Shown here: positions 1 to 64,000 of the stretch, piece by piece
Layout of the letters: each line of letters starts with the position of its first letter
Numbering within the stretch: the first letter of the stretch is position 1
Assembly: GCA_963790825.1 (NCBI GenBank)
Contig: CAWBPM010000002.1
Location: 231,159 to 295,158 of the forward strand
Length of the DNA: 64,000 nucleotides
Source of the DNA: Candidatus Levyibacteriota bacterium
Lineage (GTDB): Bacteria; Patescibacteriota; Microgenomatia; Levybacterales; UBA12049
Direction: 5' to 3'
Program-made: the position numbers and the translations under genes
Notes under the pieces: generated by a model
What the model was told of the DNA's origin: nothing
The model's database searches: none
Seen by the model: only the letters and a program-made list of their open reading frames with translations

Positions 1-53
1 TGGAGTACTACTTTTAATAATGTCACAATTTTCATATTTTTCCCTCTGCCCAA

Positions 54-80
54 CCAGTAGTGGGATCACCCCACTACTGG
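54..80 (-). terminator. Perfect 11-bp stem / 4-nt loop hairpin (ccagtagtggg-atca-cccactactgg) just downstream of the minus-strand gene ending at 99
   Basis: Inverted repeat read directly. It sits 19 nt 3' of the stop. Flanks are only weakly U-rich. Confidence 0.35.
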
Positions 81-98
81 ATTCTCCAAAATTTACTC

Positions 99-695
99 CT
101 ATGGAGTAGGTTCTACCTGTGTTCCTCCAAAGTTCGCTGTGAACGACACTTTTTCTCCTGGAATAAGAGAAGTAACATTTGCTGGCACTGATGCGTTCAT
201 CGCACAGTATGCATAGTCTCCTGGTTGCAAGGTTGGCAAGGTTTCACTTCCCCATGCTGATAATGCATAATCAGCATTGGTTACAGGAATAGTTCCAACA
301 GAACTTGGTAAAGTTGTACCATAATCATAGCAGTTAAAACCTACAGACAAGTTATTGTTTAGATCATTATCTGAAGGATCGTATGTAGGCGTCTTAAGCG
401 TGACTATAGTACTCAATGGTATATCAGCTCCACTATTGTTGAATAACCAAAACGTAATGTTTTTGTTAAATCCAGGAAAAACATTATTAATGATACCACT
501 AAAATCTTGCGTTGATAACCATCCGTCTACCGGAGTACCATTATTGTCCTGAGCAATCTCTAAACCTGCACTTTCGGCTGCAAAGGTAATTCCTGATCCT
601 GCTGCAGTTGCGGTCAACTGGGCGTAGGTAACTCCTGCAAATAAAGAAATGGTTGCTACTATTGAAATTCCACTCATTAAAATTTTTCTATTCAT
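99..695 (-). CDS. Secreted/cell-surface protein of unknown function with an N-terminal signal anchor
   Basis: N-terminus is M-NRK followed by a hydrophobic stretch then AQLTATAAGSG, which resembles TasA/camelysin-type SipW-cognate signal peptides. Ser/Thr/Asn-rich mature part. Strong GGGGGTG SD upstream. Confidence 0.5.
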   Translation of the reverse strand: MNRKILMSGISIVATISLFAGVTYAQLTATAAGSGITFAAESAGLEIAQDNNGTPVDGWLSTQDFSGIINNVFPGFNKNITFWLFNNSGADIPLSTIVTLKTPTYDPSDNDLNNNLSVGFNCYDYGTTLPSSVGTIPVTNADYALSAWGSETLPTLQPGDYAYCAMNASVPANVTSLIPGEKVSFTANFGGTQVEPTP

Positions 696-717
696 TATAT
701 TTTCACCCCCTTTCGCT

Positions 718-747
718 ACTCAAACCACTTTTTTCTCCAGTTTGAGT
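718..747 (-). promoter_or_regulatory. 8-bp stem hairpin (actcaaac...gtttgagt) in the 5' leader of the 99..695 gene, immediately upstream of its SD
   Basis: Inverted repeat read directly. Position is between the likely promoter and the RBS. Confidence 0.2.
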
Positions 748-1029
748 TCCAGAGTAACCGGAGCAGTCTTACTCGGTTAAACAAAAAAATCCAGTTAACA
801 CAACTGAATTCATTTCCTTTTAAATTTGATTGTAATATTTGGGCAGCACATAGAGAATTATCTCTCCATAGTGCCTCCGATAGCGGTCAGCCTGAATAGA
901 TAAAAGTAGTTTACACCTGGCTTAGATTCTCGTCAATTATGATCATAATAATCGAAATATATCAGAAGTAATAAAAAAAGTAAGGTAATTGTTATTGAAT
1001 AAATACTTATAGAACTTACACAGTAAATC

Positions 1030-1290
1030 GTGTATACTACTATTACTATGAATTATCTCTGGGACTACAACAAAAACGACTTGGAGAAAACAGAAGAAGG
1101 ACGAATACGTATTCTAGAGCGTAAAATTAATTACGGTCCGGATAAAGGGGAGAAAATAGCTTTGTCGGAAGTGAGAAAATACTGGGAGAAACTTCAATTA
1201 TTTCCACTACAGAGACGACTCTTCGAGTTGCTATTATGGGGACATTACATTTCCTCAGCAAAGAACAACAAAGCGTCTTTAACGAAATAG
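1030..1290 (+). CDS. Small partner protein (putative antitoxin/adaptor) overlapped with the downstream AbiEii-like gene; paralog of 2023..2226
   Basis: Shares an NYG-D-GEK...KYW-KL motif with ORF 2023..2226. Its 3' end overlaps the start of the next gene out of frame (ATG inside a TGG codon) in both copies. Real start may be the internal MNYLWDY. Confidence 0.4.
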   Translation: MYTTITMNYLWDYNKNDLEKTEEGRIRILERKINYGPDKGEKIALSEVRKYWEKLQLFPLQRRLFELLLWGHYISSAKNNKASLTK

Positions 1291-1892
1291 GCAAAAACAG
1301 CTATATCCGTAAGCAATTTTATTTAACGGGTGGAACTGCTTTAAGTGCTGTGTATTTACAGCATAGATACTCGGACGATTTGGATTTCTTTTCTGAGAGT
1401 AAATTCGATAACCAAATTATTTTTGCTTTTTTACAAGAGTTGAGTAAAAAACTCGCCTTTACCTTTCAACCCCGTTTTTTAGAAGTAACTTATATTTTTG
1501 ATCTCCTTTTTTCCAATAAATCTCCTCTAAAAATTGACTTTTCCTACTACCCATATAAAAGAATAGAAAAGAGTAAAGTAATTGAAGGACTGGAAATTGA
1601 TAGCTTAACTGATATTGCAATTAATAAGTTGTTTACTGTCCAGCAAAGAAATGATGTAAAGGATTTCGTAGATTTATACTACTTATTGCAGGATTTTGCT
1701 ATTTGGGATTTAATACACGGAGTGCAAAAGAAATTTAATATCAGCATAGAGCCATTACTTTTGGCTGCCGATTTTCTTAAAATCGATGATTTCACCTATC
1801 TTCCTCGTATGATTAAGCCGCTTACTTTAACTGAACTGAAAAATTTTTACCATCAGAAGGCACAAGATTTAGGAAAAGAATCTGTTAGGTGA
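1236..1892 (+). CDS. AbiEii/AbiGii-family nucleotidyltransferase (DUF1814, type IV TA toxin-like)
   Basis: The YLTGGTALSAVYLQHRYSDDLDFF motif matches the GGTAL...HR(F/Y)SxDLDF signature of the AbiEii NTase family. Confidence 0.65.
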   Translation: MGTLHFLSKEQQSVFNEIGKNSYIRKQFYLTGGTALSAVYLQHRYSDDLDFFSESKFDNQIIFAFLQELSKKLAFTFQPRFLEVTYIFDLLFSNKSPLKIDFSYYPYKRIEKSKVIEGLEIDSLTDIAINKLFTVQQRNDVKDFVDLYYLLQDFAIWDLIHGVQKKFNISIEPLLLAADFLKIDDFTYLPRMIKPLTLTELKNFYHQKAQDLGKESVR

Positions 1893-2022
1893 ACCACTTT
1901 TCATTCCATCTCATTCTTCGGATGAAACCCGACAAAAGATAAGAGATAGTTATTGGTTATTGGTGGTTTTGGACGCTCGGAACCTCACAAAGGACAGGTA
2001 AAATCTGGTATAATACAGATGT

Positions 2023-2226
2023 ATGTATAACTGGAATACGGATACCACCGAGCTTAAAAAGAACCCGGAAAAATACGCGATCTGGAAGATGGAGCAGATG
2101 ATTAACTACGGCTTGGATGGGGAAAAGCTGGACACAAAATTGGTAATAAAATATTGGGATAAACTAAGAATCGATCAGCAAAAACGTGACTTACTGGCAT
2201 TCCTAATATGGCAAAAACGATCTTAA
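2023..2226 (+). CDS. Small partner protein, second copy (paralog of 1030..1290)
   Basis: NYGLDGEKL...KYWDKL motif. The 3' end overlaps the next gene in the same configuration as the first copy. Confidence 0.4.
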   Translation: MYNWNTDTTELKKNPEKYAIWKMEQMINYGLDGEKLDTKLVIKYWDKLRIDQQKRDLLAFLIWQKRS

Positions 2227-2867
2227 CAAAGAAGCAGCAGCAACTTCTTCACGCGCTTTCTGAAGAAAACCTTATTAAGCAGCATTTTTATCTTTCCGGC
2301 GGCACAGCACTTGCGCAGTATTATCTGCAGCATAGATTATCAGAAGATTTGGATTTTTTCTCTCCGGAAGAAATTGATCCTAATTCCTTTCAGGTTATTA
2401 TGAAACGGATTAAGCAAAAAATTCAGTTTGAGAAAGTAACATATGAAAATTCATTTAACAGAAATCTTTTTTTTCTCCATTTTCCAGGTGAGGTTATAAA
2501 AACAGAATTTACCTATTATCCATTTGAACAAATAGAACAACCTAAAGAAATAGAAGGAATACATGTTGACAGCCTCATCGATATAGCAGTTAATAAAACT
2601 AATACAATTTTTACCAATCCTCGAACCCGTGATTTTATTGATTTATACCTCATTTTACAAAAAGAAAAGTGGATTTTTCCTGACATGATTAAAAAATCAA
2701 GGATAAAATTTGATATGTATGTTGACCCTCTACAAATAGCGCAACAACTTTTGTTTGTAACAAAAATACAAGATTATCCGCGTATGCTTATAGCTTTCGA
2801 TTTTAAGGCATGCGAAAAGTTTTGGCTGCAAGTTGCTAGAAGCCTCAAAAAAGATATTTTAAAATAA
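2208..2867 (+). CDS. AbiEii/AbiGii-family nucleotidyltransferase, second copy
   Basis: YLSGGTALAQYYLQHRLSEDLDFF motif. Roughly 40% identical to 1236..1892 over its length. Confidence 0.65.
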   Translation: MAKTILTKKQQQLLHALSEENLIKQHFYLSGGTALAQYYLQHRLSEDLDFFSPEEIDPNSFQVIMKRIKQKIQFEKVTYENSFNRNLFFLHFPGEVIKTEFTYYPFEQIEQPKEIEGIHVDSLIDIAVNKTNTIFTNPRTRDFIDLYLILQKEKWIFPDMIKKSRIKFDMYVDPLQIAQQLLFVTKIQDYPRMLIAFDFKACEKFWLQVARSLKKDILK

Positions 2868-2924
2868 AACGTATCTGTTTTTTTCGAAAAAGAAGGTTGA
2901 CAAAGCGCATTTATATACTATAGA

Positions 2925-3356
2925 ATGCGACCCACTATGTCTGAGGTAATTAAATGGGGGAGAGAATCTTTTACTATCAATAAAAATGCTGGCGGAGGCA
3001 GAGAGTTTGCTTGGGATGGCAGCCCCTTTAGATTACACAAATTACCTGCGTATGCAAGAGTATATCCGCAAGAATCAAAGCCTAATTGGCGTGGTCATGA
3101 GGGTAGGACCCTTTTTATTTATCAGGAACCTCCGGTCCATATAACTGGAGAACAAGGATATATGGCTCCAAAACCCTACGAAGCAAATAGTGAATATTTA
3201 CTAGGTGTAGGAGCCCAAATCTATCCAACTGGTGAATTTTATCCTCCGGAACTTCCGCAAATATTAACACACTTACAAAATGACTGGGGTTGGGATATTG
3301 ACCCACAACTGCGCACTCGTTTTGGTATTTCGGATCCGAAGCAGGAAGGAGAATAA
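2925..3356 (+). CDS. Hypothetical protein
   Basis: ORF only; no recognisable motif. TTGACA and a -10-like box lie immediately upstream, so the mRNA may be leaderless. Confidence 0.35.
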   Translation: MRPTMSEVIKWGRESFTINKNAGGGREFAWDGSPFRLHKLPAYARVYPQESKPNWRGHEGRTLFIYQEPPVHITGEQGYMAPKPYEANSEYLLGVGAQIYPTGEFYPPELPQILTHLQNDWGWDIDPQLRTRFGISDPKQEGE

Positions 3357-3359
3357 AAC

Positions 3360-3803
3360 TCAGGAGTTTACTTTTTTTATCGTCCACCAGGTGAAGTAAC
3401 CAAGTAGCGAAAGAACACCTGCAAGCAGTGTGCAAATAATTGCCAGAATGAGAAATCCAATCAGTGTATTTATTATGGAGGCAGACTTAGGAAAATGGGT
3501 TAAAGTAACTGCCATTAAACCCATAACATAAAAAAACCCGAATAAATTTCCACTGCGAAAACTAATTTCTTGTGTCTTCATAAACATTCCGAAAATGAGA
3601 CAAACAATGCTGCTTATTACCAGATCAACCCAAAACTCGCCTAATATAACCGTAAAGCTCAAAATACCCAGAACCAGGCCGAGAAGGATTGGGATGTATA
3701 TCTCTTTTCGTTGCATCAAAATAATAGTATATAAATTTGTTTTAATTTGCAAATTCTTTTCTTCCGTACTTTTAGTCGTAAAAGTACCAAAAGCTTTTTG
3801 CAA
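3360..3803 (-). CDS. Small integral membrane protein (about 4 TM), unknown function
   Basis: Four hydrophobic helices in the translation. Confidence 0.45.
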   Translation of the reverse strand: MQKAFGTFTTKSTEEKNLQIKTNLYTIILMQRKEIYIPILLGLVLGILSFTVILGEFWVDLVISSIVCLIFGMFMKTQEISFRSGNLFGFFYVMGLMAVTLTHFPKSASIINTLIGFLILAIICTLLAGVLSLLGYFTWWTIKKVNS

Positions 3804-3836
3804 GTGAAAGGTCGCTAAATTCTTAGTTCGCTAATC

Positions 3837-3891
3837 GGGGGAAATGCGCGCGCCCTCCAACATCCACCTGCGGTGGAGTTGGCGATCCCCC
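3837..3891. other. GC-rich nested hairpin element in an AT-rich divergent intergenic region (ggggga...ccaac-at-ccacc-tgc-ggtgg-a-gttgg...tccccc)
   Basis: Nested inverted repeats read directly. Strong local GC spike. No adjacent U-tract, so it is not a classic terminator. Confidence 0.3.
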
Positions 3892-4015
3892 TGATAACTG
3901 CACTAAGAATTTTTAACGCGCTGCTTTCAATTGCAATTAGGCGAAGAAAGGATAACGTGCTTTGTTTCAATGCTCACAGATGACGAAAATTAGAAAGGAT
4001 AAAATTACGCGCTGG

Positions 4016-4058
4016 GTTCAGTTGTAGGAATACTACAAAATGAGAGGAATTTTCTACT
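4016..4058. repeat. 43-nt direct repeat, copy 1 (gttcagttgtaggaatactacaaaatgagaggaattttctact); 40/43 identical to 5668..5710
   Basis: Direct comparison of the two copies. It is followed at 4059..4082 by a second motif (ggtacgctttgatggcatcctgac) that recurs at 10861..10888. Confidence 0.6.
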
Positions 4059-4126
4059 GGTACGCTTTGATGGCATCCTGACAAAAGGAAAGTGGTAGTA
4101 CCCAAGCCTAAAATATATGCTATACT

Positions 4127-4426
4127 TTGGTAGTTATGAAACAGTCTGTTCTTGAAGAAATAAAAACAAAAGCTCTTCCGATACTTAAACGTGCAGGTGT
4201 TAAAAAAGCGGCGCTTTTCGGCTCTTATGTTCGTGGAGAAGAAACAGAAAAAAGCGATGTGGATATCTTGGTAGATCTCCCATCTAACGCAACGCTTATA
4301 GACTTGGTTGGTATAAAACAAGATCTTGAGGAAAAATTACATAAAAAAGTTGATGTAGTTACCTATAATGGCATCTGTCACCTAATCAAAGATTCTGTTC
4401 TTAAAAGTCAATATCCTGTCTTATGA
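4127..4426 (+). CDS. MNT-type minimal nucleotidyltransferase (antitoxin of a HepT/MNT module)
   Basis: GSYVRGEETEKSDVDILVDL is the GS-x9-DxD Pol-beta NTase motif. About 100 aa. Stop overlaps the next start (ATGA). Confidence 0.8.
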   Translation: MVVMKQSVLEEIKTKALPILKRAGVKKAALFGSYVRGEETEKSDVDILVDLPSNATLIDLVGIKQDLEEKLHKKVDVVTYNGICHLIKDSVLKSQYPVL

Positions 4427-4770
4427 AAAAAGATCCAGAGGTTTATCTTACTCATATCTTAGATTCAATAAATCTACTCGAAAGATATTTACAAGGAGTT
4501 ACAGAAAGCCAATTTTATTCATCTGAAGAAAAACAAGATCTTGCCGTAAGAAGAATTGAAGTAATCGGTGAGGCAACAAAAAATATCCCTGATTTTTTTA
4601 AAGAAAATTACCCTGCTATTCCCTGGAAGAGAATGGCAGGCATGAGAGATGTTTTAATTCATCAATACGATGATATAGATATGAAAATAGTTTGGAAAAC
4701 CATAACACAATTTGTCCCTGAATTGAAAAAGCAAATTGGAACACTCTTAAAAAATTCATCCGGTACCTGA
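4423..4770 (+). CDS. HepT-like HEPN toxin (DUF86)
   Basis: R-x4-HxY motif (RDVLIHQY) near the C-terminus. 4-nt overlap with the MNT gene. Confidence 0.8.
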   Translation: MKKDPEVYLTHILDSINLLERYLQGVTESQFYSSEEKQDLAVRRIEVIGEATKNIPDFFKENYPAIPWKRMAGMRDVLIHQYDDIDMKIVWKTITQFVPELKKQIGTLLKNSSGT

Positions 4771-4888
4771 CAAGAAACAAAAGATAGTTATTCTTTTCTA
4801 TGTACTTTCTGCCGAGAAAGTAGCAAAGCTCTCTTGCCAGAACAGTAATTTGACAGCCAGGCTATAGTATGATACATTCCGAATCAAT

Positions 4889-5620
4889 ATGGCAATGCAA
4901 TATCTGGAAAACGAGTTACGCAGAACAGGCGACAGACGCGACTCGAAATTCGCAAATGCAATCGCGAAAATGCGCAGAGACAGACGCTCCGATATCCTAC
5001 TCCCGCTACCAGAACCAATTGTATACACTCCTCCAATTGAAGTACTACCGCTAGTTCCGGAAGATCCTATTGAAATAAAGTGCTTTTCCGATGAACAACG
5101 GGATGTTCTGGATGAAAATGGTTACATTATTTATGACTTATCAGGAGAATCAGTGAACACGCAAAAGCAGACAAGAAATGCTACTTACTTAACAAGAGAG
5201 GATATCGGACCCGTGACATCCATGTGCTCACAAGTTGCGATAAATCCCAAAGAGCTATTTTTACCGGATAGTAATAATAAAACTCTGCGCCAACAGGAAT
5301 TACTGGTTGAGAAGTTTTCACAGGGATTAGAAAAGAAGCTGCGAGGCATTAGTGTAAAAGCAATTATAGGAGAGGCTCCCGATTATGTTGAACTTGACTC
5401 TAAACATTATGACGCAACATACTATGGAGATGGACTGCACTTATTCGAAAGAGATGAATACATATCCAGATTTGCGCGCACAAAAACTCCAACCGGCAAC
5501 TCGAGCGTCGCTCAAGTTGGTTGGGTTAAAAGCTATAGAAGTGGCATAGAAGTTAAACATCTCCATGCAATGGTTGGTGATCCTTATGTATATGCTGCTC
5601 CTCTGATAGTACCGGAGTAA
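4889..5620 (+). CDS. Hypothetical protein, cytoplasmic, no recognisable domain
   Basis: ORF with good coding look. Lies inside the direct-repeat-bounded segment. Confidence 0.4.
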   Translation: MAMQYLENELRRTGDRRDSKFANAIAKMRRDRRSDILLPLPEPIVYTPPIEVLPLVPEDPIEIKCFSDEQRDVLDENGYIIYDLSGESVNTQKQTRNATYLTREDIGPVTSMCSQVAINPKELFLPDSNNKTLRQQELLVEKFSQGLEKKLRGISVKAIIGEAPDYVELDSKHYDATYYGDGLHLFERDEYISRFARTKTPTGNSSVAQVGWVKSYRSGIEVKHLHAMVGDPYVYAAPLIVPE

Positions 5621-5667
5621 ATTAGGTATTAGTTGATGGTTATTAGATAATGGAAGAAACGGGCGGT

Positions 5668-5710
5668 GTTCAATTGCAGGAATACGACAAAATGAGAGGA
5701 ATTTTCTACT
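5668..5710. repeat. 43-nt direct repeat, copy 2
   Basis: 40/43 identity to 4016..4058, same orientation. Confidence 0.6.
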
Positions 5711-5861
5711 TATAAGCCTCATTTACTTTTAATTTAAATCTCTCTTAACAGCAAAAAGCAGGATGTTCTCCATTAACCCCAAGCACCTAACCCTTGCAGC
5801 ATTATAGGATATGTTATATAATCATACTCTAGGATTACTGCCGTGAAAACAAATCTCAATT

Positions 5862-7151
5862 ATGATCGAAATACTCTATTTAATCTTCCTCATGCTAATG
5901 CTTGCACAAGGGATACTTAGTATCTATCTCTCACTATACATCTGGGAAGATCCAGAAAGACTGGATCGCATTGGTTCACCAAAAGAATTCGAGAAACCAC
6001 AAACTGGCTTCACTATCTTAGTTCCAGCCCGTCATGAGCAAAAAGTAATTGGTGAAACCATTAAGTCAATCTCAAATTCAAATTATCCACAGGAATTATT
6101 AGAATTACTCATTATTTGTGAAGAAAAAGACACAAAAACCATTATCGCAGCAGAACGTGCAATTGTTTTATCCGGTATTACGAATGCCAGGGTTATTACT
6201 TTTAATGACTTTCCTATTAATAAGCCACACAGTCTCAATAAAGGACTCTGGGCAGCAAGCAAAGAAGTTATTGTCATATTTGACGCGGAAGATGAAGTAA
6301 GTCCTGATATTTTTAACGTCGCCAATACAATATTTATTAGCCAAAACCCCGACATCGTCCAAGCAGGAGTGCAGCTCATGAACTATGATTCACACTGGTT
6401 TAGTCCGCACAATGTACTCGAATATTATCTTTGGTTCAAATCCCGCATGCATTTTAATACGCGGCTTGGTGTGGTTCCTCTCGGGGGAAATACAGTTTTT
6501 TTCAAAATTACACAGCTTTTAGAAATCGGCGGATGGGATGAAAATTGCTTAACGGAAGACGCGGAAATCGGCGTCAGACTTTCCAGTAGGGAAGCAAATA
6601 TCGTCTCAACTTATGATTCCAGACATGTGACTAAAGAGGAAACTCCCGGATCTCTAGGTCAATTTATTAAACAGCGAACCAGATGGAACCAAGGATTTAT
6701 CCAAGTTCTCAAACTTGGTTATTGGAAAGAATATGATTCCTTACTAAAAAAGCTTTTTTGTATATATACGTTATCTTTTCCTATTATTCAGGCGATTCTT
6801 ATTATTAGTATGCCTGTAGTTTTTTACTACGGACTAACCCAAAAGCTACCTATAGAACTGAGTCTCTTGAGCTTTATTCCATTATTTTTGATAGGCATAC
6901 AGTATGTTATCGGCGTCATTGCTCTTAGGGAATTTATCTTAGAACAAAAACTTAAACACAAAAAAATGATTTATCTTTCAATGTTATTAACACTTATTCC
7001 ATATCAACTGCTCCTCGGACTCGGAGCACTGCGGGCAGTCTACAGGGAAATATTCGGACTTAATAACTGGGAAAAAACAGTACATGAAGGAGTACATAGA
7101 AATATATTCCCGAAGTTTTCGCTGGATGTTAATCTGCTCGACCAATCATGA
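5862..7151 (+). CDS. Processive family-2 glycosyltransferase (cellulose/chitin/PNAG-synthase-like, QxxRW) with C-terminal TM helices
   Basis: ILVPARHE, FDAEDE (DxD), TED and QRTRW motifs, plus four or more C-terminal TM helices. Confidence 0.8.
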   Translation: MIEILYLIFLMLMLAQGILSIYLSLYIWEDPERLDRIGSPKEFEKPQTGFTILVPARHEQKVIGETIKSISNSNYPQELLELLIICEEKDTKTIIAAERAIVLSGITNARVITFNDFPINKPHSLNKGLWAASKEVIVIFDAEDEVSPDIFNVANTIFISQNPDIVQAGVQLMNYDSHWFSPHNVLEYYLWFKSRMHFNTRLGVVPLGGNTVFFKITQLLEIGGWDENCLTEDAEIGVRLSSREANIVSTYDSRHVTKEETPGSLGQFIKQRTRWNQGFIQVLKLGYWKEYDSLLKKLFCIYTLSFPIIQAILIISMPVVFYYGLTQKLPIELSLLSFIPLFLIGIQYVIGVIALREFILEQKLKHKKMIYLSMLLTLIPYQLLLGLGALRAVYREIFGLNNWEKTVHEGVHRNIFPKFSLDVNLLDQS

Positions 7152-7546
7152 GACAATTTATACATTACGCAAAAATAAAACTTAGGTCTCCGGAAGTGTG
7201 GTATGTCGCACTCCTTTTAGTGATTGCTGCGTTTGCACACGGATGGAATATGTTCCATTTTCCTTACTTTGAAAATGATGAGGCGACGTATGTTTCACAG
7301 GCCTGGTCTTTTATTCATACCGGTAAACTGGCACCGTATACGTATTATTATGACCATGCACCGCTCGGCTGGATGTTCTTGGGGCTATGGTTCCTACTAA
7401 CCGGAGGTTTAACTACATTCGGACATAATCCTCTAATTTCGGGAAGAATATTTATCTTTATTCTCCACATGTTCTCAGTCCTACTTCTCTATATCATTAC
7501 TAAACGCGTCACGAACAAAAACTGGCAGCGTCCCTGGCTGTTATAG
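7148..7546 (+). CDS. N-terminal fragment of a PMT/ArnT-like GT-C glycosyltransferase; same gene as 7504..9801 but interrupted by a frameshift
   Basis: DE-x-Y loop (ENDEATYV) and H-x-PLG motif typical of protein-O-mannosyltransferase-like GT-C enzymes. The reading frame continues in another frame from 7504. Confidence 0.6.
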   Translation: MRQFIHYAKIKLRSPEVWYVALLLVIAAFAHGWNMFHFPYFENDEATYVSQAWSFIHTGKLAPYTYYYDHAPLGWMFLGLWFLLTGGLTTFGHNPLISGRIFIFILHMFSVLLLYIITKRVTNKNWQRPWLL

Positions 7547-9801
7547 TCTTTTCACTATCACCACTAGAGATATATTTCGGACGGCGAGTACTTCTCGATA
7601 ACATTATGGTTTTCTGGATGCTGCTATCACTTTTCTACGCAACGTGCACGCCTCAAGGGTTACGTAACGTTATACTAAGTGCCATAACATTTGCAATAGC
7701 AACCCTGACTAAAGAAAACGCATTCTTTTTAGGACCGGTAATTCTTTATATGACTTGGGGTTATGCACGTACTCGTGTTCGAATATGGTCAATAAGTCAA
7801 TGGATTGCTATCGCGGCAGTAATTATTGCATTATATCCCCTATATGCAAGTTTAAAAGGAGAACTTTTTGCAAGCGGTACTTTCCTTGGTGGATTCAAAC
7901 AGCATGTAAGCTTAATTCAAACAACAATCGAGCAAGGGTCACGAGGAGTATTTGCTTTCCCCTGGAATAGCAAAAGCGATTTTTATGTAAATCTTAATGA
8001 ATGGATATTTCGTGATCCCTTCATTATTATAATCGGTGCGATATGCCTATTCACTAGTCTTATTCTAAATGAACGCTATCGTGAGATTAAAGCTATTGCC
8101 TTAACAGCACTTGCAGAAATTATTTTTCTGGCGCGGGGTAAACTTGTAATCGACTACTATATTCTTGCGATTCTTCCTTTACTAGCAATGACTATTGGTA
8201 TCATGATTGCGCGACCACTAGTTTGGGCAAAGAACCATATCAGTCCGTATGGGTATTCGTTGACTATAGCATTTCTTCTAACAATTATTTTCGTTGGATA
8301 TGGAACACCCGCATTTTCACGAGATGAAACAACCAATCAACAGAAAGCAATCACCTGGATCGAACAGCATATTAGCAAAAATGCATATATCGCAATTGAC
8401 AATTACGCTTATCCGGAATTACATGATGTTGATGGATACAAAAATGCAGATTACGAGTTCAAAGTACAATATGATCCTCAAATTAATAAGGGTAAGTATC
8501 ATCAAGACTACTATAAAACCAACTATCTACTCATAACACATGAGGAAATTGTACAAATGGCATCCAAACAACTCCCATTTATTCAGGCTGCATTTAATCA
8601 CAGTCAATTAGTTGCAGATTTCACTAACAATACTACTAGCTATATTGATATCGGCAAATTGATAAGTACAAATGGTGACTGGGCACAAATTTATAAAGTC
8701 GATAATAAAAACGATGGGTTATTGGTAGATAGTTGGCGCAGTTATAAATTAAATTTTATTAGGGAAAACGGACAAGTTGTTGATCCTTCTCAAGCAAATA
8801 CTACCTCCGAGGGAGAATCATATGCACTATTACGGTCTATAACTATGAATGACAAAATAGAATTTGATAGGGTGTGGAATTGGACACAAAAAAATATTCA
8901 GATACGAAAAGGAGATAGTTTATTTACCTGGAAAATATCACTTGATTCATTGGGAGCTAATCATATAGACGACACAAACTCTGCATCTGATGCTGATGAA
9001 GATATTGCCTTAGCACTTTATCAAGCTTATCAAAAATGGGGAGATAAAAAATATCTCACAGAGTCTCAAAAAATAGTAAGTGATATTTGGAAAAAAGAAG
9101 TGGTTAGACGTAATAATGAATTCTATCTCATTTCCTCGCCTGAAGGAACATACGGTGAAAATTTATTAGTAAACCCATCTTATATTGCCCCTGCTAACTA
9201 TAAAATCTTTGCGAAAATTGATCCAAAGCACAATTGGCAGCAGTTAGTCAATGATTCATACAGTCTTTTAACAGACATACAAAAGAGATCTTCGGTTGGT
9301 TTACCAACAAATTGGGTGGCAGTTGCACCAAGTGGTGATCTTATCTCAGCTTCTCATATGGGAGTACAATCGGAAGATTATTTTGGCTACGATGCGTTTC
9401 GGGTAGATTGGAGAATGGCTGATGATGTACAGGACCCGCGTGCACAAAAAATACTAACTATTCTTAATACTTTTTATCAAGACCAATGGTCAAAAAACAA
9501 TATGATCGCTTCAGAATATGATATTAATGGGGTAGCATCATCAGATTATGCTGATATTCCCTCAAGTGCTGGAGCAGTAATTGCTTTACATGCAATGAAA
9601 AATATACTTACAGATACCATCTATAAGCAGTCACTTTTGAATAACTTTAACACAAACGGTTTTTATTGGGGACAGCAATCAAATTATTACAGTCAAAACT
9701 GGGGAGCGTTTGCGGTTCAATATCTCGGGGTAGGAGGACCAAACAGCAGGGGAGACGTACTGACGCAAAAAGTAGCGATGCTATCGTTAGTGAAGAAATA
9801 A
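7504..9801 (+). CDS. Continuation of the PMT-like GT-C glycosyltransferase (TM core) fused to a C-terminal GH8 domain. The ORF track lists it from 7606, but the frame is open from 7504
   Basis: LAASLAVIVFSLSPLEIYFGRRVLLDN continues the GT-C loop. C-terminal TSEGESYAL and ASDADEDIALALYQAYQKW match the two GH8 signature motifs. Confidence 0.7.
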   Translation, partial: TRHEQKLAASLAVIVFSLSPLEIYFGRRVLLDNIMVFWMLLSLFYATCTPQGLRNVILSAITFAIATLTKENAFFLGPVILYMTWGYARTRVRIWSISQWIAIAAVIIALYPLYASLKGELFASGTFLGGFKQHVSLIQTTIEQGSRGVFAFPWNSKSDFYVNLNEWIFRDPFIIIIGAICLFTSLILNERYREIKAIALTALAEIIFLARGKLVIDYYILAILPLLAMTIGIMIARPLVWAKNHISPYGYSLTIAFLLTIIFVGYGTPAFSRDETTNQQKAITWIEQHISKNAYIAIDNYAYPELHDVDGYKNADYEFKVQYDPQINKGKYHQDYYKTNYLLITHEEIVQMASKQLPFIQAAFNHSQLVADFTNNTTSYIDIGKLISTNGDWAQIYKVDNKNDGLLVDSWRSYKLNFIRENGQVVDPSQANTTSEGESYALLRSITMNDKIEFDRVWNWTQKNIQIRKGDSLFTWKISLDSLGANHIDDTNSASDADEDIALALYQAYQKWGDKKYLTESQKIVSDIWKKEVVRRNNEFYLISSPEGTYGENLLVNPSYIAPANYKIFAKIDPKHNWQQLVNDSYSLLTDIQKRSSVGLPTNWVAVAPSGDLISASHMGVQSEDYFGYDAFRVDWRMADDVQDPRAQKILTILNTFYQDQWSKNNMIASEYDINGVASSDYADIPSSAGAVIALHAMKNILTDTIYKQSLLNNFNTNGFYWGQQSNYYSQNWGAFAVQYLGVGGPNSRGDVLTQKVAMLSLVKK

Positions 9802-9805
9802 AATA

Positions 9806-10543
9806 ATGAAAAACAAAAAGAACCTCGTCGTAATCTTCCTCGTACTTCTCATAGGTGTCCGGGTCATGCTGCATCTTCCAATCCTATCTGAGCAAAAAGC
9901 AAAAATTGTTTCAGAAAAAGATTTTGGTGTTAATATTTCAGGCGGTGAGTTCCAACAGGCAATGTATACGGACAAAAAGTATACAGGCTATAGGTATTTT
10001 CATAGTAAAGGACTGACACTACTCAGAATTCCCTTTAAGTGGGAAACTATTCAGCCAACACCTATGGGAGAATTGGACACGAAACAGCTGGCAAGCTATA
10101 CGGGTATGATTACCGTAGCGCAAAAAGCCGGAGAGAAAGTCATTATTGAGCCGCATAATTTCGGAAGATATAACAACATTCCGTTAACAGACAAAGACAA
10201 TAATAGTTTTTCAGATCTCTGGAAAAAGTTAGCGGCAATCTATAAAGGATACTCGGGAATCTGGGGATATGAACTGATGAATGAGCCGCATGATATACCG
10301 GGGAACTGTGAAACATGGAGAACGCTGTCACAAGCCGGAATTAACGCGATTCGCTCCGAAGACATAACGCATTATATTCTAGTTCCGGGATACAGCTGGC
10401 AGAGCGCGAGTGATTGGCAAAGGGAAAGTGATTGTTTAAAAAATCTCTCCGATCCTGAAAATAAACTGCTCTATTCGGCTCATGAATACTTCGACGAGAT
10501 CAAAGCGGAACGTACAATAGTACCTGTACAGATACAAATATAG
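9806..10543 (+). CDS. GH5 endoglucanase-like protein with signal anchor, N-terminal part (frameshifted near 10497..10501)
   Basis: GVNISGGEF, FRIPFKWE and YELMNEPH (catalytic acid NEP) motifs. Confidence 0.7.
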   Translation: MKNKKNLVVIFLVLLIGVRVMLHLPILSEQKAKIVSEKDFGVNISGGEFQQAMYTDKKYTGYRYFHSKGLTLLRIPFKWETIQPTPMGELDTKQLASYTGMITVAQKAGEKVIIEPHNFGRYNNIPLTDKDNNSFSDLWKKLAAIYKGYSGIWGYELMNEPHDIPGNCETWRTLSQAGINAIRSEDITHYILVPGYSWQSASDWQRESDCLKNLSDPENKLLYSAHEYFDEIKAERTIVPVQIQI

Positions 10544-10824
10544 GGGTAACCCGTGCAAAACCTTTTACCGCTTGGCTCAGAAAAAATAATAAGATCGGAA
10601 TTTTTACCGAGTATGGGATTCCACGGGGCTCGTGCTGGCAATTAACTCTGGGTAAATTTATGCGGTACATTTATAAAAGTCCTAATATCATTGGCGGAAC
10701 ATACTGGGCGGCAGGGGAATATTGGGGAGATTACAAATTATCAGTAGAACAGGATATAAACGGGGATAAACCACAAATGAAAATACTTCAAAAATATCCG
10801 ACAAAATTAAATATAGCCAGCTAA
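10486..10824 (+). CDS. C-terminal part of the same GH5 gene in the +1 frame
   Basis: DQSGTY...KIGIFTEYGIP (nucleophile TEYG) ...GGTYWAAGEYW. Joining to the upstream frame restores HEYFDE|DQSGTY. Confidence 0.6.
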   Translation: MLRRDQSGTYNSTCTDTNIGVTRAKPFTAWLRKNNKIGIFTEYGIPRGSCWQLTLGKFMRYIYKSPNIIGGTYWAAGEYWGDYKLSVEQDINGDKPQMKILQKYPTKLNIAS

Positions 10825-10841
10825 TAATCTAAAAGTAATCT

Positions 10842-10888
10842 AAAAGGAATTTAGCAGCCTTACTGATGCGCTTCGATGGCATCATGAG
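10842..10888. repeat. Partial copy of the composite intergenic motif (aaaaggaattt...tactgatgcgcttcgatggcatcatgag), related to 4048..4082
   Basis: 24/28 identity over the gatggcatc core. Confidence 0.4.
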
Positions 10889-11243
10889 TGATAATCTTCA
10901 TCTCTGTGATAGTTTATATGCTTATTTAACCATTACGGTTCAATTAACCGTTATGGTAAAAGGAAAGAGGTTGGAAGGCCATTTTTACCCGTTAATAACC
11001 GGCAATTTAACGGGTAATCTTTCGAACCAGTATTAGTATACAGCTTTCGAAAGTCAGCGGTTTTTCCAGCCGTTCAAAAAATCCCAAAAAGGGCGCTGGA
11101 GAGGGAGTTCAGGCACCACAACGATTCAACCGACGGTCAGCGGTTATAACGGTAAGTAGGCTGTTAAATCAGCTAATCGTGTGTTTGTACAACATTTTTT
11201 AAACAGCCGGAGGAAGCGAACGGCGGGGAGAGGAGGGAATGGA

Positions 11244-12431
11244 TTAGCGCAGAACGGATCTGGTTATTTCTCCGATCTGTCTTATGTTTAAGGAGATATA
11301 GGCGGCAAGGAGGGATGTAATCGGAACCGCGATAATAAGCGCGCTGCTTCCGACCATAGTCCGGATAATCTCTTCCATCGTTGCCTCGTTATTTAAAATT
11401 ACCCACCAGGGAAGATGTGCAGGATTAAGGGCAAAGAAAATAAATATCGCGAGTGATGTTCCGGCGTATGCCAGGACCAATGTGTTAACTAAGGAGGCGA
11501 TATGCTCCCGACCTATGAGCATGCCTTTTTTAAATAAATCCAGGAAATGCTGCTCGGGGTTTTCCCGGGCCAGAGTGAAGATCGCAACCGATTGCGTCGT
11601 CGTGATATCATTTAAAGCTCCCAAGGTTCCGATTATTATACTTCCCAGGAGAAGTCCCTGGGGATTTATCAGGTGAGTTGTACCGATTACAATACTTTGG
11701 ACGTCTTCATTTCCCAGACCGAAGAGGTGAAGAAATTGTACAGCGAAGCCGGCAATATAGACTGCGATAAACAGCGAAATTCCGGTGCCTAAGACTGCCA
11801 TGGTCGTTTTAATCGATATGCCGTGTGCTACATAAGTCGTAAGAAGTAAAATGAAAACCGACGCTGTCAAACAGACCGACAAGGGATCGGAGCCCTTAAT
11901 AATAGATGGAATAATATAGACAGAAATCGTCAGAATGCTAATTGTCAGACCTAAAAGCGCACCAACTCCTTTACTGCCGGCAACAGCGATAATAAGAATT
12001 GAGAAACCTACGAGGATAAGCCAAAAATTATTCAGCCGGTATGGCTCATAAACGCTGTAGGTCATTTTTTTAGTCGTATTATCAGGTTTACTGTCGATGA
12101 CAACCGAGTCTCCCCGGCGTATTCGTTGATCTACCTTAAGTCTCTCGTCGGCAGAGTAGAGGACACTGACTATTTTCCCATTTTCCGCTCCGCCCAGGAT
12201 TTTTATTTTCAGATTTTCGCTGTCACTTTTCTCTTTGTCAAATACCTGCTCTCTCTGAGACAGTACTTCCAAAACATCTCCGCGGACAAACATCTCCTGC
12301 GTTTGCGGTTTGTCAGATGTAGCAGCAAGTACACTGAGCGGTAATACGAAATTAAAAAAGAAAATGAGCAGAACGAGAAAAAATTGTATGAATGATTTGT
12401 TTCGTGACATACTAAGATTCTTAGAATTCAT
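11244..12431 (-). CDS. YibE/F-family-like polytopic membrane protein (N-terminal extracellular domain plus about 7 TM)
   Basis: Signal/TM, a roughly 100-aa soluble segment, then seven hydrophobic helices. The architecture is typical of YibE/F proteins. Confidence 0.45.
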   Translation of the reverse strand: MNSKNLSMSRNKSFIQFFLVLLIFFFNFVLPLSVLAATSDKPQTQEMFVRGDVLEVLSQREQVFDKEKSDSENLKIKILGGAENGKIVSVLYSADERLKVDQRIRRGDSVVIDSKPDNTTKKMTYSVYEPYRLNNFWLILVGFSILIIAVAGSKGVGALLGLTISILTISVYIIPSIIKGSDPLSVCLTASVFILLLTTYVAHGISIKTTMAVLGTGISLFIAVYIAGFAVQFLHLFGLGNEDVQSIVIGTTHLINPQGLLLGSIIIGTLGALNDITTTQSVAIFTLARENPEQHFLDLFKKGMLIGREHIASLVNTLVLAYAGTSLAIFIFFALNPAHLPWWVILNNEATMEEIIRTMVGSSALIIAVPITSLLAAYISLNIRQIGEITRSVLR

Positions 12432-12495
12432 ATTATAGAGGAATTTGTAAATAGTTTCAAAGTTAACAAGGTACTATCTATGAACAGAGGAGTTA

Positions 12496-13173
12496 TTATT
12501 TCATTGCCGCGTCGATTGCCGACTGCAAATTATCATAAGTCGCATCCGTGCTAAGAACTTCACCATTGACGTAAAATGTGGGCGTAAAGTTTACCCCGAG
12601 CTTCTCAGCGTCGGCTTGATCTCTGGTAATATTACTTGCATATTTACTTCCCGTTACATCGCTTTGGAATTTAGTCATATTTAACTTCAGCTTTTTTGCG
12701 TACTTTAAGAAATAATCCATCGCATGTGTACTTTCTCCCCAGGAATCCTGATTACTGTAAAGCAGATCGTGCATCTGCCAAAACTTTCCCTGACTACCGG
12801 CTGCTTCGGCCGACTCTGCGGCAGCAAGTTCGTTTTGATGCTCGGGGATGGGAAAATTACGAAAGACAAGCTTTATTTTCCCGTTGTAGTCTTTAAGCAG
12901 TTGTTTTGTGACAGGATAGGCAGTGGCACAGGCGGGACATTGATAATCACCGAATTCAACGATTGTCACCTTCGCGTTTTTGTTACCGATTACATAAGCG
13001 TTTTTTCCGAGTAAAAGAGCTTGATCTACTTTGGTGGCAGACACTGTCGGGCTGGATTTACCAAGTAAAAATACACTTCCGATAACAATTGCCAGCGTTA
13101 TAATCCCGATGCCGCCTATGATTTTTACATCCTGCGTCATTCTCTGCTTCTCCTCATATAAATAATCATACAA
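12496..13173 (-). CDS. Membrane-anchored DsbA/BdbD-like thiol:disulfide oxidoreductase (thioredoxin fold, CPAC active site)
   Basis: N-terminal TM helix. FGDYQCPACA active-site motif. Confidence 0.75.
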   Translation of the reverse strand: MYDYLYEEKQRMTQDVKIIGGIGIITLAIVIGSVFLLGKSSPTVSATKVDQALLLGKNAYVIGNKNAKVTIVEFGDYQCPACATAYPVTKQLLKDYNGKIKLVFRNFPIPEHQNELAAAESAEAAGSQGKFWQMHDLLYSNQDSWGESTHAMDYFLKYAKKLKLNMTKFQSDVTGSKYASNITRDQADAEKLGVNFTPTFYVNGEVLSTDATYDNLQSAIDAAMK

Positions 13174-13616
13174 ACTGAAATTATAGTGAAAGCAGTGAAA
13201 GAAAGCAAGGGAACAGACAGGAAACCGAACCAGAGATTGAAATGAGTGGTGCAGGAAACACCAATGGTACAGGGAGCAACACTTTCCGGCAAGATATGAT
13301 AATACAATAAGTTGTGATAAAGCGAGATACTGAATCCGATAATGCTTAGCGGCAGTACGTATTTATAAATTCCCGGGTCTTTACGTAAAATTCCGACCAT
13401 CAGAAGCAAAACCAACGGATACATACAAATCCTTTGGTACCAGCAGAGAACACAAGGAGTCCAGTGCAGTATTTCACTGAGACTCAGGCTGCCGAGTGTG
13501 GCGACAATTGCCTGCAGTAAGGCGAGGTAGAGAATATTATCAACGATAAATTTTTTCATGCTGTGGATTTGTTCTTTGTAAGGTTTCATTATAAACGAAT
13601 TAGTAGAAACACTCAA
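13137..13616 (-). CDS. DsbB/BdbC-like disulfide bond formation protein
   Basis: 4 TM helices. CVLCWYQR (CxxC in the first periplasmic loop) and a second Cys pair. The true start is probably the internal MKKF. Confidence 0.7.
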   Translation of the reverse strand: MSVSTNSFIMKPYKEQIHSMKKFIVDNILYLALLQAIVATLGSLSLSEILHWTPCVLCWYQRICMYPLVLLLMVGILRKDPGIYKYVLPLSIIGFSISLYHNLLYYHILPESVAPCTIGVSCTTHFNLWFGFLSVPLLSFTAFTIISVCMIIYMRRSRE

Positions 13617-13677
13617 TATTTGAATAATGACTTAGCGACTAGGAGACAAATAACAGATTAATTTGAGCTGAAGAGAT

Positions 13678-14700
13678 TTGATCCCCAAAAAAACTATTAT
13701 ATATACTATAATCATTTTCAGTATGAATAAACGGGATGTTTTATTTCTTTTTCTGACGATTATTTCCCTGGCTGTTGTTCTGGTCACTGATATTATTACT
13801 CCGCCTCAACTTATCCTTGCTTCTTTGTACACAATTCCTATTTTGATTTGCGCCTATCACTTTGGGCCAAAAATAATTAGTGTTGTTACCTTTTTTGTGA
13901 TCATCATTTTTTCAACTCATACTTTATATACGGAAAACATAACATTGATTAATATTTTCTTCCAGGACATCGGATTTTTAATTGTTGCATTTCTGGCTAT
14001 GCAATTCAGCCTGCAAAGGAAAAAAAATGAAGAATCGTTATGGCATTTACAACTTTTCATCAATATGATCTCACACGACCTGGTTCAGCCAATCACTGCT
14101 GCTAAATTATATGTGCAAATTCTCAGAAAATATCCCGACAGGAATGTAAGGTTAAAAGCAGCGAAAATTGCAACACCTCTGCACTATCTGCAAAAACTTA
14201 TCTTCGATCTGAAAGATATTGTGCAGGCAAGGAGCGGAGAGTTTAGCGTATATCCGGCGGAGATGGATTTATGCAGGTTACTAAGTGACGTCGTAGAAGA
14301 GCAACAGAGAAATGACAAAAAGCATACAATAATTTTGCGCATACCGAAAAAAATAATCGGGAAATGGGACAGGGGACGGCTGAATCAGGTACTTACCAAT
14401 CTTATCTCAAATGCGATTAAATATTCTGAGAAAGGGATAATCACCGTGTCTGCGAAGCAAAAAAGGCGGGTTGTTTTAGTTTCCGTTGCCGATAAGGGAC
14501 CGGGAATTCCCGAAAACCAGCAGCAGCTAATATTTACGCCTTTTAAGCGTTTGGAACAAAACAGGAATATCGGGGGAAGCGGTCTGGGACTTTATATTTG
14601 TAAACTTATAGTTGAGGGTCATCAGGGAAGAATTTGGGTAGAAAGTACGAAGAACAGGGGCTCGACATTTTTCTTTACCCTTCCGCGAACCAGCCGATAA
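13678..14700 (+). CDS. Membrane sensor histidine kinase (HisKA + HATPase_c)
   Basis: H-box ISHDLVQP. N, G1 and G2 boxes (NAIKYS, DKGPGI, GSGLGL). N-terminal TM helices. No response regulator adjacent. Confidence 0.8.
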   Translation: MIPKKTIIYTIIIFSMNKRDVLFLFLTIISLAVVLVTDIITPPQLILASLYTIPILICAYHFGPKIISVVTFFVIIIFSTHTLYTENITLINIFFQDIGFLIVAFLAMQFSLQRKKNEESLWHLQLFINMISHDLVQPITAAKLYVQILRKYPDRNVRLKAAKIATPLHYLQKLIFDLKDIVQARSGEFSVYPAEMDLCRLLSDVVEEQQRNDKKHTIILRIPKKIIGKWDRGRLNQVLTNLISNAIKYSEKGIITVSAKQKRRVVLVSVADKGPGIPENQQQLIFTPFKRLEQNRNIGGSGLGLYICKLIVEGHQGRIWVESTKNRGSTFFFTLPRTSR

Positions 14701-14715
14701 TTCGATTGAGCTTCA

Positions 14716-16524
14716 TTAATTACACTTTGACGAGGAGCACATATCTATTCTTGTATTATCAACGCTCAGCTTAATTTTGAATCCCAGCCGAATACCTTGT
14801 GACAAAAGATTAAATAACAGGTTAGTCTCACTACTTGGGTAATACACATAAGCCTTTTTGGCGGCTTTTAATGCTGCATTTTTGTTGCCGATTCTATTTT
14901 CCTGCAAAGCAGACAATAACCATAAATAACCATCAGTGGGAAATTTTTTAAGCGTTGAATTTATAAAATCTTCACAAACTTCAGGTTTTTCATAAATTAA
15001 ATAAATTATTGCCAGATCTTCATATGAAACATAAAAAGGAGCATTTTTAATCGAAGTTCTGTATGCTTCTTCCGCTTTTTTGATTTGTCCGCTTTGTTGG
15101 TAGTAAGATGCAAGTGCGTTCCAGTTTACATCTCCTTTAGGATTAAGTTGTATTGATTTTTGCAAGTGTAAATATGCGGCATTAAATTTATTCCGCTTCA
15201 TAAGCTGTACGGCAAATGCACTTTGCATGTAACTATTATCCTGAGAATAATTAATATCATGAGAAAGCAAAGAATATTGATCATGAAAATTTGAATTTCT
15301 TTGTACAGTTATTAGGGAAAAAACGATTATTATTAAGGTTATGCTAATAAAAATTATTTTTTGTAGTTTTTTATTATGAACGTATAACTCAAACATCAGC
15401 CCAAACATTCCTAAGAGTCCCACGATAGGTAAATAAAACCATCTGTTTGAGACCGTTGCATCCAAAGGTATAAGAATATGCGAGTGAAAAAGTAAACCCA
15501 GACAAAATATAGAAAGAAATAAAATAAATGTATTAAAATATTTGTTATGTTTTTTCAGAATATTCCATCCTGTAATTGACAACGATATGATAAAGAAAAT
15601 ATCAAAAATAACTGCCATAAGAAATTCAAGTCTGGTTTTTGTTGTAACCAGCCACATTTGATCAAGTGCAAGATGGATGGGAAATATAAAAGTTTTCAGA
15701 TAATAAAAAATTATTAAAGGTACAGTTAATAATCGGGTAATAAAATTTGCATGAGTAATAGGGGAAAAAGTCGTACTGTCAGCAATTCCCCGGACAAATA
15801 AAATTCTGAATATTATATAAAATATTACCGTAGAAGAATAAATTAAAAAAGTCTTTATAAAATATTCCCGCTTAGAAAAGAGGAATTTGTATATCAATAT
15901 TATTAGTACAAAAAGAATTCCTGTTTCTTTGGCTAATATTGATATGAGTAAAAGAAATCCTGATATGCAGAACGTTTTATATGAGGGCTTAAGCCGCAGT
16001 TCCAAATAAAAAGCAAGCATGGCGAAAAAGAAAAACAAAACATCCTGCAGTCCGGCAATATAGTTAACTGATTCTGCCTGAATCGGATGAACTAAAAACA
16101 AAAGGGAAATAAAGAAAGAAATATTTTTCCTGATAAAATACTTTAACAACAGAAAAACTAAAATTGCGTTTGAAATATGAAGTATAATTTGCAATAAATG
16201 AAACGGGAAAGGATTTAGTCCGAATAGTGCGTAGAGAATTGTATAAGAAAAGGCTACGAGCGGACGGTAATAATTTCCTGTAAGTTTATTTATGTCCCCG
16301 TTATAAAACATACTGCCGAAGAAAAAATTGGGGATATTGGAAATTGAATGTATGGCAATATTTTGTACCACCAGTCCATCGTCATCAGCCACAAAACCGT
16401 TAAAAAGACTATTAAAAAATACAATGAGTCCGATAATGATAATCCAATGGATCGCTTTAAATGTGGTCAATGGTACAAAAAGACTAATAGGTGAGAAATT
16501 ATTCCGCTCTTTCTCATCATGCAT
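14716..16524 (-). CDS. TMTC-like protein: polytopic GT-C-type membrane domain (DUF1736/PMT_2-like) plus C-terminal TPR repeats
   Basis: N-terminal FNGFVADD...YYRPL motif. About 11 TM helices. C-terminal TPR-like repeats. Paralog of 53545..55248. Confidence 0.6.
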   Translation of the reverse strand: MHDEKERNNFSPISLFVPLTTFKAIHWIIIIGLIVFFNSLFNGFVADDDGLVVQNIAIHSISNIPNFFFGSMFYNGDINKLTGNYYRPLVAFSYTILYALFGLNPFPFHLLQIILHISNAILVFLLLKYFIRKNISFFISLLFLVHPIQAESVNYIAGLQDVLFFFFAMLAFYLELRLKPSYKTFCISGFLLLISILAKETGILFVLIILIYKFLFSKREYFIKTFLIYSSTVIFYIIFRILFVRGIADSTTFSPITHANFITRLLTVPLIIFYYLKTFIFPIHLALDQMWLVTTKTRLEFLMAVIFDIFFIISLSITGWNILKKHNKYFNTFILFLSIFCLGLLFHSHILIPLDATVSNRWFYLPIVGLLGMFGLMFELYVHNKKLQKIIFISITLIIIVFSLITVQRNSNFHDQYSLLSHDINYSQDNSYMQSAFAVQLMKRNKFNAAYLHLQKSIQLNPKGDVNWNALASYYQQSGQIKKAEEAYRTSIKNAPFYVSYEDLAIIYLIYEKPEVCEDFINSTLKKFPTDGYLWLLSALQENRIGNKNAALKAAKKAYVYYPSSETNLLFNLLSQGIRLGFKIKLSVDNTRIDMCSSSKCN

Positions 16525-16601
16525 GGTTTTATAGTAACATTCCGGGATTTAAAGTTCAAGAAAAGTTGACATTCTTTTATTCATAGTAAATACTATAATC
16601 T

Positions 16602-17273
16602 ATGGATAATCTTCCCCGATCTCAAAATACTACAGATTTCTCAAAATTAAAAATAATTCTAAGTCTGTTCTGGATTGTGTCTGTTATTTTGTCAGGTTAT
16701 ATCGGATTTTTATATGGACAGGGAAATCAATCCGGTCAGACAAATACAGAAAAAAACGTTCTGTCTTCGACGTCACAAGTTACAGATACACCAAACCCAA
16801 GCCCGCAAAGTTCGTCTGCAGCAGTAAGTGGCACCACACCGACAGTTATAAATAATAATGCCTGCAGTAGATCAGGTCAAGCACAAAAATGGGAGTTTCT
16901 TACTTCTTACGTAGTACAGCAGGATGACACACTTCAAACTATCGCCAGTGAACAGCTTAATGATCCGTCAAGGGTTAATGAAATATTACAAATAAACGGA
17001 GCAGGACCACTGGTTGTCGGTTCGACTTTATACCTGCCGCCTGCCACGATTGCTAAATCATCAGGTAATATTGAACAGGTATACGGTAAGCTGGTGGAAA
17101 AAAATAATCTGTCCTGGCATATAAGCTTTACGAGTGACATTAATGGTCAGGGAATTCTTATACCGTCGTTTTGGTTTGCAGGAATAGCAAATAAAGACAC
17201 ATTTACTGTCGGAGATTGTCTAAAAGTATTATTTGATGATGGTTATAAAGTCTATTCCGTATCTCTTCAATAG
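16602..17273 (+). CDS. Membrane-anchored LysM-domain protein
   Basis: YVVQQDDTLQTIASEQLNDPSRVNEILQINGA...LYLP LysM motif. N-terminal TM helix. Confidence 0.65.
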   Translation: MDNLPRSQNTTDFSKLKIILSLFWIVSVILSGYIGFLYGQGNQSGQTNTEKNVLSSTSQVTDTPNPSPQSSSAAVSGTTPTVINNNACSRSGQAQKWEFLTSYVVQQDDTLQTIASEQLNDPSRVNEILQINGAGPLVVGSTLYLPPATIAKSSGNIEQVYGKLVEKNNLSWHISFTSDINGQGILIPSFWFAGIANKDTFTVGDCLKVLFDDGYKVYSVSLQ

Positions 17274-17386
17274 TGAAATTCCAGCTTCACTGTTAAATAA
17301 ATCAATTCTTCTCCCTACTTTAAGACTCAACTTACCAGAACGGTAGCCAAAAAGTTTTCCAACCTGCAAAGCCGAGTTTGACCCGG

Positions 17387-17458
17387 TGAGCCTGAGAGGG
17401 ATCGAACCTCCAACCAGTTCCTTAAGAGGGAACTGCTCTACCATTGAGCTACAGGCCC
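17387..17458 (-). tRNA. tRNA-Lys (anticodon CTT)
   Basis: Manual cloverleaf: GGGCCUG acceptor, GCTCAATGGTAGAGC D-arm, anticodon loop CUCUUAA, GGTTCGATCC T-arm. Confidence 0.8.
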
Positions 17459-17522
17459 AATAACTAACAACCAATAACTAATAACCATGTGTATTGTAGC
17501 AAATTCAGAAGCCTTTTTCAGC

Positions 17523-18641
17523 TTACTTTGGCTTAGAGAGGATTTCGCGGTATACTTTCTCGTATTCGTCAACCATCCGTTCGACGCTAAAGTATTTCTC
17601 AACATGTTCCCGGCAGTTTTTCCGCATTTGCCGGTATTCCTCTTCCGGCATTGAGTACATCCGCTCTACCGCCTCGCAAAGCCCCTCAATGCCAGTTTTT
17701 TTAACAATATAATCCGTTCTCTGATAGTCGGCTGATTGGTTAACCAGAAACCCGTTGATGCCGTCCTGTATTAACTCGGGCATAGAACCGCGCGCATAGG
17801 CAATCACCGGTGTTCCGCAAGCCATTGCTTCGGCTACCACCAAACCAAACGGTTCTTCCCATTGCACCGGGAATAAAAAGTACCTGGTTGAAGCCAATAA
17901 TTCATTTTTCATCTTAAAACTTAGCTCGCCTACAGTTTCCATCTTTTGACTGGTAGAAATTTTACCCATTACTTCAGCAAAGTAAGCCTCTTCCATGTCG
18001 TCTTTGTCTCCGGCTATCTTCAAAGGTTTGTTATATTTTTCAGCCACATACATAATTTCATCCAGGCCCTTACCTTTAGATATACGCCCCAGGTAAAAAA
18101 GGTAATCATCTTTTGCTGTTTCCTCGAAGGAAAAATCTTTTACCGGAATTCCATTATAAATATTGGTCAGAATTTTTATTTGTTTTGACTCAAGAATATG
18201 CTTCTGATTTAAAGACAGAGAGATTAAGTAATGTCCTTTGACTGTTTTTTTATAAATCTCATTGGCGTAATCCGACAGGGGATTATTATGAAGAGTCGTA
18301 ACAATCGGATTTTCAAATACTTCGCTGAAAAGCAAGGTTCTCCAAACCAGATGGTTTACTATAATGTCCTCCGGGCTGTTAATCAGCTGCCTGATGTGGG
18401 GAATCGCTTTTACTTTTGACAGATCCTTAACTTTTTTGTTCATATCACTGAAAGAGTCCAGATGTTTATCTATTACCGGGATCAGCCGGGCTGAAGTTTT
18501 TGAATCTCCGGAAGCAAGCAATATCACCTCGTGTCCCTTTTTTATAAGACCTTCCGTCAGGTAAGAGACAATTTTATTTACTCCTCCGCCGCCATCGATA
18601 CTGACAGGTTTTGTTAATTCCGCCAAAAATATTAATCTCAT
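17523..18641 (-). CDS. GT4-family glycosyltransferase
   Basis: EEPFGLVVAEAMACGTPVIA...NGFLV motif (GT-B, E-x7-E). Confidence 0.8.
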   Translation of the reverse strand: MRLIFLAELTKPVSIDGGGGVNKIVSYLTEGLIKKGHEVILLASGDSKTSARLIPVIDKHLDSFSDMNKKVKDLSKVKAIPHIRQLINSPEDIIVNHLVWRTLLFSEVFENPIVTTLHNNPLSDYANEIYKKTVKGHYLISLSLNQKHILESKQIKILTNIYNGIPVKDFSFEETAKDDYLFYLGRISKGKGLDEIMYVAEKYNKPLKIAGDKDDMEEAYFAEVMGKISTSQKMETVGELSFKMKNELLASTRYFLFPVQWEEPFGLVVAEAMACGTPVIAYARGSMPELIQDGINGFLVNQSADYQRTDYIVKKTGIEGLCEAVERMYSMPEEEYRQMRKNCREHVEKYFSVERMVDEYEKVYREILSKPK

Positions 18642-19342
18642 AAATTACTGTTTAACCACAATTTTTCTTTTCTCTTTTGCTTTTCCAGCTGTTTCTCATA
18701 ATAAGCTATTTTTTCCTTATCTCCCGATAGTTTATATTTTTTAAGATTATCCAGGATAATTTGTTTATAAATACGTAAATGTTTTTCCTGGACTTGGACC
18801 GATTTCCTGTGATCGATATAGATTTTTTTGTCGTTAATTTGTTTAATATTTTTTAGCCCTTGTACTTTTTCGTGCACTTCATGAATATAATAGCCGTAGC
18901 GTTTAAACAGTACTGTTTTAAATAATGCTTCGACAAACCGTTCATCAGCATAATTATTCCAGATAAACGAATACCCGTCAAAGGCTTTTGATTTGCATAA
19001 CCCAGCCAAACTTTGGCTCAGAGCAGGAGAACATCTCTCGTCCGCATCAAGCATAAAAATCCAATCGTTTTTTGCTTTACTTATGGCGAAATTCCGTTGT
19101 GCGCCATAGTTGCCCTCGAGTAGCCGTTGATAAACCGGAAGATTATTTTTCTTACAAATGTCGAGGGTTTTATCTGTACTAAATCCGTCAATCACGACAA
19201 TCTCCGAAACCCCGGACTTAATAGAATCAATAGCTCCCTGAAGATTGTGTTCTTCGTTAAAAGTTAGAATACAAGCCGAGATCATATTTTTATAGATAAC
19301 CGATTTCTCTTTATTTCCCGTTCCCATTTCCATTATTCCCAT
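18638..19342 (-). CDS. GT2-family glycosyltransferase (GT-A, DxD)
   Basis: SACILTFNEE...VIDGFSTD...LDADE motifs. 4-nt overlap with the downstream GT4 gene. Confidence 0.75.
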   Translation of the reverse strand: MGIMEMGTGNKEKSVIYKNMISACILTFNEEHNLQGAIDSIKSGVSEIVVIDGFSTDKTLDICKKNNLPVYQRLLEGNYGAQRNFAISKAKNDWIFMLDADERCSPALSQSLAGLCKSKAFDGYSFIWNNYADERFVEALFKTVLFKRYGYYIHEVHEKVQGLKNIKQINDKKIYIDHRKSVQVQEKHLRIYKQIILDNLKKYKLSGDKEKIAYYEKQLEKQKRKEKLWLNSNL

Positions 19343-20615
19343 TTTTAAACGGGGTTGGTATTTGCTTTTTCTCTATCAGTATTCTGCCGGTCACGATCTC
19401 GGGATTGAGGTAATTTAACTTACGATAAAGAATGGTTCTATACCTGGTCTCTATGATTTTAGCTGAAAGATCCCAGTGAAACTTTCTTAATACCCGTTTT
19501 CTGCCTGATTCACCCATTTCCAGAGCCAGTTTTTTATTTTGAATAAGACGAACGACATATTTTGCGAAAGAGGGAAGATCATGCTGGTTATTTACCAGGT
19601 AACCATCGACACGGTTACGTACGACAAAGGGAATTCCCCCGATATTTGTCGCCACCACGGGAAGTTTATTGTATAAACCCTCAGCCAGAGTAATTCCGAA
19701 GGCCTCATAGGAAGTCGGAGCTAAAAGTACATTCGCGTTTTTCAGAAAAGTTGTTTTTTCTATGTTATTTAAAAAACCGGCAATAGTTATGTTATTTGCA
19801 ATGCCTATTTTCTTTGCATGATGGAACAATTTAGTAAATGTTTCCTCATTATAATATCCTGCTAGCAGGAGATGGGTATTACTGTCAAGTTTATGGACTA
19901 ATTTGAAAACATCCAGTGCAATCGTGGCTCCTTTCCTTTCGGTTGTCAGTCTGCCAAAGAAAAGAACATATTTCCTGTCTTTGGGTATTTTATATCTTTT
20001 GAGCAGTTTTTCCCATGACATGTGCTTACTTAGTGACGCGCGGTCAATTCCGTTCGGCGCTACGACTACCTTTGCTTTGGGAATTTTTCCCTCTTTAATG
20101 AGTGTCAGCCGTTCTTGTTCGGAGACTGCGAAAATACGATCGCATTCACGAAGCATCATCTTATGAACTGTAAATTGCGTGGCTTTCCAAACGCGCGATT
20201 TCCAAGCTTCCGGATATGACCACCAGGGATGAAAATGAGGAGTATAAAAAACAGGTACCCCAAGAAATTTGGCTGCGATGAGCGATTCCGTATTAACCTG
20301 GTAGTTGAAATGATGAACGTGAATGATATCGGGATTTAATTTAGCCAAATAAACCGCCAGCTTGGGAATTTGCGGATATTCATAAATTAAGCCGGTTAAA
20401 GCGTGGGGAAGTGTTACGACTCTTAAGTTTTTTATATTACGAAATCGGCGAAGAATCAGAGGAGATCCTGACTCGGTATAATCTGAAGAAACAATATAGA
20501 CCTTGTGTCCTTTTTTACACAAGTAACGACTGATTTGCAAAATATGCTCTTCAATTCCCCCTCCATCCAGGATGCGCGGCGTAACCATTGCTATTTTCAT
20601 AGTCTTAGTCGCCAA
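19311..20615 (-). CDS. GT4-family glycosyltransferase
   Basis: YEAFGITLAEGLYNKLPVVATNIGG motif. N-terminal GT-B domain. Confidence 0.8.
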   Translation of the reverse strand: MATKTMKIAMVTPRILDGGGIEEHILQISRYLCKKGHKVYIVSSDYTESGSPLILRRFRNIKNLRVVTLPHALTGLIYEYPQIPKLAVYLAKLNPDIIHVHHFNYQVNTESLIAAKFLGVPVFYTPHFHPWWSYPEAWKSRVWKATQFTVHKMMLRECDRIFAVSEQERLTLIKEGKIPKAKVVVAPNGIDRASLSKHMSWEKLLKRYKIPKDRKYVLFFGRLTTERKGATIALDVFKLVHKLDSNTHLLLAGYYNEETFTKLFHHAKKIGIANNITIAGFLNNIEKTTFLKNANVLLAPTSYEAFGITLAEGLYNKLPVVATNIGGIPFVVRNRVDGYLVNNQHDLPSFAKYVVRLIQNKKLALEMGESGRKRVLRKFHWDLSAKIIETRYRTILYRKLNYLNPEIVTGRILIEKKQIPTPFKNGNNGNGNGK

Positions 20616-20733
20616 TTCTAACTCAATTGTCTGAGTAAGTAAAGCATCTACTATTTATCAGGAAAAGTAAAGTAAGAGAAGAACTAGAGGATGATAAATT
20701 ATTATGTGTTTAACGGCTATATAACCGTGCAAT

Positions 20734-21807
20734 TCATCCTACTCTTTCTTTCTTTCTACAGAACAATACTACCGGAATTGCCAGAGAAGTAGCAGCTACT
20801 ACGATCGCGGCATCTTCGGATACGACCGCTCCAAAATTTGCCTGGTTTATTTCACGGGACAACTCACCCACGCGATCTACGTATTGATGCTGGTTTACGG
20901 GAATTTGTTCTTCAATTCTTTTAATTTGTTTTACCAGGGACTCTGCTTGTTGACCTGTAACTTTAGTGCCTTGGGAAATTTGATCCACAATTCCCATCAG
21001 ATCATCGGCGGACTTCTCATGATTTAAAGAATCTGAACCGGGAAAATCTGACACTGCTGCCTCGATATCCATGACAGCAGAGGTACCATCGTGGCTACTG
21101 GTAAGAGCACTTTGTGCATTATCCAAATTTTCAAAAACATTCTCCGCCAGTTGGGCTGTCATGGGACTGGGTAAGGAAGCTCGCTGATTTGCCAGATTTA
21201 CTGCAGTTTCGTGTGCAAGCATTGTGCCGCCGGTAAGGCTTAGTGCCAAACCGCTTGCAAGCACCACTTTTCCGGGAACACTATGGAGAAGTACATTCGC
21301 AGTTCGTTCCGGTAATGATAGCGTGTCACTCCATGCCTCTCTCCGGCTAAGAGCCCAACTTTTTGCTTTTTCGCAGGCAGCTCGTGTCAGCGATTCTTTA
21401 TTTCTCAACATTATTTCACTGGAAAGTAGGGCTGCCTCAATATTACGCCGATCTACAAAAAGCTTTAATCGCGGTTGTAATGATTCCTGATTATAAAAAT
21501 ATTTAACAACATCTCCTGCCAATCGTGTTTCCCTGGATGTCGGCATTTCAGTGGGTATTTGCAGATATTTCTCTGCTTCCGGCAATCTTTCCCAATCTTC
21601 AGGCTTTGTATTTAGGTAGTTAAGCAAATTTGCGGCATGATATAGTTCTCCAACCTCCGCACCGCTAACACCTTTAAGATGCTTATCCGTTTCAAATAAG
21701 TGAAACAAAACACTGACTGTACTGGTTAACTCAACACTTGTCGGAGGGCGATCTGAAAAACGTTGTTCTTTGTGTCTTCGATTTTTAAAAATTTCACTTT
21801 TACTCAT
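20734..21807 (-). CDS. Hypothetical tail-anchored protein (C-terminal TM), paralog of 21907..22989
   Basis: Shared blocks with its neighbour (FPGS...DLM-I--QIS-G-K-TGQQA-SL--QI---E-QI). C-terminal hydrophobic helix. Locally elevated GC. Confidence 0.5.
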   Translation of the reverse strand: MSKSEIFKNRRHKEQRFSDRPPTSVELTSTVSVLFHLFETDKHLKGVSGAEVGELYHAANLLNYLNTKPEDWERLPEAEKYLQIPTEMPTSRETRLAGDVVKYFYNQESLQPRLKLFVDRRNIEAALLSSEIMLRNKESLTRAACEKAKSWALSRREAWSDTLSLPERTANVLLHSVPGKVVLASGLALSLTGGTMLAHETAVNLANQRASLPSPMTAQLAENVFENLDNAQSALTSSHDGTSAVMDIEAAVSDFPGSDSLNHEKSADDLMGIVDQISQGTKVTGQQAESLVKQIKRIEEQIPVNQHQYVDRVGELSREINQANFGAVVSEDAAIVVAATSLAIPVVLFCRKKERVG

Positions 21808-21906
21808 AATAAGCTTAGAGTATAGCTGAACAGCTACAAAAAGTAAATGAACCTCCTGGTCTTACCGTCGCCTTTCCGTCCTCACTTCAAACCAGAACTG
21901 TAAAAT

Positions 21907-22989
21907 TTATCCGTTTTTTCTTCTTTTTGATTGCGAAAAATCCTTAAGAAAGTCTACGCCTAAAGTTCCTGCCAGAAGCGAAATTAAAAGTAGCCCAAAT
22001 GCCCCCGAATTCGCGTTTAGAATCTGGACATCCAGGTCATATGCCTGACGATAATATGCACTTTGACTGTCTTTGATTTGCTTCTCAACATTTGCAATTT
22101 GGCCCGTAAGAGAAGCTGCTTGTTGACCGGTTATTTTCCCATGCGAAGAAATTTGCCGCTCAATTTGCATAAGATCATTAGTAACCGGGGATGAACCGGG
22201 AAAATTTACAGCTGCGTCCTGAGTAGCAATGCTGGCAAGATCAGCACTGGGATTAAAATTTACAGCCCCACAAGTTTGTGGCTTAAGTGCGCAAACTGCA
22301 CTGTCCAGATCCGCTAGGGCATAGTCTTGGGCAGTTATTGCCGGGGTTATTTGGCTAGCTACTTGATTAATAAGCGTTTGCATATTGTTGCATTCTGCGA
22401 TAGAGCCGTAAAAACTGGCACCTGCTACAATTATGGAGGCAACGGCTCGTTTGGGAGTTATAGACAGAAGCGTCCCCGCCGTTTGTTTGGGAAAATCTAA
22501 GGCCTGTTGTATTCGTTGTCTACGGACTATAGCCGAATTCGCTTTTCTCACCTCTTCCGCTCTTGCCATCTCCTCCTTGACTGACAATTCCTGCTTTCGT
22601 GAGCATAATGCCGCTTCTATATTTTCCCGATCAAAAAGCGGAAAGGCATTAATTTCCGCGTCAGTCGATAAAACATAGCCCAAAACTTTTTCACTGGTTT
22701 TAACCGCTTCAAGCGTCGGATTAATATCAGGAACTTGTATATGCTGTAAATCCGCAGGCAGTCTATGCCATTCCTCGTTTGTTACCGGATATACCCGGTC
22801 AAAAGTTCTGTTCGCCCCGCCATATAATCCTTCCCAGTCCGAAGTTGTAAGGCGTTTATCCGTAGTAAGTAAATTATAATAAGTTCCGACAGCAGTTTCT
22901 AAATCATCCATAGTAGGAAACTTAGAAGAGAGAGAAGGGAAATTTTCACCCGGCTTTAGATTAGGACCGGCGCTTGGTATCTCGACCAT
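21907..22989 (-). CDS. Hypothetical tail-anchored protein, paralog of 20734..21807
   Basis: Same conserved blocks and C-terminal TM. Elevated GC. Confidence 0.5.
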   Translation of the reverse strand: MVEIPSAGPNLKPGENFPSLSSKFPTMDDLETAVGTYYNLLTTDKRLTTSDWEGLYGGANRTFDRVYPVTNEEWHRLPADLQHIQVPDINPTLEAVKTSEKVLGYVLSTDAEINAFPLFDRENIEAALCSRKQELSVKEEMARAEEVRKANSAIVRRQRIQQALDFPKQTAGTLLSITPKRAVASIIVAGASFYGSIAECNNMQTLINQVASQITPAITAQDYALADLDSAVCALKPQTCGAVNFNPSADLASIATQDAAVNFPGSSPVTNDLMQIERQISSHGKITGQQAASLTGQIANVEKQIKDSQSAYYRQAYDLDVQILNANSGAFGLLLISLLAGTLGVDFLKDFSQSKRRKNG

Positions 22990-23051
22990 ATTAAGCCTAA
23001 AGTATACTCGTATTTAAGCTAAAAGTAAACAAACTTTACATCACCAGACAA

Positions 23052-24026
23052 TCATTTGTTGTAAATACCTTTGGCATAATCCGGCAGTCCGCTAGCTATT
23101 TCGCGAAAAATGGCATCTGTAAATGATTTCGGCGTTACTTGTGTGGTTTCCTGAATACGAGCATAGAGATCTTCTATTTTTAACGGTAAGCCAAATTTTA
23201 CCTGTATTGGATTTACCTCCCGGGGATTCAGAGCGGAACGTATGCCTCTCAGCTTAAAAAAATTAGTATCCGGACTCCACACCCGGTACGATCCGTGTGT
23301 ACTGATCGGTATAAGCAAAACTTTATTATTCCTTTTTTTTGCAATTTCCATGATTAATTTAGCCGGTAATAGGCGGTCTTCCTCATGATTTTTATTGCTT
23401 TGTTTTACTGCACCCATACCGCAGATATTATTCCATACCGGATGTTTGGGATCTTTGTTTCTGCCTGCCTGAACCGAACCTTCGGGAAAAAAGAACAAAC
23501 CATAGCCCTCACCTGCGGCATGAAGTAATTGTCGCGCTATACCCAGATTATTTCCTTTCATCTGAAAATCATCATGGTCGCAGCTTCTCACCACGGGAAG
23601 TGTATATAAATTATGCCGTTCAAAATCGGGAGTCAGTAATTTATAAAATACCTCCAGGCCTTTTCCTTGGTCTCCGCGCTTGAGTGATGCTGCGATTGGT
23701 AAATAAAACCCTTTTAAGCCACCCCTGAGTGCCAGTATTTCCGCTTCTACAGCAGCTTCAGGACCGTTCAAATGTGCTTCATGATTCGATATACCAACAG
23801 GAACATATCCTGCTTTGACTGCGGGTTTATATACACCGTCAAATCCTTCTGCAAAGTGAAAGTCTGCTGTTTTTTCCACAAACGAATCCACCCAATCCAA
23901 GTCTGCTAACCTGTTTCCCATTTTTTCCAGACGCTTGTCGGTAAGAATACTGGTTGCTGCCCGCCATTTCCAGTCTACGATTTTTTTGGGCGGATATCTC
24001 TGTTGCGTTTCAATACATGTTGCCAT
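23052..24026 (-). CDS. Putative divergent acyltransferase (LPLAT/PlsC-like)
   Basis: GISNHEAHLNG (NH-x4 motif) and FFFPEGSVQAGR (FPEG-like motif). Weak assignment. Confidence 0.35.
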   Translation of the reverse strand: MATCIETQQRYPPKKIVDWKWRAATSILTDKRLEKMGNRLADLDWVDSFVEKTADFHFAEGFDGVYKPAVKAGYVPVGISNHEAHLNGPEAAVEAEILALRGGLKGFYLPIAASLKRGDQGKGLEVFYKLLTPDFERHNLYTLPVVRSCDHDDFQMKGNNLGIARQLLHAAGEGYGLFFFPEGSVQAGRNKDPKHPVWNNICGMGAVKQSNKNHEEDRLLPAKLIMEIAKKRNNKVLLIPISTHGSYRVWSPDTNFFKLRGIRSALNPREVNPIQVKFGLPLKIEDLYARIQETTQVTPKSFTDAIFREIASGLPDYAKGIYNK

Positions 24027-24105
24027 ACAGTCGAGATTATACTAGATCTTAACCTTCGTTTCCAGACACGGATTATATTTTAACAAGCAAGTTGAAAAGT
24101 GTGTA

Positions 24106-24134
24106 TTGACGATTATTTTTCGTACTACTAAGAT
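24106..24134 (+). promoter_or_regulatory. Sigma-70-like promoter: TTGACG, 17-nt spacer, TAAGAT, ending 6 nt before the ATG at 24141 (probably leaderless)
   Basis: Hexamers and spacing read directly. No SD before the ATG. Confidence 0.3.
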
Positions 24135-24140
24135 ATAAGT

Positions 24141-25997
24141 ATGCCCAAGTTTCATCTCGTTCAGCGAAAGATTAAACTTACTTCCGGTAAAAAATTGAGG
24201 ATAACCAGTATCCTGACACTGCTCTTTTTGCTGGCAATAATTCCCCTGACTGTTTCAATACTTGAAAAACAGCAGGAAATTCGTCAACACGCTGCCACTT
24301 CAACGGGTTGGTGGTTACGGGATATGGGAATGACGGCTGTTACTCATGATACGGTTTGTAATCAGGAAAGCCAAGCAAATATGACACGACTGGTCAGTTA
24401 TATTCCTCAGTTTCACGCTAACTTTGCTTCCGACGATGTGCCGCTCGATGGTTCTGGCAGCTATAATTGCACATTCGGACAGGGAAACGCACCGCTCCAG
24501 CCGTATCAGTATATGCTCAACTGGGCAAATACCATCCACGGGGCAGGACTGCACGTTATTTATCGGGGCAATTGGAATAATTTCGCCGGAGATTATGGAC
24601 AAGCAAAACTTTCATACAGCACCAGCCCTGCCATTTCATATGAATCCCCAGGCGGACTGTCTGCAGTATTAAATGGTACCGATACTACCAGTTATATCGG
24701 AAGAACATATCAATGGATTTTGAATCATCCGGGTATCTTTCAGGATGGCGACGTTTGGGAACCTTTCGGCGAGCCGCAAAATAACGGTATTACCAATGGT
24801 CCGGCAGGTACCTCGGCTGCGAATTGTCCTAAGAGTATTTGTCAATTTCCCTCCACTGCAGCTTTTAATCAGTGGTTAAGTGATTTCAGCCAAGCCGACC
24901 AGACAGCTTTTCGAGCAATTGGTAAAAATGTTACTTCAGGTTGGTTTGGTCTTGCCGGTGATTCATATACTTATGTCACTCCTTTGGCTATGAGCTACAG
25001 CAGCGCCTATAATATGGACCATTTTGCTCAGAGCTACAGCAACTTTACCAGTTTGATTGTGGATAGTCATAATGCGTTTCCCAACCTGCCCATGACTTTG
25101 GAGTGGGGAGATATTAATAGTGCCGACAATACGCCCCAGTTAGTTGCTAATACCACTGATCAGTATCTTGGTTGGCTGGTTCAACAATCCTATGTTAGCG
25201 GGTTTGAATACTGGTACGAATCAGGACAAGGTGCAGGAGCACAGTCTGCAGCAGTAGATTTTAATACCGGTCAAATGACTCCTGCCGGACAGATTGTAGA
25301 GAAATATTTTGCTATGGAAGAAACAAGTACTACTCCGACTCCTACAACTCTTGTGACACCGACATTTACTCCCACCCCAACTCCTAAACCAACCAGTAGT
25401 CCTACTCCATCTGTAATGCCCAGTGCAACTCCGACTCCTACTCCGCTACCGGGTACTACCACTCTCTCCTTCCCGGGTATTCTTCTGCACGGAATAGGCT
25501 CAGCCGGAGACTCGGTTGCCCCGGGAACTTCGGGGAATACAAGTCCTCTGACTCCCAATCGTACACTAAGCGTACAGGTAGTAAACGCAAGTAACGTTCT
25601 TGTTACTACTCTTTCAGGAACAATTACCTATTCTCCCTCCAGCGGGGGATTCTCAGGAAGTGTCAGTCTGGGAAGTACTGTTCCAACCGGTTCCTACTTA
25701 GTAAAGGTAAAGACTGATAAGTACCTGGTAAAACAACTCCCCGGTATTATTACACTTACTCAAGGACAAACTACTACCATTCCCCCTGTTTCTCTTATCG
25801 TAGGAGACATCAATAACGACAATACACTTAATATCCTGGACTACAATATACTCCTTGGTTGCTACTCAGACTTCCTTCCTCCTACCAGTTGTCCCGGAAC
25901 TAACGGAAAAGAGAGTGACCTTAACGATGACGGATCAGTCAATGCCTCTGACTACAACCTCTTCCTGAGAGAACTGTCTGTACAAAGTGGAGAGTAG
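24141..25997 (+). CDS. Secreted putative clan GH-A-like glycoside hydrolase with PT-linker, beta-sandwich and C-terminal dockerin
   Basis: Signal anchor. WEPFGEPQ (NEP-like) motif. C-terminal module identical to the next two genes, with dockerin repeats DINNDNTLNILD / DLNDDGSVNASD. Confidence 0.55.
   Translation: MPKFHLVQRKIKLTSGKKLRITSILTLLFLLAIIPLTVSILEKQQEIRQHAATSTGWWLRDMGMTAVTHDTVCNQESQANMTRLVSYIPQFHANFASDDVPLDGSGSYNCTFGQGNAPLQPYQYMLNWANTIHGAGLHVIYRGNWNNFAGDYGQAKLSYSTSPAISYESPGGLSAVLNGTDTTSYIGRTYQWILNHPGIFQDGDVWEPFGEPQNNGITNGPAGTSAANCPKSICQFPSTAAFNQWLSDFSQADQTAFRAIGKNVTSGWFGLAGDSYTYVTPLAMSYSSAYNMDHFAQSYSNFTSLIVDSHNAFPNLPMTLEWGDINSADNTPQLVANTTDQYLGWLVQQSYVSGFEYWYESGQGAGAQSAAVDFNTGQMTPAGQIVEKYFAMEETSTTPTPTTLVTPTFTPTPTPKPTSSPTPSVMPSATPTPTPLPGTTTLSFPGILLHGIGSAGDSVAPGTSGNTSPLTPNRTLSVQVVNASNVLVTTLSGTITYSPSSGGFSGSVSLGSTVPTGSYLVKVKTDKYLVKQLPGIITLTQGQTTTIPPVSLIVGDINNDNTLNILDYNILLGCYSDFLPPTSCPGTNGKESDLNDDGSVNASDYNLFLRELSVQSGE
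25366..25997. repeat. About 630-nt near-identical repeat, copy 1 (encodes PT-linker, beta-sandwich and dockerin)
   Basis: Direct nucleotide comparison with 27374..27995 and 29086..29715. Confidence 0.85.
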
Positions 25998-26015
25998 TAT
26001 ACTTATTATATATGT

Positions 26016-27995
26016 ATGTGTTTACATATTATCTTTAAAAAAATAAAATTGACACCAGGCAAAAATATTCGCTTAATTTCGCTTGGATCTTTGGTTCTGT
26101 TTCTAATTGTACTGCCAATTCTTATTATTAGTTTACAAACACGCCAAACCATCCATCAATACGCAAGTACAGTGCCAAATCTTCCTGATACAACCAACGG
26201 TATTCATTTCGGGCTGCCGTTTAATGCATGGGTTCCAGTCGTCAATGGCGTATTTCAGGAACAACCTGCCGAATATGTATTTGGTGCGAATAATAATGGA
26301 GTAGCAAACGTACCCGGTACAGCTCTCTGGCATGAGATATACACACCTTGGCAGCGGGAGAATGACGATCAAGGTAATAACAGAAACCTGGCTTGGTTCC
26401 AGACAAACCATCCTGACTGGATCATGTACGGACCGGATAAGAAGACTCCGGCTACTTGGGAAGGAGATAATTGCTGCGTCGTCCTCGACTACGCGAATCC
26501 TACTGTTCAATCTTGGGTTACCGCTATTCTTATCCATTGGCTCGGTCACGGTTATAATGGGATTTCGATTGACAACAGCGTGGATGACAATCAAACCAAT
26601 GCCGTGGGCCACTACACCTTGCCTGGCATCTCAGGCGGCACCTGGGTTGCTCAATATTCAGGCACTGAGCCTGGGGATACTGCCTGGGCTGCGGCAAGTG
26701 AAACAGCGCTGACCAATATCATTACTGCCGTTAAAGCGCAGTATCCGAACATTTCAGTTACTGTTAACCAGAATTATGTCTACAATTATATCAATCAGGC
26801 TGGGTTTGAGCAAAGCTTTAATGTAGCTACCGGCACATTGGATGAGGGATATTTGTGGTGGGCGACAAAGAATGACAGTACTGCATGGCTCAACACGATG
26901 ACCGAGTACAGGCATATGCAACGTGATTTGGCTAAAAGTCTTTTTTTGATCAATGCTTCATCCTACACTATGACTACGAACATGACTACTTCAAGCATGA
27001 CTGCAAGGGCCGATGTACAGTTGGCATTGGCAAATTATCTGCTCATTAAGTATAACCACACTTATTTTTGGTTCGGGATGACAGGTGCAAGTGCTTCCTC
27101 GCCAGGACAGTACGGCCAACCAATAGCTATGCAGTCTGAATATAGCGCTCCAATCGGTTCGCCAATCAATGACTTCTACGCTTCGCAAAATGTCTACATG
27201 CGTAACTATACTAACGGATTGGCAATCGTCAATCCGGACACTAGCTCACATAGCTTAACCTTTCCCAGCGGACAATACAAGGATCTATACGGTAATGCAA
27301 TTACAACCTATACAATGCAATCCCATTCCGGTCTTATTTTACTGCTTACTTCTTCTCCAACTCCAACAAATACCCCAACTCCTAAACCAACCAGTAGTCC
27401 TACTCTATCTGTAATGCCCAGTGCAACTCCGACTCCTACTCCGCTACCGGGTACTACCACTCTCTCCTTCCCGAGTATTCTTCTGCACGGAATAGGCTCA
27501 GCCGGAGACTCGGTTGCCCCGGGAACTTCGGGGAATACAAGTCCTCTGACTCCCAATCGTACACTAAGCGTACAGGTAGTAAACGCAAGTAACGTTCTTG
27601 TTACTACTCTTTCAGGAACCATTACCTATTCTCCCTCCAGCGGGGGATTCTCAGGAAGTGTCAGTCTGGGAAGTACTGTTCCAACCGGTTCCTACTTAGT
27701 AAAGGTAAAGACTGATAAGTACCTGGTAAAACAACTCCCCGGTATTATTACACTTACTCAAGGACAAACTACTACCATTCCCCCTGTTTCTCTTATCGTA
27801 GGAGACATCAATAACGACAATACACTTAATATCCTGGACTACAATATACTCCTTGGTTGCTACTCAGACTTCCTTCCTCCTACCAGTTGTCCCGGAACTA
27901 ACGGAAAAGAGAGTGACCTTAACGATGACGGATCAGTCAATGCCTCTGACTATAACCTCTTCCTGAGAGAACTGTCTGTACAGAGCGGAGGATAA
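26016..27995 (+). CDS. Secreted GH114-like (TIM-barrel GHL) glycoside hydrolase with C-terminal dockerin module
   Basis: VVLDYANPTVQSWVTAILIHWLGHGYNGISIDNSVDD resembles the GH114/GHL signature. The shared C-terminal dockerin module is present. Confidence 0.5.
   Translation: MCLHIIFKKIKLTPGKNIRLISLGSLVLFLIVLPILIISLQTRQTIHQYASTVPNLPDTTNGIHFGLPFNAWVPVVNGVFQEQPAEYVFGANNNGVANVPGTALWHEIYTPWQRENDDQGNNRNLAWFQTNHPDWIMYGPDKKTPATWEGDNCCVVLDYANPTVQSWVTAILIHWLGHGYNGISIDNSVDDNQTNAVGHYTLPGISGGTWVAQYSGTEPGDTAWAAASETALTNIITAVKAQYPNISVTVNQNYVYNYINQAGFEQSFNVATGTLDEGYLWWATKNDSTAWLNTMTEYRHMQRDLAKSLFLINASSYTMTTNMTTSSMTARADVQLALANYLLIKYNHTYFWFGMTGASASSPGQYGQPIAMQSEYSAPIGSPINDFYASQNVYMRNYTNGLAIVNPDTSSHSLTFPSGQYKDLYGNAITTYTMQSHSGLILLLTSSPTPTNTPTPKPTSSPTLSVMPSATPTPTPLPGTTTLSFPSILLHGIGSAGDSVAPGTSGNTSPLTPNRTLSVQVVNASNVLVTTLSGTITYSPSSGGFSGSVSLGSTVPTGSYLVKVKTDKYLVKQLPGIITLTQGQTTTIPPVSLIVGDINNDNTLNILDYNILLGCYSDFLPPTSCPGTNGKESDLNDDGSVNASDYNLFLRELSVQSGG
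27374..27995. repeat. Near-identical repeat, copy 2
   Basis: Nucleotide identity with copies 1 and 3. Confidence 0.85.
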
Positions 27996-28050
27996 GTAAT
28001 TAGGATAGCCTTGACACTCTTCTTAGTAATACACTACTATTTATATAATT

Positions 28051-29715
28051 ATGAAAAGTAAAAGAAAGAAGAAATACTCAATCTTTCTTAGTATAATTAT
28101 AGTTTTTTTTCTCCTCCTTGCAGCTGTCCTTGCCGTCTGGTACTCACAAAAACAACAACATGTAAATCAATATGCAGCAACAAGCGCCTCCCCTTCAGGA
28201 GAAGACATGCCGGTTGGTGATTTACCCGGCTGGCATCAGATCTTCACTGATGATTTTACAACCAACGTTACAGTGCCTAACTTCTTCAGTGTGTATGGTA
28301 ACAGGTGGCGCAGTTATGGTGATGGTGTATCCGATACTAGCGGTAATGGGCGTCGCTACGACACGCAAGTTCTCTCAGTCACTAACGGCATCCTCAATAT
28401 TTATATACATACGGCACTCGTCAATGGTACATATGTGCACATGGTTGGTTCACCAGTACAAGTTTTATCTCCATGGGATCCTAATTGTAAAACAGTTAAT
28501 GGCACTGGTTGTTGGCCAGGTCAACTTTATGGTCGCTACAGTATCCGTATGCGCGCAGACCTGTTGTCCAATTATAAGACGGCTTTTTTGCTTTGGCCTC
28601 AATCCCAGAACTGGTCATATGATGGAGAAATTGATTTCCCAGAATCACTGCATGATTTAACAGGTCCAATCAATGCGGCAGTATGGTGGGAATATGGTAA
28701 CTATGCGGATGACGATCAAAATTGGTGGACAGTTACCGGCTCAGGTTTCTACAATAATTGGCACACATATACCATTGACTGGACCCCGAACGCGATCGTC
28801 TACTACATTGATGGAGATGTGGTCGAAAACTTTTCTGGCAGCATCGCAACGTGGTCTGACGGTCGCTCTAAAATACCCAACACCCCTATGTACTGGGTTC
28901 TACAGACGGAAACCCAGCTTACTCCAATTGTCAATCCAGCTAACAATATAGCAGGCAACGTACAGGTTGATTGGGCAGCAGCATATTCATATTCTCCACC
29001 TACCACTGGGACACCTGTTACCCCGACTCCCAGTGTAAAGCCTACCCCTTCAACAAAACCTAGTGCAATACCAACCCCGACTTACACTCCCACCCCAACT
29101 CCTAAACCAACCAGTAGTCCTACTCCATCTGTAATGCCCAGTGCAACTCCGACTCCTACTCCGCTACCGGGTACTACCACTCTCTCCTTCCCGAGTATTC
29201 TTCTGCACGGAATAGGCTCAGCCGGAGACTCGGTTGCCCCGGGAACTTCGGGGAATACAAGTCCTCTGACTCCCAATCGTACACTAAGCGTACAGGTAGT
29301 AAACGCAAGTAACGTTCTTGTTACTACTCTTTCAGGAACCATTACCTATTCTCCCTCCAGCGGGGGATTCTCAGGAAGTGTCAGTCTGGGAAGTACTGTT
29401 CCAACCGGTTCCTACTTAGTAAAGGTAAAGACTGATAAGTACCTGGTAAAACAACTCCCCGGTATTATTACACTTACTCAAGGACAAACTACAACCATTC
29501 CCCCTGTTTCTCTTATCGTAGGAGACATCAATAACGACAATACACTTAATATCCTGGACTACAATATACTCCTTGGTTGCTACTCAGACTTCCTTCCTCC
29601 TACCAGTTGTCCCGGAACTAACGGAAAAGAGAGTGACCTTAACGATGACGGATCAGTCAATGCCTCTGACTACAACCTCTTCCTGAGAGAGTTATCTGTA
29701 CAAAGTGGCCAGTAA
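28051..29715 (+). CDS. Secreted GH16 beta-glucanase with PT-linker, beta-sandwich and C-terminal dockerin
   Basis: GEIDFPE catalytic motif (E-x-D-x-x-E), FLLWPQS, HTYTIDWTPNAIVYYIDG. The dockerin module is present. Confidence 0.8.
   Translation: MKSKRKKKYSIFLSIIIVFFLLLAAVLAVWYSQKQQHVNQYAATSASPSGEDMPVGDLPGWHQIFTDDFTTNVTVPNFFSVYGNRWRSYGDGVSDTSGNGRRYDTQVLSVTNGILNIYIHTALVNGTYVHMVGSPVQVLSPWDPNCKTVNGTGCWPGQLYGRYSIRMRADLLSNYKTAFLLWPQSQNWSYDGEIDFPESLHDLTGPINAAVWWEYGNYADDDQNWWTVTGSGFYNNWHTYTIDWTPNAIVYYIDGDVVENFSGSIATWSDGRSKIPNTPMYWVLQTETQLTPIVNPANNIAGNVQVDWAAAYSYSPPTTGTPVTPTPSVKPTPSTKPSAIPTPTYTPTPTPKPTSSPTPSVMPSATPTPTPLPGTTTLSFPSILLHGIGSAGDSVAPGTSGNTSPLTPNRTLSVQVVNASNVLVTTLSGTITYSPSSGGFSGSVSLGSTVPTGSYLVKVKTDKYLVKQLPGIITLTQGQTTTIPPVSLIVGDINNDNTLNILDYNILLGCYSDFLPPTSCPGTNGKESDLNDDGSVNASDYNLFLRELSVQSGQ
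29086..29715. repeat. Near-identical repeat, copy 3
   Basis: Nucleotide identity with copies 1 and 2. Confidence 0.85.
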
Positions 29716-29767
29716 AGCAAATTAAAATAATTTATCAATTTTCCATAAATTCCAAACTGGAAAACAT

Positions 29768-31036
29768 GTGTTATACTTTTTATACATGAATGACACAGAT
29801 ATTGTATATCCCGATTATACAAATTCACTTGTCAATGTTCCTCATTCCGTTCTTTCACATTTTAATTTACCCCACAGAAAACCTGCATTAAATACACTGT
29901 TACTTCGTCAAATTAAAGCCTGTCCTAAACTTATCCTCTTTCTTATTGATGGTTTCGGATACAACTTGTATAAAAGCGAAGCAGTAAAGTTTCCCTTCTA
30001 TAAAAACATAGATAAAAACGGTTTGTGCGAAAAAATAACCAGCGTTTTTCCCTCAACGACTGCTGCAGCGATAACCTCGATCAATACCGGACTAACGCCA
30101 ATTGAACATGGACTCTTAGAATGGAATTTATATTTTCGAGAAATTGATGCAATTATGCAGCCTCTTCCTTATAAAATAGTCGCTACCGAATTTCATAGCA
30201 AACCAATTACAATACCGGAAAGCACTAAATTCTTGTTTGATGATAAAACTATTTATCAGATACTCGCCCAAAATACTATTCCATCATTTTATTTTATCCC
30301 AAAAACATTAACAGGTTCTGTCTATACTAAATTAGTAGCAAGTGGTGCAAAAATAATAGCGTATGTGTCCATTGTCGATCTGCTGATTGCGCTTCGCACA
30401 ATAATTCAAGAAACCAGCGCTAAAGCATATTGTTATGTTTACTGGGAAAGTATTGATACACAAGAGCACGTATATGGTCCACGGGCGGAGCAGACACAAG
30501 GAGAGATCGCTTTATTTGCAGAAATGATACAGAAAGAGTTTATCGATAAACTTGATAAAGCTAACGCAAATGATACAGCACTGCTAATAACAGCTGATCA
30601 TGGACAAACGACCATTAATTCTACTAAGGCAATCTACTTAAATGATTATCCGCAAGTAACGAAAAACTTTAAAAAAAGCAAAACAGGACTACCGATTCTT
30701 CCGATAGGAAGCCCCCGTGATGTTTTTCTTCACATAGAAGAGGGTAAGGTCGATGAAGTAGTTGCCTCTTTACAACAAGTTGTGAAAGATACAGCAGAAA
30801 TAATAAAACTTAACCGAGAAACAATTGCAAAATTATTCGCTAATGAAAAACCTCATCCGGAATTTTTCAACCGGCTGGGGAATATTTTAATTCTTCCCAG
30901 AGTTCCCCAGGCAATATGGTATAAATATCTCCCTACCAGCACAGTTGAATTTAAAGGAAATCATGGAGGACTAACAACTGACGAAATGTATATTCCCTTT
31001 ATCGCCGCAAAAATTTCCCAGCTGCAAACTTTGTAG
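29768..31036 (+). CDS. Alkaline-phosphatase-superfamily metalloenzyme (type I phosphodiesterase / nucleotide pyrophosphatase-like)
   Basis: LIDGFGY, FPSTTAAA (nucleophile Thr region), TADHGQ and GNHGG motifs. Confidence 0.6.
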   Translation: MLYFLYMNDTDIVYPDYTNSLVNVPHSVLSHFNLPHRKPALNTLLLRQIKACPKLILFLIDGFGYNLYKSEAVKFPFYKNIDKNGLCEKITSVFPSTTAAAITSINTGLTPIEHGLLEWNLYFREIDAIMQPLPYKIVATEFHSKPITIPESTKFLFDDKTIYQILAQNTIPSFYFIPKTLTGSVYTKLVASGAKIIAYVSIVDLLIALRTIIQETSAKAYCYVYWESIDTQEHVYGPRAEQTQGEIALFAEMIQKEFIDKLDKANANDTALLITADHGQTTINSTKAIYLNDYPQVTKNFKKSKTGLPILPIGSPRDVFLHIEEGKVDEVVASLQQVVKDTAEIIKLNRETIAKLFANEKPHPEFFNRLGNILILPRVPQAIWYKYLPTSTVEFKGNHGGLTTDEMYIPFIAAKISQLQTL

Positions 31037-31131
31037 ATAAACCTTGGTACGCCCAAGTTATAGAATATCGAAAGCTTTTGGATGCTATGTCAAAAATATA
31101 TCTTAGAAATCAGGGTTGAAGAAGAAGATGT

Positions 31132-33060
31132 TTATTGTCTTAGACTACCCCATTCAACAACAGTAAGTCCCTTTCTTGATGGTACTTGTGAAAAAGTAAA
31201 AGGCTGAACTACAGTTGGCTTCTGAAGTGGTTTATACTCCATCATTATCCGAATAAATGTATCGGGTCTAGGAGTAATCTCCAGCGGCACTAGTTGATTT
31301 AAAGTTTCAGTCTGATAGAAAGTTATAAAATAATAGGGGGATGAGTTAAAGGAAGACAACCATGCATGCATAAAATCACCTGCTTCCTTTATATTTAGTC
31401 CTAACTTAGGTAAAACTTGTTCAAATAATCCTTTTACCTCATTTGCCTTCACGACAAATCCATCATCTCTCTTTGGGTAAAAGGTAGAATATCCCTCCCA
31501 GAAAAGATACGGATAACTAATAGTATCGTCCAGATTTACAATATTACCGTTAGGCGATGCGGATACAATCCACCCCATATTATATTCAGGTAAAGTAGAG
31601 GTAAGATGAACTATATCCCCAAACTTAATTGAAACATTTTCAGTTTTTTGAGGGTACAGATATATGATCGGCTCACACTCTGAAGGTGGTATAAGATTTT
31701 GATTTGATAATCTGATGTATCTGCCGAGCGGATCTTTCCAGATAAGAATTGGGTACTGAGAAGAAAATGAGCTATATGTCTGGGGAGTCGGATAGTCAAT
31801 AACATATGGTTTATTTGCTGTTGTCTCATCCATATAGTTATTATAAAAATTAACAATGAGTGGATTATTGAGATCTTTCAACCCATAAATTGCATCACCT
31901 GAGTTCTTAACTGTTCCTAATTGAATCAAATCAGCAGCAGAAATTTTACTTGGATCAATTACACCTATTTCATCAAAAGTTTCTTCTGCGCAATCACCCG
32001 CAGATTTAGTAGAGTAATTTGAACTAACAACGACCCCTGTATTCCAATTTATTTTACTCGAATCAAAAAGACTGCTTCTATTTTCGGTTTTGAAAAACGG
32101 AGGAGCGTATGTATACAGTAGGTATGTCCCGTCAGGACGGAAAACAAAAAAAGCGTTATTAGTATAACATGCAGTATTATGGCAATATCCAATACCTCCG
32201 GACGAGGGAATCTCCATTGAGTTTTTTGTAACAATACCCGCATAGAAAGATCCTTGCGGACTTAAACCTGGTTTTGTGGTGTATATTTTACCCAAAATAG
32301 GATCGGTGAATACAGGCATAAGAAGAGTTGCATCAAGTGTCCCGTCCTGTTCAGAATCTCCATAGTCCAACGTCATTGCAGGATTTACCTCACTTAGGTG
32401 AGTGGGGTATTCAAGGACAGGTATTGTAGAAGCATTATCAATTATCTCTGGTATACCAGTTTTGTTAAAAAGAGCTTGTGACATCATTGATACAGGTGGA
32501 AGATACGAATCGGGTCCTCCATTAACTTTGTCTTGAGATATTCTTGGCAGAAAAACTATAGTATTGTCTAATTTAATATATCTATCTATATTGTCTTGCG
32601 AACATGCATCACTTTTACATCTTCCACCACCCACATTAGTATCTACATCTACAAGATCTCCCCCTTGATATTTTCCTCCTACTATTTTTCCAACCCTATA
32701 AAACGCATAATTACCATCCCAAAATTCTATAGTTACAGAAGCACTTACGGTTGCAATTAGTTTTCTTTGCGAAAAATTAACATTGAGAATATTCGTTGAT
32801 ATTCCAGTCGGCTTTAATCTTAATGTAGGATTATTTAGCTGATTAATGGAGTTTTGTGAGTGCTTTGTATAAAAATAATAACTAAAGAATGCAATAATGA
32901 CCGATACGAAGACAGTGAACAACAAAATAAGAATTCTTTTAGAAAGGTTTTGAGAGTTAGTTTTTTGTGATATCAATGGCTGCTCTGCATTATCTACAGA
33001 AGATTCAATAGATTGATTAGAAACTTGAGTAGGTGATTGATCAAAGTTATCTGCTACCAT
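31132..33060 (-). CDS. Large membrane-anchored extracellular protein, unknown function
   Basis: Single N-terminal TM after a polar N-terminal stretch. 640 aa, no recognised motif. Confidence 0.45.
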   Translation of the reverse strand: MVADNFDQSPTQVSNQSIESSVDNAEQPLISQKTNSQNLSKRILILLFTVFVSVIIAFFSYYFYTKHSQNSINQLNNPTLRLKPTGISTNILNVNFSQRKLIATVSASVTIEFWDGNYAFYRVGKIVGGKYQGGDLVDVDTNVGGGRCKSDACSQDNIDRYIKLDNTIVFLPRISQDKVNGGPDSYLPPVSMMSQALFNKTGIPEIIDNASTIPVLEYPTHLSEVNPAMTLDYGDSEQDGTLDATLLMPVFTDPILGKIYTTKPGLSPQGSFYAGIVTKNSMEIPSSGGIGYCHNTACYTNNAFFVFRPDGTYLLYTYAPPFFKTENRSSLFDSSKINWNTGVVVSSNYSTKSAGDCAEETFDEIGVIDPSKISAADLIQLGTVKNSGDAIYGLKDLNNPLIVNFYNNYMDETTANKPYVIDYPTPQTYSSFSSQYPILIWKDPLGRYIRLSNQNLIPPSECEPIIYLYPQKTENVSIKFGDIVHLTSTLPEYNMGWIVSASPNGNIVNLDDTISYPYLFWEGYSTFYPKRDDGFVVKANEVKGLFEQVLPKLGLNIKEAGDFMHAWLSSFNSSPYYFITFYQTETLNQLVPLEITPRPDTFIRIMMEYKPLQKPTVVQPFTFSQVPSRKGLTVVEWGSLRQ

Positions 33061-33153
33061 ACTATGATAGTAGTTCAGTTATAGGGCAAAATACAAGTAT
33101 TATTAAGTGCGTAGATTAGAAAGCCTGCTATCCGTAGCTTTAGCGAAGGATAG

Positions 33154-33177
33154 TACGCCTGGAGGGACTTGAACCCC
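33154..33177 (-). repeat. 24-nt direct repeat of the 3' end (T-arm plus acceptor) of tRNA-Arg; putative attL of an islet integrated at the tRNA
   Basis: tacgcctggagggacttgaacccc is identical to 35646..35669 in the same orientation. Confidence 0.6.
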
Positions 33178-33211
33178 TGGTAGTTCATTTTAGCAAGTTG
33201 ATGGGTGAGTA

Positions 33212-33655
33212 TCAAGAATAAGAAGACATGAACTGTTTGTAATCTTTAAGTGATACTACATTAATATCTTTTACTTTTCCTTGATGTTTCATATTATCAG
33301 TAACTAACGTTGCATTATATTGTTTTGCCAGTGAAATAAAAGATGCATCGTAATAAGTAATATTTGTGTCTAAAGCGATTGCGTATGTTTCTTTAGCAAG
33401 TTCCTCAGATTCTGTAATAAATGTAATTGGTAACGAATAAAGAGTGTTTAAAGTAATGCGTGCTTCCGCTAGCGTTAACTGTTTACCTTTTAACAATACA
33501 TTTCCTAATTCATATTTTGCCAATTCTGGAGCTATAAGTTCAACCTCATATAGGAATGTTTTATTTAAAATGTTATCTGCATCTTCAACGTTTTGTTCAT
33601 TAGATTGATTGACCCACTTGGTTATAACAGAGGAATCAATAACTAAAGTTTTCAT
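33212..33655 (-). CDS. vapC: PIN-domain ribonuclease toxin (VapC)
   Basis: VIDSSV (Asp7) ... YDASF ... TDN acidic residues of the PIN fold. Upstream AbrB-type partner. Confidence 0.8.
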   Translation of the reverse strand: MKTLVIDSSVITKWVNQSNEQNVEDADNILNKTFLYEVELIAPELAKYELGNVLLKGKQLTLAEARITLNTLYSLPITFITESEELAKETYAIALDTNITYYDASFISLAKQYNATLVTDNMKHQGKVKDINVVSLKDYKQFMSSYS

Positions 33656-33660
33656 GTTAT

Positions 33661-33918
33661 TTAGTGAGATTGGCGGTCAGCGGTCAAAAATTCTGCAGTG
33701 CTCAATTTACCTTTACCCTTAATCATTCTTGATTTATTTATTTTTCCCCAGATTATTTCTTTATCAATTATTTGACTATGAGGTCTAATAATAATTTCAT
33801 CAGGTTTCGAGATAGAGATAGTTACAGCTGACATAGGACCAATCCAATTTACAATTCTTCGAATTGAATCGGGAATGGTTAACTGACCTCTGTCTCGTAC
33901 TATACTTACTGCTTTCAT
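33661..33918 (-). CDS. vapB: AbrB/MazE-fold antitoxin (VapB-like)
   Basis: MKAVSIVRDRGQLTIPDSIRR swapped-hairpin motif. Directly upstream of the PIN gene. Confidence 0.7.
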   Translation of the reverse strand: MKAVSIVRDRGQLTIPDSIRRIVNWIGPMSAVTISISKPDEIIIRPHSQIIDKEIIWGKINKSRMIKGKGKLSTAEFLTADRQSH

Positions 33919-34084
33919 ATTTTCAGATTATCATACTTTCTGATTTTAGTCAAGAGAACAAAGAGTTTAAATCCCTCTAGCATCAACAACATCTTGAGGC
34001 CGGAGAATTAATACCGAATATTTGAAGAAGAAATGTCGATTAGCCCATTATATCAATCTATTTGACGTATTGAAAACAATAGCA

Positions 34085-34105
34085 TCCCTTTTGGTACCCC
34101 TGGTG
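34085..34105. promoter_or_regulatory. Conserved about 25-nt motif (tcccYtttggtacccc-N-ctggt) upstream of the DinJ/YafQ-like operon; second copy at 34821..34845
   Basis: Direct comparison of the two upstream regions. Confidence 0.35.
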
Positions 34106-34179
34106 CAAATTGCTTTGAACCCCTTCTAAGCCATTTCCAAACCTTACAAAAAGTCTACCTTTTTCGCTATTGACAAATT

Positions 34180-34479
34180 ATGTATGAATACAATAATTTA
34201 CATATGGCAACAATTAATATTTCCTTACCACAAAGCATGTACGATGATGCCAAAAAGGTATTAATAAAGAATCGTTACGCATCAATTAGTGAGTTGATGA
34301 GAGACGCACTTCGTCGTATCCTTTATCAAGATGTTACTGAAAATGGTTTTACTACTCAGTTTGAAAGTCAAATACTTCAAGCTGCTGCAGATTCTGTTGA
34401 TAATGATTTAATCTTAGAAACATCAGAAGATATAAATAATTATTTTAAGAATTTAAAGATTTCTCCAAAGAAGAAATAG
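34180..34479 (+). CDS. RHH (CopG/DinJ-like) antitoxin
   Basis: N-terminal ribbon-helix-helix pattern (TINISLPQSMYDDAKK). 2-nt gap to the toxin gene. Confidence 0.55.
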   Translation: MYEYNNLHMATINISLPQSMYDDAKKVLIKNRYASISELMRDALRRILYQDVTENGFTTQFESQILQAAADSVDNDLILETSEDINNYFKNLKISPKKK

Positions 34480-34481
34480 AT

Positions 34482-34757
34482 ATGGTTAAGATTACATTGG
34501 GAAGAGGCTTTCAAAAAGAATATTCAGATTTAATAAAAGAGCATCCAGAATTAAAAGAAGTAGCAGCTACAAAAGTATCCGTATTTCAAAATAATCCCCA
34601 AGATACTCGACTAAGGAATCATGCATTAAAGACAAGATTAGCCGGGAAATATGCCTTTAGTATTACACAAGATATTAGAATTGTTTATGAACATTTAGGG
34701 GAGACTACTGTAAGATTTATTGCAATTGGAACACACTGGCAACTCTATGGAAAATAA
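34482..34757 (+). CDS. YafQ/RelE-family mRNA interferase toxin
   Basis: NHALK...GKYAFSITQDIRIVYEHLGETTVRFIAIGTHWQLY is similar to the YafQ C-terminus (GTH..L). Confidence 0.65.
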   Translation: MVKITLGRGFQKEYSDLIKEHPELKEVAATKVSVFQNNPQDTRLRNHALKTRLAGKYAFSITQDIRIVYEHLGETTVRFIAIGTHWQLYGK

Positions 34758-34820
34758 TATTATCAACATATTGTTCATTACCTCTATATCACGTAATTCT
34801 TGATCCGAAGATCAAGAGTG

Positions 34821-34845
34821 TCCCCTTTGGTACCCCATCTGGTAC
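34821..34845. promoter_or_regulatory. Second copy of the conserved upstream motif, before the BrnTA operon
   Basis: tcccctttggtaccccatctggtac, compared with tcccttttggtacccctggtg at 34085. Confidence 0.35.
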
Positions 34846-34943
34846 GATGTTCGGACCTATCTAGCCTCAAATATTGACTCAAACTACATCACTTTCCTAA
34901 TGACCACATTCAATAAATGTAACAAGAAAGGAAACGGGGACGC

Positions 34944-35342
34944 ATGAGCTGGTTTAGGAAACCAAGAACAGTAAGCGAATATCTCCCTGGATACTTCTCT
35001 ATTTTAAATTATGATATATTTACATTTGATATTAAATGTGATATGACTAATATGATGAAATACTTTGATTGGGACAAAGAAAAGAACAAAAAGCTGAAGC
35101 AAGATAGAGGTGTTTCATTCGAAGAAATTGTTATTGCAATAAAAGAGAATAGAGTTATAAAGATAACCAATCATCCAAACAGAAAATGTTATCCAAATCA
35201 AAAAATCTTTATTCTAGAAATACATAATTACGCATATCTTGTTCCTTTTGTGGAGGATGACCAAAAAGTATTATTTAAGACAATTATTCCAAACAGACAG
35301 GCGACAAAAAAATATATAAGAAAGGAGGCGAAAAGAAAATGA
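34944..35342 (+). CDS. brnT: BrnT-family (DUF497) ribonuclease toxin; real start probably the internal MMKYFDWD at about 35022
   Basis: KYFDWDKEKNKKLKQDRGVSFEEIVIAI matches the BrnT signature (F-WD-KN...HGVsFeE). Confidence 0.65.
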   Translation: MSWFRKPRTVSEYLPGYFSILNYDIFTFDIKCDMTNMMKYFDWDKEKNKKLKQDRGVSFEEIVIAIKENRVIKITNHPNRKCYPNQKIFILEIHNYAYLVPFVEDDQKVLFKTIIPNRQATKKYIRKEAKRK

Positions 35343-35599
35343 AATATTTCATATTAAGCGATGAAGAACAACAAATACTAGAAGCGTATGAAAAAGGTGA
35401 ACTTGTTTCTGTTCCCGATCTTGATAAGGAAAAAAAACGCTATCAAGCAATTGCGACAGCTACGTTAAACAAAACAAATAATATTAACATCCGTTTATCA
35501 GAAAAAGACCTTCAAAAGGCAAAGGTCAAAGCTATTGAGTCTGGTATTCCTTACCAGACGCTTATTAGTTCTGTAATTCACCGTTTTGTCAATGAATAG
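35339..35599 (+). CDS. brnA: BrnA-like antitoxin
   Basis: INIRLSEKDLQKAKVKAIESGIPYQTLISSVIHRFV is the C-terminal BrnA motif. 4-nt overlap with brnT. Confidence 0.65.
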   Translation: MKYFILSDEEQQILEAYEKGELVSVPDLDKEKKRYQAIATATLNKTNNINIRLSEKDLQKAKVKAIESGIPYQTLISSVIHRFVNE

Positions 35600-35645
35600 G
35601 GAAAACACATACAGCAGTCAAACGACTACATATTATAGGCTTGTG

Positions 35646-35719
35646 TACGCCTGGAGGGACTTGAACCCCCGACCCCTTCGTCCGAAGCGAAGTGCTCTAA
35701 TCCGCTGAGCTACAGGCGC
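35646..35719 (-). tRNA. tRNA-Arg (anticodon TCG)
   Basis: Manual cloverleaf: GCGCCUG acceptor with G1-U72 wobble, GCTCAGCGGATTAGAGC D-arm, anticodon loop CUUCGGA, GGGTTCAAGTCCC T-arm. Confidence 0.8.
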
Positions 35720-35819
35720 GAATGGAAACACCTGTTATTTTATAGTAATCAGGAGAGAAACTCAAATTGAGTAATGAATAAGTCACGATACATATTGGAA
35801 TCTTAAGGAAGAAGATTCT

Positions 35820-36848
35820 ATGCCAAGTGATTTTAAACGAGTAAGACATTTACGACCAAAATACTCACAAAAGAGCTATCATATACTGATGAAAATGCTC
35901 CAGAATTCATTAGCAGTTGAAGTATCCGATGTAGCTGCTTTTCGCCTTCACGTGATTAATCACTACTACAAGTATGGACTGCGTCCAACCCTTGCTGCAT
36001 TCAAAATAAAGAAGAGCAGCTTATACAACTGGAGAAATGCTTATGAACACAACGGAAAAAGGACAATCAGTTTAGTGCCACACGGAACTAGACCTCTCCA
36101 TGTGCGAAAGATGGAGACAGACTGGAGAATAATTGAGTTCATTAGAGAGATGAGGCATGAGCATGGGAATATTGGTAAAAGTATGCTCAAGCCCTTTGTT
36201 GATGCGTATGCCAAAGAGCTGGGTATTAAGACCTTGGCAGAAAGTACTATTGGGAAAGTACTTAAAAGACGTCACTTAACATTTGAGAAGAAAGTCTACC
36301 CACAGAAACAAAAAAACAAGTTCAAAAAGCTAAGAGTGAGAAAGTCTCCTAAGGTAGTTTCTCCTGGATTTATTGAGATGGATTCAGTAGTTGTCTATAT
36401 CAATTTTGAGAAACATTTGTTTATGTGTGTGATTGATATTTACACAAAATTTGCCTTAGTTGTATATGTACCGGATCTCTCCTCAGTAACAGCAAGAGAG
36501 GTTTTTAAGCAGTTCCAGTGCAATAATCCAACACCGATTCATACAATCCAAACAGATAATGGATCAGAGTTTCTCAAATCATTCCATGAGTATATAGTTG
36601 AACAGAAAATTAAACATCAATTTATCTATCCCAGAATGCCAAAGATTAATAGTTACATTGAGAGATTCAATCGGACAATCCAGGAGGAATTCATTTTAAG
36701 AAATGACGAGATTTACTATGACTCAGAAGCATTTGCAAAAAAGCTCACAAAGTATTTATACTGGTATAACTATAAGAGGCCACATGCTTCGCTTAAATAT
36801 ATGTCGCCTATGTCCTTTATACAAGCCAAGATTCCAATAAGTGCGTGA
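35820..36848 (+). mobile_element. IS481-family-like DDE transposase (rve integrase core) ORF; IS ends not resolved
   Basis: N-terminal HTH-like region. DDE core with QTDNGSEF and YNYKRPHASL motifs. Single about 340-aa ORF is typical of IS481. Flanking inverted repeats could not be identified by eye. Confidence 0.75.
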
Positions 36849-36896
36849 CGCATACAAGTAAATGAAGTAATAAATATTTCTGCTATACTAAATTTA

Positions 36897-37943
36897 ATGT
36901 CAAAAATTTTTCATTTCCTCACTCATCATAAGAAACTTTCATTGGTTGCCCTCATTATTATCTTACTAATCGGCTTTCTGCTTTGGCCAAAGCCTGCCAA
37001 ACCTGTTTTAACGGAAAGTGCCAGTGTCCAAAACATTGAGAAAACAGTTTCCGTAACCGGAAATATTGAGGCTGACAATACGGTTAATCTGTCTTTTCAA
37101 ATTCCGGGAACTCTGATTTATTTGGCTGCTAAACTAAATGATACTGTCAAAGCGAACCAGGAAATTGCCGGCCTGGATCAACGAATTGCTCAGAAAAATC
37201 TTCAAACGGCGCTACTCACTTATTCGGGACAACGAAATACATTTGATCAAACCATCTACAATAATGGCGGTACTGCAAATCCGGTAGATGCAGTAAATGA
37301 CAGTCTCAAACGAGTTTTACAAGATAACCAATATGATTTAAATAAGGCTGTTGCCTCAGTAGAGCTCCAGGATCTGGTAAGACAGGAATCAGTTCTTACT
37401 ACTCCGATCTCAGGAATCGTAACCAGAGCAGACGCTAGTACTGCGGGAGTAAACGTAACGCCGGCTACAGTCTTTACAATTACCGATCCTAACTCCTTAA
37501 ATTTTAAAATGGAGGTTGACGAAGCAGATATCGGACAGGTAGCGCCGGGGCAAAAAGTTTCTGTGTCACTCGATGCATTTCCCAACGACTCATTGAGTTT
37601 AACGGTCAATAAAATAGATTTTGTCAGTCATACGACAACGTCCGGCGGTGATGCATTCTATGTCCAGGCAAAACTGCCAACCGACAAAAACTATCGTGTA
37701 GGGATGAGCGGTAACGCGGATATCATCGTTGCTTCCAAAAAACAGGTATTGACTATACCTGAATCAAGTATTTTTGACGACACTTACGTTTATCTAAAAA
37801 GCAATAAGAGTTATGTAAAACGGAAAGTTGGCTTAGGTCTGCAAAGCGACACTCTGTCGGAAGTAACCTCAGGTTTATCAAGCGGAGACATTGTTGCTGT
37901 CGACCCAAGCTCTGTCCCGCAAAGTTTGATAGTGAAACAGTAA
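36897..37943 (+). CDS. HlyD/MacA-family periplasmic adaptor (membrane fusion protein)
   Basis: N-terminal TM, coiled-coil region and beta-barrel. Operon with the ABC ATPase and FtsX permease. Confidence 0.7.
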   Translation: MSKIFHFLTHHKKLSLVALIIILLIGFLLWPKPAKPVLTESASVQNIEKTVSVTGNIEADNTVNLSFQIPGTLIYLAAKLNDTVKANQEIAGLDQRIAQKNLQTALLTYSGQRNTFDQTIYNNGGTANPVDAVNDSLKRVLQDNQYDLNKAVASVELQDLVRQESVLTTPISGIVTRADASTAGVNVTPATVFTITDPNSLNFKMEVDEADIGQVAPGQKVSVSLDAFPNDSLSLTVNKIDFVSHTTTSGGDAFYVQAKLPTDKNYRVGMSGNADIIVASKKQVLTIPESSIFDDTYVYLKSNKSYVKRKVGLGLQSDTLSEVTSGLSSGDIVAVDPSSVPQSLIVKQ

Positions 37944-37951
37944 TTTACCGC

Positions 37952-38638
37952 ATGAAAACAGACGACGCGATTATAAAAATGACCAACGTAGTTAAAACGT
38001 ATAAATCCGACGAACTTGAAACTACGGTACTTTCGAATATCAATCTCTCGGTACAACGAAAAGAATTCTTAGCAATTACCGGCAGATCGGGTTCCGGTAA
38101 GTCTACACTCATGCACATCATAGGACTTCTCGATACTCCGACTTCGGGAACCTACGTTCTGAACGGCACTGACGTTTCAAAACTGAAAGAGGACCAATTA
38201 TCTTTTCAACGAAATAGGGAGATTGGCTTTGTTTTTCAATCATTTAATTTATTGCAGCGATCATCGGCTCTGGAAAACGTTATTTTACCTTCAATTTATG
38301 CAGGCATGAAAAAGCAGGAACGAACAAAACGTGCTTCGGAACTATTGAAACAATTTGGTCTGGAAGATCATATGTATAAACGTCCCAATCAGATGTCCGG
38401 CGGGCAGCAGCAACGGATTGCAATTGCCAGAGCCTTGATGAATAATCCCGAGATAATTCTAGCCGATGAGCCGACAGGAAATTTAGATTCTGCGTCCGGA
38501 GAGGACGTTATAAATACGCTTATAGAACTTAACAAAAACGGTAAGACAATTATTCTGATAACCCATGATCACGATATCGCCAAAAGGGCAGAGCGAATAG
38601 TATCGCTTGTTGATGGAGTTATTACAAAAATAGTATGA
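37952..38638 (+). CDS. ABC transporter ATP-binding protein (MacB/LolD type)
   Basis: Walker A GRSGSGKST, signature LSGGQQQR, Walker B ILADEPTGNLD. Confidence 0.85.
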   Translation: MKTDDAIIKMTNVVKTYKSDELETTVLSNINLSVQRKEFLAITGRSGSGKSTLMHIIGLLDTPTSGTYVLNGTDVSKLKEDQLSFQRNREIGFVFQSFNLLQRSSALENVILPSIYAGMKKQERTKRASELLKQFGLEDHMYKRPNQMSGGQQQRIAIARALMNNPEIILADEPTGNLDSASGEDVINTLIELNKNGKTIILITHDHDIAKRAERIVSLVDGVITKIV

Positions 38639-39816
38639 GCTTTACAGAATTATTTATTCTTGCCTGGAGAGCGATTTTTGCCAATAAATTGCGCAGTTTT
38701 TTAACCACACTGGGTATCATCATCGGTGTATTTTCTATTATTCTTTTAGTTTCTATCGGTTCGGGACTGCAAAGTTATATCACTAATGAAATATCATCCT
38801 TAGGGTCAAATATTATCGATGTCCTGCCGGGGAGCGGAGGATTATCAAGCGGTGTGTCAAATAAATTGACGATTCAATACGCAAAAAACATCGAGAGAAG
38901 ATTAATTGCAACCGCGAAAGTAGCACCGGTCATCAGACAATTTGATAATTTTAAATATAACACAATTGAGGATAAAAACACTATTGTCGTAGGTGTTTCA
39001 TCCGTTTATCCGCAAGTGGTGACCAGTACGACATTGTCTCAAGGCAATTTTTTTACCGCCGGACAGGAGAGATCGGGTGCCAATGTGGTTGTTATCGGGC
39101 AAACGGTTTATACAAAATTTTTCAACGGAGAAAGTGCCTTAGGAAAGAGAATATTTATCGGCAATAAAAGGTATACCGTTGTGGGCGTTGCGAGTAAACA
39201 GGGGTCTTTTCTGGGAGTTGACAGGGATAATCTTGCTTATATTTCGATCGAGTCAGCACACGAGTTATTTGGCATCAACTCTGTTACGGAAATAGCAGTT
39301 TCAGCTAACAGCCCGGATCTAGTTCCCATCGTTATCAGACAAATAAAGCAGACCTTGCTTAAAAACTTAACCAGTGATGATTTTACGGTTGAAACGGCAG
39401 ATACTCTTTCTTCGACTATTTCAAATGTCACCAATATGCTCTCCCTGGCACTTGGAGGTATTGCAGCTATATCACTTTTGGTCGGCGGAATCGGTGTTGC
39501 AAACATCATGCTTGTCTCAGTTACCGAAAGAACCAAAGAAATAGGACTCAGGAAAGCACTGGGCGCCAGGCGCAGTGATATTCTCAGTCAGTTCCTACTT
39601 GAAGCAGTCATGATTTCGGTATTCGGCGGTGTTATCGGCATAATTCTGGGAATGGGCGCATCCTATATCGTTGCGATATTATTAGTTTCCCAGGTAACCT
39701 GGTGGTCTGTAGGGCTGGCATTTGTGTTCTCAGTTAGCGTAGGCGTCATCTTCGGCATAACACCTGCAATTCGCGCTTCACGCCTTTCACCGATTGAGGC
39801 GCTCCGCTACGAATGA
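38635..39816 (+). CDS. ABC transporter permease, FtsX/MacB family
   Basis: TM1, a large periplasmic domain, then three C-terminal TM helices. 4-nt overlap with the ATPase gene. Confidence 0.8.
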   Translation: MSFTELFILAWRAIFANKLRSFLTTLGIIIGVFSIILLVSIGSGLQSYITNEISSLGSNIIDVLPGSGGLSSGVSNKLTIQYAKNIERRLIATAKVAPVIRQFDNFKYNTIEDKNTIVVGVSSVYPQVVTSTTLSQGNFFTAGQERSGANVVVIGQTVYTKFFNGESALGKRIFIGNKRYTVVGVASKQGSFLGVDRDNLAYISIESAHELFGINSVTEIAVSANSPDLVPIVIRQIKQTLLKNLTSDDFTVETADTLSSTISNVTNMLSLALGGIAAISLLVGGIGVANIMLVSVTERTKEIGLRKALGARRSDILSQFLLEAVMISVFGGVIGIILGMGASYIVAILLVSQVTWWSVGLAFVFSVSVGVIFGITPAIRASRLSPIEALRYE

Positions 39817-39828
39817 CATGTTGGTGAT

Positions 39829-40623
39829 TTACTGGATAGGAATGTTGACAAACGGTACCCCATTTGTTGCGTTGGGTAATTTACCGTCCCATTTTTGAAC
39901 TGCCAGGAATTGTAAATACTCAGGAGTCAGACTCCCGCTATTTTTCAATTCTGCCTGTGCTTGCGCTTGGCCTGTTGCCTGGGTTACTGCAGTAGCAGCC
40001 TCAATCTTCGCTTTTTCTAAATTTTGCTGGGCAACTTGTTTCTGCTCGATTGCCTGATTGAACTCGGCTGAGAATTCAAAATTAACTATATTAAAATTAT
40101 CAACAATAATCGAGTATTTCGCAAGTCGTTTTGTCAATAAGTCCTGGGCTTGTTGTCTGAGTAACTCGCGTTTACTGATTAACTCCTCGGCTGTGTATTT
40201 AGCCGTAATCGACTTAAAAGCTTCCTGAATTGCCGGAGCGACTACAATGTCTTGGTAATCAACACCGATATTCTGATAGACCCAAACGGCTCGTGACCCT
40301 TCTAAATGGTAATTAACCGCAATCGTTGAAGAAACGGTTTGTAAGTCCCGGGATGCTGAGGTAGCGTCTACCTGATCTTTCTGGGTCTGCGTATTCATCT
40401 GTGTAATTGCCTCAACAATAGGCATCTTCAGCGCAATTCCCGGGTAAACTACTCTATTAACTGCACCAAAGCGCGTTACTACGCCTACGTTACCTGCCCG
40501 GATAAATCTGAATGCGTCAAAAAGCGTAATCAGAAATAAAAGCACAACGACGCCGCCTATAATGAGTGTTATTTTAGTCTTCATTTTTTCATGAACAGAC
40601 CCTATTATACTCCTTCTATGCAA
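39829..40623 (-). CDS. SPFH/band-7 (prohibitin/HflC-like) membrane protein
   Basis: N-terminal TM. RAGNVGVVTRFG SPFH start motif. C-terminal coiled coil. The start may be the internal MKTKI. Confidence 0.75.
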   Translation of the reverse strand: MHRRSIIGSVHEKMKTKITLIIGGVVVLLFLITLFDAFRFIRAGNVGVVTRFGAVNRVVYPGIALKMPIVEAITQMNTQTQKDQVDATSASRDLQTVSSTIAVNYHLEGSRAVWVYQNIGVDYQDIVVAPAIQEAFKSITAKYTAEELISKRELLRQQAQDLLTKRLAKYSIIVDNFNIVNFEFSAEFNQAIEQKQVAQQNLEKAKIEAATAVTQATGQAQAQAELKNSGSLTPEYLQFLAVQKWDGKLPNATNGVPFVNIPIQ

Positions 40624-40746
40624 ATAACCGAAGAGCGGTCTTAGCTTTATAATGCATTACTGCGGAGGAGAACACACAGACAGTTTTTTGGTAAAACAGG
40701 CTGTTTCTGCTACAATTAAAGACAGAGAAAACACTTTTTTTACGTT

Positions 40747-41367
40747 ATGCTGGAGAAGATTAAGCTATTTTTTAAAAAAATAATCATAAAGTCTAAGAAG
40801 ATTCCCGATCAAAAACAGTATATTGAATTTATAACTGCGCTACTCTCCATACCGGTACTCTTAACCGTTATTTTGTTAAATTACAATAATTTAAACGGTC
40901 AAAAGCAGGCCGTCAAAACAACTAGTATCCAGCCTACGCCAAAAATAATCTACGTTTCTCCCGATACAAATAGTTCCGGAGTGACTGCGCCGCCTATTAG
41001 TCCCACAACGACTATAACCCCATGCAGAGCGGGAATCGGAAACATTACAATCGCCAGTCCGGATGAGGGGGAAACGGTTAGTGATAATCCGGTTAGTATT
41101 GATATCGAGTATACACCCGGGGATTATTGTTCCGTTGTCTGGTCATACAGTGTCAATGGAGGCAATTGGTCCGATTATAACAACCAATCGGTCAGTCTCT
41201 ATAATTTACCGACGGGAAATATTCTTTTTGATCTTCGCGTGAAGAGTCTTGTTTCCAGCGATTCAATGGTACTGCAGAGAAAATTTATTTACGCAAGTAG
41301 CAGTATTGTTGTAACTCCTACTCCAACTTCCCAGACTAGCGCAAACGCCACGTCATCTGCCCATTAA
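40747..41367 (+). CDS. Hypothetical membrane-anchored extracellular protein with Ser/Thr/Pro-rich tail
   Basis: TM helix near the N-terminus. No recognisable motif. Confidence 0.4.
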   Translation: MLEKIKLFFKKIIIKSKKIPDQKQYIEFITALLSIPVLLTVILLNYNNLNGQKQAVKTTSIQPTPKIIYVSPDTNSSGVTAPPISPTTTITPCRAGIGNITIASPDEGETVSDNPVSIDIEYTPGDYCSVVWSYSVNGGNWSDYNNQSVSLYNLPTGNILFDLRVKSLVSSDSMVLQRKFIYASSSIVVTPTPTSQTSANATSSAH

Positions 41368-41379
41368 TAAGTTGCGTTC

Positions 41380-42405
41380 ATGAATAAAATATTTGTACTT
41401 GTTTTTTTATTATTCTTACTTCTGCTAATAACATTGTTATTTCTTAATAAATCTTCAACAAGGGTTGAAAAAACAGCGAGCAGAATACAAACAACCGGTA
41501 CCAATCCGCTTATGATCTCTCAAATGAGAAAGCGCTCATATCCCGGAAGTCCTATTATAAAAGAGCAGACACTGCCGCCTAACGATAACTATAATTCTTA
41601 TATCGCGTCGTATAAATCGGACGGCTTAAAAATCTACGCCCTCCTGACTGTTCCAATCGGAGTAAAACCTAAAAATGGCTGGCCGGTGATTCTTTTTAAT
41701 CACGGCTATATTCCACCGACTCAGTACCGGACAAGGGAAAGATACGTTGCCTACGTAGATGCGTTTGCGAAGAACGGTTACATTGTTTTTAAACCCGATT
41801 ACCGGGGAAACGGCAGCTCGGAGGGTAAACCCGAAGGTGCATACTATTCTCCGGCCTATACGGTTGATGATTTAAATGCCCTGAGTTCCCTAAGGCGGTA
41901 TAAAGATGTTAATCCGAATAAAATCGGTGTTTGGGGACATTCAATGGGCGGAAACATAACGCTTAGGGACCTGGTAGTAGAACCGAAATGGATACAAGCG
42001 GCTGTGATTTGGGGAGGTGTTGTCGGCTCATACAAAGATTTACTCAGTTGGCATGATCCGACCTATCATCCGTCGGGCGGGGAGGGAATTTTGCGGGTCC
42101 GAACCCATTCACAGTTGAGTAAGCAATACGGTACTCCCGATACAAATCCCGCGTTTTGGCACTCAATCGATCCGACTTATAATCTAGCCGATATTTCAGC
42201 TCCGATTCAGTTGCACCATGGAGAATCCGATATAGAGGTTCCATTAGAATTTTCTTTTTCTCTGTATGATAAACTCAAAAAAGCAGGAAAAACTGTGGAA
42301 TTTTATAGCTATCCGGGCGCAGATCACAATATCTCAGATCCGAGTTTTTCCTTGGCCATAGAGCGTTCAATCAGCTTTTTTAATAAATACTTAAAAAACA
42401 AATGA
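41380..42405 (+). CDS. Alpha/beta-hydrolase (S9 prolyl-oligopeptidase/esterase-type catalytic domain)
   Basis: GVWGHSMGG nucleophile elbow, HHGESD and GADHNI (Asp/His of the triad). Signal peptide present. Confidence 0.7.
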   Translation: MNKIFVLVFLLFLLLLITLLFLNKSSTRVEKTASRIQTTGTNPLMISQMRKRSYPGSPIIKEQTLPPNDNYNSYIASYKSDGLKIYALLTVPIGVKPKNGWPVILFNHGYIPPTQYRTRERYVAYVDAFAKNGYIVFKPDYRGNGSSEGKPEGAYYSPAYTVDDLNALSSLRRYKDVNPNKIGVWGHSMGGNITLRDLVVEPKWIQAAVIWGGVVGSYKDLLSWHDPTYHPSGGEGILRVRTHSQLSKQYGTPDTNPAFWHSIDPTYNLADISAPIQLHHGESDIEVPLEFSFSLYDKLKKAGKTVEFYSYPGADHNISDPSFSLAIERSISFFNKYLKNK

Positions 42406-44771
42406 AAACTAATTTAGGGCAACTATTAAAATTATTCCTCGGCTGGCCGCTGTCCGCGGTTGCGCTTTTTTTTATCGGAAAATCTCTTTTTACCCAGACG
42501 CGGCAAATCCAAAGTCTGATCCACCCGCTAAATTTCTTTTTTCTTCTCTTGGGCATTTTCGCTTTTTTGGGATATTTCTTACTTCGGGGTTATATCTGGC
42601 ATAAAATTATGCGTTTTACAGGCTACAGTCTGTCTGTGAAAGATACGCTGCTGCTTTGGCAAAAATCCGAGATGAAGCGCTATGTGCCGGGAAATATTTG
42701 GTCATATTTAGGCAGAATATTTCAGTTTGCAGAAGTCGGCGTAAAGAAAAAAGATGTGAGCAGCGGACTGCTGCTTGAGGTAGAGCTCCTGGTTTTGGGA
42801 AGTGCTATTGCCTCGCTTCTTTCCCTGCCATTTATTTTTCATTACCTAACTTTTAATAAGTCCACGGCTTCTGCCTTTAATCTTCTTGTTTACGGGTTTA
42901 TTTTACTGCTTTCACTATTTTTCCTATTTCAAAAGTTTCTGGTAAATCGCATCCCGCATAAAAATATTTTTACGCGTTTTCTTATTTCACCATTTGACCC
43001 GGCTTTACAAATCGAACTTCTCATCTACAGCACAATTTCTTTTCTTTTTTACGGCTTCGGTTATTTTTTCACAATACTTTCCCTTGAGTCTCTTCCGATT
43101 CAACTAACGCTGCAGCTGGTGGGCTTTTTCACTCTCGCGTATCTGATCGGCTATCTTTCTTTCATTACTCCGACCGGTTTGGGGGTTAGGGAAGGAGTAA
43201 TTACTTTCGGATTGTCTAAAATTACCTCACTTTCTAATGCAGGTTTTTTATCTATATTCTCACGCATTATTCTTATTCTTGCCGAGCTAATTTTTCTGGC
43301 AGGTCTATACCTCTGGGTTAAAGTTAAAAATAATTATGTCGCAGCCTTTGAACGTTTTTTAGTTAAATATAAATATGCAGTCGTGCTTATCTGTTTTATG
43401 GTTATTTATTGTATTTATTTTACCACCGCCTCTTTTCTCAGATACGATAATTACTATACCGGCAGATTTGACCTGGGGAACATGGCGCAGACTGTCTGGA
43501 ATACAATGCAGGGAAGAATCTTTCAAATAACCGATCCGAACGGCACTGCCAGTATTTCCCGTCTGGCCACACATGCTGATTTTATCCTCGCGTTTTTGAC
43601 TCCTTTTTATTTTATTTGGGCAAGTCCTAAGATGCTTCTTTTGCTCCAAACACTCATTCTGTCTTTTGGGGCGGTATTTGTCTATCTGCTGGCTAAAAAA
43701 ATCATAAAAAATAATTTGCTTTCTTTAGTTTTTGCTCTGCTTTTTCTGCTTAACCCCAGTGTCGAGCGTACGAATCTCTATGAGTTTCACGCAGTTACTT
43801 TGGCGACAACTTTTCTACTGGGGGCATTTTATTATCTCTTCACTAAGCGCTACCTATTCTTTGCTATTTTTTCTCTTCTTGCAGCAATAACCAAAGAAGA
43901 AGTATGGATAATTATCGGGTTGTTTGGACTTTATATGTCTTATCTGAATAAAAAATGGCTTGTCGGAGTAGCTGTCAGCGTTTTTTGCTTTGCGATATTT
44001 TACTTTCTTATTTCAATTGCTATTCCCGCTGTTTTAGGGTCTCAGCATTTCGCTCTCGCATATTATTCCGATTATGGAGATAAACCGTCGTTAATAATTA
44101 AAAACATTGTTCTTTCGCCGAACAAAATATTGACAACCATTCTTCTCCCCAACAGGCTTGTCTATTTGGTGAAAATCTTTTCTCCGCTCGGGTTTTTATC
44201 CTTGTTTTCTCCGCTCTTTCTTGTTTTTGCTCTGCCGGATTTACTCATTGATTTACTGAGCAACAATCCGCAGCTCTATCAAATTTATTATCAGTATACT
44301 GCCACAATTACTCCGTTTATTTTTATTTCGGCAATCTACACTGTGGGAAAACTGAGAAAACTTTTTGTGTCTGTTCCCGGTTCTTTGTATATACTGCTTC
44401 TTTTGTTCAGCGGGTTTACAACTTCTTATGCTTATGGTCCGCTGCCCTGGGCGAAAGATCCGAATATTGATATGTTTATAAAGCCTCTGGCGAACAGGGA
44501 AGTTGTTGACAAATTTATCTCTGAAATTCCCCCGCAGTATAGCGTCAGTGCCAGTAACAATATCGGCTCTCACCTGTCCGACCGGCAGAATATTTATACA
44601 ATTCCATATGGCATCGATAAGGCAGACTATATCGCCCTTTTGAACGATCCTACCACGCCGCAGCTGACAGGAACACAAAAAGATTTAATTAAAAAGCTTA
44701 AGGCAGATCCCGGGTATTCTCTCATAATTCAGAAAAATGATTTTGTCGTGTTTAAAAAGAAAAATATTTAA
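42402..44771 (+). CDS. Large polytopic membrane protein: N-terminal flippase-like (UPF0104/LPG-synthase-TM-like) region plus C-terminal DUF2079-like membrane domain
   Basis: More than 15 TM helices. The GRFDLGNMAQTVWN motif resembles DUF2079. Assignment is tentative. Confidence 0.4.
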   Translation: MKTNLGQLLKLFLGWPLSAVALFFIGKSLFTQTRQIQSLIHPLNFFFLLLGIFAFLGYFLLRGYIWHKIMRFTGYSLSVKDTLLLWQKSEMKRYVPGNIWSYLGRIFQFAEVGVKKKDVSSGLLLEVELLVLGSAIASLLSLPFIFHYLTFNKSTASAFNLLVYGFILLLSLFFLFQKFLVNRIPHKNIFTRFLISPFDPALQIELLIYSTISFLFYGFGYFFTILSLESLPIQLTLQLVGFFTLAYLIGYLSFITPTGLGVREGVITFGLSKITSLSNAGFLSIFSRIILILAELIFLAGLYLWVKVKNNYVAAFERFLVKYKYAVVLICFMVIYCIYFTTASFLRYDNYYTGRFDLGNMAQTVWNTMQGRIFQITDPNGTASISRLATHADFILAFLTPFYFIWASPKMLLLLQTLILSFGAVFVYLLAKKIIKNNLLSLVFALLFLLNPSVERTNLYEFHAVTLATTFLLGAFYYLFTKRYLFFAIFSLLAAITKEEVWIIIGLFGLYMSYLNKKWLVGVAVSVFCFAIFYFLISIAIPAVLGSQHFALAYYSDYGDKPSLIIKNIVLSPNKILTTILLPNRLVYLVKIFSPLGFLSLFSPLFLVFALPDLLIDLLSNNPQLYQIYYQYTATITPFIFISAIYTVGKLRKLFVSVPGSLYILLLLFSGFTTSYAYGPLPWAKDPNIDMFIKPLANREVVDKFISEIPPQYSVSASNNIGSHLSDRQNIYTIPYGIDKADYIALLNDPTTPQLTGTQKDLIKKLKADPGYSLIIQKNDFVVFKKKNI

Positions 44772-44785
44772 GCTATGATACATAT

Positions 44786-45604
44786 ATGATTCGCGTTACG
44801 AAAGCAAATGGTGATATTGAGCCGTTCAGCCGGGAAAAAGTTCTTGATTCAATCCGGCGCGCGGGAGTTCCTAGGAAAATGGAGGGCGCCATACTTTCAC
44901 ATATTGAAAGTAACCTCTACGATACGATACCGACATTTGAAATATACCAGTATATCAGTGAATTTTTAGGAAAGTCTGACCAACCGTATCATAAGGCTAG
45001 ATATAGTCTGAAACAATCGATTATGCTGCTCGGTCCCAGCGGTTATCCGTTCGAAGATTTCGTTTCACGCATATTGGAAGTACACGGTTACGAGACTAAA
45101 GTCCGCCAAATCATGATGGGAAAATGCGTCAGTCATGAAATTGATGTGGTAGCCCGGAAAGATAATAAAACCAGTATGATTGAGGCGAAATTCCACAATA
45201 ATCCCGGTAACCGCTCGGACCTGCATGTCGTGCTGTATACCAAAGCCAGGTTTGACGACGTTAAAGACAAGAATAATTTTACTGACGGCTGGCTTGTGAC
45301 CAATACAAAAACTACTTCCGATGCCATTACTTACGCGCAGTGTACCGGTATGAGGGTAATCAGCTGGAGTTATCCTACTCCCGGAAGTCTTCGCGATTTA
45401 ATTGAAGAAGCAGGTCTTCATCCGATTACCATTCTTACCTCACTTTCCCAGTCACAAAAAATAACACTTTTGCAAAACCATGTTATTATGTGTAAAGACA
45501 TCCAACGGAATCACAGCTTGCTTGACATATTATTCCTGTCTGATAGTCAAAAACAAAACGTTTTTTCCGAAGTGGCATTTATCTGCAAAAGTGAACGGGG
45601 TTGA
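44786..45604 (+). CDS. ATP-cone domain fused to a PD-(D/E)xK restriction-endonuclease-like (Mrr_cat-like) domain
   Basis: MIRVTKANGDIEPFSREKVLDSIRRAGV is the ATP-cone signature. EIDVV...MIEAKF is a D...EAK nuclease motif. Confidence 0.5.
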   Translation: MIRVTKANGDIEPFSREKVLDSIRRAGVPRKMEGAILSHIESNLYDTIPTFEIYQYISEFLGKSDQPYHKARYSLKQSIMLLGPSGYPFEDFVSRILEVHGYETKVRQIMMGKCVSHEIDVVARKDNKTSMIEAKFHNNPGNRSDLHVVLYTKARFDDVKDKNNFTDGWLVTNTKTTSDAITYAQCTGMRVISWSYPTPGSLRDLIEEAGLHPITILTSLSQSQKITLLQNHVIMCKDIQRNHSLLDILFLSDSQKQNVFSEVAFICKSERG

Positions 45605-45637
45605 TTTTTAGCTCGCACTTCTCTATAATCTGCACAA

Positions 45638-46030
45638 ATGAAACCAAAAGAAGTTTTAGGAAGAATTCACTCTTCTTTTAATGAAAGCCATACGGTAGTT
45701 AAAAAGCGTGAAGTAAGTGGAGTGGTTTTGAAAGACGCTTCTGCAACGGTAAAAGGAGAAGTGAAGATTCCACCTGCAAATCCTGGAATGATACCATTTC
45801 CTTTTGAATTATTGCCTGGTCCAACTACCGTAGAAACTTTTACAGTAGTCGATCAACCGGGACAAACAAGTGTACAAGTAATTCCTTATAAAGATATTAT
45901 TTACCTTGGCCGGGAACATGAAAGAGACAAATACAGAATTAATCGGAAAATAAAAGTTGTAAACGAATATCCTTTCCGCCGGACGAGGCGCTTAGTTAAA
46001 TGGCTTACGGGTTGGCAAGCAAAAAGTTAA
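45638..46030 (+). CDS. Hypothetical protein
   Basis: ORF only. Confidence 0.35.
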   Translation: MKPKEVLGRIHSSFNESHTVVKKREVSGVVLKDASATVKGEVKIPPANPGMIPFPFELLPGPTTVETFTVVDQPGQTSVQVIPYKDIIYLGREHERDKYRINRKIKVVNEYPFRRTRRLVKWLTGWQAKS

Positions 46031-47292
46031 GGTCCGAAATTCCTAAGCTTCATCCGTTCCACCTTATCCGCCATCCAGCCGTTGGGAACAGTTGTTAATT
46101 TATTAGCATAGAGCAAAAACCCGTTTCTGATCGTATGATCGCCGAATTTGCTATTAATTTTATCCATCACTTCAGTTAAGATCTGCCGTTTTTTTGTATC
46201 GCTAAAAAGACTTTCCGGGATGTTCTCCCTGTTTTCCAGATATCCCGCCCAAACAGCAATTCTTCTCGTATATCGTAACTCCGAAGGCAAAATGTAAAAC
46301 CCTGACTTTGGTAATTGTAATAAATTATAACAAGTATCAAACAATTCTTTTCCTGAATCAATAAAATAGGGAAGTGTTCTGTGTCCTCCGGATGTTTGTC
46401 TTCCATGCAGAAAAATCCCGATCCGTTTCGCTTTTTTCCCCAGACGCCTAAGTTTAATGCCGATTTCTTCACATAGTTCATATACGTTTTGCAAAACTAT
46501 CCTTTCGTCATATTCATTTTCCGGCAGACAGTATTGCCTGCTGACCGACTTAACACCCACCGTGTCTGTATAGGGAACAACCGGACGGGAATCAATTCCC
46601 AGTCCGACCTGTTTTAAAAACATTCCTTCCAGCGGACCAAATTCTGAGCAGAGAAAGGATAAAGAAACTTTGCGAAGGCGTAACAATGTATAAATACCCA
46701 TCCCGTGTAGCCGCTCTTCAATTCTGGTCCCGATGCCACAGATATCACTAAGCTTTGCCTGTTTATATATCTCGTCCAGATCCTCTTTTCCGATTTTGGT
46801 TATCCCGTTTGGCTTGTGAAACCCCGAACCCAGTTTTGCCAGTAACTTATTATAAGAGATGCCGACAGAGACGGTTATATACTCGCCGATTTCTTGGCGG
46901 ATTCGTTCTTTAATTCTTGCGATAAGTGCCGGAGTACCGCCGAAGAGCATTTCAGTTTGGCTGATATCCATAAACAGTTCATCAATTGAGAAAACTTCAA
47001 CGAAGGGCGAGTAGTCTTTGCAAATCATAATAAATTTTTTGCTTACTTCCCAATACTTCACGAAATCCGCAGGAACTAGATTTATATTCGGACAAATACT
47101 TTTTGCCTTATAAGTGTTGGTACCGGTGCCGATTCCAAGTTTTTTCGCCTCGCGGCTTGAAGCAATAATACATGTTCTGCCGTTTGTCGCTGTCACGCCA
47201 AGTGGTTTGCCGCGAAATTCAGGGTGATATTGCTGCTCGACACTGGCGAAAAATGAGTCGAAGTCAATGTGCAGAATAATCTTGTCTCTCAT
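46027..47292 (-). CDS. dinB: Y-family DNA polymerase (DinB/Pol IV-like)
   Basis: HIDFDSFFASVEQ (catalytic Asp motif) and SIDELFMD. Palm, fingers and little-finger length. Confidence 0.8.
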   Translation of the reverse strand: MRDKIILHIDFDSFFASVEQQYHPEFRGKPLGVTATNGRTCIIASSREAKKLGIGTGTNTYKAKSICPNINLVPADFVKYWEVSKKFIMICKDYSPFVEVFSIDELFMDISQTEMLFGGTPALIARIKERIRQEIGEYITVSVGISYNKLLAKLGSGFHKPNGITKIGKEDLDEIYKQAKLSDICGIGTRIEERLHGMGIYTLLRLRKVSLSFLCSEFGPLEGMFLKQVGLGIDSRPVVPYTDTVGVKSVSRQYCLPENEYDERIVLQNVYELCEEIGIKLRRLGKKAKRIGIFLHGRQTSGGHRTLPYFIDSGKELFDTCYNLLQLPKSGFYILPSELRYTRRIAVWAGYLENRENIPESLFSDTKKRQILTEVMDKINSKFGDHTIRNGFLLYANKLTTVPNGWMADKVERMKLRNFGP

Positions 47293-47411
47293 ATCTAAAA
47301 TTTACCAGAAAATAAGTAGAAATAAAAGGGAACAAAGACATTGCTTCTATATCAATATTCTGAGTAGGTATACTGTAAATATACCCAAAAAAATCTACTG
47401 CAGGGTTTTTA

Positions 47412-48083
47412 TTATTTCTCAGCTGCGTGGAAGAATTTAACTTTCGCATGCACATCTTTCCAGGTCTTACAGGGATAGACTTGAATATCTCTCCTCTCTG
47501 TTTCTTCATTGTCGTAGAGATATACTGTTCCTTTATAATCGGCCGGCAGGTATTTAACAAGTAGCGGGTTATCATCAACAATACCCTTAACTTCCGGATA
47601 AAGATAATAAAGTACTCCTGCTTTCCATTCATTTCCATCTATGTATTTTATTCTATCAGGCTTAGCAATAATTTCTCCTTCGGGAAACTTGTGTCTTCGA
47701 AGCCAATTCTTTGTACCCGGAATAACATCCGTTGGTCGTACTGTAATGTAGCCCACAATTGGAACTATCTCACTGATTCTTTTAACGCTGCTTTGTGCAT
47801 TCTCAACCAGAGGTAATTGTTCCTGTAGCTCATTTGAATGAGTAGATTCTATCACCCATTGAATTACTTCTTCAGTTTGCCAATATGGAACATGCCGGGT
47901 GTAGCGATACTTTTTTATTAAGTCTCTGACAGACAAATTCTCAGGATTACCGAATCTATGCTGCATTTCCTTAACCCAATACCCAATAGTCCAGGAAAGG
48001 GTTTCGTCAATATCCAAAACAAGTCCGCTTCTATTCTCCAGTTGTAATTTTCTTTTAAATGCTACTACTTCCTGTTCCGCCAT
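47412..48083 (-). CDS. HAD-superfamily hydrolase/phosphatase-like protein
   Basis: LVLDIDETLS matches the DxDxT motif I. Other motifs are weak. Confidence 0.45.
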   Translation of the reverse strand: MAEQEVVAFKRKLQLENRSGLVLDIDETLSWTIGYWVKEMQHRFGNPENLSVRDLIKKYRYTRHVPYWQTEEVIQWVIESTHSNELQEQLPLVENAQSSVKRISEIVPIVGYITVRPTDVIPGTKNWLRRHKFPEGEIIAKPDRIKYIDGNEWKAGVLYYLYPEVKGIVDDNPLLVKYLPADYKGTVYLYDNEETERRDIQVYPCKTWKDVHAKVKFFHAAEK

Positions 48084-48113
48084 AGTGGGATTATAGCAAA
48101 AAAATAAGGGGTT

Positions 48114-49703
48114 TTAGTGCCAGAATTTTCGCTCTCCGGTCATAACCATCGCTATTCCTGCGTCGTTGGCAGCTTTAATAGAATCTTTATCATTAATCGA
48201 GCCTCCCTGTTGGACAATTGCGGAAATTCCATGTTCCTCGGCTAATTTTACTGAATCATCTTTTGGAAAAAAACTATCACTTGCCAAAATTGCATGCTTT
48301 GCATGTTTACCCGCTTGTTCAAGTGCAATTCTGGTTGCCCGTACTCGGGAAGTTTGTCCCGTGCCAATACCTCGTGTCATTGGGATATCTTTATCAACCA
48401 CAATAACCGAGTTAGATTTAATTCTGCCGATAAACTTCCAGGCGAGTTGCATTTGTTTTAATTGCTCGGGTGCTGGTTGAACTTCGCCTGCAACTTTCCA
48501 ATTTATAAAGCTTGCTTCAGGATTATCATCCCAGTCTTGTATAATAAATCCGCCATCAATAAATCTTTTATGATTCGGATTTGACCGCTTTTTAGGAATT
48601 TCTCCGAAGGTATAGACACCGGTAGATCTGCGAACCTGTCTGATAAAATCTCTTGCTTCGTCTGTGATATTCGGGGCTGCGACAATATCCATAAGAACTT
48701 TATTTTCTGCATTTTCTTTAAACGATGCGAATGTTTTCGCTGTTTCCAGATCAAGCGGTTTATTTAAAACGACTATTCCGCCGAAAGCCGACTCGGGATC
48801 CGCTTCTACCGCGCGCGTCAATGACTGGGCAAGAGTATCACCTAACGCAATACCGGAAGGACTGTTATGTTTGATGACGACAGCTGCCGGCTCCTCAAAC
48901 ATTCTTACCGATTCTATCCCCGCAGCAATATCGGTTACGTTAATAAGCGATAGTTCCCTGCCGGTTAACCGTTTTAGCTTTTTAATTGGAGAATTAGTAT
49001 TAGGTTCCAGATAAACTACTCCTTTTTGCTGCGGATTCTCTCCGTAACGAAGATCAATCGAACGGCGGCCCGGCAGAGCAATTTCTTTGGGAAACTGCTC
49101 ACGATTTAAATACTGGGCTATTTGCGCATCATAAAAAGAAAGGTGACCGAATGCCCGGGCTGCGAGCGCCTGTCTTAATTCACTGCTTAGCGTACCGGTT
49201 TCTAAGGCTTCTGCTACTCTTCCATAGTCATCAGGATCGACAACTACCAAAACATTTTTAAAGTTTTTTGCTGCTGCCCTTACCATGGTCGGACCGCCAA
49301 CATCTATTTGTTCAACTGCTTGATCCATTGTCGCTCCGGGATTCTGTACTGTTTTTTCAAACGGATACAAATTCGCAACTACTACATCTATTGGCTTTAT
49401 GCCCAGTTTTTCAGCTTCCCGTACATGGTTAGGATTTTTTCTGTCATACAAAATACCGCTTTCTATTTGAAAACTGATAGTCTTCATTCTGCCGTCAAAA
49501 CTTTCAGGATTCCCTGTTATGTCTTGAATCGGTATGACAGGTATTCCTTCTTCAGTAAGTGCTTTCGCGGTCCCTCCGGTAGAAATAATTTTATAGCCCG
49601 AAGTATCGATGAGTGATTTGGCAAAGTCGGCAATACCTGATTTATCAGACACACTGAGCAGTGCATATTTTTCCGGTCCTTGTTCAACAGTTTTTCTTGC
49701 CAT
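48114..49703 (-). CDS. purH: Bifunctional AICAR transformylase / IMP cyclohydrolase
   Basis: N-terminal MGS-like domain (ALLSVSDKSGIADFAK...ISTGGTAK...DGRMKT). Full-length C-terminal AICARFT domain. Confidence 0.9.
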   Translation of the reverse strand: MARKTVEQGPEKYALLSVSDKSGIADFAKSLIDTSGYKIISTGGTAKALTEEGIPVIPIQDITGNPESFDGRMKTISFQIESGILYDRKNPNHVREAEKLGIKPIDVVVANLYPFEKTVQNPGATMDQAVEQIDVGGPTMVRAAAKNFKNVLVVVDPDDYGRVAEALETGTLSSELRQALAARAFGHLSFYDAQIAQYLNREQFPKEIALPGRRSIDLRYGENPQQKGVVYLEPNTNSPIKKLKRLTGRELSLINVTDIAAGIESVRMFEEPAAVVIKHNSPSGIALGDTLAQSLTRAVEADPESAFGGIVVLNKPLDLETAKTFASFKENAENKVLMDIVAAPNITDEARDFIRQVRRSTGVYTFGEIPKKRSNPNHKRFIDGGFIIQDWDDNPEASFINWKVAGEVQPAPEQLKQMQLAWKFIGRIKSNSVIVVDKDIPMTRGIGTGQTSRVRATRIALEQAGKHAKHAILASDSFFPKDDSVKLAEEHGISAIVQQGGSINDKDSIKAANDAGIAMVMTGERKFWH

Positions 49704-49899
49704 GTTTAATTTTTTATATACTTTAAATGTTTTATTTTTATTCTGTTAATTGCTGTTATACAAAAAATGCCGCTATATGAGCAGCACTTCCAGCACTAAG
49801 AATAGAGCAAAATGTAATCTTAGTCAAGAGAGAAGTTAGTATTCAGTTACTCGGGTAGTAAACAGATATTTATATTTTTTGTTGTAATCTGTTTAACTG

Positions 49900-50076
49900 T
49901 TACTTTTCTCCCAGCTTTTCATTCACCCACTTTAATTTTTCTTCCAACATCTTCTTTTTCATTTCAAGATGTTCTTTAGACATTGCATGATCTTTGCAAC
50001 AATCCATCTTCATCATTCCATAGCCTTCTTTCCCGCATGCACATTTATCGCAATTCTCACAGCATTTTTGATTCAT
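49900..50076 (-). CDS. Small (58 aa) Cys-rich protein, putative metal-binding; not in the ORF track (below 60 aa)
   Basis: Translation MNQKCCENCDKCACGKEGYGMMKMDCCKDHAMSKEH... Strong SD GGAGGTG 7 nt upstream. Lies immediately downstream of the sigma factor gene on the same strand. Confidence 0.4.
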   Translation of the reverse strand: MNQKCCENCDKCACGKEGYGMMKMDCCKDHAMSKEHLEMKKKMLEEKLKWVNEKLGEK

Positions 50077-50156
50077 TATATATCACCTCCTTCTAGACTA
50101 ATTGTATACTACTATTGTAATAATTAAGCAAGAATAATACTAAGCAGAAACATTCT

Positions 50157-50825
50157 CTATTTATACTCACTAAGCTTTTCCCGCACTACTGTTATACCCC
50201 TATGCATTGCTGCTTTTACAGCCCCCAAGGTAGTTCCTTCCCGGAGTGCGATTTCTGAAATTCTTAGATCATCTCTAAGACGAGCTTTAACAACCTTTCT
50301 TTCTCTTCCCGGCAAAGCATTAATAGCATCACGAAGCACTCGAGTAAGTTCGAGAAATTCTACTCTCGCTTCAGACTCATCAGATGAATTAGGATAATCT
50401 TGTGTCGTTCGCTCACTTTTATATATATCCTTCTGCGAATAGCCCAACTCCATTGCTCTTTCTCGATAATAGGCTGCGCAAACATGGTAAGCAGTTGTAA
50501 AAAGATAAGATGAAAAAGCAGGAACGCTTATTGCTTCAAATCGAGGCATCTTTTTATAAACTCTCTCCCAGGCTGTTTGCGTGGAATCTTCTGCATAATC
50601 AAATGGGACCCTACTTATGCAAAAACGCAGTATCCGCTCATTATACGTTTCATATATTTTTGTGAATGCCTCGTTATCTCCCCGTGTTGCTGCACGTAAA
50701 ACTACTTCTGAGACTCCTTCTTTCTTTCTCTTTTGTAGATTTACCTGCTCGCTTACAGCCAGAGGCGTTGGATTATCTTTAGCAATTATTCCTCCCCAAT
50801 TAGTTATTCTTTCAGCGAACGCCAT
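50157..50825 (-). CDS. Sigma-70 family RNA polymerase sigma factor (ECF-like; regions 2 and 4)
   Basis: Region 2 (ETYNERILRFCISRV...AEDSTQTAWERVYK) and region 4 HTH (LPGRERKVVKARLRDDLRISEIA). Confidence 0.75.
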   Translation of the reverse strand: MAFAERITNWGGIIAKDNPTPLAVSEQVNLQKRKKEGVSEVVLRAATRGDNEAFTKIYETYNERILRFCISRVPFDYAEDSTQTAWERVYKKMPRFEAISVPAFSSYLFTTAYHVCAAYYRERAMELGYSQKDIYKSERTTQDYPNSSDESEARVEFLELTRVLRDAINALPGRERKVVKARLRDDLRISEIALREGTTLGAVKAAMHRGITVVREKLSEYK

Positions 50826-50915
50826 GCAAAAATTATAACAAAAATTAAAATCTTGAATACATCTTATCTGATATTAGCTGAATAGATACAAGTAAATCTT
50901 ATAATTCTAACTCTC

Positions 50916-51494
50916 TTGCCGGACGTTTATTATTTTGTTAAAATTGGCCTGGTATATGAAGGTAGAACAATTTCAAGGTGTAAAAATTCGCAACTTACTC
51001 AAACTGAGTCCCATGCTTTTTCAACATTTATATTGGTTGATTGGAGAATAAAAAAACCATTACAACCTTTAACCTCTTCTGCAACAAATCCTCCTGATAC
51101 TAAGCAATATCAGGATTTAAACAGCCGCCTTACAAGAGCAGAGCTAAGCCTTCAGCAGGTAGAAGAGAAGCTAAATAAATTAAATCCTAAATCCGTTGTA
51201 GCACCATCCCGGCCGGATACCTCGATAACACAAGAAGAAGTTATGCAGTTGAGAGATCTTCCTTACGGACATCTAGTGAGACATTTACGAGTAACTGCAG
51301 ATCTTACCCAAAAGGAAATTTCAAAATCATCACAGCTGGATATAGGCTATATTAGTAAAGTCGAAAGCGGAGCGTATCCATCCTCAAAGGCCTCAACCGT
51401 AAAAAAATTAGCTGAAGGACTAGGGTTAGCACAAGATGATCCTAGAACAATTCTTTTGCTGGACAAAGCTAAACAAGCAAGAAAACATAGATAA
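50916..51494 (+). CDS. XRE-family HTH transcriptional regulator (C-terminal HTH); start uncertain
   Basis: LRVTADLTQKEISKSSQLDIGYISKVESG is an HTH_3 pattern. Confidence 0.5.
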   Translation: MPDVYYFVKIGLVYEGRTISRCKNSQLTQTESHAFSTFILVDWRIKKPLQPLTSSATNPPDTKQYQDLNSRLTRAELSLQQVEEKLNKLNPKSVVAPSRPDTSITQEEVMQLRDLPYGHLVRHLRVTADLTQKEISKSSQLDIGYISKVESGAYPSSKASTVKKLAEGLGLAQDDPRTILLLDKAKQARKHR

Positions 51495-51532
51495 AATTTT
51501 GTTCCAAAACTAATTTCCTGTATACTAACCAC

Positions 51533-52954
51533 ATGAAAGAGCCTGTTTGGGATAGTAAATCATCCCATAATTTCAATACAAATTTTGACTCCTTCATAGC
51601 TGAAGCACTTTTATCCGAAGGTAGATCGTTTGGGACACTGGAAGAAACAATGTTGCGCTATAAAGTGAAGACGCTTATAAAGCTGGCAGAAAAACAAAAA
51701 GAACGGTTAAAGGAATATCCGAAATTAGTTTCACTTTTTTATGAAATAGAAATGCCACTGACAAAAGTGCTTTTTCTTATGGAGCAAAAAGGTATTCTAC
51801 TCGATACGTTGCAGTTAGCGAAAGTGGGGGAGAATATTGACCATTTACTTGTATCCGTACAAAAACAAATAGATAAAGTAACAGGAGGAGATATTAATAT
51901 TAATTCTTCACTTCAACTTGGCAATTTTCTGGCCGAAAAAGAAGGAGTTCCCTTGGGCAGAACCAAAACAGGGAAGTATGCCACAAATGAAGGAGAACTT
52001 TCAAGGTTTAAAAACCAGTTTCCTATTATTGCTTACCTATTAACCTACCGCGAGCTTATGAAATTGAAATCAACTTATGTCGAAAGTTTGATTCAGAAGG
52101 TTGATAGTTCAGGCAGAATTCATACGACATATAACCAGGTATATGTGAGTACCGGACGCTTGTCTTCCGCGAGTCCCAATCTGCAAAATATTCCTGTTTC
52201 ATCTCCCATCGGGCTTGAGATTAAATCGTGTTTTATCGCTTCACCCGGCTACGTATTGGTTTCTTTTGATTACTCCCAGCAGGAACTTCGCGTTTTAGCA
52301 CATCTGGCACGGGAAAAGGCACTTATTCAGGCATTTAAAGAAAACCTTGATGTGCATACTCTAACGGCAAGTAAGCTATTTCGTGTTCCGTACGAGAAGG
52401 TAAGCAAAGAGCAACGAATGATCGGAAAAACAATTAACTTCGGCATTATTTACGGCATGAGCAGCTTTGGTATGAGTGAGGGTCTGCATATTCCGCAGGA
52501 GGAGGCGGAGCAATTTATTACCGGGTTTTATGAGTCTTATCCACACATAAAGACTTACTACGACAATTATCTGAGAAACGCCCGTATCCAAGGCAGTGCT
52601 GAGACTATGCTGGGAAGAAGAAGATATGTTTTTGAGAATCCGGGGCGTAAGTTTATCGATAATAGTTTGCGTCGGGTTCTGATGAATTATCCGATACAAG
52701 GAACTGCCGCGGAATTGATGAAAAAAGGAATGGTTGATGTAGAGAAAAAAATTCTAAGCAAATATTCTGAAGTTTATTTACTGCTGCAAATCCACGATGA
52801 TTTGCTATTTGAAATTCCCGATAATGAAAAGAGGAAAGAAATTATTAGCGAAATTCAGAAAGTTTTATGTTCCGTATATCCGTTATTGGTTCCGATGGCA
52901 GTTGATATAAAAGTAGGAAAAAGATGGGGAGATTTACAAAAATTTACTAAGTAA
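51533..52954 (+). CDS. polA: Family-A DNA polymerase (Pol I) polymerase domain only; lacks both exonuclease domains
   Basis: Motif A DYSQQELR, motif B RMIGKTINFGIIYGMS, motif C LLQIHDDLLFE. The ORF begins at about the thumb region and is 473 aa. Confidence 0.85.
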   Translation: MKEPVWDSKSSHNFNTNFDSFIAEALLSEGRSFGTLEETMLRYKVKTLIKLAEKQKERLKEYPKLVSLFYEIEMPLTKVLFLMEQKGILLDTLQLAKVGENIDHLLVSVQKQIDKVTGGDININSSLQLGNFLAEKEGVPLGRTKTGKYATNEGELSRFKNQFPIIAYLLTYRELMKLKSTYVESLIQKVDSSGRIHTTYNQVYVSTGRLSSASPNLQNIPVSSPIGLEIKSCFIASPGYVLVSFDYSQQELRVLAHLAREKALIQAFKENLDVHTLTASKLFRVPYEKVSKEQRMIGKTINFGIIYGMSSFGMSEGLHIPQEEAEQFITGFYESYPHIKTYYDNYLRNARIQGSAETMLGRRRYVFENPGRKFIDNSLRRVLMNYPIQGTAAELMKKGMVDVEKKILSKYSEVYLLLQIHDDLLFEIPDNEKRKEIISEIQKVLCSVYPLLVPMAVDIKVGKRWGDLQKFTK

Positions 52955-52956
52955 TG

Positions 52957-53178
52957 TTATTTAATAATTTCTAACAGTTTGTTTTTAGATTTTTCACCGG
53001 ATAATAAAATAATGTTTCCTCTTTTTGTCTGAAAATAATCTGCCAAGGATTCAATTACCGCTCTATTTGCCTTTCCCTCAAGTGGTACTTCATGTACATA
53101 GACATGAAGCGTTTCGAGCAAATCTTTTTCTATCCGTGGTTTTTTTGCGTTCGGATGAACAATAACAGAAATCCTCAT
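52957..53178 (-). CDS. DUF167/YggU-family small protein
   Basis: VHEVPLEGKANRAVIESLADYF...ILLSGEKSKNK matches the DUF167 pattern (P..GkAN). Confidence 0.6.
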   Translation of the reverse strand: MRISVIVHPNAKKPRIEKDLLETLHVYVHEVPLEGKANRAVIESLADYFQTKRGNIILLSGEKSKNKLLEIIK

Positions 53179-53281
53179 GAATAAATTATATCAAGTTACA
53201 TGTTTCTTAGTATATCCTTTCACTGTTCTTACATATAATTTGTTATTATACTCTTGAGATAAAGAGGGGGGGTGAAAATCT

Positions 53282-53452
53282 ATGCCAAATAAATTAAAAA
53301 GGGAGCGCGGGATGGGAAATCCGCCGCCGCCAAAGCCGCCTCCTCCACATGACATACCTCCTCATATTTTGAAGGAATTATTAGATCTGAGAGAAAAAGT
53401 GGGGAAACTGGAGGGAATGATGGAGGTTTTATTAAAACAAAATAAATCCTAA
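53282..53452 (+). CDS. Small (56 aa) Pro-rich hypothetical protein; not in the ORF track
   Basis: ATG preceded by AGAGGGGGGGTGA. PPPPKPPPPH run, then an amphipathic helix. Confidence 0.3.
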   Translation: MPNKLKRERGMGNPPPPKPPPPHDIPPHILKELLDLREKVGKLEGMMEVLLKQNKS

Positions 53453-53544
53453 ATAAGAAGTTGATCTATTTTTGCTGAAAAATTCTATATCATCAATCAG
53501 GTAATTAAAATCCAGTCTGTCGAATTCAGTTATTTTTTTATCAT

Positions 53545-55248
53545 TTAGCGTATGGTAATAGGCATATTTTGCTGCATTTGTTCGTAGTAATATAAAGCAG
53601 TATCATTCGGCTGTAAATCATATGCATGTTTGCTAATTTTGAGCGCTTGTTCTTTCTCGCCTAATTGATAGCGGCTAATCCCCAAAATTAACCAGAGTTT
53701 GGCCTGGTTGGGAAATTTTTTAACCGCTTCCAGGGCAAATTTCTCGCAACTGCCGGGAGGTTGTGTGCGCAGATAAAAGGAACCGGCGTTTTCATAAATA
53801 AATGGTGTCGGATCATTGCCGATATTTTGGTAGAGACTTCGGGCATTAACGGCGAGGTCATAATAATATTTCGCTTTTTTTGTGTTACCCAGCCTGTCAT
53901 AGACAACTGCCAGGTTTCCCAGATTAAGATTATATGGAAATATTGCAATGGAAGATCGTAGATACACAGTTCCGGCGCTATAATTACCCGAATCAATAAG
54001 TGCTGAACCGAGAAACTCGTCAAGTTCGAAATTATTTTTTGTCGTATGTATGTCATGACTATAGAGTGTTATTGGATCATGCCAGTCAAGTGTCCGGATC
54101 AGACTTCGTGCTCCGAGAACAATGAGTAGCAAAACTATTATGTAGACTGCTATATTCCCCAAATTTTTTTTATATACAATGTACTGACCGATTATGCCGA
54201 GCATTCCAAGAAGACCGACCAGCGGAAAATAAAACCAGCGGTCGGCAACAGTCATATCCAAAGGTACAATTTGTATATATAACAACATGCCGACAATAAA
54301 CCAGAGAAGGAAAAAGGCGTATGGTTTTGTCTGCTGCATTTTATTTTTATATAAATAATACAAGAATCCAATCATTCCCGCCGCAAACAAAATGTCAATT
54401 ATAAGTGGCAGATAAAATTCTCCGAGTGTTGGCGTTTTGACAATCCAGGTTTGAAAAATTGTTAAGGTTTTGGGGTAGAAAAATGTTTTTATATAATAAA
54501 ACAATATTTGCGGCATTGTAAGTAACCGTTCGCCAAATGTTGCTCTCATAATCGGTAAATAAGAAAGGTTCATGAAATACTGTTTGGCAATAACAAAACG
54601 GATAAATGCGTAAATGCTTGCGGAACCGGCCAGGGCAAGACTAATTTGAAGTAAATATTTTCTCTTATAAAATAGCGTGAATAAAATTGTGGTTGCAAAA
54701 AACAATATGCCGGATTCTTTAGTGAATAACGCGCATAACAAGAGCAGCGAAACCGCAGTAATTATTTTTCCGCTGATTTTTTTATACAGTACTGCCAGAA
54801 GCGCTGACATGCCGAAAAAGAAAAAGAGAATATCACCAATTCCTGAGATATACGATACCGATTCGGTATTGATTGGGTGGATTAAAAAGAACAGCGTTAA
54901 GTAAAATGATAGCTTTTTATTTTTTAACAGATAGATAAAAAAATAATAGACAAGAATACCGTTTATAATATGCAGTATGAGTTGAAGAAAATGAAACACA
55001 AACGGGTTTGCCTGATTAACTGCGTAGGTCATGATCCAGGCGGAAAATAATAATGGTCGGTAATAATGGTTAAAGCGGATTTGGTTTTGCGAGCCGAAGA
55101 AATACTGTGGTATATCCCCTATAGAATGTACCTGCTCATTTTGTACAATCTGCAACTGGTCATCCCAGACAAAGCCATTAAAAAGACTGAAGAAAAAAGT
55201 GATAAAACCAACAACGAACAAAATAGAAACCGCGGTTCTATTGGTCAT
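53545..55248 (-). CDS. TMTC-like protein (GT-C-type membrane domain plus TPR repeats), paralog of 14716..16524
   Basis: FNGFVWDD...HYYRPL N-terminal motif shared with the paralog. About 11 TM helices. C-terminal TPR repeats. Confidence 0.6.
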   Translation of the reverse strand: MTNRTAVSILFVVGFITFFFSLFNGFVWDDQLQIVQNEQVHSIGDIPQYFFGSQNQIRFNHYYRPLLFSAWIMTYAVNQANPFVFHFLQLILHIINGILVYYFFIYLLKNKKLSFYLTLFFLIHPINTESVSYISGIGDILFFFFGMSALLAVLYKKISGKIITAVSLLLLCALFTKESGILFFATTILFTLFYKRKYLLQISLALAGSASIYAFIRFVIAKQYFMNLSYLPIMRATFGERLLTMPQILFYYIKTFFYPKTLTIFQTWIVKTPTLGEFYLPLIIDILFAAGMIGFLYYLYKNKMQQTKPYAFFLLWFIVGMLLYIQIVPLDMTVADRWFYFPLVGLLGMLGIIGQYIVYKKNLGNIAVYIIVLLLIVLGARSLIRTLDWHDPITLYSHDIHTTKNNFELDEFLGSALIDSGNYSAGTVYLRSSIAIFPYNLNLGNLAVVYDRLGNTKKAKYYYDLAVNARSLYQNIGNDPTPFIYENAGSFYLRTQPPGSCEKFALEAVKKFPNQAKLWLILGISRYQLGEKEQALKISKHAYDLQPNDTALYYYEQMQQNMPITIR

Positions 55249-55353
55249 ACATATAGATTAGCAGATTTTGAGCATAAAAAAATTAGTCTTGGGGTTTAGG
55301 ACACGACTTCAGTATTTATAGGGCGATAAGAATTTGAATTTTAAAAATAATCG

Positions 55354-55809
55354 TTATAACAATTCTTCAGGTTTATCGATCATTGCAAAAACAATTTCCC
55401 CCTCGGCTGCCACTTTCCCGTCTTTTACTGCTTTTACTTTACTTTTCCCCACATTCATTTTATAAGAAACAATTTCCGCTTCCAGATTAACTCTGTCTCC
55501 GGGTTTTATCATTTGCCTGTAAACCATTGTATCTCTTCTCAGTACCCCGATCTTATTTTCATCTCCGCTAACTGCAATACCCGAAAGTTCGGCTAAGGTT
55601 TCCATAATAATAGCGCCCGGAACTATTGGAAAAACAGGAAAGTGACCCTTTAAAAATACAAAATCCGGCTGAGATAAATCGGCAAGAATACCGCTTGCTT
55701 TAATTCCCGGTTCAACAATCTCAGCCCTTTCCAAAAACATGAATGGTCTTCTGTGTGGCAGTATTTTTTCTATATCTGCTTGCTGTAGAATTCGTCGTTC
55801 AGGCGGCAT
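55354..55809 (-). CDS. fabZ: 3-hydroxyacyl-ACP dehydratase (FabZ, hotdog fold)
   Basis: LPHRRPFMFLE...GHFPVFPIVPGAIIMETLAE matches the FabZ active-site region. Confidence 0.7.
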   Translation of the reverse strand: MPPERRILQQADIEKILPHRRPFMFLERAEIVEPGIKASGILADLSQPDFVFLKGHFPVFPIVPGAIIMETLAELSGIAVSGDENKIGVLRRDTMVYRQMIKPGDRVNLEAEIVSYKMNVGKSKVKAVKDGKVAAEGEIVFAMIDKPEELL

Positions 55810-55827
55810 TTATATATTATAATCATT

Positions 55828-56334
55828 TTAACTTGCTTCAGGAAATACCTGCAACGTCTTTCTTGGCTGTTCTATTCGATCCAGTTGTCTTTGGAAACTT
55901 GTAAGAATTTCCTCATCTGCTACTAATTCACCGTTTGCTTTTATTCCGGCATTAATTACTATTTTTCTCTCTCTCGCCCACATGGCATCTGTTTTGTCTC
56001 CATTAACTCCATACTTTTTTGAGATATATCTTCTCAGTTGTATGACTCTCTCACGGCTTGACTTTACTTGTATAGCAACCGGGGAAGTGCCGTTTCCAAA
56101 CTTCACTCTGATATCGCAACCATTCAGATCATCCTTGCTGTATTGAGGAACCCTGGCAGCACTTGTTACAATTGGTAATTTACCTATTAACTCTGCAACG
56201 CGTTCTTCGGATGCATTATATCTGTCTGCGCCGTAATTATTTTCCGGACCGGGAGTACAGGAAGCCGCGAGTATTCCCGTATACTTTTTTGTAACCCAAG
56301 TCTTTGGCAAGTTTTTACAACATTCTACGGACAT
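55828..56334 (-). CDS. Hypothetical protein (possible PD-(D/E)xK-like motif, very tentative)
   Basis: CDIRVKF...AIQVKSS. No confident assignment. Confidence 0.35.
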   Translation of the reverse strand: MSVECCKNLPKTWVTKKYTGILAASCTPGPENNYGADRYNASEERVAELIGKLPIVTSAARVPQYSKDDLNGCDIRVKFGNGTSPVAIQVKSSRERVIQLRRYISKKYGVNGDKTDAMWARERKIVINAGIKANGELVADEEILTSFQRQLDRIEQPRKTLQVFPEAS

Positions 56335-56352
56335 TATTTTATGTCATATTTA

Positions 56353-56381
56353 GTATTGACGGGTTTTTACACCTCGTCAAT
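56353..56381. promoter_or_regulatory. 8-bp perfect inverted repeat (TATTGACG-N13-CGTCAATA) in the divergent promoter region between 56334 and 56494
   Basis: Read directly. Geometry fits an operator. Confidence 0.3.
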
Positions 56382-56493
56382 AAGACAATATGCATCAATA
56401 CTTTTATAGGCCCCACTGACATGAATAAAATATATTTATAAACTTGATCTTTAGCCTTATTTGATGTAGAATACTAAACACTGTTAATAAACT

Positions 56494-58026
56494 ATGGGTA
56501 AAGAATATACAAACCCCGATTACATAAACATTGCCAGAGAAGAATTTCGTGGCATTGCTGCATTAGTACCTGGCATAATGCAACAGGAGGATCCCAGGAG
56601 ATGGTACCGGGACATGCGAACGAGAGTGCATGCGGTAAAACGCGGCCTTAATGCATTACCTGAAGAGTCAAGTTCATTTTTACGACCAATAGTAGAAAAG
56701 GTCTACGGGTCTCTTCGGGAAGAATCCAGGTCCTGGAGAGAAATATATGGGCCCATTGATTTGCAGTCAATTCCCCCGGAAGAATTACCTGCCTTAAATG
56801 AAGAGATTGGCCTTCGCGCCGATATGTTTTTAATGGGAGTTTCCCGGGAAATGGCCGCAAATTTTGAATCCTCTCTGAAACCAGTGAAGGAAACAATTAT
56901 ACCCCTTGAAGAATTACTTGCCTCTCACCCTGACCAGTTACGTTCGTATCAGGAACAAAGAGGTAGTATGTCATTTACAATGTTTGGGATTAAACATCCA
57001 TATTCCGGCGAGTGGCATGATTTCATTCTTCCCTTTACTCCTTCAGTTTTACATAAAGGCGGAGCCGTGAGAGCAGCCCTGGACGTTTTTGCAGATGCCA
57101 GGCCTTCAATGGTTGCAAGCGAATTACCGTTTAACGATTTTGATGCGGTATTTGTGGGAGATGAACAACAAGCGCGTCATGAAGCAACTCTCATGGGCGT
57201 TGATCCTGATGGAGCAGAAAGCGCGGGAGAATCATTTGACTTCACAAAATTTTGTAATGGACGTGACACAACACAAAACCAAATATGCTTAGGCAGAGAC
57301 GGATTGCATTTTTCAGACGCTGCTTATAGCTCAGCGAAAACAGGACATACGGAAATTGTCGGGCTGTACATAGCAAATAAAGCAATATATGGAATTGATC
57401 AATTGTATAATCATGGGATTCCTTTAGTAAAACCACGGGGATTAATGCGTCTCGTCAAAGCAGTTGCAGAAGGAAAAGCAATAACGTTCGGTCATAGGGA
57501 CCTTAATAAGTATCAGGATATCGGACTCTATTCGATCTTTTTAGCAAAAAAATGGCAGAAAAGAGAAGATTTCGGAATACTATTGCAAAATGAATTTGAA
57601 CTGCTTAAGCAAATGGGGCAAGTCAGAGAGGGAGAGAAGGATATTTACGATATGCTGACTCGTGCACATCACGAATATCCTTTTTTTGACATCGATAGTT
57701 ATATAAAAGATATCTGTGATGTGGCAAGATGGAAGTCCAGGAAATTTGCAAGGCAACTCGATAGAGAATGGGGTTGGTTTAACAGTGTCCCCTCAGGAGT
57801 TGAATACCCGAGACACCCCGGCGATACGGACGCCCGTATAATAACCCTTAATGGATTTACGTCGTCGCCTGCTGAAGCTGATAAATTTGTAAAAAGGTGG
57901 CCAAGTTTTGTAAACGATTGTCGGATCAGGACAAAAAAATATAACGGCTTAGGAGTCAGTATTCAGGACCGATTATTCTACACGCAGGAAGTAGATATAC
58001 TTCCGGATGAAGAAATTGAATTGTAG
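56494..58026 (+). CDS. Hypothetical 510-aa protein, locally GC-rich
   Basis: ORF only. No confident motif; a DFDAVFVGDE segment is not enough to call an NTase. Confidence 0.45.
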   Translation: MGKEYTNPDYINIAREEFRGIAALVPGIMQQEDPRRWYRDMRTRVHAVKRGLNALPEESSSFLRPIVEKVYGSLREESRSWREIYGPIDLQSIPPEELPALNEEIGLRADMFLMGVSREMAANFESSLKPVKETIIPLEELLASHPDQLRSYQEQRGSMSFTMFGIKHPYSGEWHDFILPFTPSVLHKGGAVRAALDVFADARPSMVASELPFNDFDAVFVGDEQQARHEATLMGVDPDGAESAGESFDFTKFCNGRDTTQNQICLGRDGLHFSDAAYSSAKTGHTEIVGLYIANKAIYGIDQLYNHGIPLVKPRGLMRLVKAVAEGKAITFGHRDLNKYQDIGLYSIFLAKKWQKREDFGILLQNEFELLKQMGQVREGEKDIYDMLTRAHHEYPFFDIDSYIKDICDVARWKSRKFARQLDREWGWFNSVPSGVEYPRHPGDTDARIITLNGFTSSPAEADKFVKRWPSFVNDCRIRTKKYNGLGVSIQDRLFYTQEVDILPDEEIEL

Positions 58027-58042
58027 TATTTTAATTTTTCGG

Positions 58043-58115
58043 GGTGGAAGACGGGTGCTGCCCCCGCGACCTCCAGGTCCACAACCTGGCGTTCTACTGT
58101 TGAACTACATCCACC
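58043..58115 (-). other. GC-rich tRNA-shaped element with tRNA-His-like features (GTG anticodon, extra 5' G pairing with C73) but non-canonical D- and T-loops
   Basis: Manual fold on the minus strand: 7/4/5/5-bp stems of correct spacing, anticodon loop UUGUGGA. D-loop is AACAGUA and T-loop is GGCAGCA, which lack the GG and TTCRA signatures. Confidence 0.3.
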
Positions 58116-58173
58116 GTATATGATTAGTATAGCATACAAAGTGTGCCTAAACAAACCTCAACTATACTTATAA

Positions 58174-58827
58174 TTGACAATAAGTAGAAATAATCATATA
58201 GTGATTTTGTTTATGTCAGCTAAGATTGAAAGGGAACAAAGTAAGACAGATATTGCCGGTATTCAGGCTGATAGACCGCGTATTATTGAACTGGAAAACG
58301 AAGCAGTATCTCTTCTTGAAAATCAAGATTCAAAGACCTCACTACTTAGTAAATTTTTTCAGTTTAATGATATCATGATTGATTTACTAGGGGAAATAGA
58401 TAGTCCGGACAAATCTGATAATAGTAAAAGACTGTCAAAAATATTTCATGTTAAAAAAGGCAAGCATAAAGACTGGAAGGTTTCATTCGGCGTGGGAAAT
58501 AGCTCAACATGGGTTCAAATTAGAACCGGCGACATTATACAAAAAATCAGTTATTCTCAAAAAAGAGAAGCGCTAATAAAGAAAAAAAAGCTACCTGCGA
58601 AGGATAAATCGTTACATGTTAAATATGCGAATCTTTCCCATAAATCTGACTTTTCTTTTGTATCGTTTGTAACAGGCGAAACCAGTCGCTTAAATCCGAA
58701 TCAAACTATTTATGAGGATTTGTCTTTGGAGCAATTATTGTCGATTTGCACGAGAGTATATCATATGTATGATCCTGCTTGGCGTGATAAGCCAAAACCG
58801 TCTCTGTATCCTGCTAATTATCCCTGA
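58174..58827 (+). CDS. Hypothetical protein
   Basis: ORF only. Confidence 0.4.
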   Translation: MTISRNNHIVILFMSAKIEREQSKTDIAGIQADRPRIIELENEAVSLLENQDSKTSLLSKFFQFNDIMIDLLGEIDSPDKSDNSKRLSKIFHVKKGKHKDWKVSFGVGNSSTWVQIRTGDIIQKISYSQKREALIKKKKLPAKDKSLHVKYANLSHKSDFSFVSFVTGETSRLNPNQTIYEDLSLEQLLSICTRVYHMYDPAWRDKPKPSLYPANYP

Positions 58828-59055
58828 AAGTTAAATAATAAGTGGGTTTTTACGCTTTTTTTGATTAAGAGATAATCGATAGCTTGTAGTAAGTGTAGAA
58901 AACGCAGAAAGAAAAGAATAATAAGGAACAAAATAATTTTCTTCTGAGGTCTACGCCAATATTTTAAGTTCTGTGGCAAACACATATCATAAATGCCGGG
59001 ACATTAAAAGAAACAGGTTTTAAACAGTGGCTTATAATTATCCAATACACAATTT

Positions 59056-59322
59056 TTAACCTCGCAGTTTTCTTATGCCGTCCACGCAAGCTGCGCTGAA
59101 AAATACTGTAAGAACACTAAGTGTTACCTGAGGAGAAATTCCCGCGTCTTGTGCTACTTGGAGCATCCTTCCCATACTCAACGGAAAACTGGCTGTGCGT
59201 TCAATAATATTTTGTGGACTATAAGCTGCAACAGCTGATACCGCCGCACCGGCAAACCCGAGCCCGGCTTCCACTCTGGCAGCAATAATTTTCCTGTTAT
59301 TACGGGGTTCTCCTTCCTGCAT
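59056..59322 (-). CDS. Small hypothetical protein (Ala/Gly-rich, possibly membrane-associated)
   Basis: ORF only. Locally GC-rich. Confidence 0.25.
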   Translation of the reverse strand: MQEGEPRNNRKIIAARVEAGLGFAGAAVSAVAAYSPQNIIERTASFPLSMGRMLQVAQDAGISPQVTLSVLTVFFSAACVDGIRKLRG

Positions 59323-59511
59323 ACCAACGATTTTACAATCCGATTATGTGATTATTGTAATAAAATGCAAAAAAATCCGCAGAGTGAAAAAAACGTGATT
59401 TCTACTCCTTTTAAATAATATATCAAAATATCTTCTAAGAACTTACTGAATAATTACAACATTATTACATTTAATCTGTTTATATTTGAAATACTAGTCA
59501 ATAATGCAAAA

Positions 59512-60519
59512 ATGAAATTATATAAAAAGTTTTCATTATATATTGTAATATTATTACTAATAATTTTTAGCGCTTTTGGACTGCTTCTTATAGCCCATTC
59601 AAGCCAAGCTATTAAAAACACTAATTCTGCTAGTTTGGAAATTTTTACACAACAGGTTTGGATACAAACAGGCAATAGTAAAGTTCAGGCCAAAAATGGT
59701 GACAGCGTAAATATAGGTGAAAGTGTAATAACAGGTTCAACTGGCAGAGCACAATTACTCTATTCCAATCATAGCGTGACTCGTATCAATGTAAATTCTG
59801 AGTTTGTACTGAGCAGGAACGATACAAATCCTGTCCAGATAGAAATTGATCTTATAAAAGGCAGTATCTGGTCCCGTGTTGCCAAGCTTTTAGGCAAAGA
59901 CGTTTACCAAACAAAAACCGCTACGGTAATCGCAACAGTTCGCGGTACTTCTTATGAGTTAGGTATTATGCCTGATGGCAATGATGAAGTAATTACTGCA
60001 AAACACACTGTAAATGTAACATGTGTAAACGCTACGCAAAAAGGTAATGTGCAAACGAATAATAAATTTATACTTAATTGTAAAAACGACTCACTCTTTC
60101 AAATACAGCCATTAACTCAGCAGGATATTACAGATCCATGGTATTTGTTTAACATACAACAAGACAAATTACTCGATGCACGTTTTGGCGCAGGGACATA
60201 TAATGATGAAGATCAGCCGTTAACGCCGACTTTGACCCCGATTATATCGGGGTCAACACCCGAAGTAACCCCAATTCCAAGTTTAACTCCAACAACTCAA
60301 CCAACAATTTACTCGGAAAGTCCAACAACTACTCCTTCGTCCACCCCGACTCCTAATTCCTCAAATACGCCAACACCGACTACTAATTCTTCTCAGAGTG
60401 TGACACCGACCCCGACAATAATACCTACGCCAACACCGACATTGATACATACTCCTACAATTACACCTATGCCATCACCGACATTGACACCGACCCCGAC
60501 ACAAATATATCTTTACTAA
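59512..60519 (+). CDS. Secreted FecR-domain protein with PT-rich C-terminal tail
   Basis: Signal anchor. FecR-like G-x-V-x-TG...ATVRGTSYEL. Thr/Pro repeats at the C-terminus. Confidence 0.6.
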   Translation: MKLYKKFSLYIVILLLIIFSAFGLLLIAHSSQAIKNTNSASLEIFTQQVWIQTGNSKVQAKNGDSVNIGESVITGSTGRAQLLYSNHSVTRINVNSEFVLSRNDTNPVQIEIDLIKGSIWSRVAKLLGKDVYQTKTATVIATVRGTSYELGIMPDGNDEVITAKHTVNVTCVNATQKGNVQTNNKFILNCKNDSLFQIQPLTQQDITDPWYLFNIQQDKLLDARFGAGTYNDEDQPLTPTLTPIISGSTPEVTPIPSLTPTTQPTIYSESPTTTPSSTPTPNSSNTPTPTTNSSQSVTPTPTIIPTPTPTLIHTPTITPMPSPTLTPTPTQIYLY

Positions 60520-60522
60520 TAA

Positions 60523-62499
60523 ATGAAACAAAAATTTATATATAGCCTAATTGTTTCTTTTATTACTACATGTTTCTTCAGTCTGCTATTTTTAAATGGT
60601 TTTTTTATCTCCTGGCAAAATAAACTTGCTGATACATTATTTTTAGCACAAAAATCTTTTACTAATATTGTACTTATTACTATTGATAACAAATCCATTC
60701 AATCAATCGGCCGTTTTCCCTGGAACAGATCTGTTTACGCCAGGCTGCTTGCGGTTTTGGGCAGCAAACCGGCTGCAATTGGTATTGATATCGCATTTCC
60801 GGAAAAAAGTACGGGTAGGGAAGATACTCTCTTTGCCAGTGAGCTCACTAAACATGCAAACGTCGTGCTGCCTATAGAAATGAATAACCCAATTATTAAA
60901 GATTCGTTTATTGATGCTGATTCGCTGCAGCTTCCCATACAACAATTACAAGACGTAGCTAAACTTGGTGTCGTGAATACCATACCGGATGATGATGGTA
61001 TTACCAGAGAAACACCCATGAATATTCGGGTGCATGGAAAGCGATATGCGAATTTTTCTCTGTCTCTTCTACAAATTTATTACAAAAATGATACAACTAA
61101 GTTAAAACAACTTTCTCAAATTCCACTCAACCGGGGACTGATGAGAATAAATTTCGCCAGTACTCAGAATACATTTGATAAGTATTCTTTTATAGATATA
61201 ATCAGAGGTAAAATTTCAGCCAATGTATTCACTAATAAAATTGTATTAATCGGAGCAACCGCTCCGGATTTACATGATACCCAGTTAACGCCAATCTCAA
61301 ATGGGACTCCGATGAGCGGTGTTGAAATACATGCAAATACCTTGCAAACCATTGAGAGTCAAAGATTTTTACAAAGCGAAACTCCTATCACAACCATCAG
61401 TACCATACTCTTCCTGTCGGCGTGTTTACTGTTTATTTTCACATTTTTTAGCCTGATGCCGGCTACAGGACTGAGTATACTTTTTTTTGTTATATTCATT
61501 ATCTATATCTTTTTTTCCTTTGACCATGGAACTATTCGGAATATTGTTTACCCAATACTTAGCATACTAGTAACCTATATCCTGCAATTAATCTATAACT
61601 ACTTTATTGAAAATAGGAACAGACGTTATCTAAGACGTGCATTTTCCTATTATGTTTCTGAGACCGTATTGGAAGAAATTTTAAGTACACCTGCCAAACT
61701 CACCTTGGGAGGAGCTAAGAAAAACATTTCAGTACTTTTTTCCGATATCGCCGGATTTACGACTATTGCCGAAGAACTAAAACCTGAGGCACTGACAAAA
61801 CTATTAAATGAATATCTAACAGAAATGACAAAAATCGTTTTTAAAAATAGGGGAGTACTCGATAAATATATCGGGGATGCGGTGATGGCATTTTGGGGCG
61901 CACCAATTTATGAAAAAGAACACGCATATTTGGCATGCAAAACAGCTCTTGAGATGCAGGAAGCGATAAAGGAATTACAAAAAGATTGGCCAACAAATAA
62001 AAATGCCGTGAGGTTTCAGGTAAGAATTGGTATCAATACCGGTGATATGGTTGTGGGAAATATGGGTTCCGAGACTCGATTTGATTATACTCTCATCGGT
62101 GATAATGTGAACTTAGGTTCTCGCCTCGAGGGAATTAATAAAATTTACGGAACAAGTATTATTATCAGCGAAACGACATATAAGCAACTGGAGCAAAAAG
62201 TAATTGTCAGATTCCTCGATACAGTCATAGTGAAAGGCAAAAGTAAAGGTATGGGTATTTATGAGTTGCGGGGTCTTGGAACGCCGGACGATAAAGAAGC
62301 CGAATTTTTACACGAATTTGAAATTTCAAGAAAACTCTATGAAAAAGGAGAATTTAAAAAAGCACTTCCGGGATTCCAAGCAGTTCAGAAATACAATGTA
62401 AACGACACCGTCACGAATTTATATATTATTCGCTGTAGTGAACTTATAAAAAATCCTGCTAAGATCTGGGACGGCATTTATCAGGCAACAAGTAAATGA
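60523..62499 (+). CDS. CHASE2-sensor class III adenylate/guanylate cyclase
   Basis: N-terminal CHASE2-like periplasmic domain between TM helices. Cyclase motifs FSDIAGFT, GDAVMAFWG, RIGINTGDMVVGNMG. Confidence 0.8.
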   Translation: MKQKFIYSLIVSFITTCFFSLLFLNGFFISWQNKLADTLFLAQKSFTNIVLITIDNKSIQSIGRFPWNRSVYARLLAVLGSKPAAIGIDIAFPEKSTGREDTLFASELTKHANVVLPIEMNNPIIKDSFIDADSLQLPIQQLQDVAKLGVVNTIPDDDGITRETPMNIRVHGKRYANFSLSLLQIYYKNDTTKLKQLSQIPLNRGLMRINFASTQNTFDKYSFIDIIRGKISANVFTNKIVLIGATAPDLHDTQLTPISNGTPMSGVEIHANTLQTIESQRFLQSETPITTISTILFLSACLLFIFTFFSLMPATGLSILFFVIFIIYIFFSFDHGTIRNIVYPILSILVTYILQLIYNYFIENRNRRYLRRAFSYYVSETVLEEILSTPAKLTLGGAKKNISVLFSDIAGFTTIAEELKPEALTKLLNEYLTEMTKIVFKNRGVLDKYIGDAVMAFWGAPIYEKEHAYLACKTALEMQEAIKELQKDWPTNKNAVRFQVRIGINTGDMVVGNMGSETRFDYTLIGDNVNLGSRLEGINKIYGTSIIISETTYKQLEQKVIVRFLDTVIVKGKSKGMGIYELRGLGTPDDKEAEFLHEFEISRKLYEKGEFKKALPGFQAVQKYNVNDTVTNLYIIRCSELIKNPAKIWDGIYQATSK

Positions 62500-62659
62500 A
62501 TTCAGAAATCAAGATTTGTGCTTGAAGATTATACCATATAACGCAAATTTACCTGTTTGTAGGAATAATATTGTTAATAATGCGGTTCTATCCCCTTCAG
62601 TGTCTCATAAAAACCTGAGGCTTTCACTAATTTAATACCTGCCTTTTTTTATTTTCTTC

Positions 62660-64000
62660 TTAATGCAACTTGCTTCTAATATTTCTTGTGTGTTCTATAA
62701 GTTTGTCAACTGAAAAATGATCTGTATCAGGTGTATATATTTTAGGAGTTTTCTCTGTATCTAAATATATATCTACATCGCCCATATGGCCTAATAATCG
62801 AGACACGCCAAGCTCATTTGCTTGAGGCACAAGGGCTCGCAAGTTGTCTGCCACTTTTTTTCTTAGGGTAAGTACCTTATCTAAATGTTTATGCGAATCT
62901 TCACTCATTTCTTTTACTATATCTCCTACTACTGCATAATCAGGATTCTTGCCCCATTTTTCCAGGAAAGCCATATTTTTTCTGGAATTTTCCAAGAATC
63001 TACGCGTAACTATATCCTCATTAAATATATGCTGTGCAGCAACTACTAATTCTCCGATTGCCTTTATTCTTTCAGGATCACAGGCCGCAAATGACTTAGG
63101 ATTTTCAGAAAGATATACGGAATATTCGCTAAAGTAGGATGAGGAAAACGAACTATTAGTATGGTTCTCAATTGCGAAGTTAAGTTCGGTATTCAAACTA
63201 ATTCCCTTTTGTTCGCTGCGAGGCCTTTCATAATATTTAAAAGAACGGCGAAGTTTCTCATTATCGTAATCATAATAACCATATTTAATCTCCTCATACC
63301 TTTCATGTTGTGGAACAGTTATGGATCGAAGCATAGCCGGCCCATATCCAGTGCCCTTTACCCAATTAATAGCATCAATTATTCGTTGCTCTTGAGGAGA
63401 AAAGGCAGGCGGATATCCAAAATCTGTTTTGAACTCAGTACTAAGTGATTCAAGCAGCAATGCCCGTTCAATTTCTGGTAAATTTTCTATTGCAGCAACG
63501 AGTTCTTTCTGATCCCACCGATTACTACGTATTAATTTACCGATATTAAACCGGGAAGCAGCATTAATCTCCTGCACTTCCAAATCTCCCTGTTCTCCTT
63601 GATGTATTATGTGTCCCAAAATAATCCCGTTTCTTAACAGAGCAGTTAGCGCATCTATTGTCCCAACCCCTCCCCCGCTGCTCCATAAATTTTTCTCCAA
63701 GTCACGTTTTGAAACGCCATGCGTAGTTAGTTGTTTATTTGCTTGATTTATAAATTCGTCTATCTCTCCATCTTCCAAGTCCAAGCCGGTAGTAATCCTT
63801 TGTAAGTGTTGCTGCAAAGACTCTGCAGATGTATCGATTGCATCTCTTGACGAACCAAGCTCTCCGTTTGATGCCGAATAAACTGCAGCTTCCTGAGCAG
63901 GATTTAAAGCTTTACTTTCAGCTCCTTGTTTCTGCGTTGGCTTCACCAACTCTTCTGCACCGTTTATAAAGTTAATATCTGCATCCAGTTCATATGTGGA
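62660..64000 (-). CDS. Hypothetical protein, 5'-partial (frame stays open to the window edge; the listed start at 63949 is a TTG)
   Basis: No in-frame stop between 63949 and 64000 on the minus strand. No recognisable motif. Confidence 0.4.
   Translation of the reverse strand, partial: STYELDADINFINGAEELVKPTQKQGAESKALNPAQEAAVYSASNGELGSSRDAIDTSAESLQQHLQRITTGLDLEDGEIDEFINQANKQLTTHGVSKRDLEKNLWSSGGGVGTIDALTALLRNGIILGHIIHQGEQGDLEVQEINAASRFNIGKLIRSNRWDQKELVAAIENLPEIERALLLESLSTEFKTDFGYPPAFSPQEQRIIDAINWVKGTGYGPAMLRSITVPQHERYEEIKYGYYDYDNEKLRRSFKYYERPRSEQKGISLNTELNFAIENHTNSSFSSSYFSEYSVYLSENPKSFAACDPERIKAIGELVVAAQHIFNEDIVTRRFLENSRKNMAFLEKWGKNPDYAVVGDIVKEMSEDSHKHLDKVLTLRKKVADNLRALVPQANELGVSRLLGHMGDVDIYLDTEKTPKIYTPDTDHFSVDKLIEHTRNIRSKLH

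Follow-up and report, generated by a model that had tools for sequence, protein, structure and literature searches.

Two neighboring cassettes of a small ORF and a short AbiEii-like nucleotidyltransferase, probable toxin-antitoxin operons in a Patescibacteria genome

Two neighboring two-gene cassettes were found in the window (the whole 64,000-nt stretch of DNA that was analyzed) at 1048(1030)..1892 and 2023..2867, each consisting of a small ORF followed by the gene for a short nucleotidyltransferase (NTase), and each cassette is probably a two-gene toxin-antitoxin (TA) operon. The 218/219-aa NTase is a minimal AbiEii/DUF1814 enzyme, MenT-like and JHP933-like and with its catalytic residues intact. 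As an analogy with MenT1/3/4 and AbiEii suggests, it would inhibit translation through nucleotide addition to tRNA 3′ ends. The 67–80-aa three-helix protein would be its cognate antitoxin and bind it directly. We infer the toxicity, neutralization, target, phosphorylation, coupling and leaderless transcription of the pair, with toxicity, binding and target drawn from homology to proteins that lie beyond the reach of a direct sequence search.

DUF1814/AbiEii/MenT NTases are a widespread toxin family, and how unrelated antitoxins (AbiEi, COG4861, MenA1) keep them in check is actively studied. Neither the toxin family nor the operon logic is new; the candidate antitoxin family appears to be undescribed and would be a further small partner family, one that abounds in the Patescibacteria (CPR), whose genomes are reduced. 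For CPR biology, the module would rank among the commoner TA-type modules of a group in which few defense or stress systems are recognized.

The two cassettes and their nucleotidyltransferases

Two small ORF plus NTase arrangements had been claimed in the initial annotation, and all four ORFs are present (Table 1; the first as 1030..1290 when read from its GTG), as are the claimed motifs, INYG.D.GEK...KYW.KL in the small ORFs and GGTAL...HR.S.DLDF in the NTases. The start given for copy 1 was revised: an ORF does run from GTG 1030 (86 aa), but ATG 1048 (80 aa) is most likely the start, because GTG 1030 abuts the TATACT hexamer and so would precede the transcript. All homologs begin at the Met equivalent to ATG 1048.

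Table 1. Positions of the genes, overlaps and candidate promoter elements of the two modules in the window
Feature	Position	Strand	Remarks
Small ORF 1, candidate antitoxin, divergent lineage, C-terminal tail	1048..1290	+	80 aa; family HMM E 2e-23
NTase 1, AbiEii/DUF1814, 218 aa, candidate toxin	1236..1892	+	Pfam PF08843, PADLOC AbiEii; catalytic motifs intact
Module 1 dual-coding overlap, 55 nt	1236..1290	+	NTase ATG across small-ORF Leu-Trp codons
Module 1 candidate −10 hexamer TATACT	1033..1038	+	9 nt 5′ of ATG 1048
Small ORF 2, candidate antitoxin, mainstream lineage	2023..2226	+	67 aa; AF2 three-helix model
NTase 2, AbiEii/DUF1814, 219 aa, candidate toxin	2208..2867	+	Pfam PF08843, PADLOC AbiEii; closest solved chain JHP933 4O8S
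Module 2 dual-coding overlap, 19 nt	2208..2226	+	family's commonest geometry
Module 2 extended −10 element TGgTATAAT	2006..2014	+	end 8 nt 5′ of ATG 2023

The AbiEii/DUF1814 identity proposed for the NTases was upheld by Pfam and PADLOC. PF08843 (gathering cut-off 22.5 bits, model length 238) matched NTase 1 with 61.0 bits (E 2.1e-16, positions 12–171) and NTase 2 with 60.2 bits (E 3.8e-16, positions 8–176), and 20–24 PADLOC AbiEii models matched the window NTases. The Pol-beta-type motif I (hGG/S...[ST]xDxD), with both catalytic Asp residues and the candidate phospho-acceptor Ser, reads GGTAL...HRYSDDLDF in copy 1 and GGTAL...HRLSEDLDF in copy 2. In an alignment of 20 diverse NTase homologs, G31, G32, T33, R43, S45, D47, K98, K130, D142 and D145 were invariant and D49 was present in at least 90%. 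The C-terminal motifs III/IV are also present: the conserved Lys as K130 in DIA(V/I)NK, and the DUF1814-specific R/K-D-x-x-D-L motif as RDFIDLY (copy 2) or KDFVDLY (copy 1) with D142 and D145.

In MenT1, the conserved residues T39, D41, K137 and D152 were mutated and assayed, and phosphorylation requires T39, D41 and K137 (PMC11375011). The conserved residues of the window NTases appear to match this set, and from the motif the Ser and Asp would be equivalent to T39/D41 of MenT1 and S78/D80 of MenT3 (PMC11375011). HMMER did not align the window NTases directly to MenT1.

JHP933 (Helicobacter pylori, PDB 4O8S/4OK0) was the only PDB relative that came up for the NTase, whether the search was by sequence (E 4e-8) or by fold. 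At 232 aa it is similar in length to the window NTase, has about 20% identity to it, and is likewise a DUF1814 enzyme, two-lobed and with the motif RFSEDLDF. To our knowledge, neither a partner antitoxin nor a function has been shown for JHP933.

Linkage of the two genes and their junction

Pairing was analyzed by comparison of more than 200 related loci, in which the architecture is that of a type II/VII protein TA operon: the genes are adjacent and co-oriented, the small gene comes first, and the frames overlap or abut. From the side of the small ORF, 78 loci were informative, with an intact NTase directly 3′ in 55, NTase fragments in 13 and none in 10. From the other side, 74 of 75 intact NTases had a small ORF directly 5′, a count that covers the nearest 80 of at least 559 matches, so that NTases farther off in sequence could be paired differently. 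Co-occurrence of the small ORF with a short DUF1814 protein, which the initial annotation had singled out for checking, therefore holds from both sides. Orphan small ORFs, with the NTase decayed or absent, are common (23/78) and orphan NTases almost absent (1/75). This asymmetry fits an antitoxin-toxin pair, since an NTase that does harm when unpartnered should leave just such a record. The small ORFs and NTases also co-diverge (Mantel r = 0.48 for 126 pairs, against a maximum of 0.17 in 999 permutations), in part through shared phylogeny.

Tight linkage and co-divergence would suit any obligate heterocomplex, and the NTase could instead be a benign modifying enzyme, active in tRNA or RNA repair or small-molecule nucleotidylation, with the small protein as its obligate subunit, specificity factor or chaperone. 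JHP933, the closest solved relative, is without shown toxicity, and some DUF1814 proteins are not linked to antitoxins (PMC7450476). We consider this reading rather unlikely. A helper should decay with its enzyme, whereas the orphan counts run the opposite way; NTase pseudogenization is frequent (13/78), which ill suits a housekeeping enzyme; and the distribution of the module is patchy, multi-copy and island-like, beside other TA pairs.

The surroundings of the module look like TA islands. In the window, an MNT/HepT pair lies at 4127..4770, 1.3 kb 3′ of the module, and at locus L005 HEPN/NTase pairs lie on both sides of it. The MNT/HepT pair bears on a reversal of roles, as in the type VII MNT-HEPN systems, in which the small protein would be the toxin and the NTase an antitoxin acting by nucleotidylation. 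NTase antitoxins do exist, and the small protein is without a known antitoxin fold; this reversal is nonetheless very improbable. Small-first gene order and toxin family match AbiE and MenAT, whose toxin is the DUF1814 NTase (PMC7450476), and a toxic small protein should be lethal when its gene stays intact without an NTase or with only fragments of one, as in the 23 orphan loci. The gain of an HTH domain by the small protein in a sister lineage is likewise typical of antitoxins.

The proximity of other TA or defense-type pairs, the many PADLOC AbiEii models that match the NTases and the original definition of AbiE as an abortive-infection (Abi) system (PMC7450476) would all suit a module that is chiefly an anti-phage system, like lactococcal AbiE, and not a housekeeping or addiction TA. 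This account overlaps with the TA operon preferred here, and as a separate explanation it is clearly less likely than not to apply, with only a small share of our confidence. No relative of the module was found on IMG/VR viral contigs, so a role in phage defense is unsupported here; there were also no PHROGs matches, and the first 8 kb showed no adjacent restriction-modification or CRISPR genes.

The NTase ATG had been described as lying inside a Trp codon, which is nearly exact: it is made up of the last base of a Leu or Ile codon and the TG of the Trp codon (tta-tgg and ata-tgg in the two copies). Across the family, the ORFs overlap in 50 of 57 pairs and the other gaps are 18 nt or less, with one exception. 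The ATG is set as xxA-TGG on a conserved LLW in 37 of the 57 pairs, the overlap is exactly 19 nt (−19) in 16, and within the overlap all three codon positions are under equal constraint. Because the NTase start is embedded in Leu-Trp codons, NTase synthesis would probably be coupled to antitoxin synthesis and not exceed it. A missing Shine-Dalgarno (SD) motif before the NTase was dropped as evidence of coupling, since SD-like motifs are rare genome-wide (2/42 long ORFs) and their absence is uninformative.

In most loci the NTase overlaps the small ORF in the −1 frame, and the pair could in principle be a single frameshifted gene, whether the shift comes from faulty sequencing or assembly or is a programmed −1 frameshift producing a fused protein. 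The probability of this is close to negligible. More than 130 independent assemblies have the same two-ORF layout, the junctions vary (three relative frames, overlaps of 1–73 nt, gaps of 1–18 nt with an intervening stop), and the NTase keeps its own ATG and an N-terminus, MAKTILT, that are conserved across loci. At loci L007 and L044, both genes are in one frame with a stop and a spacer between them. Relatives were checked for in-frame fusions, which the initial annotation had named as evidence against a two-gene pair, and the sole case was a 282-aa database protein, P0073. As a natural fusion P0073 was rejected: it is a gene-calling artifact in which a TGA stop is read as Trp over a frameshifted NTase (L094). 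In the P0073 model, the low-confidence residues 76–111 are the out-of-frame part, and the nearest fold is JHP933 with a TM score of 0.24–0.29.

The small-ORF family and known antitoxins

Homologs, codon variation and an AF2 model indicate that the small ORF is a genuine coding gene. There are 51 close homologs and, at 50% clustering, 267 representatives, with matches in 150 GTDB species that are almost exclusively Patescibacteria, so that conservation extends well beyond this genome, a point on which the initial annotation had made its reading depend. Codon variation is greatest at third positions (0.38/0.27/0.58), and the AF2 model of small ORF 2 is a compact bundle of three helices with a mean pLDDT of 81. 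The additional C-terminal tail of copy 1 is a conserved coding feature, common to the relative P0150.

The small ORFs of the window had no match in Pfam, NCBIfam or PHROGs and only weak chance matches in PADLOC; of these, PDC-S31 was rejected as an identity (E 0.015, in just 1 of 34 family members). The small partner had been noted as much shorter than canonical AbiEi antitoxins and so perhaps a minimal or different family, and the HMM search agreed that it is not AbiEi/COG5340: a threshold as loose as E ≤ 10 let none of the 34 members match the AbiEi models of Pfam. When all PDB chains were searched with a family profile (E ≤ 10), the only matches were chance ones to kinases, and a Foldseek search of the PDB with the pLDDT-81 model found nothing with E < 6. 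In sequence and predicted fold, the small protein thus appears unlike any known antitoxin.

A short antitoxin other than AbiEi for a DUF1814 toxin would have a precedent in MenA1 (PMC10435456). Like MenA1-MenT1 (Rv0078B-Rv0078A, Mycobacterium tuberculosis), the window pair combines a short 5′ partner that has no DNA-binding domain with a short DUF1814 NTase carrying an S/T-x-D-x-D active-site loop. Unlike that pair, it occurs in a different phylum, the Patescibacteria. No sequence similarity to MenA1 was found at E ≤ 10 in the PDB profile search (which should include the MenAT1 complex, 8AN5), and MenA1 is V-shaped, with a long and a short helix, whereas the small ORF is modeled as a compact three-helix protein with no Foldseek match. 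With AbiEi-AbiEii (Streptococcus agalactiae/Lactococcus) and MenA3/4-MenT3/4, the pair shares a PF08843 toxin, a bicistronic order with the antitoxin gene first and a conserved Ser phospho-acceptor beside the catalytic Asp of the NTase. It differs from AbiE and MenA3/4-MenT3/4 in its shorter NTase (~219 aa), and from AbiEi/COG5340, which is large and has a wHTH and a C-terminal domain, in a small protein of only 67–80 aa.

A further parallel in gene arrangement is DUF6922 (PF21956), a Pfam family of more than 800 proteins. Its members are small (~75–80 aa), and their genes lie directly 5′ of and overlap those of 180–223-aa AbiEii NTases; 7 of 8 DUF6922 genes examined were directly 5′ of a short AbiEii-family NTase. 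DUF6922 pairs occur in the same Patescibacteria, sometimes beside the small-ORF module, and the order of motifs is similar (aromatic-W-x-D...L, then YxI...(N/K)xG, then L.(I/L)D/S.K). Alignment of the small-ORF family (173 sequences) to DUF6922 (120) with hhalign gave a score of 23.2 (P 0.002, probability just 13%), and in a column-shuffle null (11.5 ± 2.3, maximum 22.7) 0 of 200 shuffles reached this score. The DUF6922 Pfam model matched none of the 34 small-ORF family members at its cut-off of 27 bits; the best-scoring relative, P0150, reached 15.4 bits (E 0.013) in the homologous region. The NTases that accompany DUF6922 belong to other sub-branches, scoring E 1e-16 to 1e-21 against the window-family NTase HMM compared with <1e-60 within the family. 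No literature on DUF6922 was found. On these comparisons, the small protein is neither AbiEi nor MenA1 and could be distantly related to DUF6922, from which a testable functional hypothesis for DUF6922 would follow.

Promoters, predicted neutralization and the two lineages

A generic sigma-70 scan predicted no more promoters than in shuffled sequence and misses promoters without a −35 element, and it was replaced by a positional analysis of the −10 element relative to the small-ORF ATG. A −10-like hexamer lies 5–10 nt 5′ of that ATG at 45 of 56 loci, compared with 11 of the window's 42 long ORFs, and the TGn of an extended −10 element is present at 34 of the 56. A −10 box a few nucleotides before the ATG suggests that the operon is leaderless, the mRNA being transcribed from an (extended) −10 promoter just 5′ of the small ORF. 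Overlap of the toxin start codon with the antitoxin gene on a probably leaderless transcript would be a compact natural design for tying toxin synthesis to antitoxin synthesis. No operator-like repeats were found in the two promoters of the window, and since neither small ORF of the window has a DNA-binding domain, regulation would be post-transcriptional.

MenA1 (68 aa) neutralizes the short DUF1814 toxin MenT1 post-translationally, by sequestration and induced auto-phosphorylation (PMC10435456, PMC11375011), and AbiEi neutralizes AbiEii likewise (bioRxiv 10.64898/2026.01.19.700257). The small protein could similarly cover the active site of the NTase, trigger auto-phosphorylation of its invariant Ser, or do both. 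That Ser stands two positions ahead of the first catalytic Asp (S-x-D-x-D) and would be the counterpart of T39 of MenT1, on which MenA1 acts.

Taken jointly, these features allow a broader reading that we put forward tentatively, as possible but not favored. The small ORF would represent a Patescibacteria-wide antitoxin family with its own three-helix fold and form, with DUF6922, a superfamily of minimal partners of minimal JHP933-like AbiEii NTases; these partners would carry no kinase motif and act through induced auto-phosphorylation of the invariant Ser, and they would be expressed from leaderless mRNAs with the toxin start in Leu-Trp codons. If true, antitoxin-induced NTase auto-phosphorylation would have arisen on at least three unrelated scaffolds (AbiEi, MenA1 and the small ORF), and DUF6922 and the orphan structure JHP933 would gain a function.

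The two copies of the window are 40% identical in the small ORF (E 1e-10) and 35% identical in the NTase (E 3e-42). The divergence of about 40% given for them earlier is corrected to ~60–65%, the copies being about 35–40% identical. Their interpretation as a duplication stands insofar as they are homologous beyond chance; a simple local duplication does not fit, as in both genes copy 1 is nearer to the HTH-fused modules L090/L091 than to copy 2, and small ORF 1 is 69% identical to the small domains of those modules. No HTH remnant was found 5′ of copy 1. In the sister lineage L090–L093, an HTH_11 domain is fused to the small domain and a palindrome lies over the −10 element, a combination typical of autoregulating antitoxins. 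The overlap in these HTH-fused modules is 52 nt, similar to the 55 nt of module 1.

Two neighbouring cassettes and their genes

Two co-oriented small-ORF + NTase cassettes lie next to each other in the window, as the initial annotation had claimed from the sequence and as the ORF list and sequence confirm (see table); no third copy of the module was found in the 64 kb. Copies 1 and 2 are 40% identical in the small ORF (E 1e-10) and 35% in the large ORF (E 3e-42), which corresponds to a divergence of about 60–65%, not the 40% first given. In both copies the TG of the NTase start lies in a Trp codon of the small ORF, as described, while its A is the last base of the preceding Leu or Ile codon (tta-tgg, ata-tgg). 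Small ORF 1 most likely encodes 80 aa (1048..1290), since the start in all homologues is a Met matching ATG 1048 and the upstream GTG at 1030 abuts a TATACT hexamer.

Coordinates of features in the window and, where a locus is named, in related loci fetched for comparison
Feature	Position	Strand	Remarks
Small ORF 1	1030..1290	+	GTG start; in-frame ATG at 1048
NTase 1	1236..1892	+	218 aa; 55-nt overlap with small ORF 1
Small ORF 2	2023..2226	+	67 aa
NTase 2	2208..2867	+	219 aa; 19-nt overlap with small ORF 2
Putative -10 element, cassette 1	1033..1038	+	TATACT; positional match
Putative extended -10 element, cassette 2	2006..2014	+	TGgTATAAT; positional match
MNT-type nucleotidyltransferase	4127..4426	+	NTP_transf_2, E 3e-17
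HepT-like HEPN RNase	4423..4770	+	E 2e-29; 4-nt overlap with MNT gene
tRNA gene	17387..17458	-	Only the three tRNA genes pass the Rfam gathering threshold in this window
tRNA gene	35646..35719	-	
tRNA gene	58043..58114	-	
DUF6922 + NTase pair, L063	3861..4797		
DUF6922 + NTase pair, L072	3959..4587		
DUF6922 + NTase pair, L120	861..1741		
DUF6922 + NTase pair, L122	2344..3229		
DUF6922 + NTase pair, L176	2001..2848		
DUF6922 + NTase pair, L178	2001..2866		

The proposed AbiEii/DUF1814 identity of the large ORFs was borne out by PF08843 scores of 61.0 and 60.2 bits (cut-off 22.5) and by matches of each NTase to 20–24 PADLOC AbiEii models. Alignment of 20 diverse homologues showed G31-G32-T33, R43, S45, D47, K98, K130, D142 and D145 to be invariant and D49 to be kept in 90% or more. 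The loop of motif I, S-x-D-x-D, has the same spacing as T39/D41 of MenT1 and S78/D80 of MenT3, in which T39 and S78 are auto-phosphorylation sites and D41 and D80 are catalytic (PMC11375011, PMC7450476); from this motif, as distinct from an alignment, we infer that the corresponding S and D residues are equivalent. The sole PDB match to the NTase by HMMER was H. pylori JHP933 (4O8S/4OK0; E 4e-8 with the family profile).

The small ORFs had no family match in Pfam, NCBIfam or PHROGs and a chance hit only in PADLOC. Judged by their conservation, they are real genes: homologues of the copy 2 small ORF (n = 51) were 44–100% identical, the family profile retrieved 267 representatives of 50%-identity clusters, and one peptide pattern found relatives in 150 GTDB species genomes, so the family extends well beyond this genome. 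Nearly all carriers are Patescibacteria/CPR (Levy-, Roizman-, Davies-, Magasanik-, Uhr-, Peri-, Saccharibacteria and others), with a few MAGs labelled Omnitrophota, Elusimicrobia or Bacteroidetes. Variability at the three codon positions was 0.38/0.27/0.58 outside the overlap, highest at the third, and 0.28/0.29/0.26 within it, where all three are constrained alike. An AF2 model built from the family alignment predicts a compact protein of three helices (mean pLDDT 81).

Linkage of the two genes and their junction

Linkage was assessed by running HMMs for the two proteins against the stop-to-stop translated sequence of every fetched locus, using 80 GTDB loci for the small-ORF side (78 informative cases) and 80 metagenome loci, the closest 80 of at least 559 matches, for the NTase side. 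The co-occurrence that the initial annotation proposed was found from both directions. An intact NTase directly followed the small ORF in 55/78 cases, NTase fragments only in 13 and no NTase in 10, where the small ORF was intact and flanked by unrelated genes. Among those closest 80 matches, 75 intact NTases had sufficient sequence upstream to judge, and the small ORF lay directly before 74 of them, the lone exception being a divergent second NTase with a DUF6922 gene in the small ORF's place. This asymmetry, with the NTase almost never alone and the small ORF often orphaned next to a decaying NTase, is what a toxin-antitoxin (TA) system predicts, and it counts against two alternatives: that the small protein only assists the NTase as a subunit, and that the roles are reversed. 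The identity matrices of the two proteins correlate (Mantel r = 0.48, 126 distinct pairs; maximum of 999 permutations 0.17), a value to which shared phylogeny contributes. In one related locus (L070 3001..4631), the NTase following the small ORF is interrupted: an opposite-strand 341-aa gene (3265..4290) separates the small ORF from what is left of the NTase C-terminus (4329..4631), so that here an insertion has inactivated the toxin.

The two genes overlapped in 50 of the 57 intact pairs, most commonly by 19 nt (16 pairs) and next by 22 nt (8 pairs); in the other seven they were separated by gaps of 1–18 nt (six pairs) or 318 nt (one). The NTase start codon of 37/57 pairs has the form xxA-TGG and falls on the small protein's conserved C-terminal "LLW". 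A single gene, read through an obligatory frameshift or split in two, is ruled out by the variable frames and junctions: the frame of the NTase relative to the small ORF differs among the 57 pairs, and same-frame pairs split by a stop occur. The sole apparent in-frame fusion, which the initial annotation had named as a sign of one frameshifted gene, was the 282-aa database protein P0073. It was rejected as an artefact of gene calling in which TGA was taken for Trp; with table 11, a TGA (547) ends the small ORF on its contig (L094 335..1183), and the NTase there carries a frameshift. In the P0073 model, the low-confidence stretch 76–111 matches the out-of-frame segment, and JHP933 is the solved structure closest in fold, with a low TM. 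Three further proteins (P0098, P0125, P0140) join an N-terminal small-ORF part to a C-terminal NTase part and are devoid of the GGT...DLD motif; they look like deletion products.

A TATAAT-like hexamer ends 5–10 nt before the small-ORF ATG in 45/56 loci (exactly 6 nt in 24), with an upstream TGn in 34 loci, which suggests leaderless transcripts and a promoter for each cassette. The same -10 arrangement occurs in 11 of the 42 long ORFs of the window, and an SD-like motif (GGAG/GAGG/AGGA) precedes the first ATG in 2 of them, suggesting that the source genome (39% GC) rarely uses SD and that leaderless mRNAs are frequent. With so few SD-like motifs in the window, the rarity of SD before the NTase (3/57 pairs) is uninformative about coupling; the one basis for inferring that NTase translation is coupled to the small ORF is the conserved embedded start.

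Relatives of the small protein and origin of the two copies

The small partner differs from canonical AbiEi/COG5340 antitoxins, as had been suspected: none of 34 family members matched an AbiEi model at E <= 10. MenA1 was rejected as well, a family-profile PDB search and Foldseek both giving no match. DUF6922 (PF21956) is a lead. Genes of this family (77–122 aa) adjoin the module in four loci (L063, L072, L120, L122), lying directly upstream of another short AbiEii NTase and overlapping it, and the same pairing is seen for three others encoded on long contigs. Overall, the DUF6922 proteins are 76–122 aa and their AbiEii-family partners 132–223 aa and usually overlapped; the exception is L001, in which a 232-aa protein without family follows. 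The two small families are alike in motif order and length, and P0150, an HTH-fused relative, matched PF21956 below threshold (15.4 bits) on the right stretch. Alignment of the small family (173 sequences) with DUF6922 (120 sequences) by hhalign gave P = 0.002 and a probability of only 13%; none of 200 column-shuffle controls reached the observed score (null 11.5 +/- 2.3, max 22.7). The small family thus falls short of formal PF21956 membership, and remote homology is plausible, with the odds slightly in its favour on evidence that is suggestive, not conclusive. A literature search found no paper mentioning DUF6922.

For both genes, the nearest relatives of copy 1 are modules L090/L091 (small domain 69%, NTase 51% identity, against 37% and 34% for copy 1 versus copy 2). 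Recent tandem duplication was therefore rejected; by these identities, the cassettes represent old paralogy, as first proposed, or were acquired separately at a single TA-rich spot. L035 and L100 also carry tandem or neighbouring modules. In L090/L091 the small domain is fused to an N-terminal HTH_11 (P0150, 139 aa; E 3e-8), with a 52-nt overlap and a C-terminal tail as in copy 1; no HTH remnant was found in the window. Upstream of the HTH_11-fused variant (L090 1859..1924; also L091-L093), a TAGTTTAC-based motif occurs twice, and its second copy, TAGTTTACTGTAAACTA, is perfectly palindromic, covers the -10 region and is a candidate operator for autorepression. On the opposite strand is a divergent gene for a 44-aa HTH fragment.

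Predicted function and surroundings

Linkage, conservation and junction together support the TA-type interpretation, and the cassettes are probably TA operons. On this reading, a minimal AbiEii/MenT-like NTase would act as the toxin and, by analogy, would extend tRNA 3' ends with added nucleotides. The small helical partner, synthesised first and probably from a leaderless mRNA, would be the antitoxin; it would bind the NTase to neutralise it and possibly also induce auto-phosphorylation of the invariant Ser; both binding and induced auto-phosphorylation neutralise the toxin in MenA1-MenT1 and AbiEi-AbiEii (PMC10435456, PMC11375011, bioRxiv 10.64898/2026.01.19.700257). The toxin family, the operon logic and precedent for short antitoxins of DUF1814 toxins are already known; new are an unnamed partner family that is spread through CPR, the link that this family may have with DUF6922, and a conserved junction geometry with an embedded start.

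The MNT/HepT genes, a canonical type VII TA pair, follow the two cassettes after 1.3 kb, which makes the window's first 5 kb a small TA cluster. In a Magasanikbacteria locus (L005 1548..3901), a small ORF and a frameshifted NTase directly follow two HEPN + NTP_transf_2 pairs; together, these arrangements suggest TA islands. No phage link of the module was found in viral contigs or PHROGs.

The region's best sigma-70-like promoter (TTGACA-18-TAGAAT, 11/12, ending at 2926) lies in 2897..3356 (+), where ATG 2937 would give a 139-aa protein (MSEVIKWGRE...) from a near-leaderless transcript; it had no match in Pfam, NCBIfam, PADLOC or PHROGs. Divergent from cassette 1 is a 198-aa ORF (99..695, -) with an N-terminal signal-peptide-like segment, MNRKILMSGISIVATISLFAGVTYAQ.

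Follow-up and report, generated by a model that had tools for sequence, protein, structure and literature searches.

Within the 64-kb window, by which we mean the whole stretch of DNA analysed, three co-directional genes encode a membrane glycosyltransferase of family GT2, a polytopic PMT-like GT-C transferase that carries a GH8 glycoside hydrolase at its C terminus (GT-C::GH8), and a signal-anchored GH5 enzyme (Table 1). In the list of open reading frames (ORFs), the GT2 stop codon and the GT-C start codon share the ATGA at 7148..7151, and the GH8 stop and the GH5 start are 4 nt apart. A preliminary description had proposed these three genes and their four domains, and all are present: Pfam matched PF13641 in the GT2 (E = 7e-39), PF02366 and PF01270 (E = 5e-45) in GT-C::GH8, and PF00150 in the GH5 protein (E = 8.5e-41), the matches for the last two proteins coming from frame-corrected translations. 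What did not hold was the intactness of the frames, as the GT-C::GH8 and GH5 genes each carry a one-base deletion. An Rfam scan of the window returned only three tRNAs, none of them in the locus, and predicted promoters and terminators in 5400..11400 were fewer than those in shuffled sequence and gave no information. A dockerin-bearing protein is encoded 14 kb from the locus.

Table 1 Genes, domains, motifs and lesions of the locus (positions in the window)
Feature	Position	Strand	Details
GT2 gene	5862..7151	+	429 aa, intact ORF
GT2 motif DAED	6282..6293	+	residues 141-144
GT2 motif TED	6552..6560	+	residues 231-233
GT2 motif QRTRW	6672..6686	+	residues 271-275
PMT-like GT-C::GH8 gene	7148..9801	+	frame-corrected product 884 aa
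GT-C::GH8 5' fragment	7148..7546	+	132-aa ORF; genuine coding to ~7521; TM1 and first outer loop
GT-C Asp44-Glu45	7277..7282	+	first outer loop, in FENDEATY
Frameshift 1	7517..7521	+	A5 run; intact relatives imply A6; frame 2 to frame 1
GT-C::GH8 remainder	7522..9801	+	mechanical ORF 7606..9801, from ATG 7606
Alpha/beta linker domain	8308..8706	+	~130 aa, between membrane domain and GH8
GH8 catalytic domain	8719..9726	+	cellulase (BcsZ/CelA) subgroup
GH8 Glu555	8809..8811	+	aligns with CelA Glu95
GH8 Asp615	8989..8991	+	aligns with CelA Asp152, Asp of the DAD motif
GH8 Asp749	9391..9393	+	aligns with CelA Asp278, base Asp of subfamily 8a
Signal-anchored GH5 gene	9806..10824	+	frame-corrected; intact product elsewhere 339 aa
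GH5 5' part	9806..10496	+	mechanical ORF 9806..10543, wrong-frame stop at 10543
GH5 signal anchor			residues 8-26, N-terminal
GH5 acid/base Glu160	10283..10285	+	NEP motif
Frameshift 2	between 10496 and 10497	+	one C missing relative to contig L084
GH5 3' part	10497..10824	+	shifted frame
GH5 nucleophile Glu269	10609..10611	+	FTEYG

The first deletion splits GT-C::GH8 into the two ORFs of Table 1. The implied intact reading at this site is ACG AAC AAA AAA CTG GCA (T N K K L A), and homologues run across it uninterrupted (ITKRVT-RQKLAASLAVIVFSLSPLE). A near-identical sequence spanning this site was not found, the sole cluster mate of the N-terminal fragment (P0126) being a different relative. 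The second deletion places the two catalytic glutamates of GH5 in different frames. Here a counterpart exists: over 2,734 nt, blastn aligns contig L084 (read set ERR11594402) to the window at 99.93% identity with one gap and one mismatch, and this contig has the missing C and encodes the intact 339-aa GH5 product (P0123). Apart from its single lesion, each broken gene is free of premature stops and of substitutions at conserved sites.

These are the sole two frame-breaking lesions in 64 kb, and both sit in adjacent genes of the locus, a clustering that exceeds expectation from uniform sequencing error. The database products, which for this 751-kb contig are only fragments of 731, 245 and 54 aa, and the absence here of a dolichol-phosphate-mannose-synthase-like (DPMS-like) partner found beside most relatives (see below) would likewise fit a decaying remnant in which the deletions are real, GT-C::GH8 and GH5 are pseudogenes and the GT2 alone is intact. 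We consider such decay possible but doubtful, given the intact GH5 of L084, the single lesion per gene and the sequence context: lesion 1 lies in a homopolymer and lesion 2 lies 3 nt from a GATC site, and homopolymers and GATC-adjacent sites are contexts in which long reads are prone to error. Because L084, an independent assembly, keeps the C, we favour an assembly error or a very recent variant over old decay as the source of each lesion. We consider programmed frameshifting unlikely, and phase variation likewise, as the run is only A5/A6, lesion 2 lies outside a repeat and all relatives are uninterrupted. The question of decay concerns the state of this copy and is compatible with each of the functional readings below, so that its probability is not to be summed with theirs. 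A third candidate frameshift, at 34174..34757, was rejected as two separate small genes among toxin-antitoxin pairs.

The GT2 had been placed among the membrane-embedded processive synthases, partly on a QxxRW motif that we find as QRTRW. The DAED, TED and QRTRW columns, and a C-terminal W-E-K-T-x-H motif, are invariant across 59 GT2 homologues. In the AF2 model (pLDDT 93.5), with hydropathy in agreement, one N-terminal and about three C-terminal transmembrane (TM) helices plus interface helices pack on the GT domain as in processive synthases. BcsA leads the Foldseek matches (4p00, E = 4.7e-15, TM score 0.66) and, among PDB entries, also the sequence matches over the full length; further fold matches include E. 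coli BcsA and, next, the hyaluronan synthases (HAS) of Xenopus and a Chlorella virus. Sequence and model thus support membership of the processive-synthase class. Scores against the NCBIfam equivalogs nevertheless fall far under every cut-off (best 76 bits versus 520; CelA 45 versus 699; PRK11498 24 versus 992; PgaC_IcaA 61 versus 422). Weak matches to Glyco_transf_21, a lipid glucosyltransferase family, were found, and the polyprenyl-phosphate mannose synthase PcManGT is among the fold matches; QxxRW and ED motifs occur too in single-addition lipid glycosyltransferases. With about four predicted TM helices, fewer than BcsA or HAS, the GT2 alone may form no complete channel, or may export no polymer.

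The membrane part of the second protein can be assigned, from sequence and predicted structure, to the GT-C/PMT (GT39-like) transferases. The PMT family PF02366 matches residues 27-229 with 36.3 bits against a cut-off of 22.7, PF13231 is matched in most GT-C::GH8 relatives, and AglB and STT3, both GT-C folds, are among the Foldseek matches of the frame-corrected 884-aa model (pLDDT 90.8). Asp44 and Glu45 of the first extracytoplasmic loop are invariant in an alignment of 67 homologues. The membrane domain extends to ~8300 and the model has about 11 TM helices in total, which would place the C terminus outside the cytoplasm. Between the membrane domain and GH8 lies a linker domain with conserved DETxxQ and STNGDW motifs, for which no Pfam family was matched.

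For the GH8 domain, an alignment to CelA (1cem, and its E95Q mutant 1kwf, which marks the acid) placed the quoted motifs TSEGESYAL and ASDADEDIALAL on the catalytic Glu95 and Asp152, respectively, and the three catalytic residues are kept in at least 90% of 67 homologues. The full catalytic residue set and the predicted (alpha/alpha)6 fold assign the domain to family GH8. Its nearest relatives in both sequence and fold are BcsZ, CMCax and CelA, with TM scores to target of 0.82-0.85 for BcsZ and CMCax (Foldseek), and it scores 135 bits against the BcsZ equivalog NF008305, under the cut-off of 299. A PDB profile search favours cellulase-type enzymes (E = 1e-45) over chitosanases and xylanases (1e-22), and we therefore rank a chitin- or chitosan-type polymer lower as the product of the locus. 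Transglycosylation is an unlikely role for the domain, as GH8 enzymes are inverting. The GH5 protein, described previously as endoglucanase-like, indeed has endo-1,4-beta-glucanases as its top PDB matches (E = 5e-55; 4ee9, 1h1n and 3qr3 among them) and is assigned by sequence to the endo-beta-1,4-glucanases of GH5, a family with a (beta/alpha)8 fold.

The fusion of GT-C to GH8 is recurrent and not peculiar to this genome. The architecture was matched 307 times when species-level genomes were scanned. It occurs in many Patescibacteria, cultured Demequina and Chloroflexi, the nearest named relatives being Saccharimonadia; in every relative examined the two parts are joined in one protein rather than split between genes. 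The architecture had been called unfamiliar, and this stands to the extent that we found no paper describing the protein or the module in a literature search of incomplete coverage, with an earlier description possible; the architecture itself is common. In 66 of the 70 loci with enough upstream DNA (94%), a GT2 gene lies directly upstream on the same strand, and the 4-nt overlap of the two genes is frequent among relatives. Carriers of the pair number in the dozens and are mostly uncultured. We read the locus as one instance of a cell-surface glycan module that is widespread and uncharacterised. The GH5 gene is present here and had been counted as a member of the locus, but GH5 genes occur in only 11 of the 79 loci examined, which places this one as an optional accessory outside the conserved core. 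Genes for GH6 enzymes lie near the module in 6 loci, and both families are beta-1,4-glucanases.

Enzymes of families GH5, GH6 and GH8 are classic cellulases, and surveys often annotate Patescibacteria as carbohydrate degraders; together with the dockerin-bearing protein, this raises the idea that GH8 and GH5 are surface cellulases with which the cell feeds on or breaches external beta-glucans, such as those of a host or plant detritus, with GT-C serving mainly as an anchor and the GT2 as an unrelated neighbour. Such a degradative or attack role is quite improbable given that the synteny of the GT2 with the fusion holds across phyla at the frequency given above, with translational coupling conserved, that the catalytic loop residues of GT-C are invariant and that the GH8 domain groups with the synthesis-associated BcsZ and CMCax. 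The module is, moreover, tied by fusion to DPMS-like and GtrA-type genes.

A DPMS-like GT2, whose domain has P. furiosus DPMS as its best PDB match (E = 1.6e-37), is fused to the synthase-type GT2 or encoded directly upstream of it in 37 of 60 relatives, sometimes with a GtrA-type domain. In Demequina (L065), a GtrA_DPMS_TM domain is fused to the DPMS-like gene, and in Chloroflexi (L070) and P0241 it is fused to the GT2; L065 and L070 each encode a GtrB/DPMS-like synthase, a GtrA-like protein and a GT-C enzyme together. This polyprenyl-phosphate-sugar synthase-like GT2 belongs to the conserved core and is a plausible source of the donor for GT-C. The parallel drawn earlier with BcsA and BcsZ consequently covers the BcsA-like GT2 and the BcsZ-like GH8 but is not the whole story. 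No DPMS-like gene was found in the 64-kb window by tblastn with the DPMS-like domain, nor does one adjoin the module of the closest relative (L001). Another GT2 in the window, at 18638..19342, was rejected as the missing enzyme, being nearest to the protein glycosyltransferases GmaR and SunS rather than to DPMS, GtrB or ArnC.

The fusion of DPMS-like and GtrA-type domains to the QxxRW GT2 in many relatives suggests that both GT2 activities share one membrane-bound substrate. Combined with the few TM helices of the GT2, the weak Glyco_transf_21 matches and the presence of PcManGT among its fold matches, it brings up a lipid-linked pathway with no secreting synthase. The DPMS-like enzyme would make a polyprenyl-phosphate-hexose, the GT2 would add one or more sugars to that lipid, or to a different membrane lipid, and help to flip it, GT-C would pass this sugar or short glycan on to a protein or wall acceptor, and GH8 would trim the product or recognise the acceptor glycan. 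We judge this unlikely, although less so than the degradative role, as the top fold and sequence matches of the GT2 are polymer synthases and an endo-acting glucanase with a long BcsZ-like cleft implies a polymeric substrate. The GT-C enzymes known to work with monophosphate carriers move one sugar at a time, and neither the module in the window nor that of its closest relative has an adjacent DPMS-like gene.

The reading that we favour, with middling confidence and on the strength of sequence comparisons and models, is that the synthase makes a beta-1,4-glucan-like surface polymer that is modified and trimmed by a lipid-carrier-dependent transferase tethered to an endoglucanase. Using a nucleotide sugar, the GT2 would build a beta-linked glycan chain, with beta-1,4-glucan as the most likely product, and thread it outward. 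GT-C::GH8, translationally coupled to the GT2, would adjoin it in the membrane so that its two activities face the emerging chain outside. There the PMT-like site would move a sugar from a polyprenyl-phosphate carrier onto the chain or the chain's acceptor, and the chain would be trimmed or set free by the inverting endoglucanase domain, which is BcsZ-like. We infer the identity of the polymer, the processivity, the acceptor of GT-C and the physical complex. A glucan-type polymer is suggested by the recurrence of GH5 and GH6 near the module, and the accompanying hydrolases argue for glucan rather than a GlcNAc polymer. The carrier-linked sugar would come from a DPMS-like GT2, which in this genome must be encoded elsewhere, and GH5 would be an optional second signal-anchored endoglucanase. 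Fusion would keep GH8 at the membrane because these bacteria have no periplasm. Counting against this glucan reading are the low NCBIfam scores of the GT2, its approximately four TM helices, the occurrence of its motifs in single-addition enzymes, the missing DPMS-like gene in the window and the protein acceptors known for PMT-family enzymes.

A bolder form of the same reading, which we offer tentatively and hold to be clearly less probable, is that the GT2 and GT-C::GH8 form one machine in which an extruded glucan is handed to the GT-C transferase and its on-board endoglucanase, a hybrid of synthase-dependent and polyprenyl-phosphate-dependent routes whose product could be a principal surface polymer of many Patescibacteria and possibly serve in host attachment. 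Much of bacterial diversity belongs to Patescibacteria, and their surface polymers are almost uncharted; the module is one of few multi-gene envelope systems whose conservation spans Saccharimonadia, Microgenomates, Actinomycetes and Chloroflexi. It joins a synthase of the processive class to a GT-C transferase that depends on a lipid carrier, two modes of assembly usually found apart, and the transferase itself bears a glucanase with intact catalytic residues. PMT-family GT-C enzymes are known for action on proteins and not on glucans, so action of this one on a polysaccharide would widen the known acceptor range of the family. If true, the proposal would in addition explain how a BcsZ-like enzyme is kept at the synthase in bacteria that lack a periplasm. 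Because cultured Demequina carry the module, the hypothesis is open to genetics and biochemistry now.

Among known systems, Bcs cellulose operons likewise have a GH8 endoglucanase beside a membrane GT2 that bears the D, DxD, TED and QxxRW motifs. The GT2 here, however, is half as large as BcsA, has about four TM helices and gave no Pfam match to PilZ, and neither the window genes at 99..25997 nor the recurrent neighbour clusters of 81 loci included a BcsB or BcsC. BcsZ and CMCax are free periplasmic enzymes, whereas GH8 here forms the C terminus of a GT-C enzyme with about 11 TM helices, and relatives of the module have a linked DPMS-like or GtrA-like component. That component recalls systems of the GtrB/GtrA/GtrC, ArnC/ArnT, CsbB/GtcA/YfhO, GacI/GacL and Ppm1/Pmt types, in that relatives encode a DPMS/GtrB-like synthase, a GtrA-type domain and a GT-C enzyme together; such three-component systems have neither a second, processive-type GT2 nor a glycoside hydrolase on GT-C, and the window itself has no DPMS-like gene. 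The mycobacterial Emb arabinosyltransferases are reported to be polytopic GT-C enzymes whose C terminus forms a sugar-binding domain outside the cytoplasm, by which the polymer acceptor is held (PMC3044687). The layout of GT-C::GH8 is similar, but the Emb domain is a non-catalytic, lectin-like module with no sequence relationship to this GH8 and its complete catalytic residues.

Clostridial CcsA/CcsZ (GH5) and Streptomyces CslA/GlxA/CslZ (GH6) pair a synthase-type GT2 with a membrane-tethered beta-1,4-glucanase. The GH5 or GH6 genes near the module in its relatives resemble this pairing, but a GT-C partner is not known from the Ccs and Csl systems. The small class I synthases (HasA, NodC, PgaC/IcaA and the chitin synthase core) differ in that the GT2 scores far under the PgaC_IcaA cut-off and that small partners resembling PgaD or IcaD were not seen here. 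They nevertheless match it in length (~430 aa) and in the arrangement of TM helices around a single GT-A domain, hyaluronan synthases are among its best fold matches, and their (S/T)WGT(R/K) gating-loop motif is resembled by the invariant W-E-K-T-x-H of the GT2.

Pfam searches upheld the domains and motifs named in the preliminary description but not its three intact genes, as the reading frames of both the GT-C::GH8 and the GH5 gene are split in the window. The GT2 matches PF13641 (E = 7e-39). For the second and third genes, matches were taken from frame-corrected translations (884 and 339 aa): PMT (PF02366) at residues 27–229 (36.3 bits against a cut-off of 22.7) and GH8 (PF01270) at residues 529–842 (E = 5e-45) of the 884-aa protein, and GH5 (PF00150, E = 8.5e-41) in the 339-aa protein. 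An ATGA overlap at 7148..7151, in which the TGA stop of the GT2 gene shares bases with the ATG of the next, joins the first two genes, and the GH5 gene starts 4 nt past the end of the GT-C::GH8 gene.

Coordinates of the locus, its reading frames and the GT2 motifs
Feature	Position	Strand	Basis
Locus, three closely spaced genes in one direction	5862..10824	+	ORF list
GT2, 429 aa, unbroken	5862..7151	+	ORF list
GT-C::GH8 gene, 5' ORF, 132 aa	7148..7546	+	ORF list, frame translation
GT-C::GH8 gene, 3' ORF, 731 aa, other frame	7606..9801	+	ORF list, frame translation
GH5 gene, split	start 9806, stop in one frame 10543; second frame ~10497 to 10824	+	frame translation
GT2 motifs	DAED 141-144, TED 231-233, QRTRW 271-275 (residues)		

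Each of the two split genes carries one lesion and is otherwise undamaged. Alignments of 16 and later 67 relatives showed that full-length proteins read through the first junction uninterrupted, as ITKRVT-(R/N)(Q/K)KLAAS..., and the window has lost one base in the A run at 7517..7521 (AAC AAA AAC TGG against the needed AAC AAA AAA CTG). The protein cluster of the window's 245-aa GH5 fragment contains an intact 339-aa GH5 (P0123), encoded on contig L084 of a Logan assembly (run ERR11594402). Over 2,734 nt this contig matches window 8524..11256 at 99.93% identity; apart from a single mismatch between genes, it differs only in having an additional C between window positions 10496 and 10497. Both lesions have surroundings typical of long-read error, a homopolymer for the first and a GATC site 3 nt away for the second. 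We found no frame-breaking lesions beyond these two in the 64-kb window, and under uniform error it would be unexpected (roughly 0.3% by length) for both to fall in this locus. We consider it rather unlikely that the GT-C::GH8 and GH5 genes are really inactivated in this genome, and similarly doubtful that the locus is a decaying remnant there, a matter separate from the function of the family. Whichever their origin, the lesions are recent and have no bearing on the nature of the module.

The GT-C::GH8 fusion singled out in the preliminary description proved common in public genomes, as one protein and not as separate genes. With a threshold of E ≤ 1e-5, the protein search yielded 482 clusters, the best 120 of which are nearly all 840–920 aa with GH8 and PMT or PMT_2, and scanning a single genome for each species gave 307 matches; we fetched 79 loci. 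By deposited label these are mostly Patescibacteria, including Saccharimonadia and Roizman-, Woese-, Levyi-, Ames-, Pace-, Magasanik-, Morani-, Doudna- and Andersenbacteria, and the module is also present in cultured Demequina species (Actinomycetes) and in Chloroflexi. Many module-bearing MAGs are labelled Gammaproteobacteria, Pseudomonadales or Bdellovibrionales (loci L006, L010, L012, L018, L020, L024, L025, L027 and others); their proteins group with Patescibacteria, their chromosomes are 1.0–1.6 Mb, and these labels may be placeholders.

Of the 70 loci in which 1.5 kb or more of upstream DNA is available, 66 have a GT2 orthologue in front of the fusion gene on the same strand, and the 4-nt GT2/GT-C overlap is often identical in relatives. 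Clustering all neighbouring ORFs in the related loci revealed no further universal partner; GH5 is near the module in 11 loci, GH6 in 6, an ABC exporter in 7 and an amine-oxidase-like flavoprotein in 19 of the 79. At the one locus checked (L036, 1562..2878; PF01593, E = 5e-28), the flavoprotein gene is directly upstream of a gene joining a dolichol-phosphate-mannose-synthase-like (DPMS-like) domain to the GT2. By analogy with DprE1, the flavoprotein might modify the lipid carrier or a lipid-linked sugar.

The AlphaFold model of the GT2 (pLDDT 93.5), for which one TM helix is predicted near the N-terminus and about three near the C-terminus, has BcsA (4p00) as its top fold match (E = 4.7e-15, TM 0.66), followed by E. 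coli BcsA and the Xenopus and Chlorella-virus hyaluronan synthases; BcsA is also its top full-length sequence match in the PDB. Its scores fall far under all NCBIfam equivalog cut-offs (at best 76 against 520, for an XrtP-associated glycosyltransferase; 61 against 422 for PgaC_IcaA), which on sequence grounds sets it apart as a separate family inside the processive class. Some orthologues carry GAF domains (P0207 and P0244; C-terminal in P0207, the one inspected), which may provide a regulatory input replacing the PilZ domain of BcsA.

In the fusion protein, about 11 TM helices in the predicted structure would place the C-terminus of the GT-C part outside the cell. The Asp44-Glu45 pair of the first outer loop does not vary across an alignment of 67 relatives, nor do further residues including R146, R147, D151 and N152. 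The GH8 residues Glu555, Asp615 and Asp749 align with Glu95, Asp152 and Asp278 of CelA, the catalytic acid being marked by the E95Q mutant entry 1kwf. Profile comparison gave E-values of 1e-45 to 1e-30 against cellulase-type GH8 (CelA, BcsZ, CMCax), with much poorer ones (about 1e-22 or weaker) against chitosanases and xylanases, and the top fold matches are the cellulose-operon enzymes CMCax and BcsZ (TM to target 0.82–0.85). The GH5 has a signal anchor, its acid/base in NEP and its nucleophile in FTEYG; its nearest structures are endo-1,4-beta-glucanases (E = 5e-55). A purely degradative role, with the GT2 unrelated, is very improbable in view of the 94% synteny of GT2 and fusion, their translational coupling and the invariant catalytic loop of the GT-C. 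With good confidence, we read the module as one for the biosynthesis of a surface glycan.

Many relatives add a putative lipid-carrier component. The GT2 gene product is 700–800 aa in about 25 loci because a PF00535 domain precedes PF13641, and such a DPMS-like domain is fused or directly upstream, separate genes counted, in 37 of the 60 loci with room. Its best solved relative is the Pyrococcus furiosus dolichol-phosphate mannose synthase (E = 1.6e-37); ArnC and GtrB come next. The order in Demequina rhizosphaerae is DPMS-like with GtrA_DPMS_TM, QxxRW GT2, then PMT_2::GH8, with a GH5 nearby on the opposite strand; GtrA_DPMS_TM is fused to the QxxRW GT2 in one Chloroflexi genome and likewise in the related protein P0241. 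The window and its closest relative (L001–L004, 69% identity) both hold the GT2/fusion pair, with no DPMS-like gene near the module in either and no GH5 by that of the relative. A 243-aa ORF without a family match (4889..5620) sits where relatives have the DPMS-like gene. Another GT-C gene is found 4 kb downstream (14716..16524, minus strand; 602 aa, PMT_2 and TPR repeats), which makes it probable that the organism produces polyprenyl-phosphate sugars, despite the window having no DPMS-like gene.

The DPMS fusions, the few TM helices of the GT2 and its weak matches to lipid glycosyltransferases would also fit a lipid-linked pathway in which the QxxRW GT2 extends a lipid-bound sugar and no polymer is secreted; the BcsA- and hyaluronan-synthase-like fold and the endoglucanase partner speak against this, and we regard it as unlikely. 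In the biosynthetic module, two established schemes would be joined. In the first, a synthase would work with a dedicated endoglucanase, as BcsA does with BcsZ; a beta-1,4-glucan-like product is indicated by the fold of the GT2, by the subgroup to which the GH8 belongs and by the GH5 and GH6 enzymes that accompany the module, although for beta-1,4-glucan itself we put the chances at about even. In the second, a DPMS/GtrB-like enzyme would attach a sugar to polyprenyl phosphate, its membrane crossing would be aided by a GtrA-type protein and the GT-C would transfer it outside the cell. The repeated fusions, of DPMS/GtrA parts to the QxxRW GT2 and of GT-C to GH8, argue that all these parts act on one substrate at one site. 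The GT-C might decorate or anchor the emerging chain and the tethered GH8 trim or release it; direct action of the GT-C on the polymer is a tentative suggestion, somewhat short of an even chance. EmbC sets a precedent, as described in PMC3044687, for GT-C enzymes in which a C-terminal domain binds the polymer acceptor. For bacteria that lack a periplasm, fusion could also be a simple means of keeping an enzyme like BcsZ close to the synthase.

Elsewhere in the window, the genes directly downstream of the locus (11244..13616, minus strand) encode a membrane protein resembling YibE/F and a DsbA-like/DsbB pair, and in L001 DsbD- and thioredoxin-like genes lie upstream of the module, which may be associated with envelope redox genes. 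Toxin–antitoxin genes are dense at 1236..4770 and 33212..35599: an MNT/HepT pair and two genes of the AbiEii type immediately precede the locus, and around 34 kb there are several small genes in pairs, presumed to be toxin–antitoxin systems. A GT4, a GmaR/SunS-like GT2 (234 aa) and a second GT4 cluster at 17523..20615 (minus strand) and may form a separate protein- or wall-glycosylation unit. A 618-aa protein with a C-terminal dockerin type I domain (24141..25997, plus strand; E = 5e-7) opens a stretch of raised G+C (0.43–0.45, about 22–30 kb) that holds several large ORFs.

All component families of the module are already known, and its proteins stand in databases under automatic names ("glycosyl hydrolase family 8", "glycosyltransferase family 39 protein"); a full-text literature search turned up no paper that describes the architecture or the module. 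Its breadth across Patescibacteria adds to its interest, and cultured Demequina makes direct tests possible. The locus shares the synthase-plus-GH8 logic of Bcs systems but falls outside the Bcs family, scoring below the BcsA and BcsZ equivalog thresholds and being without a PilZ domain, BcsB or BcsC among the window genes from 99 to 25997 and the neighbour clusters of 81 loci. The likeness to Gtr- and Arn-type systems holds for relatives of the module, whereas a second GT2 of the processive type and a hydrolase domain are both absent from those systems.

Follow-up and report, generated by a model that had tools for sequence, protein, structure and literature searches.

The described systems closest to the locus reported here are acyltransferases of the GPAT/LPLAT superfamily, namely the soluble plastid glycerol-3-phosphate acyltransferase (GPAT) of squash, the bacterial 1-acyl-sn-glycerol-3-phosphate acyltransferase PlsC and the mycobacterial PIM acyltransferase PatA, the latter belonging to the HtrB/LpxL-type branch. 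In PatA, the block-3 carboxylate is used in catalysis, and the aspartate of the HX4D motif has a structural role only; its gene forms a series with its neighbors, in which Rv2612c, Rv2611c and Rv2610c encode PgsA1, PatA and PimA, respectively (PMC4792965). Another superfamily-related structure, 7ZKQ, is a tafazzin-containing complex (PMC9668296). In CPR bacteria, lipid synthesis is incomplete and lysolipids are abundant, and the lipids of these organisms are thought to come from their hosts (PMC7242380).

In this work, we analyzed three neighboring open reading frames, all on the minus strand (as are all the features located below), within a 64-kb stretch of DNA that is referred to as the window. 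Gene A (20734-21807, 357 aa) and gene B (21907-22989, 360 aa) encode paralogous orphan membrane proteins, predicted to be all-helical, and gene C (23052-24026, 324 aa) encodes a divergent protein resembling acyltransferases of the GPAT/LPLAT superfamily, with no transmembrane (TM) helix. The block is flanked by GT4 and GT2 enzymes and by dockerin hydrolases, including a downstream GT4-GT2-GT4 glycosyltransferase cluster with the same direction (17523-20615, assigned by Pfam and considered here as context only). The best explanation for the whole, which we regard as somewhat probable, is that of a native block in which C is a divergent LPLAT-superfamily acyltransferase and A and B are anciently duplicated, lineage-restricted membrane proteins; the block would thus be native DNA of a cell-envelope region in a small-genome bacterium (751-kb contig), which is probably a CPR/Patescibacteria member of the Microgenomates type. 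With respect to the original prediction made for this block, its observations were mostly right and its interpretation was mostly wrong.

Each gene is preceded by a promoter-like element. Those of A (21819-21847) and B (23001-23029) share the form TTTACT-17-TATACT and end 11 nt 5' of the ATG, and that of C (24036-24064), TGGAAA-17-TATAAT, ends 9 nt 5' of the ATG. The start of B displays no Shine-Dalgarno sequence, and both A and B would be expressed from their own promoter-like element with a near-leaderless start. In these two genes the coding sequence, the promoter-like element and the leader were all duplicated as one unit.

The paralogy of the 357- and 360-aa proteins, proposed from the outset, is confirmed by BLASTP (32% identity over 324 aa, E=5e-35). 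The identity between both genes is 0.495 and 0.532 at codon positions 1 and 2 and lowest, 0.405, at position 3, with a dN of 0.745 and a saturated dS of 1.89, and because of these substitution patterns A and B are recognized as real genes. Given the saturated dS and the dN value, they probably derive from an old tandem duplication of a lineage-restricted, all-helical membrane protein. The three motif blocks originally described in the two proteins are present as LF(V)DRxNIEAAL, FPGS...DLMxIxxQIS...KxTGQQAxSL and QIxxxExQI, although the spacing first given for them is true of B only. The first block corresponds to LFDRENIEAAL in B (22606-22638) and to LFVDRRNIEAAL in A (21427-21462). The second one, which is the best conserved and best modelled part, reads FPGS...DLMQIERQISSHGKITGQQAASLTGQIANVEKQI in B (22075-22203), where a residual DNA repeat (D4) was also detected, and FPGS...DLMGIVDQISQGTKVTGQQAESLVKQIKRIEEQI in A (20902-21045); in the latter, the gap between FPGS and DLM is of 10 residues, versus 5 in the initial pattern, and QGTK occupies the place of xxGK.

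A and B are orphans, and the early statement that they could not be related to any characterized family holds. When 1.84 billion representative proteins were searched exhaustively by HMMER profile, with no word prefilter, no relatives beyond A (P0005) and B themselves were recovered, and B matched only itself among 5.8 billion clusters. Furthermore, no relatives were found in the GTDB representative genomes, the core motif gave 0 DNA matches in the JGI metagenomes, and no significant match was obtained in Pfam, NCBIfam or PDB sequences, so that the known carriers amount to one genome. For the three genes of the block, PADLOC returned 0 matches, and PHROGs retrieved families of unknown function only, with a best E of at least 0.11. 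The AF2 model of B is all-alpha (pLDDT 59, pTM 0.36), with one continuous helix (288-359) extending into the TM segment; no significant Foldseek match was found, and since the model is poor this absence is weak evidence. As to function, it is conceivable, with a low probability, that A and B evolve fast and serve as a paired scaffold or adaptor of the envelope or cell surface, possibly assembling as hetero-oligomers through amphipathic helices; a role as enzyme or mobile effector is less likely than this one.

The membrane topology of A and B was assessed from the Kyte-Doolittle (KD) hydrophobicity, as 19-residue means. Both proteins possess a strongly hydrophobic C-terminal helix followed by a basic tail: aa 333-350 of A (KD 2.16), with the tail RKKERVG (20737-20811; 4 K/R, net charge +3), and aa 330-348 of B (KD 2.02), with the tail KDFSQSKRRKNG (21910-22002; 5 K/R, net charge +4). 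A second, moderately hydrophobic segment, which may correspond to a first TM helix or to a buried helix, lies centrally at aa 181-198 of A (21214-21267, KD 1.45) and aa 182-199 of B (22393-22446, KD 1.48; pLDDT below 50 in the AF2 model), and contains Gly/Ser/Thr. The positions of both segments match in the alignment of A and B. Across the four flanks of the two segments, B has K/R counts of 3|0 and 0|5, and A of 2|1 and 1|4, a distribution that fits an N-in/C-in hairpin.

The original prediction of a single C-terminal TM helix with a tail-anchor topology is therefore retained in part: the strong C-terminal helix stands, but the second segment and the K/R pattern render the single TM insecure. 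Because the weaker central segment is conserved in both paralogs, a two-TM hairpin comes into play, and we consider it as likely as a tail anchor; conversely, this segment is marginal and displays a borderline sequence match to the soluble winged-helix protein eS25 among PDB sequences, and so the two-TM topology may be wrong. We favor the N-in/C-in arrangement, in which a cytoplasmic helical N-domain of ~180 aa would be followed by the marginal TM1, a second helical domain, extracytoplasmic and ~130 aa long, that harbors the best-conserved block (FPGS...KxTGQQAxSL..QI...ExQI), and the C-terminal TM2 with its basic cytoplasmic tail.

The alternative that survives best, although we consider it unlikely, is that A and B are true tail-anchored proteins, with a 330-aa helical part in the cytoplasm and the C-terminal helix alone in the membrane, whose role would be that of coiled-coil tethers, of remodelling factors or of proteins similar to SNAREs or syntaxins, perhaps together with C in lipid uptake or host membrane contact. 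A SNARE motif, recognizable by profile, comprises ~53-60 residues immediately preceding the TM anchor, and its heptads include a central polar layer. Consistent with this alternative, the N-termini of A and B are not hydrophobic and carry no signal peptide, the strongest hydrophobic helix lies at most 30 residues from the C-terminus, the modelled helix of B runs continuously into the TM segment, and a moderate heptad-like hydrophobic periodicity was observed (0.42-0.45 at a/d versus 0.20-0.22 elsewhere); the marginal hydrophobicity of the central segment with its winged-helix likeness, and the proposed origin of CPR lipids from hosts (PMC7242380) in the case of lipid uptake, point in the same direction. 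However, the basic tails would have to cross the membrane, against the positive-inside rule, and the second hydrophobic segment occupies the same position in both paralogs. Moreover, no match to SNARE, syntaxin or other coiled-coil families was found in Pfam (E<=1), PDB sequences (E<=10) or the Foldseek top 50, and no sign of a functional link with C was found.

Regarding gene C, its AF2 model (pTM 0.78) shows a predicted acyltransferase fold of the GPAT/LPLAT superfamily. The best four Foldseek matches (prob 0.97-1.00, with modest TM-scores of 0.40-0.46) were squash GPAT 1k30 and 1iuq (E 2e-4 and 1e-3, respectively, prob 1.00 for both), followed by 7zkq_T, a chain of the tafazzin-containing complex, and PatA 5f2t. 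In a family alignment of 16 members (A3), of which C is the most divergent, H82, E182 and G183 do not vary, and R189 is kept in at least 90% of the members. The three motifs identified in C are motif I, NHEAHLN (23766-23786), which retains His82 and has Asn in place of Asp87; motif III, or block 3, FFPEGSVQAGR (aa 179-189, 23460-23492), which includes the invariant E182-G183 pair; and a motif IV-like stretch, VLLIPISTHG (23292-23321), placed by the family alignment and the comparison to PlsC. C itself has no Pfam match at E<=1 and does not reach the gathering threshold of PF01553 (23 bits); this family was weakly matched by 6 of the 16 members (best E 2.3e-4), with relatives scoring 15-18 bits. 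The family profile matched Thermotoga maritima PlsC (5kym) in three colinear motif pieces (E 0.049), and hhalign placed motifs I, III and IV colinear with those of Escherichia coli PlsC, with a probability of only 4.8%; H82 aligns with the NHqS of both PlsC proteins, and FPEG with FPEGTR. The proposal of a PlsC/LPLAT-like third gene, initially founded on NH-x4 and FPEG, is thus upheld by these two motifs, the fold search, the PF01553 matches of the relatives and the colinear PlsC motifs.

We suggest that C is a peripheral acyltransferase of a very divergent subfamily, so far found in CPR-type contigs only, and that it would most likely acylate a (lyso)phospholipid or a glycolipid on the cytoplasmic side of the membrane. 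The general base would be His82 and, since C carries Asn instead of Asp at position 87, the carboxylate would come from the family-invariant Glu182 of FPEG, by analogy with E200 of PatA. In CPR genomes, the relatives of C are usually located between ychF and rpsF-ssb, an order observed at four loci (L002, L003, L004 and L007), in the first of which there is a 4-bp overlap between the C-like gene and a gene for a CDP-alcohol phosphatidyltransferase (CDP-OH_P_transf). C lies outside this usual context in the window, and hence may be a diverged extra copy.

This leads to a further alternative, which we deem improbable: C would be a pseudo-enzyme devoid of catalytic activity, or else a supernumerary member of the CPR acyltransferase family undergoing decay, and A and B would be fast-evolving, dispensable, lineage-specific genes. 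Under the canonical GPAT/PlsC mechanism, the HX4N of C could mean reduced or no activity; the Asn, which substitutes a nearly invariant Asp present in the 15 other aligned members and in the L003 and L004 homologs, is unique to C within the alignment. The unusual location of C, its divergence and its lack of a PF01553 signal, in comparison with six relatives bearing one, also agree with decay, as does the high dN between A and B with their dispensability. Nevertheless, the ORF of C is intact and full-length and retains FPEG, motif IV and the invariant H82, its fold was predicted confidently, the example of PatA demonstrates that catalysis can do without the HX4D Asp given a block-3 carboxylate (PMC4792965), and the Levybacteria homolog (L005), with Gly at this position (HX4G), suggests that the family tolerates the change. 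Similarly, A and B are long intact ORFs in which two blocks are strongly conserved and the pattern across codon positions is one of purifying selection, which argues against their being dispensable.

Horizontal acquisition had been proposed on the basis of a visibly higher GC content together with the paralogy. The GC of the three genes (0.427-0.440) is indeed ~1 sd above the gene mean (0.394, sd 0.039), but they are not outliers: several other genes equal or exceed them, and the raised-GC zone in fact covers ~20-30 kb, with its peak in the neighboring dockerin genes. Their GC3 (0.33-0.36) corresponds to the window mean (0.35), and the codon position 1 GC (0.535-0.564) is at the top of the range, with position 2 also raised; the excess in positions 1 and 2 thus reflects amino-acid composition. 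Taking the window as reference, the synonymous codon usage of the three genes yielded z values of -0.56, -0.74 and +0.58, and the tetranucleotide content of the block a z of ~-0.2. Accordingly, the composition of A, B and C is normal. No integrase, transposase or att-like repeats were found at the block borders, the nearest rve transposase lies 12 kb from the block, and no 13-mer of the tRNA gene located 3.3 kb downstream, beyond the glycosyltransferase cluster, is repeated.

The trio also fails to recur elsewhere. A full-sensitivity profile search detected no A/B-like ORFs at six loci with C relatives, and all three genes are absent at the syntenic GT4 cluster of a related metagenome contig (L009), which displays the same GT4...GT4 arrangement; as its GT4 is only 40% identical, this absence says little about a recent gain. 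That the genes form a horizontally acquired three-gene module with a membrane-remodelling or effector-like role, working as a unit, is very unlikely: their adjacency and common direction, the GC excess of ~1 sd, the nearby tRNA gene and the absence upstream of the GT4 cluster in L009, the only related contig found, would agree with it, but it is opposed by the native-like GC3, codon and tetranucleotide values, the lack of mobility genes and att repeats, the empty PADLOC and PHROGs searches, the lack of any donor, no relatives of A and B having been found in the set of 1.84 billion representative proteins, the core-like nature of the CPR relatives of C, never found with A/B, and the separate promoter-like element of each gene. 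A membrane-remodelling or effector-like role of the block is pure speculation.

Under the preferred reading of a native block, any functional link between A/B and C is an inference. A far bolder version, to which we assign a slight chance, is that A and B are the founders of a new membrane-protein fold in one CPR lineage and work with C, for example by capturing host-derived lysolipids on the cell surface and passing these on to C for re-acylation, or as tethers at the episymbiont-host contact; if true, this would provide a molecular handle on membrane building in lipid-auxotrophic CPR bacteria.

Compared with known systems, A and B resemble bacterial tail-anchored proteins in lacking a signal peptide and in bearing a strong TM within ~30 residues of the C-terminus, and differ from them in the second candidate TM and in the long basic tails, which favor C-in; no homology to known tail-anchored families was detected in Pfam or in the 1.84 billion representative proteins. 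For C, the best structural match is squash GPAT (1K30/1IUQ), with ~250 aligned columns; both display an alpha/beta core after an N-terminal helical region, no TM helix, a block 3 of the FPEG type and, in motif I, the catalytic His. However, the identity is 9-10% and the TM-score 0.44-0.46, squash GPAT has HX4D where C has HX4N, and C is smaller (324 vs ~360 aa). With bacterial PlsC (PF01553; 5KYM and E. coli b3018), C shares the colinear motifs I (NHxSxxD region), III (FPEG) and IV (hydrophobic-P-hydrophobic), and the overlap of a C relative with a CDP-alcohol phosphatidyltransferase gene fits a role in phospholipid synthesis; in contrast, C has neither a PF01553 match nor the HX4D Asp, and C and its family differ from E. 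coli PlsC by long insertions, such as the invariant YxPxAASLxxGxQG block. Finally, mycobacterial PatA (5F2T), the fourth structural match to C (prob 0.98), differs in its low identity (12%, Foldseek E 0.026), and no sign of inositol or mannoside chemistry was found for C. The order PgsA1 (CDP-alcohol phosphatidyltransferase)-PatA-PimA (GT4) resembles the CDP-OH_P_transf gene before the C-like gene in L002 and the GT4 downstream of C, although no single locus has all three partners adjoining, and A/B lie between C and the GT4. The PatA pairing of a His with a block-3 carboxylate would explain how a protein with HX4N can still be active if, as here, the Glu of its FPEG is invariant.

The best-supported explanation for the block formed by genes A, B and C, which we place slightly above an even chance when taken as a whole, is that it would be native DNA of the envelope region. 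It would encode a peripheral LPLAT-type acyltransferase (C), probably acylating a lysophospholipid or a glycolipid through its predicted catalytic His82 together with Glu182, and two lineage-restricted helical membrane proteins (A and B) that would stem from an ancient duplication. The three ORFs lie where the original prediction placed them, all on the minus strand: A at 20734-21807 (357 aa), B at 21907-22989 (360 aa) and C at 23052-24026 (324 aa).

The proposed paralogy of A and B was borne out by BLASTP, with 32% identity over 324 residues (E=5e-35). The motif blocks described for the pair, LF(V)DRxNIEAAL, FPGS...DLMxIxxQIS...KxTGQQAxSL and QIxxxExQI, are present, but with a written spacing that is exact for B only. 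Conservation is focused on two blocks, at about residues 118-128 and 263-305 of B, and a residual DNA repeat of 40 nt is common to both genes at the FPGS codons. In the codon alignment, identity was 0.405 at the third position vs 0.495 and 0.532 at the first and second, with a dN of 0.745 and a near-saturated dS of 1.89. By this codon-position divergence, A and B behave like coding sequences under selection; together with the conserved blocks, the pattern rules out spurious ORFs.

No relative of the pair was found beyond the two proteins themselves. Among 5.8 billion clusters queried with a word-indexed search, the sole match was B itself, on an NCBI contig of 751 kb; when an A+B profile was run exhaustively with HMMER against 1.84 billion representatives, which stand for about 15 billion predicted proteins, exactly two proteins matched, A and B. 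At the DNA level, scanning GTDB representative genomes with the A1 patterns gave 80 pattern matches and no real relative, and the codon pattern K.TGQQA.SL..QI had no match in the metagenome scan. The view that A and B cannot be related to any characterised family was upheld across Pfam (noise only, E>=0.04; LemA, XhlA, Orbi_VP7 and similar), NCBIfam, PADLOC, PHROGs, PDB sequences and Foldseek, none of which yielded a significant match. The Foldseek search against the PDB reached E 0.1 at best, with TM below 0.3; its top matches were mostly GPCR-BRIL fusions, HPt domains and chemoreceptor four-helix bundles, which, for a low-confidence query model, would reflect generic helical resemblance. An NCBIfam match to AcrIF11 (E 0.009, 16.9 bits vs a cutoff of 50) was dismissed, and a SNARE- or syntaxin-like identity found no support in Pfam, Foldseek or the PDB sequence-profile search. 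In the latter, one borderline match (E 0.002) paired profile positions 149-221 (B residues ~140-210; window ~22360-22570), a stretch that spans the central hydrophobic segment of the pair, with the winged-helix part of eS25, a ribosomal protein of trypanosomatids; it found no corroboration in Pfam and was set aside as probable chance.

Regarding topology, A and B lack a signal peptide and carry a strong C-terminal TM helix (KD 2.0-2.2) followed by a basic tail, RKKERVG in A and KDFSQSKRRKNG in B. The tail-anchor topology originally assigned to them is clear for this helix but not secure as to its being the single one, as a second, weaker hydrophobic segment (KD about 1.45) occupies aligned positions in both proteins (A 181-198, B 182-199). 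Lys and Arg are distributed alike in A and B: they precede the central segment and follow the C-terminal helix, and few lie in between; under the positive-inside rule, this distribution favours an N-in/C-in hairpin, which would expose a helical domain of ~130 aa carrying the most conserved block. We weigh the hairpin and a true tail anchor roughly equally, leaning slightly to the former, and the eS25 match serves as a warning that the central segment might instead belong, as a buried helix, to a soluble domain. That A and B would be tail-anchored proteins acting as coiled-coil tethers or in remodelling, perhaps partnering C, is in our judgement unlikely; the strong C-terminal helix fits such proteins, the second segment fits them less well, and no A/B-like ORF was detected near relatives of C at any of six loci (hmmsearch --max on six-frame ORFs, L001-L007). 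For the preferred lineage-restricted membrane-protein pair, our best guess on function, a doubtful one, is that they would act as scaffolds or adaptors in the envelope or at the surface.

Each gene is preceded on the minus strand by a promoter-like element: TTTACT-17-TATACT for A (21819-21847) and for B (23001-23029), both ending 11 nt before the ATG, and TGGAAA-17-TATAAT for C (24036-24064), ending 9 nt before it. A similar element, TTTACT-17-TAGAAT (20615-20643, minus), is present where the next GT4 gene begins, which suggests a common promoter type. The element and leader of A and B were duplicated along with the genes. No Shine-Dalgarno sequence was found upstream of the three start codons, and the -10-like boxes, 9-11 nt ahead of each ATG, suggest that every gene is transcribed on its own into a near-leaderless mRNA.

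Gene C matched nothing in Pfam or NCBIfam, and iterated searches assembled a family of 16 proteins, C included, sharing 21-33% identity, none of them annotated (precomputed annotation '-' throughout). Sub-threshold matches to PF01553 (Acyltransferase) occurred in 6 of the 16 members (best E 2.3e-4); the family profile aligned with Thermotoga PlsC (5KYM; E 0.049) in three colinear pieces over motifs I, III and IV, and hhalign against E. coli PlsC was colinear but weak (E 0.008, probability 4.8%). An AlphaFold2 model built from the 16-sequence alignment was good (pLDDT 77, pTM 0.78), and its four best PDB matches were squash glycerol-3-phosphate acyltransferase (1K30, E 2e-4, and 1IUQ, E 1e-3, both prob 1.00), chain T of 7ZKQ, and mycobacterial PatA (5F2T). 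Entry 7ZKQ is a complex I assembly intermediate containing tafazzin, an HX4D-family transacylase (PMC9668296). The motif, profile and fold matches thus place C, which has no TM helix, within the GPAT/LPLAT fold superfamily as a divergent representative, in agreement with the PlsC/LPLAT-like character first proposed for it. Residues H82, E182 and G183 are invariant in the family, with FPEGSVxxGR as the block-3 (motif III) signature. One defining superfamily feature fails in C, whose motif I reads NHEAHLN, with Asn at the HX4D Asp position; the Asp is present in the other 15 of 15 aligned members and in the Daviesbacteria and L004 homologs, and a Levybacteria homolog has Gly. This substitution would suit a pseudo-enzyme accompanied by dispensable A and B genes, a reading that we regard as improbable given the invariant His and Glu and the selection on A and B.

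Relatives of C were found in MAGs of Candidatus Daviesbacteria and Candidatus Levybacteria, and in a third labelled Gammaproteobacteria, yet with a gene order of CPR type; this distribution and the gene content are the basis on which the source organism was assigned, probably, to the CPR. This last contig (L004, CAZKAW010000036.1, 'uncultured Gammaproteobacteria') carries S41 peptidase, trypsin-PDZ, rpsR-ssb-rpsF, the C-like gene and ychF, mirroring the Daviesbacteria contig (L003), and is probably a mis-binned CPR contig. In four independent CPR-type loci, the C-like gene lies between ychF and rpsF-ssb(-rpsR): L002 3253-4718 (where an upstream CDP-alcohol phosphatidyltransferase gene overlaps the C-like gene by 4 bp), L003 5914-6798, L004 5941-6903 and L007 2202-3290. 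The family may thus belong to the core lipid metabolism of CPR lineages. Downstream of A, the GT4-X-GT4 cluster has a syntenic counterpart (40% identity) in metagenome contig Ga0078972_1006031, where it is preceded by galT, ruvC and yebC, with A, B and C absent. The co-occurrence of the trio suggested as a check was therefore not recovered at the six C-relative loci or on this contig, and the adjacency of A/B and C is seen in one genome only.

The higher GC reported for the block is real but modest (0.427-0.440 vs a gene mean of 0.394, sd 0.039; about +1 sd), and other genes equal or exceed it. GC3 was 0.33-0.36, the same as the window mean of 0.35, and GC1 was 0.535-0.564, at the top of the range; the excess thus comes from the amino acids encoded (Ala, Glu, Val, Asp, Gly) rather than from a foreign mutational bias. 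With the 64-kb window as the only reference, leave-one-out synonymous codon likelihood gave z = -0.56 (A), -0.74 (B) and +0.58 (C), and tetranucleotide distance in 3.3-kb windows across the block gave z of about -0.2. No integrase or transposase flanks the block, whose nearest rve transposase lies at 35820-36848, nor does any piece of the nearby tRNA (17387-17458) recur as an att-type site. Hence the acquired three-gene module of the original prediction, with its raised GC set against typical GC3, codon usage and tetranucleotides and no mobility genes or att repeats, is very unlikely.

The true compositional outlier is the adjoining 24.2-30.2 kb stretch (tetranucleotide z up to 3.9). Three adjacent secreted, dockerin-bearing glycoside-hydrolase-like genes (unknown N-domain, GHL15, GH16) occupy 24141-29715 (+), and share a 95-100% identical C-terminal module of PT-rich linker, Ig/MG2-like region and type I dockerin, with repeats of ~300 nt at 25356-25673, 27354-27671 and 29074-29391; a comparable PT-linker and dockerin-like module forms the end of a protein from Levybacteria (L005 8260-11106). 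The rve-family integrase/transposase gene (35820-36848, +), about 12 kb from the block, directly adjoins a tRNA gene (35646-35719, -), and the stretch 35646-36848 could be an IS element or a site of integration. Other observations include a 642-aa ORF at 31132-33060 (-), in an envelope-rich region, with no Pfam match at E<=0.001, and a membrane/lipid-related fusion of an LPG_synthase_TM-like N-terminal region and DUF2079 at 42402-44771 (+), which may be relevant to envelope lipid modification.

These results correct the earlier inference of horizontal transfer, the GC excess being one of amino-acid composition and not a foreign mutational signature. Orphan membrane proteins are frequent in CPR genomes, and A and B by themselves would therefore not surprise a specialist; they do show the depth of the CPR orphan gene pool, as a selected, duplicated membrane protein of 360 aa without relatives among ~15 billion predicted proteins. 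The practical value lies in the C subfamily, GPAT/LPLAT-like and invisible to Pfam and NCBIfam, whose conserved CPR position makes it a useful but incremental find; Pfam-based CPR metabolic reconstructions may under-count such genes. CPR bacteria have been reported to be rich in lysolipids and without a complete lipid synthesis (PMC7242380), and acyltransferases that go unrecognised matter to the question of whether these cells re-acylate the lipids they scavenge. In mycobacterial PatA, the HX4D Asp is structural, and it is the block-3 carboxylate E200 that pairs with the His in a charge relay (PMC4792965); E182, invariant in the family of C, could by analogy play the same role in C.
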